From assembly GCF_009914755.1 (NCBI RefSeq), contig NC_060941.1: 64,000 nt of DNA, one strand, 5' to 3'. Source of the stretch: the human T2T-CHM13v2.0 reference genome, Homo sapiens. Both the position numbers and the translations under genes were made by a program. A model generated the notes under the pieces. That model did not search any database, was not told the DNA's origin, and was given only the letters and a program-made list of their open reading frames with translations. This document shows, one piece after another, positions 1-64,000 of this stretch (position 1 is the stretch's first letter; each line of letters opens with the position of its first letter).

Positions 1-299
1 AACCCTGCCACTGTCTACTCATTGCAGTAGAATAAAAGTTCAGACAACCTGGTGCCTGCCTCTTAAGCCTCATCTCCTACCCTTGCTTGTTCTTGCTATG
101 TGGGTCAGATTTTCCGGTCTCCAGAGCTGAAAACAATCTTAACTGACAGGCATTAGATCATAGACTCTATCTACAGCATAAGGCATGGAAGGAAAAGTCT
201 GAGAGAATGAAGGGCCAGAAAAGTTCATTTAAAAAAAATAAAAAGCACAGGAAACTGGAAACATAACTAACCTGTATGTATATACTCAAAAGAACATGG

Positions 300-620
300 C
301 AGCAAAATGAACTCTTTAGAAACTGAGCCAACAGACTTGCAAATGAATAGAAATACCTTTGGTCCTACTCTGAAAACAAAAAGAATCCTTAGTGAATATA
401 CAAGAACAAAAATTGTACACATTTCTGGGTCATAATGCAATAAAACTAGAAATAATCGAAAGAGAATTTAAAGATGTTCAGCTTCCTGAAAATGTCAGAT
501 TATCCTTTTAAACAAATTAATGCCTATGTCAGGGTGCAAATCCAAAACACAAATACCTTGCCTATAAAAATATATTTTTTCAAGCAACAGTGTATCAGGA
601 TGTAAGGAGAGAGCTCACTA
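300..620 (+). mobile_element. Old L1M ORF2 (endonuclease-end) fragment
   Basis: tttctgggtcataatgcaataaaactagaaata (422-454) reads FLGHNAIKLEI, resembling the L1 ORF2 FSDHNAIKLEI motif, in A-rich context. Boundaries approximate. Confidence 0.55.
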
Positions 621-1382
621 ACTCAGAAGCTCCCAGAGTGACCAGATGTGTTCATGGGAACCGGAGCACTGCCCTGGAGTCATTTGACATCACCTTATTA
701 CAAACAGGAACAGCCATGATGGGGAATGCTCAGATGCCAGTAATAAGTCAGAGGATTCCCTCCTGAACGGGACCTCCCAGTCCTTTTTGGCACAGGGTTC
801 CAGGTGTGACCACAAATCCATGGGTGAGGGCTTTCAAGATCAACCTGCCCTCAGGCAGTGGAGTGGAAACTGGAACTAGCAGCTACAGTGGAAAAAAGGA
901 ATGTCCTCTCAGAATATGTCATCTGCCCCATGCAAAGACTCTGGATCTCAGAAGTCCTCCTGGTAAGGACTCGGAGCCAGACAACTTCATTTCCTGTCAC
1001 CTGGGCTGCTCTCCCTCTGACAGCTATGGAAATTGGTGAAGCACAGGAACGTATTGGAAATGGCAATGATGTGCAATGCCAATGTGTGGAAGTGTACAAG
1101 TTAAGTAATATTTTAAAAACAGAACACACAGCAGTTTGCACAATCTGATCAAAGCTCTGTCATGTATGTTTCTAAACAAGTTTGGAAGAGAATTTGGAAA
1201 TGGCTGAATTTTTTTAATAAAGCTCATGTTTTTAGTTTGTTTAAATGTAAAAGCATACACTTAGAAACAAGTTAGTACATAAGAATTTTTAATCTTAGCT
1301 ATCTGGAAGCTTCAAATACCTAGAATGAGGCATTTCCCAAAGGTCTCTGTAACTTGAATTTTACCGTAGTTTGAAAACTCTT

Positions 1383-1676
1383 GCCAGGCATACTGGCTCA
1401 CACAGGTAATCCCAGCACTTTGGGAGATTGAGGTGGGCAGATTGCTTGAGCTAGGAGTTAGAGACCAGCCTGGGCAACATGGTGAAACCCCATCTCTACA
1501 AAAAATTTAAAAATTAGCTGGGAGTGGTGGCACTGCCGTTTGACACAGCTACTCAGGAGGCTGGGGTGGGAGGATCCTTGAGCCCGGGAGGTCCAGGCTG
1601 CAGTGAGCCATGATTGCATCCCTGTACTTCAACCTGGGCAACAGTGCCAGACCCTGCCCCCTCCCCCAAAAGAAAA
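1383..1676 (+). mobile_element. Alu, J-type
   Basis: Full two-arm Alu with J-type ttgagcccgggag / cctgggcaac blocks. Confidence 0.92.
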
Positions 1677-2312
1677 CTATTAGTTCATAGTGCAGTTGAT
1701 GAAATAATGTACATCCACAAAGAAAGGAGCAACCATAATATGTATATAATTACTCAGTATTAAAATATTGTATATAGTATTACATATATAATATTGAATA
1801 CCTATAATGAATGGGGCACTGCTTTAAGCACTGTATACTCATTATCCCACAAGAATTCCTTCTCGGGTAGGTCTTAGTATATTCAATTTAAAGGCTAATT
1901 AGTAAGCAATACATAGAATTGAACAAGAAGCTAAAACATAGAAGGCTCTCGAAAATACAATGTGGAATGAGTAATGCAAGTTACAGAGATACATAGCACA
2001 TTTATAGAAAGTGTAAAAACTTACAAAGTTAAACACTATATTATTTAGATAAACAATATATTATTTAGAGATGTTATTATGTAATAAAAGTATAAAAGTC
2101 AGGGAAATAATATGTTTTGTAAAGCTTCAGATGAATGATTGTCCTAGATGGGGAGGCAAATGGTTACATTTCCAAAGGGCCAACCATGAAGACGGCTTCA
2201 AATGTAGTGGTGTAGGTGATGGATACAATGTATTTATTTTACTTTTATGTGAGTCTGTGTGTATGTATGTGTGTGAGTGTGTGTGCAATTTTGTATGTAT
2301 AAATATGTAGTA

Positions 2313-2446
<134 letters not shown>

Positions 2447-3121
2447 ACTGGTAAATATTTTGCTATTATAGATTCGGCTATCATGTTCTGTTCAGTGCCT
2501 ATTTCAATAGCCTCTCTGCCTTAATTCACCTTCATCTGCAGTGGGACACAGTACTTCTTCTCTAGGCTACCCATGGGGTACCCCAACAGCGTTGCCACCA
2601 CATACAATCTTCATAGAGCTCTTAACTGCATCCAGCTTTCTCCAGGAGCTCAGGATGCCCCAGACCCTCATCGCAGACAGCATTGCCCTGGAGCTTATGG
2701 CTGGAGATGATATCACCACAGACATCCCCAACCCAGCCCTGTCCTGGGAGCAGGATTCTGGCCTCCCTATTAGGCCTCAGAAACTGGCTGACCACCTGGC
2801 TTCACAAACCTGTGTGTTTTCAGGGAAAATTTTGATCTCTACAAACCATGACATGTAGAGAGGGACACACATCTGATTCAGCAGTCCCTGATCCGCTGAT
2901 CCATGGACACATTTGCCCACAAGGAATAACCTAGAATTTCTCTCTGGTGGAGGTCAGGGGCATTACATGAGCTGAGTAGAGCTTAGTTTTTAATCACTAG
3001 ACATAGGCAAGGTGTTTAAGTTATTACGCTTCCAAGCAGCATGGTCCTCACTCACTCAAGGTGAGATAAATATTGCTGCAAAGGAACAACAGCTGCATTG
3101 TTGGAGTTTTGCTTTTGAGGC

Positions 3122-3167
3122 GTGTGTGTGTGTGTGTGTGTGTGTGCGCATTTGTGTGTGTGTGCGT
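3122..3167. repeat. Interrupted (TG)n microsatellite
   Basis: Seen directly. Confidence 0.95.
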
Positions 3168-4597
3168 GAGTTGATTTCTTTCACAAAATACATTTTCACA
3201 TACTTCCTTACTCCAATCTACATTGCCCCTTCCTTTTAAATAAATTTTTTTGAAAACTAATAAGCCTATTTTATTTATTTACATTTTTTATTTACGTTTC
3301 TTTACAAACTGTTTGCTATTAGTCTACAGTGAAAAGTCAACACTTTATAAAATAAGATTAGCATTTAAAAGCTTCTCAATTCTAATACTTTGAAAGGCTA
3401 CACCCATTTTCAGAAAGTCTGGGCTATTCAAAATATTTTACAAAATTCTGAAACTTCGAAAAGCTGCAAGATTTGGAGACAGCAAGATGAAGTGTTTTTT
3501 CTAACAGCCAGTTTTGTTCACTTTATTATTAAATATGCACTTTTTAAATTAACAGCTTGAATTCTAGAATATATTTTTGAAAATCACTAATGATTTTTGT
3601 AAAAATAGAAAATCTGTTGTACCTTTATCTTAAAATTCACTTCTTATCTATTTTCTAGATTTGATGTTTTGTCATTTTAAAGGATACTAGACAAGAGGAT
3701 CTCAATTTGGATCACTATATTGGGCTCCTAATATCCTAATATAATTTTAATTCATCTCAAACAATGCATTATTACCATATACATCAGCATTTCCCAAACT
3801 GTGCTATAAGCTATGTATACTTTTGCTATTTTTGAGCTAAAATATGCTTACAAATATATAAAAATATAAAAATATATTTAGGTGTTGTTATGCAATAATG
3901 CACTTTTCAAAAAGAAACGATATACCAGTCTCAAGAATACCCGGAAGCTGCATGAAAATTCTTGATTCCTTTTATATATAGTGACAGAAAAAGATGTAAA
4001 TCTAACAATTGGTTATTTTTATTGTTTAAAGTTTTTTCTATAAGCACATGTGAATTAAGTATTCATTATTCCATATTCCTCATGTCACCGACGCTGGGTG
4101 CCCACAGCACTGTTTTTCTAACACTGCAGCTGTGGGACTGAGGGTGGCAGACCAGACACCTGCACTGAGCCACATTCGTCACACAGTTGGACCAGCCCTG
4201 AGCCGGGGGCAGAAACATCCTGATGTGAAAAGCTGTTTGCTAAGTACAATGACCACACGTTTCGTCTATTTTGAATACACCATCACAACAAACTCTACAC
4301 TCTTGACAGATGAGACAGGCAGATATGATCTTTGAACACAAGTGAGAAAGACGTTCACACAGACTCCCATCCTCCCTCACATGACTGGAGGATTAAAATG
4401 GTGGTGGGGGGTGGATATTCAGCTCAGGGGCAGATTAGTGACACTCTCACAGCTATTTTAAGATACGAAATATTTATATGATCCTATTCCAAACCCTAAT
4501 ACATAAATAATGAACTCAGAACTGTACACAAAGGGAAACAAAAAACCACTCTGACAGTGTCCAGGTCCCTCATAAACTTCCCAGAAGTCAAGGAGGT

Positions 4598-4690
4598 CAA
4601 GGCTGGTCTCAAACTCCTAGGCTCAAGCGATCTGCCCACCTGGGCCTCCCAAAGCTCTGGGATTACAGGCATAAGCCACCAAACACAGCC
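4598..4690 (-). mobile_element. Alu left monomer / FLAM fragment
   Basis: ggctggtctcaaactcctaggctcaagcgatctgcccacc...gggattacaggcataagccacc. Confidence 0.85.
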
Positions 4691-4799
4691 TAGTACGTTC
4701 TTTCGATATGTTTGGAATGAATGTGTTTCCAAGGATAAAAGCTTACAATGACATCTTTCTTACCTGTAAGATACCCGAAGAGCAGAGAGAGGGTCCCCA

Positions 4800-4980
4800 G
4801 GCTGGCTAAGCATCCAGAACACTGGGGGAGCTTTAAAAACATAGATATAAATTATTGTATTTCACCCCTTACTTACTGAATCACAATCCCAGGGATGGAA
4901 GCACCCAGAGATCTGTCTTTTTAGAACTTCTCCAGCTCTCCAAGTGGTGCTGACAATCAGGCAGATTGAGAGCCAGTGCT
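4800..4980. mobile_element. MER5-like hAT-Charlie MITE
   Basis: ggggagctttaaaaa...ctgaatcacaatc...ttgagagccagtg pattern typical of MER5A/B. Confidence 0.55.
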
Positions 4981-5859
4981 TCAGGCAGCTCATCCCAGAC
5001 CTCGGGAGCAGGGGAGTCACCCAGAGCTATGTCAGACTGAAGGTTCTGGTGCATCAGGGGTGGGGAGGGTCTTGAGAGTTGGCCTTTCCAACAAGCTTCC
5101 CAGAGGGGCTGCTTTGCTGATCCTCACCAGGCTTTGAGGGTGCACAGCACTCTTCCTCTAGGTGTGTGTCCACATACCTGGCACATTTGTTGTTGCATTG
5201 CCCCAGGTATAAAGTGCAGGGTGCCCCCTCTACACCTTCAGCCCTGCTGTCTCCCCTGCTGACCCCCAAATCTCTGGGGCTTGGACTTACCTTTATAAAG
5301 GGAGCTCTCAGCTCAGGGGTGGGCCCTCCCCACTGGCCCTCTTTTCCCAAGGCCCGGCATCAGCAGGAGCTGCTCGAGCAATTCATCCCGAGGGGTCTAT
5401 GTGGTGTGAAAGGCTTAGGGAGACTGTTCTGTTTATTGTTAAGAGCCAGGAAACAAAGCCTGGAAACAAAGTCTGGTATTGCTCAATTCAGTGGTGATAA
5501 GAGACAAGGGTAGGGCAGGGTGCAGAGAAGACTCCCACACATAGCAGGACCGAGTGAGTGCCAATTCTTCCTTCTAACACTGGCACCAAGGAGAGACCGC
5601 TGTCCCTTCCCATAAAGGCAGTGGACAAATGGAAGCATCGCTTGGTGTGCCAGCTTCTTTGGGGCAGGAGAACAATAGGTGACTTGAAGCAGGGTTGGGA
5701 GCCCCATCCCAAGCACAGTGGATGCTGAAGGGGGTCCCAGGCTCCCCAGGTCCTGGGCTTCTCTTGATTCTCAGTTAAGCTTGTTGATTGCATATAGTTG
5801 AATATATATAGGCGAGGAAAAGACACAAGCCAAGAACTGGGGGCTTCAGTCAGCTCTGA

Positions 5860-6182
<323 letters not shown>

Positions 6183-6981
6183 AGGAAGAGCATTTCTAAC
6201 ATCCAAATGCAAATGTCTGCCACCCCGGGCTGCTTTCCTCTGGAAACTGCACTGCAGGGCACAGCAGGTCCCAGGTTTGCCTTTCCTAATTCCCTGCACC
6301 ACCCAGCTCCCGCCTCCCTCACTGTGCGGGATGAGAGGTCCACACAGACAGTTCCTTCTCACCTTTGAAATGGCAGTGGTGGCTGCAGCCTGGGAGCTGA
6401 GGCCATCCCAAGCGGGTGAGACCCCCACCAGGGGCCCTGGGTACCTGCCGGCCACAGGCTGTGCCATCCAGGCTGTGCACAGCCACGCCTCAGCTACCAG
6501 GATTTCCTTCCTGTGGAACTGGACCTTCCATCCAGAGAGTCTTGCAGCAGAGAGCAGAAATGGGCTTTCTCTCTGCTGGTGTAGGAAAGCCATGGCAGGA
6601 AGGCGGTACCAACAACACACAGCTGCCTGTCCCACGTGGGGTCCTGCACCTCCTGCCTCCCAGCTTTCCTGCCCCTTTACTTTGTAAGTGTGCTCTTTGA
6701 TTAAGTGTCCTGTTTTTAATTGTGTCCAAATGTTCACACTGTCTTAAGTGATGCTGGAGCCACAGCCTGGGGCCACTGCAGGTCCTTCCTCTGGAGCAAA
6801 GGGTCTTTGTCACAGTGTTTCTCTAAAAGCATATCCATCCTGAGTGACACTTATTTTAGAAACAGATAGAATTGGTGAAAAAAGGGTTGAGCATTATAAA
6901 ATGTCTCTGGATTTCAAAGAAGTTGGCCACCATCTATGGGGAATTGGGGATGAGTAACTTCTCTTTAAGTAAATGAGGACA

Positions 6982-7404
<423 letters not shown>

Positions 7405-8179
7405 TCATTACTAAGGTTCAGTGTTAAATAGAGACATTCTTCCACTGATGGCAGCCATTATGGGCCACCTGAGCTTTCTTTGGTTTTCCCTGCCATCTGC
7501 ATGGTCCTCCACTGCACTTGAATGAGGAGTCCTGAGGGTCTGAGTAAGTTGCAGGGATTGCTGTGCTGCCAGGAGTGAGTGAAAGAAGAGGCCAGAGCAG
7601 CCACCTCAGCTAAAAAGAAAGCCAGAGGAGAGGGTGGGTATTTAGGGAGCGGGGATTTTTAATTTCAAGTGAATTCTGTAATTAAGGAAATGGGGTGGTG
7701 GTGGTGGGGCTCTGGGCTGGGTGCTCTGGCACTGTCCCTAACAGCAGTCACAGTGATGGCTTTGCTCCTGTGCTGCTGTCCCTCCTCCCTCTCAGCAATA
7801 GGAAGAACATGTGTGCTTTTGATGCACTTGGTGCAGCAGGCCTGGGATGCCGCATTTCACACAAGCTTCAGGTGACCCCAGTGCTGCTGGTTCATGGACC
7901 ACGCTGTGAGTAGCAAGGTCACAAACTCCCCTGAGGGAGGGGAGTAGCTGGCTGCGTTTCTGAGAGACCCTATTACGATTGAACTACTTTGGGCCTCACT
8001 TCTTGAGAACTCAAAACAGCTGCTGGGTGTGCTGAAGCCATATTCACCCCACCACAAAGAGGACAGTCAGCACCTTTCTCCACACAATGGTAAAAAGGTT
8101 TTGTTTTCATATAAAACCTCAACAGATGAATGGGGCCACTATCAATGATTTTCAGAAAGAAAGGCTCAAATACCAACTA

Positions 8180-8463
8180 TTTTTTTTATGGAGTCTTGCT
8201 CTGTCACCCAGGCTGGAATGCAGTGGCATGATCTCCACTCACTGCAACTTCTGACTCCCAGGTTCAAGCAATCCACTCGCTTCAGCCTCCCGAGTAGCTG
8301 GGACTACAGGTGTGCGCCATGCCTGGCTAATTTTTATACTTTTAGTAGAGATGGGTTTCACCATGTTGGCCAGGCTGGTCTCGAACTGCTGAAATGAAGT
8401 GATCCACCTGCCTCTGCCTCCCAAAGTGCTGGGATTACAGGTGTGAGCCACCATACCCAGCCC
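8180..8463 (-). mobile_element. AluS-type element
   Basis: Full Alu. TSD caaataccaactatt at 8167-8181 and 8465-8479. Confidence 0.95.
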
Positions 8464-8504
8464 CCAAATACCAACTATTCTTTAAAAAAAATTATGATTA
8501 TGTT

Positions 8505-8803
8505 GGAGGCACAGTGGCTCCTTCTGTAATTTCAATACTTTGGAAGGCCAAGGCAGGCAAATTGCTTGAGCCCTGGAGTTGGAGACCAGCCTGGGCAACA
8601 TGGTAAAACCCTGTTCCTGCAAAAAGTTTTTAAAAAATTAGCCGGGCATAGTCGCATTCATCTATAGTCCCAGCTACTCAGGAAGCTGAGGTGGGAGGAT
8701 TGCTTGAGCTCTGGAAGTTTGAGGCTGCAGTGAGCTGTGATGGCACCACTGCACTCCAGCCTGGGTGACAGAGTGAGACCCTGTCTCAAAAAAAGAAAAA
8801 AAA
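8505..8803 (+). mobile_element. AluJ-type element
   Basis: Full Alu with A-tail, followed by (TA)n. Confidence 0.92.
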
Positions 8804-9454
8804 ATTTTATATATATATATGTATGTATATTATGTTGGGAGAGATGTCCCTCATAATTAAACTAGGTTAATACAGATGATTTTATTTAATAGCTGAAATG
8901 GTTCTGTTACCTGGGAGTTTGTTTTATATTTAGTTGATCTTGGAGGATCCATCATGAATCCCCCCTAGAAGTGCCCACAGTGACATGTTCCATGAGTGCT
9001 TGATGGAAAGCCATGTATTTCTAAGGCTCTGGTGGCAGGTAGCAGTTATGCGATGGCATGAGGAAAATCCATTTAGTAGAGTTGTCCAAAAGTGCAATGG
9101 CCTGGCTTGGTAAGCTGTAAATTCAGTCCCTGTGAGGGGTAGAAAGTGAGGATGGAGAAGGAAGGAATATGCCAAACAGGGGTTGAACAAGACGGGCTTC
9201 TTCCAGCTGTCAGTTTTGTGACTATGGGTACTGTCCATGTCTCCAGGATCCACCTGGGATGCCTCTGATAATGTAACCACGTACCCCCATTTTTCTTGGG
9301 CAGTTTATTCCAACAAGTGAGCTATAGTGCAGGCATTGGGCCATGTGGTATCTGTTTGACTTTCAAGGGCTTAGGTCAGCTTGGTGGAGTTCTCTGGGTC
9401 CCTCTAGGGAATCATCCAACCCAGGGATGGCCTGCAGGGTCCCACCCCACCCCT

Positions 9455-10218
9455 AAAGCACTTACATTCACACAAAATCCTAGAGCTGAATGTTCTCAGC
9501 AGGCTTATTCCTCATAGCCAAAAGCCAGAAACAAATCCAGATGTTCTTCAAGGAGCGAGTGGCAAAACAGTTGGGGTCATTGTGGAAATGAAGGGAAGCC
9601 TTTGGAGAGATGTATTGGAAGAATGAACAGGACTCAGTAATGGATTGTTTATGACGTGGGGGGGTTACAGGCTGAAGAAACTCTTTCTAGAGTCTGGAAT
9701 GGAGTCCCTAGGTGAGCTGTCACACCATTTATTTAGACAGTAAGTCTGGGTCACAGCCAAGTCCAGGAAGATGACCTAGACTATAGAGTGGGATCAGTTC
9801 TAATCTGTAATGTCTAAGAGGTATTTCAGTCTGGAAATCAGCTAGGCAGCTGTACATATAATTCTGAGTGGAGATAAAATCTGGAGGTTGTAAGAATAGA
9901 GTTAATAATTAGTGCCTTAAAAATCAATTTGGTCACCCAGAGGGCTTGGGGTTCTTTTTTTCTGGCATACCAATAAAAGAATAGCAGAGTTCAGGGGTGA
10001 GTTATGATGCACTTCAGATTTTAAATCCCAAGCAGGGGTTGTAAGCATGCTGGCAAACCTTGGGGAGGAGCATCCAGAAAGGCAGGATGAGAAGGAGAAG
10101 CATTGGCTTCAGGAGCCAGGAGCAAGATGGACCCCAGAAACAAAAAGGAGCCACTTACCTGGACTGTTCCTTTGACGTGGTAAATGGAAAGTGGCCATTA
10201 GATTTTCCATCATGGAAC
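9455..10218 (+). mobile_element. L1M 3' fragment (~9455-9575) followed by decayed L2-like sequence
   Basis: catagccaaaagccagaaacaaatccagatgttc (L1M 3' end); gaacaggactcagtaatggattg and gtggccattagatttt (L2-like). The L2-like sequence resumes after 11443. Confidence 0.5.
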
Positions 10219-11443
10219 TGTCAAAGGACAAAAGTACAACAGATTTAGTTTAAAGATCCTAATTGGCTTTATTTGCTATTCTAGAATCAGGCAACAGTTC
10301 ATTCCATAAAACAGACTGAGCGTTCCTCCGATCAGAGATGGGGAGATGGGCTTTATGGATAGAAAAGGCTGAAGCAGAAACAGAGAACAAAACACAGATT
10401 GGTTGCAAAGTTACTTTCCTTGTAAACATTAAAGCAGAGGGGAGGGACTGCCTATCATGCTGGCTAAACCTGGCCTGTTGGGGATTTGCCTGTTATCTCT
10501 CTGTGTCCTGACTTCTCAGAAAGTCAGATCAACAACTTCGTTTTGGTTTGGAAAAGTGGAACTTTAGCGCAAGGAACTCCAATCCAGTCTGGTCTTGTTA
10601 CTGAAATGAACCTGGGTCTGCTTGCCCCGTGTGGTAAAACCAAACACCCACACTGAGGTTTGCAGCAGGAGAAAGGAGGGTGTTAACTTGCAGGACACCA
10701 AGCAAGGAGAATGGGGCAGCTTACACTTCAGACCCAATCTCCTGGATGGCTTACAAGCAAGGGATTTTAAAGGCAGGGGAACAATTCAGGAAAGCAGAAG
10801 TTACAGGGAAACCATAAATCAATACAGAGGGTATACATTGTTTTGGCCCAAAAAGGTGGAAGCTCTTGAAGCAAGGGGCTTACAGGTCATAGGCGGCTTC
10901 AGGATTCTTTGATTGCAATTGGTTAAGGAAGCCAGGCTTTGTTGAAAACTTGGGGTCAGCAGAAAGGAATGTTAAGATGTGGCCTGTGGGCATGACTCCC
11001 TCCAGGCCCCTGAGAAAGAAATTTACAACAAAGAGCAGCCATCAGAGTGCAGCCCTCAGCTCCCCGACATCTGAGGTCTCTGTGATGATGGTCAGTATTT
11101 TCCATCTGACGTGGGTCCGGGTTTCTGAAAAACCATTCATGGACATATGCTAAGATGTAATCTTTAGTTTCAATAGGGGACCAAACACCTTGTGGCTCTG
11201 ACTTACTTGAGTGGCTGTTACTTGAAGCTATTATTCCCTTCTTGCTTATCAGGTGGCTCATTTACTTCTCAAGGCCAGCTAGGTACCTGGAATTTCCCTT
11301 GAAGGAAATCAAGATTTTCCTTTGTTTCCATGCTGGAGGAGGCCCAGCAGGCCTCTAATAGGGGTCCATGCTCCGTCTCAGTCTGTTGGGCCTAGTGCAG
11401 AAGCTCAGTCCAAACTAATGGCCTCCTGTAAATGTATTTTACA
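10219..11443 (-). mobile_element. ERV1-class solo LTR, split by a nested LTR
   Basis: TG...CA termini, near-TSD GAAC/GAAG, reverse poly(A) signal (tttatt) near the left end. Confidence 0.75.
10596..11380 (-). mobile_element. ERV1 (MER4-group) solo LTR nested in the previous LTR
   Basis: TG...CA termini with a perfect 4-bp TSD GTCT at 10592-10595 and 11381-11384. Confidence 0.85.
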
Positions 11444-11616
11444 GAAGTCAGCAGTGTCCACAGCAAGGGAGAGTTTCTTGAGCAACCTGCTGGGAGACCT
11501 AAGAGTGAAATAAAGAGTGAATGTCAGGTGAAAACATTGAAAAGATGAGGACTGACAAGTATTTACAGGGGGTTAACTCTGAAGTGGTTCCAATAAACTG
11601 TGATCTTGAAAAGCAG

Positions 11617-12146
11617 GTAGTGGAGGGAAAAATGGCTTCCCCTTCTAGGTTCTTTGGCTGGGCTAGGAATTAAATTGACATAAGACGGGCTAATAGGAGA
11701 ATAAAAAACTTTAATTACGTCTATATGCACAGGAGTCCCACAAAATATGGATGAGGAGAAGGGCCAGATGAATGAAGCTTAGATAGTGTCCTGAGTTACA
11801 GAAAGGAACAGGGGCTTGGGGCTTGCTGAGGATGGGCACAAGTTCTGGGAGGGTGAGGGGAGGCAATGTCTGGTGAATAAAAGGTGTCTTGTTCTGCAGA
11901 GAAAAGTCTCTGGGGTTATAGAAGTTGTCTGGAACCAGCCCTCTTCCTGATACAGATAATTCACTAATGTAGATTTTTTTTATAGTTATAAATTTCTTTT
12001 ACAAAAGGGCAGCTTTTCAGAGCTACTCCTGTGTCTGCAATTTCTTAGAATAACAAGATCAAAATTTGCCTAAGAAGTATATTTTGTGTTCACATATCTG
12101 GTTTTGTATTGTCATATTTTGGGGTGGTGTGTCCTGAGCCCCACCA
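11617..12146 (-). mobile_element. MER34/MER39-like ERV1 LTR
   Basis: Right end reverse-complements to tggtggggctcaggacacaccaccccaaaatatgac, a MER34-family start. Near-TSD GCAG/GCAA. Confidence 0.75.
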
Positions 12147-12211
12147 GCAAGGGCCATGTTATAGGAATATAATTTTTAATTGACTTTTTAGAGTTGTTTT
12201 GAATTCACAGC

Positions 12212-12713
12212 TGAAGGGGCTTAGAGTATACCATCCCAAAATATGCCACTCTGACATAAAGATTATTTTGAGCTGAAGACAACTGAGACCAAGTAGACAC
12301 AGGACAAACTCTCTGCCCTGTCCCCATCTACCAGAAGGGCAGGATGGCTCTTACCAGCCCAGAGGTGGCACCAGAAAAATCAACATCACAAGCACGCCAA
12401 ATCAACCTTATCTGTCAGCTTCTGCCATATATCTACCTTCCCACAACTTGTTATCCACAGAAGCTCAAGGTCCCCTTCCTTTGTCTTTCCACTTCTCTAC
12501 AAATACATTGCTCTCTCATTAGGGTGCTAATAAGCCCAAGTTCTAACCGCCTTTTTGAGTTATTATCACTGAGCTCTCCCATGTGTATTTGCGATGCATG
12601 AATTAATAAATGTGTTGTTTTCTCTTGTTAACCTGGCTTTCATTGGTCTAAATTTGTGGGGCCAAGGCACTAAACCTAAGATGGGTGGAGGAAAGATTTT
12701 TTCTAAACCTATA
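12212..12713 (+). mobile_element. MER34-like ERV1 LTR
   Basis: Starts tgaaggggcttagagtataccatcccaaaatatgccact; AATAAA at ~12605; TSD CAGC at 12208-12211 and 12714-12717. Confidence 0.85.
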
Positions 12714-12927
12714 CAGCAAAATTGAGCTGAGCGTGCAGAGAACTCTCATATGAACCCCTCACCGGCCCACACATGTGCACACACACACACCCACACACGC
12801 ACAGCCTGCCCTACTGTCCATGTCCCACATCAGTGGGGCACATTTGTTACTACAGCTAAACCCACACCAACACATCATTTTCACCCAAAGTCTGTGGTTC
12901 ACATTAGGGTCACTCTTGGTGTTGTAT

Positions 12928-13721
12928 TGTCAGTGAAAAGAGCCAAACTCTGTAAAATATTTGAAGAGATTTATTCTGAGCCAAATATGAGTGACCCAAG
13001 GTATAGTCTCAAGAGGCCCTGAGAACATGTGACCAAAGCGGTTGTTTTACAGTTTGGTTTTATACCTTTTAAGGAGACATGAGACATTAATCAGTACATG
13101 TGAGATGTACATTGATTCAGTCCAGAAAGGTGGGACAGCTCGAAGGGGGTCAATGGGAGGAAGGCTTCCAGGTCATAGGTGGATTCAAAGATTTTCTGAT
13201 TGGCAATTGATTGAAAGAGTTATTATCTAAAAACCTGCAATCAATAGAAAGGAATATCTGGGTCAAGATAAGGGGTTGTGGAGACCAAGGTTCTTACCAT
13301 GTAGATGAAGTCTCATGGGGGTCACCCTTAGAGACAATAGATGGCCAATGTTTCCTATTCAGACTTTTAAAAGGTGCTAGACTTTCAGCTAATCTCTAGA
13401 GGATTGGGACAGCCTGGAAGGGAAAAGAGCTAGTTATGGTAATAGAGATTCTTTACAGGTGCAAATTTTCCCCACAAGAGACAGCTTTGCAGGGCCATTT
13501 CAAAATATGCAAAAAAAAATCCTATTTTGGGGTAAAATATTTTTATTTCCTTCTTTATCTGTCATATGATGTTATACGAGAGTCAGGTGGGAAAGTAAGC
13601 TGTGTTATATATAAGGTTAAATAAAGCCCATCTGTTGAGATGTCAGTTTCTAGGGTATGACTCCCCAGGCCCCTTAGATAGGAATTTGGGCAAGAGAGAA
13701 AAAATGTCAGTTTAGTCCTCA
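12928..13721 (-). mobile_element. MER4-family (MER4D/E-like) LTR
   Basis: tgtcagtgaaaagagccaaactctgtaaaatatttgaagagatttattctg ... tttagtcctca; near-TSD GTAT/GTAC. Confidence 0.85.
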
Positions 13722-13994
13722 GTACATTCTTTGGGTTTGAACAGATGTCTAATGCCATATCCACCACTGTCATATCATACAGAGTAGTTTCACAGTCTGG
13801 CAAATCCCCTGTGCTCTGCCTGTTCATCCCTCTCTCCCCCAACCCCTGCCAACCACTGCTCTTTTTACTGTCTCCATGGTTTTGCCTTTTCCAGAATGTG
13901 ACAGAGTTGGAATCTTACAGTATGCAGCCTTTTCAGATCAGTTTCTTTCAGTTAGTAATATGCATTTAAGGTTCTTTCATGCAGCTCAATAATG

Positions 13995-14900
13995 TTTGGC
14001 AGAGACTCAAAGGCAGGGAGAGGAATGGGAAATCTGCGGTGGAAAAGGGGAAGAGGAGTCCTGATGGGGTTGCCAGCCACCAGAGGCGGCTGCTAGTGAA
14101 GTGGCCTCATTGTCTGGGGTGACACCCAATGTTCATTGTCTCACAGCCACAGAGATCAAGGGCATGGACACACAAAGGGTGAGGTTAAGAGTGGAAATTT
14201 AATACGTGAAAGAAAGAGAATAGCTCTCTGCTACAGAGAGGGGTCCCGGAAAAATAGGTCGCTGATGCACAGTGCAATGCAAAGATTTTTATAGATGAGC
14301 TAGTGGGGAGCAGTGTCTGATCTACATCGGGTGTGAAAAAACAGGACCAGGTGTGCCATCTGCATAGGGCACGAATCTCTGGACGCCCCCACACCAATCT
14401 TCTATTTATTACGCAGGTGAGTAGCTACTCCATGTTGCTTATTTCTTTCTTACTGTGCATGTGTTAACAACAACAAAAAAAAAAAAAATTAGGGAAGGTG
14501 AACCCCCCATGGTGGACATGCCTGGCCCCAGGTAGTCCTTTTTATCAGTGTGGCTGCAGGCCTCCCCCCAGGCAAGCTTCCAGCTTCCTTAACTATGTTT
14601 GCAGCTCCATCTTTCAGGCTGCTCTTTGTTAGAAAGAAATGATTTCTTGGGCTGTTTTTTGTCAGAAGTTCTGCCAAGGACTTTTTTGCCCTATCTGCCT
14701 AAATAATTTATTTCCATCTCCTGTATCCAGTCAGGGGATCCTACCTGACTGGTAAGAGGGTGCCTATTTGGTTCTCCCTGTTGGTCCTAGGTTCGAAGCA
14801 AGGGCAAAAAGGAGGGAAGCCGTCAGTGCAGTCCTGACCATTAGGGTTGCTGTATGCAGTTTCCAGCTGGTTACTTCACAGACTGTGGGTCAGAGTGTCA
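13995..14900 (-). mobile_element. ERV1 LTR (same family as 23708-24260), split by a nested LTR
   Basis: 14780-14827 is the reverse-complement counterpart of ~23970-24018 (cagcttccctaatttttgtcccggcttccaacttagaaccaac). Confidence 0.6.
14097..14727 (-). mobile_element. LTR27/28-like ERV1 LTR
   Basis: Right end reverse-complements to gatacaggagatggaaataaattatttaggcagatag, typical of this group. Confidence 0.7.
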
Positions 14901-15000
14901 CCAGGCTCTCGGGTGGATTTTTTAAATCCCACGGACTGAAACCCTTCTTTATTATCTCCAGTCACTTGAACATCTTTCTTTGATTGACAGTTTATTCAGT

Positions 15001-15295
15001 GTTATTAAAAAAAAAAGCTGCTACTATTACTACTACTACTACTACAATTACTATTTATAATAATGGTAATAATTATAGTAATGATGAATCCCAGCAAGGA
15101 CCAAATAATTATAATTACTGATTTAATATTTATACATAAATATTTATTAAAATATATAATCTATATATTACATATATTTATACCATGACATTTATAGTAT
15201 CTACATAATTACATATTATTTGTGTATTTATGACTATTTATATTTATAAATTACATAATAATAAGAAGAATATTATTACTATGACTACTATAAGC
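15001..15295. repeat. AT-rich low-complexity block, (TAC)n/(TAA)n/(TA)n mosaic
   Basis: Seen directly. Related blocks at 15770-15932 and 21510-21592. Confidence 0.9.
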
Positions 15296-15299
15296 CTCA

Positions 15300-17200
15300 G
15301 GACTCCCCCCGCCCCCCACCATAACAGAATATACCCCTTTAACCATCCAGCCACCTAATCCCACGTTGCCCCCGCTGGTCGAGCTTGCTATATATAAAGG
15401 CGGCTGCCAACTGTTGCAAGACAACTAGCTAAAAAGCCTGCCGAACAGATCGGGATCGCGGGTGGGCAGGTAGGACGCCAGGCCTCGTCCGGGTCCACCT
15501 CAGGTCACATTCCCACCTCGGGGCACCCTGGCAGGCATGAGTGGAACCGTGAGATCCCTGGTAGCCAAAAGAAGCCTTGGAAAATTTTGGGGGGAGCGCC
15601 CTGGGCCAGGGACAGCTGCCGGGCAGGGGACAGACTCCCCAGCGCCTCCCGGGCCAGCTGCCCACCCAGAGTGGACTTCAAAATTCACCGGGGTCAGCCT
15701 GCCTCAGCCTCCCCAGGGGCATGTAGAAATTTCTGCGGACCGAAAGCCCCTCCTGCGTCCTCTTCGGAACTATAACTGTTTATATCTAATTGCTATTTAT
15801 GTAGATTGATTATTTATAAAGTATAATTTATACTTCTACAAATTTATATTATTTATATTCATATAGTTTGTAAATGTAAATAAATTATTTGTTTATAATA
15901 CTTGCTTATAAGAATTACCATTGCTGTATAAACCTCAGGTTCCACCATCCCCCTGCCCCTACCCTCCCCTTCGCACCTTGCCACGTCCTTCTCCCCTCGC
16001 CTTGGCCCCTTCTCCTCTCCCAAATTCTAGTTGCCCATCTGCTTGGTTGGGCTGCTGATCGATCTGATCAACTTTCTGAGGCCACATCAAAACTGCAGAA
16101 ATGAGGCTGATCGACCCAGCAGCTCTAACAAAGATCATCCATCGGACATCTGGTCGCCTCTCTATTTTGGAGCCAGAGGCTGTACGCTCTTCCCCGGTGG
16201 GGAGGGTGGGGCCCCAAAGTCCAACCACAAGATCCCATTTTGCAGGCCGCGGCTAAATCCACTGCGCCTTCCCCGTTTTTTCTCGAACTGCCCAAGCCAG
16301 ACTCCACCTCCAAGACAAGACTCGGAAAAAGGTGTGAAGCTCAAGTCGGATGACCACGACCCACGCGTGGCCACGGACGGGCCCATGTTATTCTTCGCAG
16401 TCCTCCTGTAATGGCCGGGCGGGTCCTCGCCTCCAGGGCGGGGCTTGGAGATAATGGGTGTAATGGAAGGCCTGAGGACCCGGCCCCACGCCAGTCGGAG
16501 TCCGGGCGGAGTAACCCATCCCCCGTTCACACTCTCGGAAGGCCCGTCGATTCCTGCGTGTACTAGTCGACCCGCTCAGGCCACAGCACTCCGAGCTCAA
16601 TAGTGCGCCTCCAACGCTGACCCGCAGGTTTAATCTCCGACGAAAGGACGAAGAGTACACCCGGCAAAGCCGGGCTCATCCTGCCAGTGCTGCCAGTCCC
16701 CTTGAACTCTGCACGGCGCCCTGTGGCCAAATCCCCTTTCTTGCCGGCTTCGCCAGAGCGCCGGAGAGAAAACCTTAACAGTGCAGCCAGGTGGCGCCCA
16801 ACAGCCGGCGCAAGCAGCCGCGGATCGGATCGGCATAGCCAGCGGGCGAGGCCTCTCCTAGTCCCTGACCACCTGGGATCGCGTTTCTTGGCCTGGGCCG
16901 GGTGGAGGAGCTCCCAGTTGGCACGGCCTGGAATGACGCGACCCCGCAGCCGAAGGGGACTTGAAAATTTTTCCTAACCACCGTTCCGCTCCGAGTTACT
17001 GCTACCTGCTAGGACAGACCTCCCACGCGGCTCCGGGCCTGGCGATCTTCCGCGGGAACCGGGAACGTTTCCGGAGATCCCCGCAGGCCGGCGCCCTGCC
17101 TCGGCTTCCCAGTGCAGCGGGGTCGCGGGCTCCCCGAGGATTCCAAAGTTTTGCGGGGCGCCTGCGGCGGGAGGGACCCTGAAGTTGAAACTGTGAAAGG
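15300..17200. promoter_or_regulatory. CpG island, candidate promoter (interrupted by the AT block at 15770-15932)
   Basis: The most CpG-dense stretch in an otherwise CpG-depleted window; GC-box gggcgggg at ~16436; not recognisably TE-derived. Confidence 0.85.
15389..15475 (+). promoter_or_regulatory. TATA box, putative short first exon and 5' splice donor of a non-coding transcript
   Basis: TATATATAAA at 15389-15398 in GC-rich context; MYB-type CAACTG at 15408-15413; CAG|GTAGGA donor with GT at 15470-15471. The TSS (~15420) is inferred. Confidence 0.5.
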
Positions 17201-17384
17201 CAGAACGTGGGTGAATCGCTTTTATTCTGTCTTTTCGGAGTGGGAAAGCCTTTCTAAAGCATAAAATAAACCCAGAAGCCATCAAGGAAATGATTGATCA
17301 GCTTGACAACATAAAGTTTCACAAGCAACGTCAAAAGATAACAAATGAGTGTGGGGATCGCTTATGCATAAGATAAGAATATTG

Positions 17385-17965
17385 ATTTCATTCACAATAG
17401 CCAAGATACGGAAGCAAGCTAAGCATCTACCAGTGGGTGAACGGAAAAAGAAAATGTGATGTATGTACATCAGGGGGTACTATCCCGCCTTTGAATAAAA
17501 GGAAATCCTGCTATTGGCGACAACGTGGATGAACGTGGAGGCCATTGTACTAAGCAAAGTAAGCCAGGCACAGAAACAAATACCACTTGGTCTCTCCTGT
17601 ATGTGGAATCTGAAAATAGTTGAACTCATAGAAACGGAGAGTAGAACTGTGGCTACCTGAGGCCGGGGGAAGGGCAGGAGGGAGGAGATGTTGTTCAAAG
17701 GGTACAAGGATTCAGTTAGACAAGAGGAATATGTTTTAGGGATCCACATGACACGGTGACTGTAGTTAATGCATTTTATATGTCAAAATCCCCAAAATAG
17801 TAAATTTTAAATATTCTCACCACAAAAAATAAATGTGTTGGTGATGGATGTCTTAATTAGCTTAAAGTAATTATTCCACCAATGTATACATATATCAAAA
17901 CATCACATTGTATCCCATAAATGTATACAATTATGATTTGTCAATTAAAAATAAACTTTAAAAAA
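17385..17965 (+). mobile_element. L1MA 3' end
   Basis: ttcacaatagccaagatacggaagcaa...tggatgaacgtggaggccattgtactaagc...tttgtcaattaaaaataaa. Confidence 0.85.
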
Positions 17966-18399
17966 TCTTTTTAAAAAGATTTCAGCATTATTTACTATAA
18001 TAACAAAAAAACTGGGGTGGGGGTAATAGCCATTGATTAAGAGGGGTCAGGTTAAATAAACTCCAGTACATCCACACCATACACTGTGTGAATTTGTTTT
18101 GTTTGTTTTAGATGAGATAAATGTTGATGATGAAATGTTAAATGAATAATTTAAAACAAGTATTAAGTTACCTCTATTTCAACACATTAAATAGCTAGTA
18201 AAGACTGTGTGGTGTGGACAGAGGGATATGATCTACAGAACCGAAAAGAGACCAAAACAAATGCACCCAGCTGGTTTTTGACAAGCATGCAAAAGCACCT
18301 TGTGGCAGGAAAGGTAGCCTTTCCATCAAATGGGAGTAGGGCAATTGCACATCACAGGCAGCAAACAAGCAGGCAAACCAAAACCCTTGACCTAGACAC

Positions 18400-19230
18400 T
18401 GTCAACTTTAGAATCCCAGGCCCCCACCAAATGAATGGACCCCCTCTTGGCCAAGGGGACCTCAGGAAAATCTTAAAAGTTTAGTTCTAGTCTGCCTGGG
18501 GTGGGAGGTCAAACATGCCTCATTATACCCCCTGCCTTTTGGGGTTTAGACCAGCATTAATGTTAACATAGAGATCAGAAGACTGACAGAACAGACTCTG
18601 TGGCAATAAAATACCAAGTTATAAACAGGACCTAAGGCCATGCCAGGCAAGGGTTAAGTCACTAACACTACGCCTAAAGAATAAACTGTGTTCCAAGGAC
18701 CACAAGGCTTTTGTTTTTCTCTGGCAGCTAAACAACCACTGGCCTCAAGATAGACAAGATTAAAACAATTTCCAGCTCCACCACCCACTGACTTACTAAA
18801 CCCCTGCTCTACCAGCCATAACTTCCTGATAAGACCACCAACTATGGATTGTCTTTGGCTGGTTTACAGAGGCTGCACACTTGTGTGACTTCATGCCCTG
18901 AAAAGACCTGTTGACATATAGGACCTAACTGTAATACATTTAAATGTTAAGTCTCCACCCCAAAGTGAACATGGATCATATGCTACATGCATGTCTGTTC
19001 AATATGCATGTGCTAGGACCACCTTCATGAATATTCATAGCTCCTCCTATAACCTGTTGAATATGTATGTTTAGCCAACCTGCCCAGCATAAAGCTCCTA
19101 CCCTAACCCCTCCTCCTTCAAAGTGCCGTTTCTGGTCCCTTGGCTGAGATGGCCACCTTAAAGGCTGTAATCCTTATGAGAAATAAAGTCTCCTCATGTT
19201 TCTAAATGGATAAATTGTGGGGGTTTTACC
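18400..19230 (+). mobile_element. MER4-family LTR
   Basis: gaatggacccccctcttggccaagggg...catgcctcattataccc; AATAAA at ~19182. Confidence 0.8.
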
Positions 19231-19419
19231 CTCACACCTCATGCAAACATTGACTCCAAATGGATCACATATTTCAATGTAAAATGTAAAACTATAAAAT
19301 TTTAGGAAAAAAAATCTTAGAGAAAATTGGGATTTAGGCTAAAAAATGAGATTTTATACTTGACATCAAAAGCATGATTCATAAATAGAGATGGGTAAAT
19401 TGGAAGTCATCAAAATTAA

Positions 19420-19740
<321 letters not shown>

Positions 19741-19889
19741 TGAAATGTCCTTTTAAGAGGAGGAAAACAAAGTATAGATCAGAAGAATATATTTACAAAC
19801 CATATATTCTACAGGAATGTGTAAAAAAAAAAACTCAAAACGCAACGGTATTTTTCTTCAAAATCCAATTACAAAATTGATGAAAGACA

Positions 19890-20486
19890 TGTTAAAGTAT
19901 GCCCCCTGCAGAAAGACAAAATGACTCCCAGGAGACTAACTGAGTTGCTCAAAGTTAAAATGGAACCAGGCGGCTGTAGCTGGGTGACAGAGACTTCATG
20001 TACTCTGTGTTCTTAGAAAGATGTTATAAAAGTATCACAAGACCTCCCTTCCACAACCAAACCAAACCAGTTCCTGTTGTCAGTGTCAAGATAACTGTAT
20101 CCGGAGCACCACTTCCCTGGACCCCTGACAGCCATTTATAAGAAATTTCTGACAGTCTTCTGCTTAAGGCTTAAAGAACAACAAGTCAGAACTCCCCTGC
20201 CCTGACTAATCAGGACTCAACTGCATCAATCAGGGTTCACCTGGATCGACTAATCAGGATTCAGCTACATCCACCGATCAGGACAGCATGAGTTTCAGTC
20301 CTTCATTTACATAAATGAAAGTAGTTGGAAACCTGGACAGAAACTTTTACCATAGAGCCCAAACCCTTTCTTAGTTTTCTAGAACTTACTTTCCTTTTAC
20401 ACTGAAGGCTGCAACTTCCCCATTTACAAACTGTTCACTGAAATAAAGTCACTTTCCACATTCCTTTTCAGAAAACTTAGCTCACA
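19890..20486 (+). mobile_element. ERV1 solo LTR (MER72/LTR47-like)
   Basis: TG...CA termini, perfect TSD GACA at 19886-19889 and 20487-20490, AATAAA at ~20442. Confidence 0.82.
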
Positions 20487-20769
20487 GACACGAACTAGCA
20501 TTTCACTGAGCAGGACGTACAGATGGCAGGTCGGCACATGAGAAGACGTTAGCCTTTTGTGGGAGTGTAAATTAAAATGACAGTGAGACGTCATGACACA
20601 TCCATCAAATGCCTTCAACAAGATACAGGAACAGCATCAAATGCAGGTGAGGCTGTGGAGGAACGGGCTTTCTCACACATTGCTGGTGGTAAGGTAATAT
20701 TGTACTGCCACTCTGGAAAACAGTGTGGCAGTTTCAAAAAAGAAAACAGCAACAACAAAAACATGCAAG

Positions 20770-21286
20770 TGAAGCGTGGCAGAATATGCCACCCCAAAAT
20801 ATGCCACTTTAGCATAAGGGTTATTTTGAGCTAAAGGCACTTGAAAAACAGCAGACACAAGGAAGATGCCCTGACCTCCCCTTTTTCTTCCTGAAAGTAG
20901 GAGGTGAATCTCCCATGGGAAAGGTGCCCTCCCTGTACCAGGAGGAAGGAAGCAATTCTTACCACCAGAGGCAGGGAGTTGGGGCCGAGGGGAATCTGTA
21001 CAAACAAATCTCGTTAAACTAACCCTCATCTGCCTCATTACTTCTCCACGATGAACTGCCCTATCCCAGACTCCATTGTCTTCAGGTTTTCACAACTTAC
21101 TCTTTGTCCAACCTAGTATATAAGTGTTCAGGCCTAACTGCTTCTTCGGATCTCTTTTTCCTACAGGGTTCCATTCACATGTGCAAATCTGTGTGCTTTT
21201 CTCCTGTTAATGTGTTTTATGTCCACTTACCTCTTAGGCCCAGCCAGAAACACTAACAGTAGAGGTAAAGTTTTGCTTCCCCTGCA
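20770..21286 (+). mobile_element. MER34-like LTR
   Basis: tgaagcgtggcagaatatgccaccccaaaatatgccacttt start; near-TSD CAAG/TAAG. Confidence 0.85.
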
Positions 21287-23707
21287 TAAGGACCATGTAA
21301 CCCAGCAACCAAACCCCTGGGCATTCACCCCAGAGACAGGGGAACTTGCTGTGCTTGAAGGGTTGATTCAGTGCCTCTGGGGCCGAGGACTCCCCCTGAC
21401 CTCTGACCCTGGGCTACAGCAGGAATTAGAATATTTCCCAGCCTGAAACTCCTCTTTCCTCAACTTCAGTCAACCAGACACCCTTTGTGGATGGAAAAAT
21501 CTCATTCAGTGTTTTTATAACAATAACAAATAATAATGGTAATCATTACAATAATGATGAACAACAGCAACAATAACTATTATTATTATTAACCTTGGGG
21601 GATGAAAGGGTAGGGTACAGACCTCCACAATGCTCCTGGAGAATGACCACCTACTCCTGCTGGGTCCCAGGGTGGGCTGGGGTCAGAGTCCCAGGTTTGC
21701 ACGTGCAACATGCTCTGTGAAGGCAAGGGGTGAGCAGCAGGAGGAAAGGGAAATTACCCTAACAGGGTGTGGCAGACCAGTGAGGACCCTGGGAGGAGAA
21801 ACAGGGGAGGGATGTGCAGGGAGAGGGACCCAGGTCGGGCACCCGCTGCCTGGTCAGTGAGCTGCCAAAGCTTCCTCCACAAGTGCTGGACTCCTTGTCC
21901 ATGCCTGCCTACCCGGCCCCCGGCCAGCAAACCGCGGGCACCAGCTCATGGTGCACAGAAATATGCACTCCAGATGAATCGCACACCTCGATGTTAAACG
22001 TAAAAGAGAAAACCTCAGTAGAGAATGCTAAGCGTTTGTGTCCCCTGGAGAAATGTTCTTCAGTGTGGCACAGCAGAAACCCAGGTGGTCAGCAGCCCCA
22101 TCTGGTGTGGTGCCAGGGAAGAGCGCTGACTTGTTAGAGCAGCCTGGAGTTCTGCCTGCTGCGATCCATCACGGCGGCCTCTGCATCTGCAGGGTAAGGC
22201 CTTCAGGTTTAGCACTGCAAACCCAGGCATTTGGAGTCTGTTGGGCCAGTATCGCTGCTCAGGTGCAGATGGGCCAGCTGACTTCACCTGAATTGTAGCT
22301 GCCAGCCTTCGTGAGAAGTGGGGGCGCTTCTGGGACCGGCCGGCTGGGGCATCGGGTGCACCATTTCTACTTGAACACACGTCCCCCAGGCACTTGGGGC
22401 CCCCAACACGGAAAGCGGCCATGAGGTGCTGGGCCTCCCTCTGGCTAGGGGGAGCAAGGAGACAGCGAGTGTGGCAGCCAGGACTGGGCCTCAGTGCTCC
22501 CAGCGGGTGGGGGTGTGACGGGTGTAGTCAGGCCAGGTCTGTGGGGAAGGTTTGTAGGACTGGGGCTGGGGGCTAGCCTTGAGTCCTGAGCCACCCACCA
22601 GTGGCAAACTGCAGTTTTGCAGAGGTTAAGCCTCCGGCACCTCTCTAAGGCAGCTAGGCTGGGACAGGACTGGCAACAGCAGCACCAACACCTGTGTGTC
22701 CTGAGCAGGGGGTACTGCACTCACCGGCTCCAACCAGCAACGTCATTAACGTTTTTCTCCACTGTGAGGATCATGCAAACCCTACCAGTTTGATTCCAAT
22801 GTTTTTTGAAAAACATACTTGAACACAGAGCTGGGAGTTTTGACAGGTAGGCTTTAGGAGCTTTGTCACCACCACCAGGACACAGGGATCTCCCGGCAAG
22901 GTGCTCAGGGACCTGTGGGGCCCAGAGGCCAGGGGGCTGGGAGGGCCTGGAGTGGCCAGCAGGGAGGCTGCAGAGCCATGCCTCCTCCTCCCCTAATCAC
23001 CCCAGCAGACCTTCCTCTGAGAAGCAGCAGACCAGGGAGGGGGCATGTGTCATTCTCTGCCAGTCACTTTCTTCTCCACTCCACCACCTATGCATTTAAC
23101 ACAGAAAGTGCATGAGGCCACGCTGTCTGCAGTCAGCCACCGCCACTGCTCCATCCAAGGACTCTGCACTGGAGGCCAGCAGGATGCCCTGGGCTTCCTG
23201 CAGGGGCTAAGCCATGCATGGGTCCCAGTGCAGTCAAGGCCCCAAGGCAGTGAGAAAGGTTCAGCCTGGAGGTGGGTGGTTAGGCATAGGTCCTCGAGAG
23301 TCCCTTTAAGGTCTCAATCCTAGTATCGCGTGGGGTCCCATTGCTGTGGTTCAAATTTCTCAGTCTTTCCCTTGATTTTGCTGGTTTTGCCTCTTTACAG
23401 ATTATTTCCTTTTGGGTTTTCTCTACTTCTAAAGAATTTTTTGTTGTAATTATTTCAGACACTGCCTGAGAATTGAGATTTTATGGTTTTCAAGAGTTAC
23501 GGTTTTCAATACATCTTCATGTTCCCTCATCCTATTCTCCTAGAAGTTGGCTCTGTGCTGTTAGCTGCCTCCACACATGTGCCCTTCATTTGTTAGGACT
23601 CAAGTGTCACATCTGAAATGGGGGCTAGCAAGGTAGATCTGCAAGACCTATCCCTTGGTTGAAGTAGCAAGCCCTGGAGTGGCCCAGCAGGTGCTGATAA
23701 GCTGACC

Positions 23708-24260
23708 TGTGAGAGACTGAATATACAATGACAGTGGCTAGACTACATAAAAAATCAAACTCTGAGCCATAATCTGCAGCAACCAGCCCCAAAGCCAGCC
23801 CGAGATCTGCAGCCACAGCCCAGGAAGCCAGCCCGTTAGAAGTCAGATGTGCAGGAAGCCAGCCCTCTAGAAGTCAGACGTGCAGGAAGCCAGCCCGCTA
23901 TCTCCAGTCAATCCAGGGAGCTTAACACCGCCCTGTAACAATCAGCCCAAGACAGTCAGAACTTGACTAATAACAGCTTCCCTAATTTTTGTCCCGGCTT
24001 CCAACTTAGAACCAACCAGAAAAAGTGAAATCTACTGCCCTAACCGACCACACAGGAGGCCCCATTTCTGGTCGGCCACCCCAGTTTCCCCAAGCCAACA
24101 GCCTCCACTCGGAGTGCACCTGGAGCCTCCCCTTTTTCCACTGTGAACCTTTCCCATCCTCTGCCTGCCTGGAAATTTCTACCAAAATGCAACTGGCGAT
24201 GGCTGACTCCCTTGCTGGGGCCTTTGTGTCTCTCATTTGAGTGGTCTTTGCTTATCTCCA
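23708..24260 (+). mobile_element. ERV1-class LTR with an internal 31-bp tandem repeat
   Basis: TG start; ctgcagcaaccagccc/caggaagccagccc reiterations; related to the reverse LTR at 14.0-14.9 kb. Confidence 0.7.
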
Positions 24261-24730
24261 TGCTGCTTGCTATGCTACTACGGATGGGCATTTCCTGCCC
24301 ATCCACGAAGATTTCACGTGCGTGCCTGGGGTGGCAGCATACCCAGGTGCATTTCTCCTGCCTCCTCCTTCTCTCTTTATCCCGCAGTCTTCCTCCTCAC
24401 CCAGCTAGCCACAGGTGTCCACATGGAGCACAGTCTGAGGAGAGAGCAGGGTCAAACACAGCCAGGTTCTAGGTGGAGCTGAATGGGGTTTGACAGGTGC
24501 CAGGTGCTCCCCCAGATGGATCTTTACATCATAAAAACGATTTTGTGCTTGAAGATGTGGCTTCAGATCCACCAAGCATAAAGTCACCACCTGAAATTAG
24601 AAAGAAAACATCCAATAAATAGGCCTTCTTCACTCCAGCAACCCTCTCCCCATGTGCCTTCTGAAGCTCCTGCAGCAAGCCTGCAGATGGGTTCAGAAAG
24701 TGTTTCCAAGAGGAGCACCACACAGCTCTA

Positions 24731-24745
24731 ACAGACAGACAGACA

Positions 24746-24778
<33 letters not shown>
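24731..24778. repeat. (ACAG)n(AC)n compound microsatellite
   Basis: Seen directly. Confidence 0.95.
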
Positions 24779-24779
<1 letters not shown>

Positions 24780-25339
24780 GAGTCAACATGAGGGTAAGAA
24801 TGAGGAGAGTGATGGCTGCAGTGTCTGAGAGAATTTAGTCTCAAGGATTAAGGGAAGGCTCCCCAGGCGAGTGGGAAAGGTGAGCAGTGTTCGGTCTCTC
24901 AGAGGCGTGGATGGAAGTGTCGTCCAGGCAGAAGACAAATGCACAAGGCTTGAAGCCGGAGCAAACAGCTTCCATATGCAGGAGTGAAAATGGCAGGCAC
25001 TTCTATGGCAAATCCAAGAGTGAGGCAGGAGGGTTCAGGGCCTAGCATGCCAGGCCAGTGACTTTGTGGAACCAGCAAACCAAGCTAGGCAAAGTGTGGC
25101 ATGTTACTTCCTTATAATATTTTTAATTAGAATCATAATATTTTCTCTTTAATGCAAAGAATAAATAAATTCTTAAATAATACCTAGCCCAAGGGCCACT
25201 ATCCAGAGACACTCAAGCTGCCAGAATTTTTAATGTATCTTTCAAGAAATATTTTCTATATAAACAGAAGCCTGAGATGTATATGCCATTTTTTGTGGTC
25301 TCTTCCACCAAAACTTCCTCAAATGTATTAAGAGCACAA

Positions 25340-25792
25340 CTCTTGAAAACATGTTCCCACTGAAACGTGCACACAAACGTTCTTAGCAGCATCATTCATT
25401 ATAGCCAAGAAGAGGAAACAACCCAAATGTTCACTGACTGATGAATAAACAAAACCTGCTCCATCCACACAATGCGACATTCACACGTGAGGAATGCCGC
25501 ACCGTGGTGAACACCAGAAACAGCAAGTTCAGTGAAAGAAGCCCGTCATAAATAACTCCATTCATGGAAGTGTCCAGAATAGGCAAATTCGTAGAAATAG
25601 AAAGTAGATGAGCGGTTGCTTAGGTCTGGAAGGGATGGGGAGCATCCTGTCAGGATGCCGAAAATGTTCTGCAATTGACTGGATAATGGCTTCACGGCTC
25701 TGTGAATATGCTACCAACCGCTGAATTGTACACTTCAGTGGTGAATTGTTTGAAATGCAAATGACGTCTCACTAAAGCTCTTATTAAGAAAT
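25340..25792 (+). mobile_element. L1MB-like 3' end
   Basis: gcagcatcattcattatagccaagaagaggaaacaacccaaatgttc...gaattgtacacttcagtggtgaattg. Confidence 0.8.
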
Positions 25793-26341
25793 ACATGAGT
25801 TGATGGCAGATGGCTATCAGGATTATGAGGGTGACATCTCAGGGGAGGAGCTGTGTGTGTGGAGGTGCTAGAACTGCACAGGACATCAGCCATTAAAGGG
25901 TCCTCTGATCTAAAAATAGGAATTGTGATCTGAGTAATTAATGAGACACTGGCTGTCCTGAATTTGCAGCTAGTAAAAAAGTTGTGAGTCAGGAACAAGC
26001 TTGGTTTTTCCATAACAGGATTTTGGCTGCTGTATAAGAGAATTGGCTGGAAGAAGCACCATTCACAAGCACTTACTGTCAAGAAGCAAGAAGCACAAAG
26101 CACTTATCATCAAGTAAGAAGGACAGGACTCCCAGTAAGGGGGTAGCAGAGAGATGTTGGCAACTGGACAGATGCACAATACACTTGGGAGGCGACACTG
26201 ACAGAACATGTCTCTGGGGACATGCAAGAAGAATTAGGTAAAAGCATAGGTTATATCAGGGTATGTCAAAAACAGTGACAGGAGCAAATAAATAATCTAA
26301 ATTGAGGAATGCTGATTTGAGAATTCTCAGACATGGATTAC

Positions 26342-26943
26342 TGATGGAAAAGCCAAACTCTGTAAAATATTTGAAAGAGGTTTACTGTGAGTGAATGAGT
26401 GACCGTGGCCTAGGGAAACAGTCTCAGAGGGCCTGAGGAAGCGTTCCCGAAGCGGTCAGGTTACAGTTTGGTTGTATACATTTTAAGGAGGAAAGAGTTC
26501 TAGGCAAAGACATAAGTCAACCCACGCATGGACGGTATACATTGGTGTGACCTGAATAGGTGGGACATCTTGAAGCAGGGGTTTAAAGGTCATAGATGGA
26601 TTCAGAGATTCTCTGATTTGCAGTTGGTTAAAGGAGTGAGCTCTGTCTAAAATTTGATGTCAGGAGAAAGGCATGTTTTAAGTTAAGGATGCTATGTAGC
26701 AAGGTTGATGGCCTGCAGGCCTGAATAAACCCTTGCCTGGCATGGCCTTAGGTCTTGTTTATAATTTGGTCTTTTATTGACACAGAATCTGCCTTGTCAG
26801 TCTTAAGATCTCTAATGTTAATGTTGGAGAGTTGCACCTAAACTCCAAAAGGGAAGGAGTGTAACAAGGCTTGGGATCCCCTTGGTCAAGAGGGGGTCTG
26901 TTCAGTCAATGGGTGCGGCTTAGGATTTTATTTTTAGTTCATA
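26342..26943 (-). mobile_element. MER4-family LTR
   Basis: gccaaactctgtaaaatatttgaaagagg (shared with 12940-12968) ... ggcttaggattttattttt. Confidence 0.82.
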
Positions 26944-26988
26944 GGATGGATCAGATTGTTTTTCTTTTGTGATTACAAATAAGGCTGA

Positions 26989-27300
26989 GGCCAAGCATAG
27001 TGGCTCATGCCTGTAATCTCAACACTTTGAGGGTTGAGGTGGGAGGATCGTGTGAGCCCAGGAATTCAAGACCAGCCTGGGCAATATAGGGGGACCTCGT
27101 CGCTACAAAAAATAAAAAAAATAAAAATTAGCTGGGCATAGGAGCCCACTCACGTGGTCCCAGCTGCTCAGAAGGCTGAAGCAGGAGAATCACTGGAGCC
27201 CAGGATTTCAAGGCTGCAGTGAGCCATCGTTGTGCCACTGCACTCCAGCCTAGGCAACAGAGTGAGACTGTCTCAAAAAATAATAAATAAATAAGCAAAT
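26989..27300 (+). mobile_element. AluJ-type element
   Basis: Full Alu. TSD aaataaggctga at 26977-26988 and 27301-27312. Confidence 0.94.
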
Positions 27301-27460
27301 AAATAAGGCTGAAATGAACAGCCTCATCCATATCTTTTCATGAACACCCACCAACTTTTCCCTCCGAATAGCTTTCTAAAGCTTTCGAATAGCTTATTTT
27401 TAAGTCATGCAATGACTTGACAAATTGCGTGTTAGGAAGCCTGTTACGAATTTAGACTCC

Positions 27461-28262
27461 TGTGCTATTTTGAAATAGATATTTGGTCTTCATCCCCATC
27501 CCCACTTCCTGGCAAAAAGCTCCTAAAACCCTTGGAATCTGCAGAGTACTAAGAGTGTCATTTGTGTGCTAATGAAATGACTGGTGGCTGGGGACCCTAG
27601 ACAGCTTCAGGATGGGGGCTGGCCACCAGAAAGACAGAGGTGGGATTAGGGGGTTGGGACTTTCACCTCACTTGCCAACATCTGGGGAGAGGAGAGGGAC
27701 TGAAGGTTGAGCTGATCACCAATTGCCAATGATATGGTCGATCGATCATGCCTCTGTAATGCCGCCTCAGTGAAAACCCGCAAGGACAGGGTTTGAAGAG
27801 CTCCCAGATACCTGAATACATGGAGCCTGGAGGGCGGTGTGTCTGGAGCAGGTGTGGGAGCTCTAAGCCCCTTCCCAGATGCCTCACCCTGTGCACCTCT
27901 TCCATCTGCCTCTTCATTTTCATCCTTTGAAATATCCCTTGTAATAAATGAATAAGTGTAAGTAAAGTGTTTCCCTGAGCTCTGTGAGCCACTGTAGCAA
28001 ATTAATCAAACCTGAGGAGGGGATACTGGGAATCCTGATTTGCAGCCAGTTGGGCAGAAGAGCAGGTCACAACCTACTACTTGTGACTGACATCTGAAGC
28101 GGGGACAGTCTGGTGGGACTGAGCCCTTAACCTGTGAGGTCTGACACTGTCCAGGTAGAGAGTTTCAGAATGGAATTGAATTAGGAGACACTCAGCTGTT
28201 ATCTGCTGAAGGAGTGGTTGATGTGGAGAAGTCTCTACACATTTTAGTGACCGGTGATCAGA
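27461..28262 (+). mobile_element. MER21-family LTR
   Basis: gctcctaaaacccttggaatct...aataaatgaataagtgtaagtaaagtgtttccctgag. Confidence 0.8.
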
Positions 28263-28268
28263 GAAACA

Positions 28269-28822
28269 CAATTATCCTTTGGTATCTTCAAATGGATTGG
28301 TCCCAAAACTCCTCCCCTGGAAGGGTTTTGGTGATTTGGACACCAAAATTACTGGCTGCTCAAGTCCCTTATATAGGAAAGTATAGTATTTGCATATAAC
28401 CTACACACATCCTCCACATGCTTTAAATCAGATGTGTCCAATCTTTTGGTTTTCCTGGGCCACATTGGAAGGAGAATTGTCTTGGGCCATACATAAAATA
28501 TACTAACACTAACAATAGCTGATGAGCTTTAAAAAATCACACACACAAAAAAATCATATGTTTTAAGAAAGTTTACGAATTTGTGTTGGAGGGTAGGCCA
28601 CAGATTGGACAAGTTGCTTTAAATCACCTCTAGATTACTTATATCTAATACAATGTAAATACTATGTAAATAGTTGTTATATTGTATTGTTCAGAGAATA
28701 ATGGCAAGAAAAAAGTCTGTATGTTTAGTACAGACACAATCATTCTTTTTTTCAAATGTTTTTGAATCGAGGTTGGCTGAATCCATGGATGCAGAACCCA
28801 TGGATATGAAGGAGTGACTGTA
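28269..28822. mobile_element. MER2-like Tigger (TcMar) element, split by MER30
   Basis: gctcaagtcccttatata...gcatataacctacacacatcctcc and gaatccatggatgcagaacccatggatatg...gactgta. Confidence 0.8.
28429..28616. mobile_element. MER30 hAT-Charlie MITE
   Basis: TIR-like ends cagatgtgtccaatc / gattggacaagttg; perfect 8-bp TSD CTTTAAAT at 28421-28428 and 28617-28624. Confidence 0.88.
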
Positions 28823-28849
28823 TTCTGTGTGGAATTTATGCTGAATGGG

Positions 28850-29400
28850 TTGGCAGAACATACATATTCAATAAGCTATAGGAGGAGCAATGAATATTTA
28901 TGAAAGGAGAAACGTGAATGTGTCATTGAGTTTCATGACTCTTCATGGGTCATGTGTTCATGGGAGGGTGTAGTTTTTAGCCTCTGACATCAAAAGGCGA
29001 AGGAGGGGCCAAAAACCACTCACTGTGCATCCTCTGTGAGCCAGCCAAAACTGGTCCAGAGGCAGTGGTCCATTTTAGGAAGGATGCACTGTGAAGCTGG
29101 TGACTGTCACTCCAAAACTGCAAAGAGGTAGGGCGAGTCCAGCCACGGCCTCAGATGATTGGCTAAAGATGATAAAGGAAGGAGTCCTGTGTTTCTTGTT
29201 TACCAGAGCTGGTTTCTGCTTACTCCTTAGGAAAGAGTTCTGGCTAAAGGTTAATATGGAAGGGACATGCTGAAGTCTGTCTGACCTTGCATCCCGTCCT
29301 GGCCAGGAGCTCAGTTTTTAAGATTTCTCTGGGGTCCCTTTGGCCAAGAGAGTGTTCTATCAGTCAGTTGGGGAAACTTATGATTTAAACTTTATTCCTT
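28850..29400 (-). mobile_element. MER4-group LTR (MER65-like)
   Basis: ggggtccctttggccaagagag...cagtcagttgggg terminal block related to the other MER4-group LTRs here. Confidence 0.65.
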
Positions 29401-32400
29401 GGGTCAGTTTAATAGACCTTGCAACTTTAAAATAAGCATTATCAGGTCTAAGAACTCAGTGTGTGAGCACCACTCAAGCATCACAACCTGCTGCCAAGAT
29501 GCTAAATGTTGTAAGAAAATTAATAACTTAAAGGCAAAAACTGACCTCCATGAAGATGAAAAGTCTGATGGCACTGTAACTCTAGAGAAAGGAGCATGTG
29601 TCCCCATTGAGGGGAAGGCAGCGTCCATTTCAGGGCACACTGCAGGCATGTCAGGGTGTTTCAGGAGTCTGCCAGGTGTCCTGTCTTGTCACTCGAGACT
29701 CCAGCCCAGGGACAGACAGAAAACCAGAAGACAGCACCTCCTGGCCAGGATCCCAGCATCCATTTGAGGGAGACAAGATGAGAAGGGACAATATTGTTGT
29801 AGCAAAAATAATAGGTTCTCCACTTCCTTACATAGGAGGAAATTCCCACACCTTGATAGGAGGCAGTTCCCCTTCCTGCCCACCTTGGCACAGGCGGTCA
29901 CACTCCCCACCTGTATGTTGAGGGACTGTGCAAGAGGGCAGCACTGTCTGAGTTGGGACATCCACAACCCCCTGCTCCTGCCCACCCTTGGCTTGAGTGC
30001 TGGCGACGGCAACGTCCCCTCTCAGCCCTGGCCTGAGGTCCTCCACCCTTCTTCAGTTCTCTCTCTCAGGCCTCCATCATCCCACAGCTTTTCTTCCAAT
30101 CTCTCCTCTTTTTTCTTTTTGATGACGTTTCAAAAGAGTCAGCATTTTGGAAGACAACTGTAGACTTGCTTTCAAATGCAGAGCATCAGAGAGCCATGGT
30201 CTGCCCACAGGTGGCCTGCAGCAGGGCAGAGCTGTGCCTCTGATGGCCAAGGGGGAGGTCACACTTGCTGCCTCTGTCCTCCTTAATGCTCCTGTGACAC
30301 AATTAGAACAAAGCCTGACTGCCGTGATGAAGAAGAGGTGAACTCATGCTGGTGGGTGTCTTGTCCAGAGCACGTCAGCCACCCCGTGAGTTGGCAGAGC
30401 CAATGGGCAGACACACAGGATGAGGTTACAGGAAGATGCTCTCCTGCAGCAGATCCAAGGAGACAGAGACCCCAGCAGATGGCCCGAGAAGCTCCCACCT
30501 GCACCTCCAGCATCAACAGGCAGACAGAGAACTCCTGTTAGAGGGGATGAGGCAAGTCTGGGACCCTTAGAAGACTGCAGGAAGAGCTGCAGATGGTGCG
30601 AAGCAGGTTCACTAATGACCAGTCCAAGGGAGGCCTCCCATTGCATGGAGAGCAGCAGAGACCATCGCTGCCCCTCCCACAAGGAGTAGTTGGTCTGGAA
30701 TATTTGCTACTTACACCTTATGAATCTCCCAGTTACTCGTTGGTGTGCTTTTAACTAACATGAGAAGCAGGGACTGGGCTGTTTGTTGAGTATTATGTCT
30801 TGATATTTTTTAGTTCAGTTGTACATGTTAGTAACAAGGGTAGGGGTGCAGGGTGTCCTCATGCATGGCTGCTATAAAGGTCATGAGCAATCAAAAATAG
30901 AAATAACTATTTCCATTAATTAGGATATTATTGTAGGATGAAGGTGGAGAATGTATGCTCTGAACATGAAAAAGAGGGCTTGGATCACAGCTCTGCCTTC
31001 TGATATTTTGTTTGTTTGTTTGGAGCAGGTGCTTGATCCTTTAGGTAGAAAGCAAGCTTAGTGAAGTTAAGTGATTGTCCAAAATCATGCTGCTTCTTAC
31101 CAGTTGGCTAGAATTCAAACCCGAGCTGACTTAAATAAGAGCCCAAATTTACACTGGTTATGTGGGAGAGGGGTTGCTTTTGTTTATTTCTCATTACTGT
31201 GAAAAGACATCTTATACTCAGTAGAGGATATAGAGTCTATTTTTATACTCTAAAAATTATAATGACATGCACATGCATGTACCATCACCCACTGGAGACA
31301 TGCACCGGTCCACCTGCCTTTGCAGCTCTCATTTCACATTCCAGCCGCCTGCTACACTCACGTCAGCGGTGCATAGAAGAACTTCGGTTATTTCTCGTGT
31401 GAGAGTTCACCTTTTGCAAAGGCTGACAGGAAGTGGATGATGAAGAACTGAGTTTTATGTAAAGGAGAGGGAGAGGTAATTGATGGATCATGGCTGAGTG
31501 CACCGCAGGGAGGAAGGATGGAGGGCACGGGTGGAGGGGAAGGTCATCATGGCAGAGACGGGGACATCTCAGATGAGATGCCCAGAGGTGTAACAACTCT
31601 GATAGGAAGCTGTGCTGTGTGCCACATGCCTCTGCAGGCTGCAGACCAGTTTGGATCTTACTGGTCTATGTATCAAGATATGGAGTGAGCTTACCCTCTC
31701 CAGACTGCAATTCCTGTGAGTTTCTCTCTTCTCCTTGGAATCTGAGTTTGTTGGTTCCAGAGTAGCTTTCCAGCTGGGGATCTGGGGTGAGATTTCACCA
31801 GCCAAAGGCTGTTGGAAGGCAAATCAGGATGTTGGGTATGGGCTGGGCTAACTGCAGGGCTGGACTGAGCACTGGACCCTCAGGGTGTCACCCCTGGGGC
31901 AGGGTGGGCTTTGGGAAGAACACAGCCCTGGCAGGTGCCCACCTCTGCCTAGTTTGTGCTGGTTGCTATGGGAGTGAAGGGGCCGCCAAGTGGTAGCTCC
32001 AGGTGGGGCTGGCCCTCCAAATTCCAGGCCTATAATTTATCTGGCACATATAACCCCTCATTTGAGGCTTAATTTGTTTCCAAAGCCTTGAGTTTGAGAG
32101 ATCTTACAAAACTTTTATTTTATTGTCATCATATTGTGACAAGTGAAGACATACTCCAACAAAAAATTGAGGATAAACTCCAGTTTGATGAGTTTTTCCT
32201 CCTTTTGGTGTGTTGATATCAAGGACGCTGTTAGACATAAGGATTAATATCAGGTCTGCTTTTCAGACACTGACGCAGCCAGGAGAAGGGGGACATGGCC
32301 TCCACAGAGTTGCAGGTGGAGCTTGCCTTGCAGCAAGGAATCCCAGGCCAAACTAAGCAGGGCAAGCAGCACCATTGAGTGTCCCACTGCGTGATTGGTT

Positions 32401-32693
32401 TCATGTGTTGAAGAATCTACAGCCTGGAAAACAAGTGGCAGAAATCTGAATGGCAGCATGGTCACAGACACTGGCTGGCTGAGGACTTCGAGACTGTTGT
32501 GGTACTTTCTCAAGGCTTCTGTTCCCTTACTCATCAATTAGAGTTGACAATGGACACTGATCCCTGTCTCTCCTGTGGATTCACTGCTACCTGGAGTCAG
32601 GAGAAGGGAGCGGGAAGCAGTCAAATCCTTTAGGGCCTTAGTTCTTGTGGACCAACATGTTAACAAGTGCAGCTGTCCCAAGCTCTTTGTTAC

Positions 32694-33144
32694 TGTGGTA
32701 GGCAGAGCAATGCCCCTCAAAAGCTGTTCCCATCCCAGGCCATGAAACCAGCGACCATGTTACATATGTGGCAATGAGGATATGCCCCTGCATTGAGGTG
32801 CGGCTCTGGAGATGTCCTGTATTTCACAGGTGGGCCCAAGATGATCACAAAGTTCCTAACCAGGGAGGCAGGAGGGCCAGGTCATAGAAAGAGAGGTGGG
32901 CGTGGAAGCAGAGGTTGGAGTGATGTGGCTGTGAGCTGGAGAATGTGGACAGCTTCTAGAAGCTGAGATGGTGAGGAACAGTCTCCCCAGGAGCCCCCAG
33001 AAAGGAGCACAGCCCTGCAGACAATGTGACTTTAGCCAGACAGACCCATTTGGGATTTCTCGCCTCCAGAAATGTAGCACAAACATGTGTGGTTTTAAGC
33101 CAGTTTGTGGTATTCAGCCACAGCAGCAATGAGAAACAGACATA
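32694..33144 (+). mobile_element. MLT1-family MaLR LTR
   Basis: tgtggtaggcagagcaatgcccc ... ttaagccagtttgtggtatt...cagcagcaatgagaaac. Confidence 0.85.
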
Positions 33145-33242
33145 ACTTCCGTGTGATTCCTTGACAGGCCACGTGGCTCAGGACTCCTGACTCCTTCCTG
33201 GCTTTGCTTGCTTGACTGCAAGACACAGTAGGGCTAGACACC

Positions 33243-33473
33243 TGCTGCGGTCTGAGTGTGGCCCCCAAAAGCATGTGTTGGAAACTTGGTCCCCAGTGCA
33301 ACAGCATTAAGAGGTGGGACCTTTTATTTTTTAAAATAAAAAGGTTCCATGAGGAAGAGCTGAAGTAGGTGGAATCTTTAAGAAGACGTGATTAGGCCAT
33401 TAAAACTCTACCCTCGTGAATGGATCAATGCCCTTATCTCGGGAGTGGGTTAGTTATCATGGTAGTGAGTACC

Positions 33474-33506
<33 letters not shown>

Positions 33507-33690
33507 TCTCTCCCTCCCCCTCTCTTTGACCTTCCACCACGGGATGATGCAGCAAGAAAGCCTTCCCTTACCAGATGTCAGCATCTTAATACTGGACCTA
33601 CAGGTCTCAAGAACTGTGAGACATAAATTTCTTTATAAATTACCCCATCAGTGTGGTACTCTGTTGTAGTAATACAAAATGGACTAGACA
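33243..33690 (+). mobile_element. MST-family MaLR LTR
   Basis: cccccaaaagcatgtgttggaaactt ... ataaattacccc...aaaatggactagaca; near 5-bp TSD acacc/acaca. Confidence 0.85.
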
Positions 33691-36492
33691 ACACATAATG
33701 TTTTATAAATAAATTGTATTTGTGGGATGCTTTTGTCTTTCTAATCTCTCCAACAAAAGACAACTTTTGCAGGCCCACTTCTGTTTGCAGGCCCTCTGAA
33801 AAGCCATCTCAAAATATGCCAAAGTATCCTTTTTCTTTTTTTCCAGAGTCCTTTTTTCCAATGCACCAAAGTATATTTTGAGATAAAATATCTTTGGTTT
33901 TCTCCGCTCCCCACTTTGAAACTTCAAATGTTTCACATATAAAAAGGCAAGTTGATCCCTTTGGAGAGATTTAGGTTAGAGTTTGTTAAATAAGAGACAG
34001 GCAAAGAAGAGAAATGACAAATTTGAATGAGCAGAAAAGAACAAATTTAAATATTTTGTCTCAGATCTTGGGACATTTCTATGGAAACAGAAGAAAAACA
34101 AAGGTTAATGTCTGGAATAGTGTATGGACTAGTTTTTCCAGAGTCGCTGAAGCATCTTCAAATTGTAGTGGTAATCTGACAGATTTTTCTGGGTATTAGT
34201 TGGAATCAGGTGTTCCAGCAAACTTTCTGAGTAGTCTATACATCAACAGGTACAAAGGCTGTTTACATGTAAAGTTGCTACAGTGATTTCTCCTAAAGTT
34301 TATATCAAGTTTTCTAGCATCAATTTGCAGGGCTTTAAGAAAAGCACAGTTTTTTTATTTCTAGTGATTCCAAGTCAGAAAAATGTGAGAAAATGTGAGA
34401 ACATTAGCTTGGAGACTTGTAGCCAGAAAAGAATTCAGAATTCAGTCCCAGTTGTAGACAAATAATAAAAACTGAAAAACAATGGACAGGGCTAGAGTAG
34501 AATAGTGGGTATACTATAGTTTTCTTCTGAAACATAACTTTTCTCTCCCCAGTTCCCCATTTCTAACAAAGACAAATCACAATAGGACCAATTTATTTGC
34601 AAAATAAGTTTTCATTTTGTTATAATTGGCCTGATTGTTTGAATAAAGTACAGAAAAGGTGGTGATTGGCCATTCTTTTAAGTTGGCCTTGCTGGAACTT
34701 TTTCATAAGGAATTTCAGATTAGACTTTTAAAATCCTCTAAAGTCTAGGAAACCAAGCCAAGTGTTTGCCATCAGACTGTGCCTGTAATGCCTGTAGAAA
34801 TTCGGTGAATTCCTCTCCTCTTGAGGTCCCAATATATCTTGAGGTTCTTGGGCCCTTCAGAAAGTGACATTCTATACTTACTCCAAGGTACAGAACCTTG
34901 TAAGGGAACTGTGTAGACAAGATACCTGGCCAGTCTTTCTGCAAGGATTTTTATTAGATCTATAAAATCAACTTTAGTTCTGCTGAATAGGCTCATCATA
35001 TCTGAAAATATGCCATTCTTGTCAAAACCTTGGTAAAATAACCAGTGTCTCAATTTTGTCCTGTTATTTAAAAAAAAAAACCAATTCTCACTGAGCTTAT
35101 GCAAAGAACTATATTGACATAAATTAAAAATACTTACAAATAATTTCCAAATTCTAGAGAAATCTGATAGAGAGATAAATGTTTCAATTTTGTTCAATTG
35201 TTAAAAGCTATAGATGGCTTAAGAGAAAAAAGTTTTCTTGATTCTGGAAATCAAAGCATAGAAAGAATCCACAATGATTCAAACCAAAGAGTCAAAAAAA
35301 AGTTTTCAGTCCTCTATCAGTTCAGTCCCATGTAATTAACTCTTGTTCTGCTTGATATTGGGTTAGCAATCTTCAGGAACCCATCACCTTTTCTTATCAG
35401 AGTTCTGGAAGTTTTTGCCTATTCCAACGGTATGATATCCAAACTTACCATAAATCTGTATCCAAGAGTACTTGTCAAGGACTTTTTGGTAAATTTCCTT
35501 AAAGAAGAAGCAAGCTTTCGACTATAGTAAATCATAAACTGCTTTCTGAGAAGAGTCAAAGTAGAACAAAAATTATCTGTGGATGACAAAAGACTTAAAA
35601 TAACCAGGGTTAGAGAAACAATTGACAAGGAAATTTGGTTATTTATGTGACATTCAGCAATTTAATATAATAATCATAATTATTACTGATAACACATATG
35701 AAGACATATCAGAATTTTAGTAACCCCATTCCATTTAGGAACACATATTAATAACACATTTTTATAACTACAACTCAAAGACATTTAAATACAATTTTTT
35801 TATGTGGCCAGTCTTTCCATATGATTTTTGCATACCAAATAAGACTAATATGTCCCTCTTGGACTTCCAGGAGTTCTTCATGAAAATACTTACTTTTATA
35901 ATTTGAAATTAGATTTTTGGAAGTTTTCCAAATATCAACAGTTTAAAACACTTGATAAAAAAAACAGGATGAATCACAAGCAACTATAAAGTAATGGTCA
36001 TTCATTAGTGATGATTACCCCAAGTGATAAAGATTTTAAAAACCAAAAACTTTTACTCCTTGATAGAAAGGAGACTCTGTTTCCCAAATAATCAAAAGAC
36101 CTAATGAAGACAGCATGAAGCAAACAAAATCCATCTCTCCCCTCTTTTTTGTGCAGTTTACTTACAAGGAAAACAAAAATCATTTGCTATCTCTTATTAA
36201 TACTACATGAAAATAGTGTTTAAAAGAGAAAACCAAATTCTACCTTTGCAACAGTGTATTAATGCTAAAGCTAATTTTAATAAAATCTTATAAACAGATC
36301 CCTTCAATCTCAGTTTTGATCACATAAAATAAGATTTTCATAAACCTTTTATAACTTCTTGCATTTTTTCTATTTTTTTCCCCAGCTGTCCATTCAGTTG
36401 TATGACTTTAAAACACCTAACAGAGAGAATAAAAATCTACCTAATTAGACCCAGGCAAAAAATGTCTAAATTAAATTCTGAAGATGTTTCTG

Positions 36493-37096
36493 TTTTATTT
36501 ACTTTTCTTTTTATTTATTTATTTATTTTTAGAGACAGGGCCTCATTTTGTTACCCAGGCTTGAGTACAGTGGTGCAATCATAGCTCACTGCAGCCTCCA
36601 ACTCCTGGGTTGTAGCTGAGATGACAGGCATGCACCACCACAACCAGTTAATTTTTTTTTTTTTTTGAGGCGGAGTTTCACTCTGTCACCCAGGCTGGAG
36701 TGCAATGGCATGATCTCAGCTCACCGCAACCTCCACCTCCCAGGTTAAAATGATTCTCCTGCCTCAGCCTCCCTAGTAGCTGGGATTACATGCATGTGCC
36801 ACCATGCCCGGCTAATTTTGTATTTTTAGTAGAGATGGGGTTTCTCCATGTTGGTCAGGCTGGTCTCGAACTCCTGACCTCAGGTGATCTGCCCACCTCG
36901 GCCTCCCAAAGTGCTGGGATTACAGGCATGAGCCACCGTGCCAGGCCTACAACCAGCTAATTTTTAAAATTTGTTTTTAGAGATTGAGGTCTTGCTATTT
37001 TGCCCAGGCTGGTCTCAAACTCCTGGGCTCATGTGATCCTCCTGCCTCAGCCACCTAAAGTGCTGGGATTACAGATGTAAGCCACCATGTCTTGCC
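36493..37096 (-). mobile_element. AluJ split by a nested AluSp-type element (36652-36947)
   Basis: Inner TSD acaaccagYtaatt at ~36640 and ~36949, in the mid A-rich linker of the outer Alu; Sp-type gcaatggc, tcaccgcaacc, tttctccatgttggtcagg. Confidence 0.92.
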
Positions 37097-37140
37097 CTTC
37101 TATTTTACTGTAGCAATAACTTAAAAACTATCTTTATGAC

Positions 37141-37735
<595 letters not shown>

Positions 37736-37968
37736 TTGGATCTTTTTTTTTTTTTAAAAAAGGTACCCCCTCAAGTGGCTCACCAAAACCAGTAAGGCTT
37801 AATCAAGATTATGACTTAACCAAGGACACATGAGGCATCTCCAGAGAGGTGCACAGCAGTCCTCACCAGATCCAGAACCACCTCAAAGAGAGCTCAAAGA
37901 AGGGAAAGTTTTGCTAGCCACAAATGGGGTATGACCCACATCTGCCAGCCATATCTTCCAGGGTCTCA

Positions 37969-38502
<534 letters not shown>

Positions 38503-38996
38503 TTGACTGCAAGGTGGAGTGGCTGGCACTGCAGATTCCACAAGGGACCCAGGGCAGGCATTTGGAGCATATGAAGGATTTTAGCTTTGTTTCAGGTCAG
38601 ACTTTTGCTCTTTAATCTCATCAAGAGGATTTCTAAGGCAAGCCATGACACTATGATGTGTCTTTTAATTTAATCTTCCAATGAATATAAATAAGGCAGT
38701 TGTTTAGAATAAGAAATCTTTAAACTATTTTTTGTAATTTAGAGGTCTTTTCAACTTAAAGAATCCATCTTTTGGCCGCTAATGACTAGAATTTCCAATA
38801 ATGTTCTTATTCTAACATCAATTCCATCCCACAGCCTCTTCATGGAAAGCCCCGGATGTGGTTTTCTAGGCTTAGAGTAGGTTATTACCATTTAAGAAAG
38901 ACTTGTTTCCTGAAGAGGGCATAGAATAGGCAGTTCCAAAGATTCCTCCAGTAAAATTCACTCCTGGAAACAGGCTCAGATAGCAAGAGACTTCTT

Positions 38997-39422
38997 TTTT
39001 ATTTTAACTCACAGTTTTTATTGATTGAAGTAATAAAATAAAAATTAGCACCTTAGTTCCTATTTCTTGTCTATTGTTTTTCTTTCTTTTTAAAATTTAA
39101 TTTTATTTAATTTAGTTGTAAGTTCCAGGATACATGTGCAGGACATGCAGGTTTGTTACATAGGTAAACATGTGCCATGGCGGTTTGCTGCACCTATCAA
39201 CCCACCACCTAGGTATCAAGCCCCACATGCATTAGCTATTTATCCTAATACTCTCCCTCCCCACCACCAACAGGCCCCAGTGTGTGTTGTTCCCCTCCCT
39301 GTGTCCATGTGCTCTCATTGTTCAGCTCTCACTTATAAATGAGAACATGTGGTGTTTTGCTTTCTGTTCCTCTGTTAGTTTGCTGAGGATAATGGCTTCC
39401 AGCTCCATCCATGTCCCTGCAA
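38997..39422 (-). mobile_element. 5'-truncated L1PA 3' end with an extra downstream tail
   Basis: L1PA 3' UTR at ~39095-39422; near-TSD agcaagagacttctt (38982-38996) / agcaacagactctt (39423-39436). Confidence 0.85.
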
Positions 39423-39848
39423 AGCAACAGACTCTTGTTGCCACACATGGTTAGGATGGTGTTTGTGTGCACAGTGCCTCTGGTGACCCACACATTTCTG
39501 GGGACACCCATCACAGACCCCTTAATTCATGACACTGGACAGCTCTCCTAGGATGGAACTTTCCCAGGACTAACCAGGCAACAAGGGCCAGACCACAAAA
39601 ATTCCTTATGGATGGGACTTCTTATTAAGACAAACATTCCCAACAGCTGGACACATTCAGAACAAAAAGTTTGCTGCCTAAAACCTTGTATCTCAGGTTC
39701 CCAGGCATCTTCAGGCTAAACACCTGATGGGACCCAAAAATCACACCCCAGATGGCGGAAACAAGAGACAGTGCTCCCACTTGTCACAAGTCAAACACTC
39801 CAGGGCATAAAACAAGATGAGAGGGGTCCTCATCTGGCTTCTATTTTG

Positions 39849-40313
<465 letters not shown>

Positions 40314-41246
40314 TAATCCTCCCGGAAGGAAGGGCTCTAAACAATATGAGTATTCACACCAAAAAGTACACCAGAGTCGCTGCACCCAACACTGTTCACA
40401 CAGATCCTTTCTCACACTAATCAACATCTTGCAGAGGAAAAACGACTGATTTTTACCATCTGCTCACCCAGATTCCACAGAGAGACCGGCCAGGAGCCCG
40501 GCTGGTAAGAATTTCTTACCCTTCTGCCAGCTCGTCAGGTCCTGGGTCCCCTGACTGAAGCTTCCAGAAAAGCAAAACAGCTTTGGTATTCTGTTCAGGA
40601 CACCAAAACTGTAGGGGCCAACAGAAAACCTCCCCTTTGCCCTTGAAAGTTTCACTGAAAAATCAACTCACAACTCAGATTAATTAGAGAAATGGCATGC
40701 ACATTTATTAATGTGCACATGGAGAAGGACCAGAGCAATGATCCCAACCCCGCAGTGGTGTGCAGAAGCTTATTTACCGCCTTGAGACTACAGAAGGAAC
40801 AGGGGCTGGGATGATGGCAAGACAGGTTAGAGGAGAGGGAGGAGGAGGCCTGGCTCGCAAAGGTGGTCTCAGAATGCAGACAGAACCACACAGACAGCAG
40901 TCCTCAGAGAGAATAGATGGTAAACATTTCTTTCTGATGGCTAAACATGTCAGACTCTGAGGGACTCCTTCCTAGATCCAGACAAGGGAAGGCTTCAGAG
41001 GAAACTTGCCTGTGTCAGTGTGGATTCTCTACAGATGCAAACGTTCCCCTCAAAAGGCAGCTTTGCAGGGTGGCCTCTGTTTGAAGGCCCCTCTAAAGAG
41101 CCATCTCAAAATATGTCCAAGTATATAGTGGGGTGAAATATTTTGGTTTCCTTCAACTACATCCTTACTACTTAATTCAATGCAATTTCCCTTAGCCATG
41201 AACTCTTCAAGTCTTTTTTTGCCTGAAAAGGTTTTGATTGAATTCA

Positions 41247-41693
<447 letters not shown>

Positions 41694-41696
41694 TTA

Positions 41697-42354
<658 letters not shown>

Positions 42355-43884
42355 GAGTTGCAATAGTAGTGCGAAAAATTCCATTTATGATTCCTTCAGA
42401 TTCCTCTCATATTAACATTCAATTACATTTGCTAAATGCTCTTCTCTTGGTGCAGATGTAGAATATTATAGCTATTTTCCTAGACCCTGTGAGAGTCAGT
42501 TGCAGACATGATGCTCCTTTACCTACAAGTATTGAGCGTGTGTTTCTGAAACCAAGGGCAGCTCTTACATTATCAGAGTTCAGTGATCAAAAACAGGAAA
42601 TCTTCATTGACACAATACAATTCTCAGACCTTCAGATCTCCTTCAGATTTTGCCAACGGTTCCAATATTGTTTTTATAGGGGAAGAAGATCCTGAACCAT
42701 GCCTTCATTCAGTTGTCTCATCTGGAACTGTTCTGCAACCTCTTTGATTTCTTGATATTGATGTATTTCCAGATACAGGCTAGTCACTTAATAGAACATC
42801 CCTCCATTTGGTTGCCTGATACGTCCTCACGTTGAGAATCAGGTTTTGCACTTTCAGCAGGAACACTACAGAGGGGATGCTGGGCTTTTTCAGTGCAACC
42901 ACTAACAAGAAACATGAAGCCAGTTTCTCCCCTGCTGTGAGGGTGAGGTGGGCTTTCTCCCTGGACTGCAACCACCTGGGTGAGTGTGTTTTATAAAATT
43001 ATGCTTTCTCCACTGTAACCTTCTCCCATTTCCATTTCTGAGTGCAAACTATCTTGTGGGTGGTTACTTTTGAGATTCTGGGTCTCTTAAACACTAGTTT
43101 TGGTTGATTTACTTCAGTATCACAATACTTCAGCATATTATCTACTTTCATTTATTCTTGGCACTCATTGTGGTTCTGGAATCTAAAGATCAATAGTTTT
43201 CATCAGTTCCAGAAATTCCTTAGCCATTATCCCTTTGAATAGGACCGTTCTCTCATTATCTGCATTTTCTCCTCTTGTAATTATTGTCAAGTGTGTTTTG
43301 CATATTCTCATTTCAATTCTCCAGTCTCCTGATGATCTTTCACAGTTTGCAAATCTTTATTGCTATATATTCTAGACAATTCCACATATGGATATTCTTA
43401 TAATTTCTATCATCATCTGAGGCTAATCTGTTGTGTTTTAATTTTTAACTTCACTGATTTCACTATTCACTTCCAGAAGTTTCCCTTGGTGTTTCAAACA
43501 AGCCTGTCTTCTGTGGTGGCAATGTGGTATTTTCTAGTGACTGCAGCCATTCTTACCTATCTTTAATCCTTTTAAACCTAGTTAAAAGATTGCCTTCTTC
43601 CTTGTTCCCTCTGAATGTTATCAGCTTCACATTGCTAAGGTTTTTGAGGTATAATTGACAAAGTGAGGTGTAATTGCTTTATTGAAGTATAGTTGCCTAA
43701 GATTGTATACATTTAAGGTGATGTGATGATCACAGTGTGATGTTTTGATCTATGTATATATTGTGAACTCATTACCACAACCAAGCTAATTAACACATCT
43801 GTCACCTCACACAGTAACCTTGTGTGTGCCTGATGAGAACCTTAAGATATGCTCTCAGCAAATGTCAAGTATTATTAACTATAG

Positions 43885-44379
<495 letters not shown>

Positions 44380-44398
44380 TAGGGGAGATTGTGCAATA

Positions 44399-44898
44399 CA
44401 GTCAACCCTTGAACAATGTGAGAGTTGGGGGTGCTGACACCCCCATACAGTTGGAAACGTGTGTATAACTTTTGACTCCCCAAAAACTTAACTATTAGTA
44501 GCTTACTGTTGCCTGGAAGTCTTATGTGTTAATGTAAACCACAGATTAATACATTTTTTATGTTATACATATTATACACTGTGTTCTCATGGTAAAGTAA
44601 GCTAGAGGAAAGAAAATGTTATTAAGAAAACCATAAGGAAGAGAAAATCTGTTTACTATTCATTAAGTGGATCATCATAAAGGTCTTCATCCTCATCATC
44701 TTTAGGTTGAGGAGGCTGGGGAGGAGGGAGAAGAGGGGTTCATCTTGCTGTCTCAGGGGAGACACAGGCGGAAGAGGTAGAGGAGGTGGAAGAGAAGAGG
44801 CAGGAGAAGCAGGCCCCCTTGCTGTAACTTTTTTTGAGGAAAATTCACGTATAAATGGACCCACACAGTTCAAACCTCTGTTGTTCAAAGGTCAACTA
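44399..44898. mobile_element. Tigger2-derived MITE (Tigger2a/MER28-like)
   Basis: TIRs cagtcaacccttgaacaa / ttgttcaaaggtcaacta flanked by TA dinucleotides. Confidence 0.85.
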
Positions 44899-45065
44899 TA
44901 TCTGCCTTTCGGTGTCTGGCTTATTTCACTCAACATAACTTCCTCTGGGTTCATCCACAGTGTCACAAAAGGCAGGATTTCCTTCTTTTTTAGGGTGAAT
45001 GATATTCTATTATCTCATTATATGTACATCACATTTTCTTTTTCCACTCATCCATGTGCGTACAC

Positions 45066-45599
45066 TGAGGAAGTTCAGGAAATTCCTTCCCCGCAACCAG
45101 AATATGCCAGTTTGATGTGTTGATTGCTTCAAACTGAGGGCAGTGGTGGAGGAGCAAATGCAGGGAGGGTTTTCTGTGGACCTCCCTCATCTGTTGAAAG
45201 ACAGATCTTCCAAAGGGAACTCAGCTGGCATGAATCCCCTTCCTGGGAACCTCATCAACAAGGGAAGATTTGTTCATGTCACAGCAGCACAGACAGACTT
45301 TGTCACTGCTGTCCCTTTTTCATTCTTCATTCTTCCGGGGATACATTTATCTTTCCCCCAAATAATTTACTCTCCCTTTGGTTGCCTTTGTCCCCTCTCT
45401 TTCTCCCCTTTGCAGAAAAGTACATAAGCTTCCAGCCTCACTGGGTGTTGGGTTTCACTTTTCTTTCACGTGATGCCTCCCGTGCCCACATGTAAATTTG
45501 TAAGCCTTATTCTCCTGTTAATCTGCCTGCTGTCCATTCATCTCACAGACTCAATTATCGAACCCTCTGAGGGTAGAGGGAAAGCGTTTCCTCCCCACA
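45066..45599 (+). mobile_element. MER34-like ERV1 LTR
   Basis: TG...CA termini with a perfect TSD ACAC at 45062-45065 and 45600-45603. Confidence 0.82.
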
Positions 45600-46361
45600 A
45601 CACCTGGGTTGATTCAGTATTTCAGCTATTGTGAATATGCTGCAATGAGCACGGGGATGCAGACAACTCTTCAACACCCTGAATGCATTTCCTTTGGATA
45701 TATACCCAGTAATGGAGTTGCTGGATCACATGGTGGCTCTATTTTTAGTTTCTTGAGGAACATCCATGCTGATTTTCCACAGTGGCTGTACTAACTTACA
45801 TTCCCACCAACAGTGTACAAGTGACACTGTACTGTGGTCTGTTATACCCTCCTTTTCTGGCTTTCACATTTTGTCTGTGGTGCACTCCTCAAATGAGTTC
45901 CGTGGCATGCCTTGTTCCTGTTTTCACTGGAACATACTGCACGCTATGAGGATTATTTCTTCGTGGAGGCCTGGTCATACTTGGTTGATGAGCAGAAGGA
46001 CCATTTGCCTTTTAGAAGCAGATGTTTGACTTCAAGTTTAAAATCTTCTGTAATTACTGATCAAATTAACATCTCCACAATACTAGTTAACACTTTTCTT
46101 AAAACGTCTTTTGTTTCCTAATACTTTTTCTACATTTTTGCACAAAGTTATTTCATTTTAATTACTCTTAATTTACTTTAATTTTGGAAGTGAGCTTTCT
46201 TTTCAACAATCCATAAATGGTTTTTTATTTTCTCTTTTTTCTTGTTCATATTTTCCCAACATTGTCCCTTATATATTTCCGTATAGTTAACCAGATTTAT
46301 TTCTTATCAATCTAATTTGTTTTATATTTTAATCAATTTATCGTTTACCATTATGAATTTC

Positions 46362-46665
46362 TTTTTTTTCTTACTTTTTCTTTTGAAACAGAGTCTTGTT
46401 CTGTCACCCGTGCTGGAGTACATTGGTGCCATCTTAGCTCACTTCAATCTCTGCTTCCCAGGTTCAAATGATTCTCCTCCCTCAGCCTCCTGAGTAGCTT
46501 GCATTATAGGTGCGCACCACCACAACCAGCTAATGTTTGTATTTTTAGTAGAGATGGGGTTTCTTCATGTTGGCCAGGCTGGTCTTGACTCCTGGCCTCA
46601 CATGATCTGCCCACATTGGCCTCCCAAACTGCTAGGATTACAGGCATGAGTCACCACACCTGGCC
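46362..46665 (-). mobile_element. AluS-type element
   Basis: Full Alu; cattatgaattt on both flanks. Confidence 0.92.
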
Positions 46666-48059
46666 ATTTTATCATTATGAATTTTTGTTCTACTTTTTCC
46701 TTTTACTTTTTTTTTTTTTTTACAGATTTTAGTCTTGTTCCAGTTTTTGTTTACCTAACTTCTTCAGTTAAAGTTGGCTTATTAAAATGTTAAATTTCTT
46801 AGGAAATGGTAATCTTTGGAGGTTAAAAAGATTTAAATTTCTTATTATTCTCACAATGCACCTAAAACTATACAGCTACACATTTTTTCTCTTAGAACAG
46901 CTTCTGTTGTATTCTGAATATCTTCTTATGTTGTACTTTCAATCCTAGATACCTTCTTCTCTAAACTTGGTGGATCTTCTGAAAGTTGGAGCAGAATGGG
47001 CTTTATAGTTTAAAAGGTCCACTGCTGTCCAGGGATGTGAATTCTTTGAGGAGGGAGTTACTGCACAAGGAGGTCGGGAGCTGACGGAGTCTGATGACAA
47101 GGCCCTGGGATGTAGGAGAGGGCACAAGGCACAGCAAAGCCAGCCTCACTGCATGTCCCTGGAGCCTGTGCCAGGTCTACTTCCTGGCTGCCAGCTTTTC
47201 CACAAATGCTGTGTGCACCTCACACTTTCAGATCAGGCCGAAAGATTTCTGTAGGTCATGCCAGGAAAGGGAGGTTAAGCAGGCAGCTGTCTAAGGGGTT
47301 TGGGGGAAGCTTGGGGGAGTCACAGGATTTTGTTGAAGAGAGAGAGGTGGAGGAGATGGGGCTGTGTGTTGGGGAGGAAGGTTCAGACTGGAGATCTAGA
47401 AATCCATTAGATCCTCTGGTGGGTCAGGGACAAGAGTTGGGGGTGTTGGGGGTATAAGTGGGTGGAGAAGGAGGATTTATGGTGGGAGTGGATTTCAACG
47501 TCTGCTCTAGGTCAGCTTTTGGCTCCTTAATTTTGTTAAGGGATGTTTTAAGACTAACCATAGTACATTCTGTGTTCCTCTATCAGTGTGATCTTCCCAT
47601 AGATGCCAGCAGACCAGTTGTTTAGAACGAGTACTCTCTAACATGTTTTAAACATGGATCCGTCTCTGGCCATAGCTGATTTGGATCTGCACTGGTGCAT
47701 ATGTTCCAGTAGTGCCTTAATCTGCCTTTCCAGGGAAAGGCCAGGAGGTGGCTTTCCATCATTACCAGCATGCAAGGGGTGTTCCTGCAGTAGGTGCAGA
47801 AGAGGCAGCCCGTGATCCAAAAATTCACTCTCAGAGATGGATGAAGAAAGCAAAGACTTACATTGCCATGTGCAGGTAGGGAGAGTGTTTGTGCAGACCA
47901 CGCCTCCAGTCTCCCATGGAAGCTGAGACACCTTCAGCCTCAGGTCCACTCACTGTGACACTGGGCAGGTGATGCTGGAATAGGAGTCTCCCAGCACTAA
48001 TCAGGGCAACAAGGATAAGATGAAGAAAGCCCTTATGAATTGGCATCTTACAACAAAAC

Positions 48060-49298
48060 TCCGTGAGCGCTTGACACATACAGACAGAGAGAGTGCCACC
48101 TGGGTCTCATGTGTCTTGAGTCCCCAGTCTGGTCAGACTGCTGCCTGGCACAGAGCCACACTCTGTGCCCCTCCGATGGCAGAGACCAGAGAGGCATCCT
48201 CCTTGGTCACACAGCCAAGCTCTCAGGACATAAAACGAGGTGAGAGGGGTACCCCATCCCTTTTGTTTTTTTGTTTCAGGGACCCACAGCACAGTTTGCT
48301 TAGGCAGACATGGGTCTGACAAGCACAACAAACCCAAGTGCTGGGGACCCAGCAGACTTTGAAGGACCTGTGCCTGTGTTCTCTACCCGACACTTCCTCT
48401 CCTTATGACAAACGGCAGAAAAAGACAGAGACAAAGGAAAACAAAGACCATCTTTGAGATCAAAAGGATCAAATAGAAATCTAAACACTAAAAGTCCCTT
48501 TTTACCCAAAGAACTATTTCACAATGTTTTATCCTGTCAATCCCAATTTAGAGAGAGAAAAAGACACAAATCTCACCATTCTCACCTAGATCAGCCCCAC
48601 AGCAGAGACCTGGAAGGCTAGCAGTAAGAACCCTGCCTTTGCTGGCTTAGGTCAGAGGTCCCGGGTCTTAGCTGCAGTATCTCCAGAATAAGCAATTTCC
48701 CAGTCAGTGAGGGAGGGCCCCGGACTCTGTGCCACGTTCTGCAGGGACCCAGAGATCACCTCCAACCCCACTTAGCTCTTACATGGGCTCCTCAGCTGGA
48801 TCTAGAAACCAAATTGAAATCAAGCATATTAACAAGAGAAAAGCATACAAATTGTATTAGTATTAAAGGTACATGGGGATCTTCCCAAGTTAGTGAAGTC
48901 TGAAGTAGCCAAAGCAAGATGCTTTTGTACTTTTTAGACAGAATGATAAATTTGAGAAGAAATGACAAGGCCAAGCAGAATCTGGCTAGGGGCAGTAAAT
49001 TTCCAGGGGAGCCTCTAGGTGATATGCGGGAATATAAAATCAATGGCAACAAGGCTTACTTCATGAAGTACATTTACTTGGGTCAGTTGCTGCCCCCAAT
49101 CCCCAGTCTCCAGTGCTAAGGGCTCTCTTCTTGCCCTTGTGTGGGGGTGCCACCCCCAGAGGAGTCTTTATGGCTTGCTACATGCAGGAAGAGGCAGGTC
49201 AGCTCACCCTTTCTAAAACTACGATTTCTCCAATATTTTTGACATAAAATTATCAATATACCAATTTGGCATATTTTGGGATGGCATTCACTCCTTCA
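48060..49298 (-). mobile_element. Second, truncated ERV1 copy: LTR (~48760-49298) plus 5' leader
   Basis: LTR end ggcatattttgggatggcattcactccttca. Leader blocks ggacccacagcacagtttg and gtaagaaccctgcc...gtcccgggtc match 40151-40169 and 40505-40550 of the other provirus. Confidence 0.7.
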
Positions 49299-52134
49299 AG
49301 GGAAAGGTGGGATGGGGAGGTGTGGGGTCAGGTGAGGATGTGGTGAAAGACAAGGTGGGGTATGGATGGAAATGGGCTCTAGGGGAAGAGGGAACAGGCA
49401 TGGAAGGGGTGAGGAGAGAGAGGGCCATGAGCCATGGGTCTGGAGGCAGAGAGGGAGGCACTGGTGCAGGTGATAAAACCTCACATGAGGGGTGGCACAG
49501 GTCAGGGGGAAGGTGGAGGCCACTGGTGAGGAGACTGGGGGTTGGCATTGACAAATCCACAGATCCCAAAGGTGATGGGGAACAGCAGCGTCTTCCCCGG
49601 CTCCCCACACAGCAGCATGTTGGCCTCCAGATATACTCCATCACCCCCCTGGGCAGGGCTCACACTTCTGACACCCAGACTCTACAATACTCCTCTGTCC
49701 CCACCCAGGGCAGATCCCTACCCTAGAAGTTCTCCCTCTCATGTCTGGTAAATGCTGCACAGAGCCCTGGAATTCCACAGGGCAAGTTAGGAAGAGGGAC
49801 AGCTGAAATCAGGAAGTAATCACCTTCTCCAAAGAGAAGTTCAGTCCAGTACCATCTTGTGCCCCTGGGCAAGCTCTCCAGGCTGAGGGAACAGGAGCAG
49901 TGGTTATGCTGGGCAAAGTTGGAAGCAAGGGACCTCTCAGGAAGTGCTGTAGAATGTTCCACTGGGGACACCTCGTACCCTACCAGGATTAGACCTTGAA
50001 ACCTGGAGATCCCAGGCAATTAGTATTCAAGGTCAAAGGGCCAGTGACAGGAATAGGAAGGCCCACTGTGTCATTCACAAAGCACTTCCAAACCCATCAC
50101 CCCAGGTGACCCTCACAACAACCCCGTGAGATCTGCAGGGCAGGGGCTCCCACAAAGAAGGAGTCAGGAATGTCGGGATTTTAACACCTTCTCCAAGTCA
50201 GGACCAGGAAATGCTGTCCCAGCACCAACTTATATTCCCTAGGCTTCCTCCCACACCACAGCTTAGGGTGACTGCCACCTCATGGGCAGAGACCCTAGCT
50301 TTCCAATCCTTACAAGGGGCTGTGCAGGGGAGAGGATGAAGCCCCCTCCTCTGACTGTCTCCTCTAAGAGCCTGTTTTCTGATGAAAGTCACTCTGGGAA
50401 CTGTCAGCCTCTGCAAATGGGGGCCTGGACCTCGTGGAAAGAAGATGTGAAGGTCACACCTGGCAGGGACCAGCTCTGGAGGGCAAACCTCACCTTTTAA
50501 AATTCCCAACTTGCATGTCCTCCTGCCACTGCATTGGTGCTGACTTCTAAAGGAGCAGCGGACGTGAAAAAGTTGACTTTCTTCTAGGTTAACTTCATGA
50601 AGATTATTAAAGTGATGAAAATATTTATCCTATTCTCTATAAAGCTCCAGCGAATATGGTTTTCTGCACATGCTTATCAAAGAATCTTTTAGCCAGGAGC
50701 CCTCTGCTGAAGAACAGTGTACAATCTCAGCTGGGACGCACATGTTGCTTCTGGAAACAGATGAACACAGTCTGATCAGAGTCTTTCATGGGTCAGCGTT
50801 GCTCCAGGCCAGCCCAGCACAGTCAGGAGCCTCGGCCCAGGCACGCCCAAGAAGGGAGGGTGGCTAGTGCCCAGATGCTGGGGGACTGCTCTTTTCGGGT
50901 GCTCTTAATTCTGTTAAGAAGCCAATCCATGGCCCCGATGTCGTGGTGTTTGGGGCTTTACCCTGGCATCCTGAACACACCCAGATAGCTGGGTGTGAGC
51001 ACTGGAGAGAAGCCCCGGTCTCCACTCCACCTCCTGCCCTGCCCAAGCTGCTCCCCTGGACTGATAGTGTTCTAGTCTCTCCTGAGCATTCTCATTCCTG
51101 GGGCCCCTGGGGTCCAATAGTCAATTTAGGAGCCCATCTAAAGAGACTATCTCTTTTAGGGGGCTGGCTTTAGGGTTCCCTTACCGATGAATTGGTAAAT
51201 ATGGATGGCAGTGGATGTAGTTGCATGACAGAAAGCACATCCCAACCCCACACAAAATAATGAGAAATGGAACCAAAGTCCCAGGGCTCTCCAAGCACAG
51301 AAGAAGCCACCAAATATTCTCCATCTCCATCATCTGAAGTGAGCTGATGCCTCGGCAGCTGGGTGCAGATAACATGCAGCTCAGTGCAGAGCTCCAGGCC
51401 CGCATCACAGGCTGTGGAAGGGTTACAGATTACTCTTGTGCTCAGAAGGAGACAAAACAATCAGCTCTCCCACTGATCCCACCCCAGCAGGCCCAGCACC
51501 CCTCCCAGCTTCCAGGCCCCACCACCCTGCTGCCACTACCTATTTTCTGTCTCCAAATTTACTTTACTGTAAGTTCCTTTTCACTCTGTCCATGACCCAG
51601 ACATAAGCAGGGATTCCCTCAGAGAAACAGACTTGGATCCCAGCTTTGGAGGTCTGAAGATCTCCAGGAATTTTTTCTAATTCTCAGGCATTAAAACAAA
51701 TTTTTTTGGAAGTATAACATACAGATGGAAAGCACAAATATCTTAAGCCTACAATGCAATGGATTCTCACAAACAGTACACTATGAGAGTTGAACTCACA
51801 CCAGAAAATGGGATCACCCCAGGACCTGGAAGCCTCTCTAGGGCCCCTTTCAAGACATCACCTATGCCCCGCCCCCCCCACCAAACTTTCCTGACTTATG
51901 ATTTTCCAGGAACAATTTTATAGTTTTCCTGTGTTTTCACTCAACTAACATTTACAGTAATCCTCTGAGATAAACACTGCACTATCCCCCGTTGCAGATG
52001 GGAAGCTGGAAGCACAGACACTGGTTATTGATCAGGTGCCCACTGCTAAGGGTGGAGCCAGGGTCCCACGTGGAAGCTCCCTGCAGAGCCACATTCTTGA
52101 AACATTGAACTGCGCTGCGAAAAGCCCTTTGGCT

Positions 52135-52360
52135 GCCTGGGCACAGTGGCTCACACCTGTAATCCCAGCGCTTTGAGAGGCCAAGGTGGGATGGTTGCTT
52201 GAGTCCAAGAGCCCAAGACCATCCTGAGCAACATAACAAGACCCTGTCTGTTAAAATAATAATAATAATAATAAAATTAAATTAGTGGGTGTGGTGGTGC
52301 ATGCCTGCAGTCCCAGCTACTCAAAAGCTGAGATGAAAGGAAAAAAAAAAAAGAAAAAAT
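52135..52360 (+). mobile_element. AluJ-type element with truncated right arm
   Basis: Left arm, (AAT)n linker, partial right arm, A-tail. Confidence 0.88.
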
Positions 52361-53068
52361 CCCTTGGCAAGCAGGAACAATAGCTCAGTTCAATGCAATT
52401 GGGTGTGTAGAAGAATCACCACCAAGCTCTGGGAAGGCTAGGCAGAGGGTTTTGCACACACTCAGGGAGTCCTGTCCTCTCTACTGTGGTTGGAACCTGA
52501 GAGGGGCTGTGAGGCTCTGAGCAGGAGAGAGACTTGCCCAAAGGCCAAAGACAGGGAGGAGTAGAGTCTAACATGAGTACAAGATTGACTAGGACCATCG
52601 TTTATCTCTTTACACAGGAACAGGAGGAACTTGAGGCAAGGAAGGGCTATATAAGATGCAGTCCCCTCCCTGCAGGGGCCAGCTTGGTGCTGGATGCATG
52701 GTTGGTTTTATAGTGACTTGAACTCTGGGACTGCGGCAGGTGGGGCCAGATCCTTGACTGTGCAGGAATAGACCTCTTCCCTGAACCGACAGATGCTGTA
52801 TGAGGAGGGGAGGAGGGCTGGGAAGCCAGCCAGGCTGGGGTGGGTGGGCAGAGAGTGTTGGGGTTTCTCACCTGTCCTAACAACCACAACCACCTTTCTG
52901 GCCTTAGAAAGAGGCAACAGGGAGTGTGCGTTTTGTAGAGTTCTTCAGGGCTGGGCAGAGCCCCTGAGGAGATTTGTTGGGGGTGGAAGGACAGAATTCA
53001 GATGAAGGAGACTTGGAAAAATGAGTTTTAAGAAGTTTTATTGTGGGTTATGATTTCGATAATGATTA

Positions 53069-53373
<305 letters not shown>

Positions 53374-53824
53374 GACAAGAATTACATTTCAGTATAATGA
53401 AATCATAATTTTTAAAGGTAAATACTATAACCTTTAATTGAGAGAGAAAAAGAGTTTGACAGCTTCAAACTTGATACTGGCATAAAAATAAACAAAATAG
53501 CCCAAAAGTCCTTGTAAATATTCATGTATATATAGGAACTGATAACAGAACAAAGGTTGTTTTCCAAAGAAATGAGGGATGGCTCACAGGTTCATTGAGT
53601 ATTGTTGAGGAAATAGGCTATCCATCTTTGCAAATGCTCAGATTATTCCTACCACACAATATACAGAATCTAGTTGCTGTATAAGGAAGAAGAGGGTGGC
53701 TCTGGGCAGACACCTGTGTTTCAATCCCAGTTTTGCTCTATGCACCTCTATGGCCTAGAGAAAGTTACCCTACCTCTCTAGGTATATGCTATCCAGATCT
53801 TAAGCGGGTTTAAGAAAATAGCTA

Positions 53825-54219
<395 letters not shown>

Positions 54220-54329
54220 CTATTTCCCCATATCCGTCTATTAATAGCACGCTAAACATAGGAGGAGAAGGCCACACAAGCAAGTGGGTTACAAACTTCT
54301 GGTTCTGGGTAGGACTCAGGAGCAGAGAG

Positions 54330-55830
54330 AGATAGATGAGGGATGATGGAGGATAGCAGTGGACTCACTAAGATTGACTTCCTGGCTCAAATCTTGGAGA
54401 GGAAAAGGGAAAATCCCAAAGGACTTTGGCCATGGGAGTTTTGCTGCTAGTATTCCAGGGCATGTCCTGTGATTCATGCTCGTTAAGACAAAGAATTTTA
54501 TAGCAGTTGCCATCCCAGAAAATTCCTATTCCAGCTTCCCTGGGCCACAGGTGAGACAGAGGCTCTCTAAAGTCAACCCGCAGGTTTGGCTTCTTCCATT
54601 TACCTGTGCCCTTTCTTTCAACAAGAGGCCTCCAAGGCTGCCACGATGGAGAAAAGAAATGGGGATTACACAGGAGACAGTTCTGTGAGCCAAGCCCCAA
54701 AGCGGCAGCCTGAGCTTCTGCCCACATCATACCGACAAGGACTCAGTCCTGTGGCTCCTGCTACTGGCAGGGAGGTGAAGTTTCCCTGATCTGCAAGAGG
54801 AACATGAGTGGGTTAGGTGAGCAATAGCACTGACTGCACCAGCATGCCTTCAGGTCAGCAGATTATCATATTTCTGTTGCCACTACACACCAATAAAACA
54901 GAAACTCACTCTGTCTCCAAGGTGGCCATGCAAAGGACTCTCTAGTAATTCCATCCTGCTCAAAGCTCAGGACCATTGGCTCACACAGAGTCCTCTCCAA
55001 AGCAGCAAGATGTGGCCCTGTGCAGCCAGGAGACAGAATAATAACCTAATTCCCATTCAGAACATGCAGAACATGGACCAAGGAGAAACACAGAATAATT
55101 TGTGTAGCCTACGGGGCTGGCAATGGGAAGATAGTAAGAATGTTTTCCTTGATTGGACATCAAGTCTGCTCTCTGGAATTAAGTCCATTTTCATTTTGTT
55201 TTCTCCTCTTGTGCCTGGCTCTCCTCTCCAAGGAATTCATCATTGTCTGTTACCATCTTGGTCACTTCTGAAGTGGGTTTGGGGGAAAAAGTCTCTGTGG
55301 GAGCTGCAAGTTTAGCAGCCTACTTCCTTGCAAAGATGGTACCAAGACTTGCCTATGGGTCCAATGGTTTTAGATCCTGCTCTGCATTTAGACAATGCTC
55401 ATAGCTGCTTTGCAAGCCACCCCAAACCTTGGTTAACTCACATCCCTGTGTTTCCAGTCAGTTCCATGAGCCAATTACCACACCCCAAAGGCCTTTCTTT
55501 CTTGGACATAATTCTCAAGACTGAGCCTTGGTAGATTGGACTTCTAAAATACTCTCTTACTACTTGGGGTCCAGAAGCAGCAAGGTTTTTCCACCTTACA
55601 AAGTCTGATGTTTCTGGATTCTCTTGATTTCTTTTTAGTTATACTTACATACTGGGAAAATTATTGAACTCATCTTCCTCCAATTACTTGCCAAATGCAT
55701 TTATCAATATAGAACACACACTACTAACATTGTTTATCAAACTCTTCCCTTATAGTCACAAGTTCAGCAGCAGGTGCATAATCTGCCATCTAAGTAACTG
55801 CAAGTGATGACTTTACCAAAGGCTTTGTTA
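54330..55830 (-). mobile_element. Probable decayed MaLR (MLT1-type) internal sequence
   Basis: Pattern resemblance only (gggagctgcaagtttagcagcc, tggccatgggagttttgctgct). Boundaries uncertain. Confidence 0.4.
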
Positions 55831-57321
55831 TCACTTAAGATGGATTCAGCTTTCATTAGAATTATTCATCAAAATAATATAATACAAAAACCAAATAAAA
55901 TGTGGCTACACCATAAATTTTGGTAAATGATTAGCAAATATAAAAATTAAAAAATTTTGGAACGCTTCTCTTAATGAGACAGATGGACTTCTGTCCCAGC
56001 TTTGCCATGAATCTGTGAATGAACAGTTACCTGCTAGAATGTGACAGAGTTCAACATCAGTCATACACCTATTTTTTCACTTGTTCAGTTTGAAGTCCTG
56101 AGAAACCTTGCTTACATAAATAAGCAGATAGGAATGGAAAGGGTCTTTATGCAATTATTTGAACTCTTTCAAAGTTATAGACCAAAAAGCACAGTTATAT
56201 ATAATAAAAGTTATTGTAAATGACCCATCTGCTGACAACTGGATTTGTTCCACCTTCAGTTTGTTCAAATGAAGAATTGAAACTTATGTGACTCGTAGTG
56301 GGATTTGATATCCAGGAATTAAAGACAGTCTCACCTGAAATACCTACTTCAGTATTTTAAATTATCCCCTTGTTAATCCCTGGAGATATGGATCTATGGT
56401 CTATAGTAAGATGCAAGATTGTTGAAAGGGAACCTCTTGTGAAGTGGGAGAAGGGCTATTCTAAATAGGGACTCTTTGATCTCATGCTAGATCTTAGGAA
56501 GATCATATTTTGGAAACAGCCCAGGTAGAAGTTAAAGATCTGAAAATTAATTTCTTTAAAACCATCCATGGGAAAGTTCTGAGTTAGGAATTCCAAAGGC
56601 CTGCCTTCTACCAAAACAGTGAAACCACTGGCAAAAAACTGTCAAAATCACTCTTTATAGAACTCTGGAAAAGCTTGCAGCAAGCAGTAGAGCACATATT
56701 CAAGAAAAACTGCTGACACCAATAAGAAAAGCTTGCTCCAGGGTGCTTTAGCTTATCCTGGTTCCATCTCCTGCTTCCCTTGAAAACTCACAGCTGTTGT
56801 TCCCAGTGTGGTACTGAACAGATCAGAAATGAAGATATTCTCAGAGAGTTGGAACTGCTCATTTTGATCTGTCAGATTGCTCCCCAGAAGACTAGCTCCA
56901 AAGGATTGCCATTCTCTTGTCCACCTTGGAACTCACCCCAAACTGAAGCACCACCTCAGAGCAATTGTTGACAACATATATGGCAAATGTTCCAGGCCCA
57001 ACTGCCAAAGGGAATGGACAGTTGCTGGGGAAAACAACAGGTTAACCAAAACTTACTGGGAGAAAAGTCTGGAAATAAGATGTTTTAGGCAACAAGGGCT
57101 TTGGAAAATTGTTACAAATTCCTGGGAATCTTGAAGGCCGCACACATGCCCAGGGCTCTGTGCACCCTCAGAGAAGAGCTCAGACAGCTCTAAGCTCACC
57201 CTTGGCTGATCATGAGGTTCAACACAGGCAGGAAGTGAAGGTTAAGACCAGGTTGGAAACCACCTGGCTGAGCATTGAAGGAATGACCTCAAAATGCAAA
57301 CACTTCCTCTGCAAAGATTAG

Positions 57322-57621
57322 ATTTTTATTTTATTTTATTTTATTTCTTTAGACAGAGTCTTGCTCTGTCACCCAGGCTGGAGTACAGTAACATGATTAT
57401 AGCTCACTGCAGCCTCAAACTCTTGGGCTCAAGTGATTCTCCCACCTCAGCAGCTGGGAATACAGGTGTGTGCCACCACACTCAGCTAATTTTGAATTTT
57501 TTGTAGAGACGGGGTTTCACGATATTGCCCAGGCTGGTCGTGAACTCCTGGCCTCAAGTGATTCACCCATCTCAGCCTCCCAAAGTGCTGGCATTACAGA
57601 CAACAGCCACCGCACCTGGCC
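57322..57621 (-). mobile_element. AluJ-type element
   Basis: Full Alu; aagattagatttt on both flanks. Confidence 0.92.
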
Positions 57622-57629
57622 AAGATTAG

Positions 57630-57926
<297 letters not shown>

Positions 57927-59378
57927 TAAAATCAGCTCTTTTAAGTATGTCCAAAGAGCTACAAGAAACCATGTTCTAAAGAACTATGGTGAGGACGAAA
58001 ACAGTATCTCACCAAATAGAGAATATTAACAAAGAGATGGGAATTATAAAAAGAAATTCAGAAGTTAAAAAGCACAATAACTGCAATCAAAATTCAATGG
58101 AAGGCTCACCAGTGCATTTGATCAGGCAGAAGAAAAGAACTGACACCATGGTTTAGGTCACAGCATCCCAGATGCTGCAACTAGATTTTTCCTTTCTTAG
58201 GAACCTTGGGGTCCAAGGGTTGTAGTCCCACTGGTGTTCAACAACACACGGATCAATGTGTGTCCATGCAGTACATTTAATTCCGAACCCCCATTTGGGG
58301 GTACTGTCAGGCTTATAGATGCCTTCATATACATACATTATGAGATGCTAGGATATTCCTGCTGCTCATTACTAGGACAGAGCTCCAGCTGCCATTTCAA
58401 CAAAAAATCCCAAAAAGTCAACTAAATTCAACGCCTTCATCTGCACTCAATGAGCCTGTCTGCCCAGTGGGGATTGTGGACAGAGCAGAAGCATTATGAC
58501 ACGTTACGTGTTGGGGTTTTTAGTGCTAAGTTTGTGTGATGAGAATTGCTGAACCCTCTGATGTGGGGTGAGTCATTAAATTGTCTCCCCTGCCACTGAA
58601 TAGATTCCAACATAGCCTGGCCACACGTCCAAGGGTGTGGGGGACAGAGGGGGAGCCGAAGCACTGATGCTCCCTGATCCTTTGATCAGTCAAGATGACT
58701 AAGGTGGGTGCACACAGAAGGCGGGGGCAGGAAAGTGCTGGGGTGGATGTTGGAGAACCGACACTAGTGGAGCTAACCCAAAATCACTAAATCAGGGATT
58801 TCAGATGGCGTCTACTGTTAGGGAGATGAGAATCCTCATGTGAGATGAGTCAGGTTCTCCTGGGAATTGCCATGGGGCAGGGGGTTGGGGGGGAGTTAAA
58901 TGGCACTCCTGAACACTAGGGCTAATTAATAATAAAGCCCTATATTTCCATTTTACTGCCAATCACATGGAGACATAAACATCTTCCTGATGGGAGCCAT
59001 AGCCAAAGCCTTTCCACTTGCAAGAGCTCCGACTTCCCTTCAGTGCATGCGGGTTGACCAGGGAGACTACAAGAGGGGGCAGGGGTGAGATTCGTGGCAG
59101 GTGAGCCTGGGAGCAGAGCAGAGAGAAGCACTGTTGTACCATGGCTTCTTTTTCCAATTTTGCTTTTTTTTTAAATTATACTTTAAGTTCTAGGGTATAT
59201 GTGCACAACGTGCAGGTTTCTTACATATGTATACATATGCCATGGTGGTGTGCTGCACCCATTAACTCGTCATTTACATTAGGTATATCTCCTAATGCTA
59301 TCCCTCTCCCTTCCCCCCACCCCACGACAGGCCCCAGTGTGTGATGTTCCTCTTCCTGTGTCCAAGTGTTCTCATTGT

Positions 59379-63199
<3,821 letters not shown>

Positions 63200-63262
63200 T
63201 ATGATGTTAGCTGGTTATTTTGCTCATTAGTTGATGCAGTTTCTTTCTAGCATCGAAGGCCT

Positions 63263-64000
63263 TTACAATTCAGCATGTTTTTGCAGTGGCTGGTACTGGT
63301 TGTTCCTTTCCATGTTTAGTGCTTCCTTTAGGAGCTCTTGTAAGGCAGGCCTGGTGTCACAAAATCTCTCAGCATTTGCTTGTCTTTAAAGGATTTTATT
63401 TCTCCTTCACTTGTGAAGCTTAGTTTGGCTGGATATGAAATTCTGGGTTGAAAATTCTTTTCTTTAAGAATGTTGAATATTGGCCCCCACTCTCTTCAGG
63501 CTTGTAGAGTTTCTGCTGAGAGATCCACTGTTAGTCTGATGGGCTTCCCTTTGTGGATAACCCAACCTTTCTCTCTGGCTGCCCTTAACATTTTTTCCTT
63601 TAATTCAACTTTGGTGAATGTGACAACTATGTGTCTTGGAGTTACTCTTCTTGAGGAGTTTCTTTGTGGCATTCTCTGTATTTCCTGAATTGGAATGTTG
63701 GCCTGCCTTGCTAGATTAGGGCAGTTCTCCTGGATAATATCCTGCAGAGTGTTTTTCAACTTGGTTCCATTCTCCCCATCACTTTCAGGTACACCAATCC
63801 AATGTAGATTTGGTCTTTTCATGTAGTCCCATATTTCTTGGAGGTTTTGTTCATTTCTTTTTATTCTTTTTTCTCTAAACTTCTCTTCTCACTTCATTTT
63901 ATTCATTTGATCTTCAATCACTGATAGATTTCTTCCAGTTGATCTGAAGCTTGTGCATTCATCACGTAGTTCTTGTGCCATGGTTTTCAGTTCCATCAGG
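63263..64000 (-). pseudogene. L1 ORF1p C-terminal part, disrupted
   Basis: KRPNLHWIGVPESDGENGTKLKNTLQDIIQEN...GKPIRLTVDLSAETLQA with a premature stop; canonical stop at 63263. Confidence 0.93.

What the first reader, a model, noticed from the sequence alone, without database searches (positions are those of the whole stretch)
14910..17165. The CpG island is a cryptic, heavily diverged tandem triplication of a ~0.6-0.8 kb promoter-like module
Seen directly: several motifs recur in the same order. (a) CGGAC[T/C]GAAA(G)CCC[T/C]TC precedes each AT block (14932, 15736). (b) TATAA[G/A]CCTCAGG plus a C-rich tract ends each AT block (15289-15301, 15927-15939). (c) AATCCCACGTTGCCCCCGCTGGTCGAGCTTGCT (15357-15389) resembles AATTCTAGTTGCCCATCTGCTTGGTTGGGCTGCT (16023-16056), with a weaker match at ~16729. 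(d) A double-GATC motif occurs at 15436-15457, 16051-16069 and 16814-16831. (e) 15452-15655 is colinear with 16874-17039: GGGATCGCG, GGCCT.G.CCGGGT, GG.ATGA, TTG(G)AAAATTTT, then GGACAGAC..CCCA..GCG.CTCC.GGGCC about 50 bp later in both. Only copy 1 keeps the TATA box. Inference: an old multiplied promoter or small transcription unit whose CpGs were protected from decay. None of the repeat calls here explains it.
Basis: partly seen in the sequence, partly recalled or inferred. Interest (0 to 1): 0.8.

Follow-up and report, generated by a model that had tools for sequence, protein, structure and literature searches.

The report
Orphan CpG island with one old internal duplication
This is a real, unannotated CpG island near the chromosome 17 centromere that exists in two copies in the genome and carries one very old internal two-copy repeat, not the three-copy repeat proposed; it is an ordinary kind of feature.

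Summary
The CpG island is real: 15290-17200 has GC 0.58 and CpG o/e 0.74, peaking at 0.8-0.95 over 16.2-17.2 kb. The proposed tandem triplication is only partly there.

One diverged direct repeat is solid. R1 (15403-15713) matches R2 (16783-17110), with 197 of 296 aligned columns identical. The score is z = 10.4, and 0 of 1000 shuffles reach it. Reciprocal nhmmer gives E = 3e-5 and 8e-4.

The supposed middle copy (15935-16782) matches nothing. The two AT blocks are generic low-complexity DNA. Short motifs a, c and d are at chance level. The flank before each AT block may be related, and it has a clear relative at 21288-21594.

The whole region lies inside an inverted segmental duplication of at least 54 kb, matching chr17:21.42-21.475 Mb at about 93% identity. 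Both copies keep the island: 59% of CpG sites are shared, against 29% in the rest of the duplication. CpG retention also spills into an adjoining transposon fragment.

Best reading: a long-lived, germline-hypomethylated orphan CpG island, probably an unannotated promoter or regulatory element. Its internal structure comes from old local duplications. Interest is low to moderate.

The parts
2444..56774 (.). Inverted segmental duplication of chr17:21420001-21475044, about 93% identity. The high-coordinate end in the window (56774) is set by how much I fetched; the low-coordinate end was tested only as far as chr17:21480000.
   Evidence: blastn of the window against fetched loci L013-L016, L020 and L021
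14627..14790 (+). 3' end of a dispersed LTR-like repeat; a full copy of the same family lies at 20766-21287
   Evidence: alignment to 21125-21287; the family has 1055 first-look candidates genome-wide, and matches end by query position 524
14790..14990 (+).
   Evidence: SW z = 6.1, 0 of 200 shuffles reach it; nhmmer E = 5.4e-13 for 14860-15330 against 21361-21586; no other copy apart from the SD paralogue
14990..15290 (.). AT block 1: low-complexity AT-rich DNA including a (CTA)n run at 15021-15053
   Evidence: it matches more than 100 AT-rich places genome-wide at 67-83% identity
15389..15402 (+). TATA-box-like GCTATATATAAAGG, identical in the paralogue
   Evidence: function not tested
15403..15713 (+). 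R1, first arm of the diverged direct repeat. CpG is eroding in this copy: over 15290-15760, o/e is 0.51 here against 0.70 in the paralogue.
15552..15613 (+). 62 bp present here and absent from the paralogue. It aligns to R2, so it is most simply a deletion in the paralogue.
15712..15767 (+). Flank before AT block 2 (motif a, second occurrence); possibly homologous to 14863-14961 and to about 21415-21470
   Evidence: SW z = 4.7, 0 of 200; profile hit E = 0.021, on the paralogue copy only
15770..15930 (.). AT block 2, low-complexity AT-rich DNA
15935..16782 (.).
   Evidence: only one genomic paralogue
16783..17110 (+). R2, second arm of the diverged direct repeat, in the most CpG-dense part of the island (o/e 0.9). 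A CTCF-like string lies at 16784-16798.
17390..17980 (+). Fragment of a high-copy dispersed repeat; by my own reading it is an old L1 3' end. CpGs are retained over 17390-17700.
   Evidence: 6755 first-look candidates; 8 CpGs here and 9 in the paralogue, against 0-1 in four other copies
20766..21594 (+). 'B' module: full LTR-like repeat (20766-21287), a flank homologous to 14790-14990, and a short AT-rich run

Best explanation
The feature is an orphan CpG island: a stretch of about 1.9-2.4 kb (15290 to about 17700) kept CpG-rich for a very long time. The most likely reason is that it is unmethylated in the germline, as promoters and other factor-bound regulatory elements are.

It predates an inverted segmental duplication of at least 54 kb on 17p11, and both duplicates still carry it.

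Its internal structure is not a triplicated promoter module. It contains:
- one ancient direct duplication of a unit of about 310 bp (R1/R2, start-to-start spacing 1380 bp);
- two AT-rich low-complexity blocks, probably grown by slippage;
- a pre-AT flank that belongs to a separate old local duplication, whose other copy is at 21288-21594 and which began inside an LTR-like repeat.

Shown: the CpG statistics, the segmental duplication, R1/R2 homology, slower CpG loss than in the flanks, and CpG retention spilling into a transposon fragment.

Inferred: germline hypomethylation as the cause, and promoter or regulatory activity. The TSS is most likely in the CpG-densest part, about 16.8-17.2 kb, and/or at the conserved TATA box at 15391.
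For: - Island statistics.
- Two-copy status in the genome.
- Segmental duplication.
- Both copies keep the island, with 117 and 123 CpGs, of which 88 are shared.
- CpG sites shared: 59% in the island against 29% in the other 31.2 kb of the duplication. TG/CA-type differences affect 36 of 149 CpG sites in the island against 280 of 498 outside it (p = 4e-12).
- CpG retention is tied to position, not to sequence origin. The adjoining dispersed-repeat fragment at 17390-17700 has o/e 0.51 and 0.54 in the two copies, against 0-0.13 in 4 of 4 other genomic copies examined. Those other copies carry TG or CA at 6 of the 9 CpG positions.
- R1/R2 homology. In addition, at 18 of 23 R1 sites that differ between the paralogues, one variant equals R2.
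- No coding or RNA-family signal: 0 of 31 ORFs hit Pfam, no Rfam family reaches its gathering score in the island (one sub-threshold match, CRISPR-DR40, E 0.93, in AT block 1), no tRNA.
- The hub's gene table lists no gene in the window.
Against: - No methylation, CAGE or expression data could be consulted, so hypomethylation and promoter activity are inferred only.
- The island is more diverged between paralogues than its surroundings (91.9% against 95.2% substitution identity), so there is no sign of purifying selection on the sequence itself.
- The window copy has lost more CpGs than the paralogue: 23 against 13 in the island (p = 0.13), and 11 against 3 of the TG/CA type in 15290-15760. 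This copy may be losing its island status.
An origin of R from an old transposon below about 70% identity is therefore not excluded.
Confidence: 0.6

Rival explanations
1. One reading: a true tandem triplication of a module of about 0.7 kb, made of pre-AT flank, AT block, TATAA/C-rich end and R unit. On this view the middle R copy, and the AT part of the third copy, have diverged or been overwritten beyond recognition.
For: The R1-R2 spacing of 1380 bp is about twice the AT1-AT2 offset of 638-658 bp. The pre-AT flanks give z = 4.7, and an independent profile puts its best non-self hit exactly at the predicted pre-AT2 position (E = 0.021). nhmmer with the AT1 module hits 15842-15963 at E = 0.0018, with high compositional bias.
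Against: Copies made together should be about equally diverged. Yet R1-R2 is easily detected, while the predicted middle R (about 16020-16400) scores z = 0.38 and -1.67 against them and gets no hit at E <= 10 with a four-sequence profile. Segment 16400-16782 has no relative. The AT-AT similarity is weaker than similarity to unrelated AT-rich loci. Motifs a, c and d are at chance level.
Confidence: 0.15
2. R1 and R2 are remnants of a repeated mobile element, either terminal repeats of one old element or two insertions of the same family. The island would then be exapted or passively GC-rich transposon sequence.
For: Two direct repeats of about 310 bp flank about 1.07 kb, which resembles an LTR-internal-LTR layout. 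An LTR-like repeat fragment lies just upstream. The genome DNA search cannot see relatives at about 66% identity; it did not report R1-R2 itself.
Against: The GC-rich parts have only themselves and one SD paralogue in the genome. No ORF hits Pfam. A CpG o/e of 0.9 is unlike an old decayed element. Repeat termini and target-site duplications are not recognisable in the sequence.
Confidence: 0.1
3. The region is a non-functional GC/CpG-rich patch with no promoter or regulatory role. It would be kept by biased gene conversion or by passively escaping methylation in a duplication-rich pericentromeric region. The R1/R2 repeat is then an incidental old duplication.
For: No gene is annotated (hub table). 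The island evolves faster than its flanks. This copy is eroding. The rest of the duplication shows asymmetric CpG loss, 178 against 102, so local methylation or mutation regimes differ between the two copies.
Against: CpG retention is sharply local. A GC-rich block 4.5 kb away (21600-23400, GC 0.56-0.62) has o/e of 0.04-0.5. Retention has lasted long enough to preserve CpGs in an old repeat fragment that decayed in 4 of 4 other copies examined. It has been maintained independently in both copies since the duplication.
Confidence: 0.15

Closest known systems
Orphan CpG islands (Illingworth et al. 2010, PMC2944787; I saw only the search listing and the start of the abstract)
   Same: A CpG-rich, GC-rich stretch away from any annotated promoter, with long-term CpG retention, which is the sequence footprint expected of a non-methylated island.
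   Different: The unmethylated state and promoter activity that define that class experimentally were not tested here. This island lies in a pericentromeric segmental duplication and has an ancient internal two-copy repeat.
Human intrachromosomal segmental duplications (at least 1 kb and at least 90% identity; definition recalled)
   Same: At least 54 kb at about 93% identity, inverted, about 1.7 Mb apart on the same chromosome arm.
   Different: The duplication explains why there are two islands in the genome. It does not explain the structure inside the island.
CpG-rich macrosatellite arrays such as D4Z4 or DXZ4 (recalled)
   Same: CpG-rich DNA containing repeated kilobase-scale units with promoter-like features.
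   Different: Those are many adjacent copies of high identity. Here there are two non-adjacent copies of about 310 bp at 56-67% identity, and TRF finds no array.

Membership tests
CpG island (sequence criteria as recalled: >200 bp, GC >0.5, CpG o/e >0.6) | Length, GC content and CpG observed/expected ratio | tested here: met
   15290-17200: GC 0.58, o/e 0.74, 117 CpGs. 16400-17200: GC 0.63-0.66, o/e 0.80-0.91. 15290-15760 alone is borderline in this copy (o/e 0.51).
Orphan CpG island / unannotated promoter | No annotated gene start at the island | tested here: met
   The hub's RefSeq table lists no gene in the window. There is no Pfam hit, no Rfam family above its gathering score in the island, and no tRNA.
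Orphan CpG island / unannotated promoter | Unmethylated in germline or somatic tissue | not testable with these tools
   Indirect support only: slower CpG decay than in the flanks and CpG retention in the adjoining repeat fragment.
Orphan CpG island / unannotated promoter | Transcription initiation (CAGE, RNA polymerase II, H3K4me3) | not testable with these tools
   Only a conserved TATA-like box at 15389-15402. GC boxes were read by eye.
Tandem triplication / tandem repeat array | Three head-to-tail copies with similarity above composition-matched chance | tested here: not met
   Only R1 and R2 are significant. The middle segment matches neither. TRF finds no long-period array.
Segmental duplication | At least 1 kb at 90% identity or more elsewhere in the genome | tested here: met
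   Window 2444-56774 against chr17:21420001-21475044, with pieces at 92.9-93.8% identity.
Known satellite or transposon family | Many dispersed or arrayed copies in the genome | tested here: not met
   The GC-rich parts have only self plus one paralogue. Only the flanking pieces 14627-14790 and 17390-17980 are high-copy repeats. Relatives below about 70% identity would be missed, and Dfam is not available.
LTR retroelement with R1/R2 as its LTRs | Terminal repeats with defined ends, a target-site duplication, and internal coding remnants | tested here: inconclusive
   No Pfam hit in the internal ORFs. Termini and target-site duplication cannot be read at this divergence.

The most novel reading that the evidence does not exclude
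R is an ancient promoter-proximal or insulator-like unit that was duplicated 1.38 kb apart, long before the 17p11 segmental duplication. Both arms have stayed inside a germline-hypomethylated domain for tens of millions of years. On this reading they mark an unannotated, possibly divergent, non-coding RNA promoter, now present as two paralogous copies next to the chromosome 17 centromere.
Probability: 0.15. Interest if true: 0.4.

Novelty: new member of a known kind. Interest (0 to 1): 0.22.

Why it matters
It marks a probably functional, unannotated regulatory element in a duplication-rich pericentromeric region of chromosome 17 that reference annotation leaves empty.

The two copies differ by about 8%, so reads can be assigned to one copy or the other. 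That gives a natural experiment on how a CpG island fares after duplication toward a centromere; this copy appears to be eroding faster.

As a class, orphan CpG islands and old internal duplications are well known, so the general significance is modest.

Tried and rejected
- **Strict-scoring alignment.** Smith-Waterman at +1/-1 gave only marginal z values (2.4-3.8) for the GC parts. Lenient scoring was needed to see R1/R2.
- **Whole-segment shuffles.** These inflate z because they homogenise the AT and GC blocks (z = 18 for copy 1 against copy 2). I replaced them with block shuffles.
- **AT1 against AT2.** z = 4.1-5.5 against shuffles. I rejected this as specific evidence because unrelated AT-rich loci score higher and the reverse-complement score is comparable to the shuffles.
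- **Island against the GC-rich block at 21595-23400.** Not significant (z = -0.01 to 2.0).
- **15935-16400 against 16400-16720.** z = 3.3 under one scoring scheme (3 of 200 shuffles reach it) but 1.3 under the other. Not accepted, given 12 comparisons.
- **Rfam, tRNA and Pfam.** No Rfam family reaches its gathering score in the island, and there is no tRNA and no Pfam hit.
- **KCNJ12-like pseudogene idea for the GC-rich blocks.** Rejected. The three Kir-type coding exons on chr17 lie elsewhere, and no ORF here hits Pfam.
- **ERV-internal origin of the pre-AT flank.** Not supported. Neither flank has other genomic copies, and none of the scored LTR copies continues into it.
- **CTCF consensus (recalled).** 12 matches in the window against 7.6 expected, so no enrichment. 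The site at 16784-16798 remains only a lead.
- **Literature.** Searches for FLJ36000 and for T2T/CpG-island/segmental-duplication terms gave no paper that I could tie to this locus from the listings. I opened none of them.

Full report
**Observation**

The region is CpG-rich. In 400-bp windows, CpG observed/expected rises from 0.1-0.3 before 15.0 kb to 0.5-0.65 at 15.0-16.2 kb and 0.8-0.95 at 16.2-17.4 kb. It falls to 0-0.3 after 17.6 kb. GC reaches 0.55-0.66.

Two AT-rich blocks interrupt the island, at about 14990-15290 and about 15770-15930. Over 15290-17200 there are 117 CpGs, with GC 0.58 and o/e 0.74.

**Genomic context**

A DNA search of the window's own assembly shows that the GC-rich parts occur exactly twice: here, and at chr17:21460300-21462541 on the opposite strand, at 88-95% identity.

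I fetched 60 kb around that place and ran BLAST against the window. Window 2444-56774 is colinear, in inverted orientation, with chr17:21420001-21475044, in seven pieces of 92.9-93.8% identity. The far end is set by how much I fetched.

The island is therefore internal to a segmental duplication of at least 54 kb.

Three Kir2-type coding exons lie at chr17:21364405, 21651789 and 22667029. None is in this block.

**Test of the triplication**

I used Smith-Waterman scores against dinucleotide-preserving shuffles done within 25-100-bp blocks, so that local composition is kept. I also used reverse-complement controls, real-sequence controls, and nhmmer profiles.

*What holds.* 15403-15713 (R1) aligns with 16783-17110 (R2), with 197 matches, 99 mismatches and 47 gapped bases.
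- The score is 241, against a shuffle mean of 91-93 (sd 14). That gives z = 10.4, with 0 of 1000 shuffles reaching it at both block sizes. The reverse complement scores 114.
- Among GC-rich tiles of the window on both strands, R2 is R1's best partner (229, with the next unrelated tile at 135, among 82 comparisons). The converse holds too (241, next at 134, among 76 comparisons).
- Among 3306 tile pairs over 12-24 kb, the R1/R2 pair ranks sixth. It comes behind two LTR tile pairs, two AT1-AT2 tile pairs and one tile pair of the 14.8-kb/21.2-kb relationship described below.
- A profile built only from R1 and its paralogue finds R2 at E = 3.3e-5, and R2's paralogue at 2.5e-6. The reverse search finds R1 at 8.4e-4, and R1's paralogue at 1.9e-5. 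The search space was 208 kb.
- In a four-way MAFFT alignment, the arms are 56-60% identical.
- At 23 R1 positions where the two paralogues differ and R2 is invariant, one of the two variants equals R2 in 18 cases.
- The 62 bp at 15552-15613 that the paralogue lacks aligns to R2. It is therefore most simply a deletion in the paralogue.

*What does not hold.*
- The proposed middle copy (15935-16400) scores z = 0.38 against the first GC part and z = -1.67 against the third.
- 16400-16782 has no relative.
- A profile from all four R sequences finds nothing else at E below 1.7 in the window or in 40 kb of paralogue.
- The AT blocks resemble each other at 52.5 bits. Each resembles unrelated AT-rich low-complexity loci on chromosomes 6, 8, 9, 10 and 20 more strongly (61-101 bits). 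Block 1 alone matched more than 100 such places genome-wide.
- I scanned the whole window with each short motif region. The second occurrences of motifs a and c are not among the ten best matches. Motif d's is second, behind an unrelated site. Motif b's is first, by a single point.

*What remains suggestive.*
- The approximately 100 bp before each AT block align: 14863-14961 with 15666-15767, at 68% identity, z = 4.7, with 0 of 200 shuffles reaching the score.
- A profile built without that second flank, from 14800-15000 and 21300-21510 and their paralogues, has its best non-self hit on the paralogue's equivalent of window 15712-15767. The hit is in the right orientation and register but reaches only E = 0.021, and the window copy itself is not hit.
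- nhmmer with 14860-15330 reaches 15842-15963 at E = 0.0018, with strong compositional bias.

**A second, separate old duplication**

14627-15090 aligns with 21125-21594 at 65.7% identity. The non-AT flank alone gives z = 6.1, and nhmmer gives E = 5.4e-13.

The first roughly 165 bp of that alignment are the 3' end of a dispersed LTR-like repeat. A full copy of this repeat is at 20766-21287. The family has 1055 first-look candidates, and matches end by query position 524.

The following roughly 300 bp are unique to these places and their paralogues.

The GC-rich DNA after the 21.6-kb copy is CpG-poor (o/e 0.04-0.5). It is not detectably related to the island.

**CpG protection**

I compared the two segmental-duplication copies.
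- The island has 88 shared CpG sites out of a union of 149 (59%). The other 31.2 kb of aligned duplication has 146 of 498 (29%). Fisher p = 8e-11.
- TG/CA-type differences affect 36 of 149 sites in the island against 280 of 498 outside it (p = 4e-12).
- Overall substitution identity is nevertheless lower in the island (91.9% against 95.2%). CpGs are spared, but the sequence is not conserved.

The repeat fragment abutting the island is a high-copy dispersed repeat (17390-17980; 6755 first-look candidates). By my own reading it is an old L1 3' end.
- Over 17390-17700 it keeps 8 CpGs here and 9 in the paralogue.
- Four other genomic copies keep 1, 1, 1 and 0.
- At 6 of the 9 window CpG positions, those other copies carry TG or CA.

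Protection therefore depends on position rather than on sequence origin. It is older than the segmental duplication. It stops near 17.7 kb on the right, and at AT block 1 on the left (o/e is 0.16 over 14400-14990).

The window copy has lost somewhat more CpGs than its paralogue. The counts are 23 against 13 in the island (p = 0.13), and 178 against 102 in the rest of the duplication (p = 7e-6). The loss is most marked in 15290-15760.

**What it is**

No ORF of 80 or more codons in the island or in the 21.6-24.5-kb block hits Pfam (0 of 31). No Rfam family reaches its gathering score in the island, and there is no tRNA. The hub table lists no gene.

A TATA-like box at 15389-15402 is identical in both copies.

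A string close to the recalled CTCF consensus opens R2 at 16784-16798. Such strings are not enriched in the window (12 found, 7.6 expected).

The most economical reading is an orphan CpG island, a class described by Illingworth et al. (PMC2944787; I saw only the listing and the start of the abstract). On this reading it has been germline-hypomethylated for a long time, because it is, or was, a promoter or another factor-bound element. It was copied along with at least 54 kb of surrounding sequence. Its internal pattern comes from one ancient two-copy duplication plus low-complexity AT expansion.

By recalled primate substitution rates, about 4.8% substitution divergence places the segmental duplication roughly 20-25 million years ago. 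The R1/R2 duplication is several-fold older. Both dates are rough inferences.

**Limits**

No methylation or expression data, no Dfam, and no non-human genomes were available. Function is therefore inferred, and a transposon origin of R at below about 70% identity cannot be excluded.

**Verdict**

There is a duplication rather than a triplication. CpG protection is real. Promoter activity is untested. This is a new member of a known kind, of low to moderate interest.

Noticed in passing
G000 chr17:22667029-22667451 (-), outside the window: A third Kir2.2-type (Pfam IRK) coding exon with a 549-codon open frame and no internal stop, besides those at chr17:21364405 and 21651789.
   Followed up: no
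window 2444-56774 outside the island: CpG loss since the segmental duplication is asymmetric. There are 178 TG/CA-type losses in the window copy against 102 in the chr17:21.4-Mb copy (p = 7e-6). The centromere-proximal copy seems to decay faster.
   Followed up: partly
window 21600-23400: A 1.8-kb GC-rich block (GC 0.56-0.62) that is CpG-poor (o/e 0.04-0.5). It follows the second copy of the pre-AT module, shows no detectable similarity to the island, and has no Pfam hit.
   Followed up: partly
window 23772-23900: Two overlapping short tandem arrays with 33-bp and 31-bp units, 1.9 and 2.6 copies, at 84-91% matches.
   Followed up: no
window 12208-12732 and 20766-21287: Two full copies of the same dispersed LTR-like repeat family in direct orientation, about 65% identical to each other. 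I could not name the family without Dfam.
   Followed up: partly
window 15103-15263: AT block 1 belongs to a genome-wide class of AT-rich low-complexity tracts. More than 100 places on many chromosomes match at 67-83% identity, often on both strands.
   Followed up: partly
window 15698-15720: A short string resembling part of an Alu. A profile of 15640-15775 weakly hits the Alu copies of the window at E = 0.16-10. This is probably chance or a tiny fragment.
   Followed up: no

What the first reader, a model, noticed from the sequence alone, without database searches (positions are those of the whole stretch)
21380..22450. A fourth, detached copy of the module, separated from the island by later TE insertions
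Seen directly: 21530-21570 matches 15057-15097 at 35/41 ungapped positions. The non-low-complexity run-up also matches in order (CTGAAAC, CAGTCA, ATTCAGTGTT at 14936-15003 vs 21443-21513). Further shared motifs are AGAGAAAACCT (16765 vs 22005), CCAGGTGG (16787 vs 22081) and GCCTGCTGCGATCCATC (22154-22170). That last motif is followed about 40 bp later by a donor AGG|GTAAGG (GT 22194), mirroring the donor at 15470. The interval ~17.3-21.35 kb is almost all L1/LTR/Alu. Inference: removing it restores an array of at least four units older than those L1M insertions, and this copy has partly lost its CpGs.
Basis: partly seen in the sequence, partly recalled or inferred. Interest (0 to 1): 0.7.

Follow-up and report, generated by a model that had tools for sequence, protein, structure and literature searches.

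The report
Old 230-base local duplication relic
A 230-base piece from the front of a CpG-rich island on human chromosome 17 is repeated 6.5 kb downstream, beyond a block of transposons, but the rest of the island is not detectably repeated there, so this is likely an ordinary dead leftover of an old local duplication and not a fourth working copy.

Summary
The repeat is real but short. 14869-15119 aligns with 21361-21587 (148/209). The non-repetitive run-up alone gives 88/135 (0/300 shuffles reach it), and the 32-base core matches only four places in the genome: these two and their twins in a 93%-identical segmental duplication at C17:21.45 Mb.

The GC-rich body is not detectably copied. A profile of it finds nothing at 20-25 kb, end-to-end alignment gives z 0.5-1.8 (positive control 8.9), and shared short words are at chance level. 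The island holds two detectable units, not three.

About 87% of 17186-21360 is dispersed repeat. However, the L1 beside the copy lacks its last ~490 bases, so cutting out transposons does not restore a seamless array, and the order of events is open.

Between the two duplicated loci, 21591-22450 has lost CpGs like bulk DNA (20/37; flanks 124/198), whereas the island is protected (36/124). Verdict: a likely inert relic of an old local duplication. A body decayed beyond detection cannot be excluded. The island itself, CpG-protected yet diverging about twice as fast, is the more interesting object.

The parts
21361..21587 (+). The duplicated block (downstream copy): 153-base run-up plus a short AT-rich head
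   Evidence: 148/209 identical to 14869-15119, 0/300 shuffles
14869..15119 (+). Upstream copy of the same block, directly in front of unit A
   Evidence: the run-up is found only here and in the paralogue at the sensitivity of the genome search
21530..21561 (+). 32-base core, a decayed (ATn) triplet run with shared interruptions; partner at 15057-15088; absent from unit B
   Evidence: 4 genome matches at up to 3 mismatches; next best place in the island has 13 mismatches
15127..15775 (+). Island unit A: AT block, C-rich run, TATA box 15389-15398, donor-like CAG|GTAGGA at 15470, GC body and tail
   Evidence: AT block 124/172 and body 176/301 identical to unit B, 0/200 shuffles each; motifs read from the sequence
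15777..17197 (+). Island unit B: AT block, about 800 bases (15960-16770) without a counterpart in A, GC body 16783-17110 that lacks the donor (6-base gap), tail
17186..21340 (.). Block of nested dispersed repeats: old repeat 17186-17320; L1 3' piece 17390-17966; one L1 in four collinear pieces (18196-18388, 19230-19421, 20490-20735, 21288-21336); three LTR-like elements (18400-19228, 19889-20488, 20767-21289); Alu 19437-19747
   Evidence: family names not tested
21336..21361 (+). Junction where the L1 stops about 490 bases short of its poly(A) end and the duplicated block begins; likely a deletion or rearrangement breakpoint
   Evidence: the L1 ruler match ends at 4342 of about 4840, and nothing beyond aligns
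21591..22450 (+). GC-rich unique stretch with decaying CpGs (o/e 0.32 here, 0.45 in the paralogue, at least about 0.5 before the duplication); not detectably homologous to the island; donor-like words at 21728 and 22192
2444..37650 (.). Segmental duplication: this stretch (at least) has an inverted paralogue at G000:C17:21439002-21475044, 92-94% identical, holding the island, the repeat block and the copy in the same order

Best explanation
21361-21587 is a true homologue of 14869-15119 and is likely the inert remnant of an old local duplication of the island's leading edge, with no recognisable GC-rich module behind it.

Shown: common descent of the 230-base block; two diverged tandem units (A, B) in the island; nested repeats in between; an L1 cut short at the left edge of the copy; bulk-like CpG loss downstream of the copy; and duplication of the whole region to a second chr17 locus.

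Inferred sequence of events. (1) A roughly 0.7-0.9-kb AT-block/GC-body unit was duplicated locally more than once, probably by unequal crossing-over, around or before the placental radiation (block divergence 10-14 times that of the segmental duplication). (2) An L1 inserted behind unit B and collected three LTR-like elements and an Alu. (3) A deletion removed the L1's 3' end and whatever stood before 21361. (4) The downstream copy lost, never carried, or diverged away from the GC body; it became methylated in the germ line and drifts neutrally. (5) The region was then copied as a segmental duplication, in Old World primate times by its 3.2% non-CpG divergence.
For: Run-up 88/135 with 0/300 shuffles; whole block 148/209. 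Core unique to these four places in the genome. The profile of the GC body from four sequences finds only its training copies and no row at 20-25 kb among 30 rows at E<=50. Local alignments of island parts to 21591-22450: best 7/400 shuffles, inconsistent between paralogues over 12 comparisons. End-to-end z 1.8, 0.84, 0.51, 1.24 vs positive control 8.9. In simulation, CpG decay alone would not hide a body as close as B is to A (97% still detected). CpG decay 20/37 vs flanks 124/198 (p 0.36) and vs island 36/124 (p 0.006); non-CpG divergence 3.6-3.9% vs flanks 3.2%, so no sign of constraint. L1 pieces collinear on an in-window L1 ruler, 3442 to 4342, then stop. No Pfam match in six frames of 12001-26402; no Rfam match in the copy.
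Against: Power is limited: with 10% extra substitution on top of CpG decay only 51% of simulated bodies are detected, and with 20% only 13%. One collinear weak hit exists (15525-15630 vs 21756-21860, 64/102, 5/300 and 7/400 shuffles) and lies just above the 99% null (1930 vs 1857), but it is not reproduced with the paralogue. One other comparison (paralogue's B-extra vs paralogue's copy) reached 0/150 under transition-free scoring, out of collinear order. 21591-22450 is CpG-richer than 5 other GC-matched window stretches that do not overlap its core (o/e 0.32 vs 0.08-0.26), as a decayed island would be. The core is better kept than the rest (31/32 with the paralogue's A copy, permutation p 0.006-0.01; 29/32 and p 0.15-0.18 with the window's A copy), which could mean a constrained motif. 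No other mammal and no methylation or RNA data could be examined.
Confidence: 0.6

Rival explanations
1. One reading: 21.4-22.45 kb is a whole further module of a once contiguous tandem array; its GC body has decayed beyond detection, and transposons alone separated it.
For: The run-ups weakly match the tail of unit A. It is the best non-training hit of the run-up model (paralogue E 0.011, window E 0.27; E 0.066 with nhmmer). A position-fixed test, chosen after seeing that hit, gave 0-14/1000 shuffles for the upstream run-up and 7-151/1000 for the downstream one. There is a weak collinear body hit, elevated CpG o/e, and limited power.
Against: No significant body alignment by profile, local, transition-free or end-to-end tests. 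Quoted motifs are at chance level. Only two units in the island. The L1 is 3'-truncated at the junction, so more than insertion happened. The shared block is the part in front of the A/B repeat, and unit B lacks its core.
Confidence: 0.22
2. The block is a short templated insertion, copied from 6.5 kb upstream during the repair event that cut off the L1's 3' end. It would then be younger than the L1, and the GC stretch behind it would be unrelated flank.
For: Homology starts within 25 bases of the L1 break and ends sharply at 21587. Nothing behind it aligns. Its divergence is of the same order as that of the repeats from their genomic copies.
Against: No microhomology at the junctions was demonstrated. 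The resemblance of the run-ups to a unit tail suggests a history of whole-unit duplication.
Confidence: 0.13
3. Both copies are independent insertions or relics of an ancient interspersed repeat too old for word-seeded searches.
For: The genome search is seed-limited and says so. No repeat library was available.
Against: The core has no other genomic match within 3 mismatches. The run-up model finds no further clear copy in 84 kb or 104 kb. Two copies 6.5 kb apart in the same orientation.
Confidence: 0.04
4. Chance similarity of two decayed (AAT)n microsatellites.
For: The AT part does hit an unrelated locus (C21:40331163, 85% over 53 bases).
Against: The run-up aligns without the AT part (0/300), and the core is unique in the genome.
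Confidence: 0.01

Closest known systems
Decayed local (tandem) duplication inside a primate pericentromeric segmental duplication on 17p11.2
   Same: Old same-strand local copy, nested retroelements, and a 92-94% paralogue elsewhere on the arm. The bioRxiv preprint 10.1101/2021.07.12.452052 (passages read) describes this pericentromeric region with KCNJ17, UBBP4 and LINC02002.
   Different: This particular 230-base block and the two-unit island were not found described in my searches.
Germ-line-unmethylated CpG island / orphan promoter
   Same: The island has GC 0.62, CpG o/e 0.79 in unit B, CpG protection between paralogues, and a TATA box plus donor in unit A. PMC3218846 (passages read) reports that CpG substitution rate follows sperm methylation.
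   Different: Applies to the island, not to the finding, whose CpGs decay at the bulk rate. No transcript is annotated.
Tandem alternative first-exon arrays of germ-line genes such as MAGEA4 (recalled, not from a call)
   Same: Repeated promoter-like unit with a short exon and donor.
   Different: No downstream coding exon; only unit A keeps TATA and donor; no sequence match elsewhere in the genome.
Human pachytene piRNA clusters
   Same: A fast-diverging, promoter-like, gene-free locus would fit.
   Different: The human list in PMC7782496, supplement 6, shows no chr17 row between 20.95 and 26.59 Mb.

Membership tests
Full copy of the island module | Homology of the leader and AT head beyond low complexity | tested here: met
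Full copy of the island module | Homology of the GC body | tested here: not met
   power falls to 51% with 10% extra divergence
Full copy of the island module | The long AT block shared by units A and B (15127-15315 / 15777-15959) | tested here: not met
   alignment ends at 15119/21587; later windows match only the short AT head
Full copy of the island module | TATA box and donor at collinear places | tested here: not met
   no TATA-like run in 21591-22450; donor 22194 lies beyond the collinear end near 21967
Contiguous array split only by insertions | Intervening DNA is transposon-derived | tested here: met
   about 87%
Contiguous array split only by insertions | Clean insertion ends (L1 3' end and poly(A) at the junction) | tested here: not met
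   L1 stops at ruler position 4342 of about 4840
Contiguous array split only by insertions | Duplication older than the L1; contiguous in other mammals | not testable with these tools
   no other mammalian genome held; divergence comparison inconclusive
CpG island (germ-line unmethylated) | CpG o/e above 0.6 and protection from decay, for 21591-22450 | tested here: not met
   o/e 0.32 and 0.45; decay 20/37, like flanks
Segmental duplication | At least 1 kb at 90% identity or more elsewhere in the genome | tested here: met
   at least 35 kb at 92-94%
Pachytene piRNA cluster | Listed among human piRNA-producing loci | tested here: not met
   PMC7782496 supplement 6, 7 human chr17 rows seen in order of position (30 of 60 'chr17' hits shown); one list only
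Protein-coding gene or pseudogene | Match to a protein family | tested here: not met
   17 of 18 ORFs had no Pfam family and 1 a sub-threshold hit; 0 of 6 frames

The most novel reading that the evidence does not exclude
An ancient, unannotated tandem array of promoter modules (AT block, TATA box, CTCF-like site, short exon and donor). Units A and B stay unmethylated and mutate about twice as fast as their flanks in the germ line, while the unit cut off by the transposon block was silenced and eroded. With the segmental paralogue this gives a four-way natural experiment on how a CpG-island unit lives or dies, and the well-kept 32-base core would be a functional protein-binding element.
Probability: 0.15. 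Interest if true: 0.45.

Novelty: new member of a known kind. Interest (0 to 1): 0.17.

Why it matters
As it stands it matters little: decayed local duplications inside segmental duplications are common, and this copy shows no sign of function. If the novel reading held, it would offer homologous promoter units in protected and methylated states side by side and in two genomic settings. That would allow a direct test of whether transposon insertion cuts a unit off from CpG-island protection, and of why germ-line-open islands mutate faster.

Tried and rejected
Low-complexity artefact: rejected.

Third unit inside the island (15931-16770): no alignment to either body, 212-297 of 400 shuffles reach the score; no profile hit.

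Inverted unit at 16843-16883: 8/200 shuffles, while the direct alignment is far stronger.

Protein-coding remnant and structured RNA (only Alu-derived matches and two at chance level): none.

Further genomic copies of the island body or run-up: only the paralogue (seed-limited). A profile search of the whole genome was not possible, so very old relatives remain untested.

piRNA cluster: not in the one list read. In that paper's supplements one PDF had no text and two files were too large to read.

CTCF-like site (pattern recalled): one-mismatch matches at 16784 and, in the paralogue, in both units, but the window-wide count is at chance level (2 vs 2.4), so it is only a lead.

Literature: nine searches (FLJ36000; C17orf51; LINC02693/LINC02002; KCNJ12 with duplication terms; piRNA terms; two on germ-line mutation; CpG-island duplication terms; recalled clone names) gave no listing that describes this block or island. 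Most were seen as listings only. Passages of PMC4498748, PMC11084170 and PMC12999487 only name the neighbouring lncRNAs.

The wider flanks of both loci (beyond 40 kb at the paralogue and beyond the window) were not read, so further partial units there are untested.

Full report
Observation. It is the best non-self hit between the island and the 21-kb region in a self-BLAST of the window. The homology is wider than 41 bases: 14869-15119 aligns with 21361-21587 at 148/209, and the run-up without any AT-rich part gives 88/135; 0 of 300 dinucleotide shuffles reach either score. The 32-base core matches, with up to three mismatches, exactly four places in the genome: the two window copies and their two twins in a paralogous locus. 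The AT part alone also hits one unrelated locus on C21, so the run-up and the core test carry the weight.

What is not copied. Sliding 250-base pieces of 14730-17350 against 21340-23300 on both strands gives strong signal only for pieces holding the leader or AT head; all later pieces reach z 2.6 at most. A profile HMM from the GC bodies of units A and B in both paralogues finds only its four training copies; none of its 30 rows at E<=50 lies at 20-25 kb. Twelve local comparisons of island parts with 21591-22450 give at best 7/400, 4/200 and 5/200 shuffles, at places that differ between paralogues. End-to-end alignment of unit A from the end of the AT head gives z 1.8, 0.84, 0.51 and 1.24; unit B's body gives z 0.81 to -1.89; the positive control gives 8.9; 2 of 68 GC-rich control stretches score as well as the best. 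Shared words of 8-11 bases are at chance level. Two of the quoted motifs are altered in the paralogue, and donor-like words occur 25 times on this strand. A simulation shows that CpG decay alone would leave a body detectable (97%), but 10% further substitution halves the power and 20% leaves 13%. So the body is not detectable, which does not prove it was never there.

The island. It has two alignable tandem units: AT blocks 15127-15315 / 15777-15959 (124/172) and GC bodies 15403-15713 / 16783-17110 (176/301), each 0/200 shuffles. The stretch 15931-16770 matches neither body, so no third unit is seen. Unit A has a TATA box at 15389-15398 and a donor-like site at 15470; unit B has a 6-base gap at that donor. 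The block shared with the downstream copy ends almost exactly where the A/B repeat begins, and unit B lacks the core. Both run-ups weakly resemble the tail of unit A (15690-15770): this is the best non-training hit of a run-up model, and a post hoc position-fixed test gives 0-14/1000 for the upstream run-up and 7-151/1000 for the downstream one.

The gap. Dispersed repeats were shown by genome search or by an in-window young L1 used as a ruler: 17186-17320, 17390-17966 and 18400-19228, 19889-20488, 20767-21289, an Alu at 19437-19747, and L1 pieces 18196-18388, 19230-19421, 20490-20735, 21288-21336. Together they cover about 87% of 17186-21360. Two of the three LTR-like elements have TG...CA ends with 4-base flanking repeats (one exact, one with a mismatch). 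The four L1 pieces are collinear on the ruler (3442 to 4342), so they are one element interrupted by later insertions. It stops about 490 bases before the ruler's poly(A) end, and nothing after 21336 aligns, although the ruler does detect that part in the other old L1 at 17390-17685. Retrotransposition starts from the 3' end (established knowledge), so a missing 3' end implies a later deletion or rearrangement at 21336-21361. Excising the repeats therefore cannot give back the ancestral state. Three pieces tested against the ruler were not significant (17150-17385, 17960-18170, 19745-19895).

The paralogue as a clock. Window 2444 to at least 37650 is duplicated, inverted, at G000:C17:21439002-21475044 at 92-94%, with island, repeats and copy all present. 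Between the two loci, CpG sites lost in one copy are 124/198 in flanks, 20/37 in 21591-22450 (p 0.36 vs flanks) and 36/124 in the island (p 4e-9); unit A's body alone is 15/29, like the flanks, so protection is mainly in unit B. PMC3218846 (passages) links CpG substitution rate to sperm methylation, so I infer that the copy is methylated in the germ line and unit B is not. Its non-CpG divergence (3.6-3.9%) equals the flanks (3.2%), giving no sign of constraint. Distances: segmental duplication 0.033, duplicated block 0.32-0.47, A-B bodies 0.61. The repeats are about 67-80% identical to most of their best genomic copies, so block and repeats are of similar age and their order cannot be read from divergence.

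Function. No Pfam or Rfam match explains the region, the hub's annotation lists no gene, and the island has no other detectable relative in the genome. It is not in the human piRNA-locus list of PMC7782496, supplement 6: the rows jump from 20.95 to 26.59 Mb, and a FLJ36000 probe at 21.91 Mb in PMC4498748 places the window in that gap, assuming both tables use the same older assembly. I commit to an inert relic for the copy (0.6), against a whole decayed module in a once contiguous array (0.22), a templated junction insertion (0.13), an ancient repeat (0.04) or chance (0.01).

A side result. The island diverges faster at non-CpG sites than its flanks (84/1385, 6.1%, vs 463/14419, 3.2%; transversions 3.0% vs 1.25%). 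The three highest of 47 400-base windows lie in it, but windows elsewhere range from 0.3 to 5.7%, so the Fisher p of 3e-7 overstates the case. PMC8559717 (abstract and one results section read) reports raised mutation at spermatogonial protein-binding sites, which would fit a germ-line-open promoter; this is inference. The core's 31/32 identity with the paralogue's A copy (permutation p 0.006-0.01, but 0.15-0.18 with the window's A copy) is unexplained.

Verdict. A real, previously unremarked (in nine paper searches) but ordinary piece of genome archaeology: new member of a known kind, interest 0.17.

Noticed in passing
window 15000-17800: The island is protected from CpG decay yet shows about twice the non-CpG divergence of its flanks against the paralogue (6.1% vs 3.2%). 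It may be an unannotated germ-line-open promoter with a raised mutation rate.
   Followed up: partly
window 15389-15471: TATA box followed about 70 bases later by a donor-like site in unit A. Both are kept in the paralogue, though its donor has one change. A polypyrimidine tract ending in AG at about 16029 could be an acceptor. No transcript is annotated.
   Followed up: partly
window 16784-16796; L026 1704-1716 and 3030-3042: CTCF-like word (pattern recalled) at the homologous place in both units of the paralogue and in unit B of the window; chance level window-wide.
   Followed up: partly
window 17400-17800: CpG protection extends into the old L1 next to the island (8 sites kept, 1 lost).
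   Followed up: no
window 15553-15614 and 23413-23428: The paralogue lacks about 62 bases of unit A's body and has about 585 extra bases at 23.42 kb.
   Followed up: no
window 2444: The match to the paralogue ends here within the stretch fetched (C17:21475044), a likely edge of the segmental duplication; the other edge lies beyond 37650.
   Followed up: partly
window 11042-11490 and 11754-11917: Long identical runs between the paralogues (172, 275 and 163 bases; 0.3% divergence in one window), possibly gene conversion or constraint.
   Followed up: no
window 23772-23900: Tandem repeats of 31-33 bases inside a dispersed repeat spanning about 23700-24270.
   Followed up: no
window 59153-64000: A young L1 on the minus strand with broken reading frames; used here only as a ruler.
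   Followed up: no
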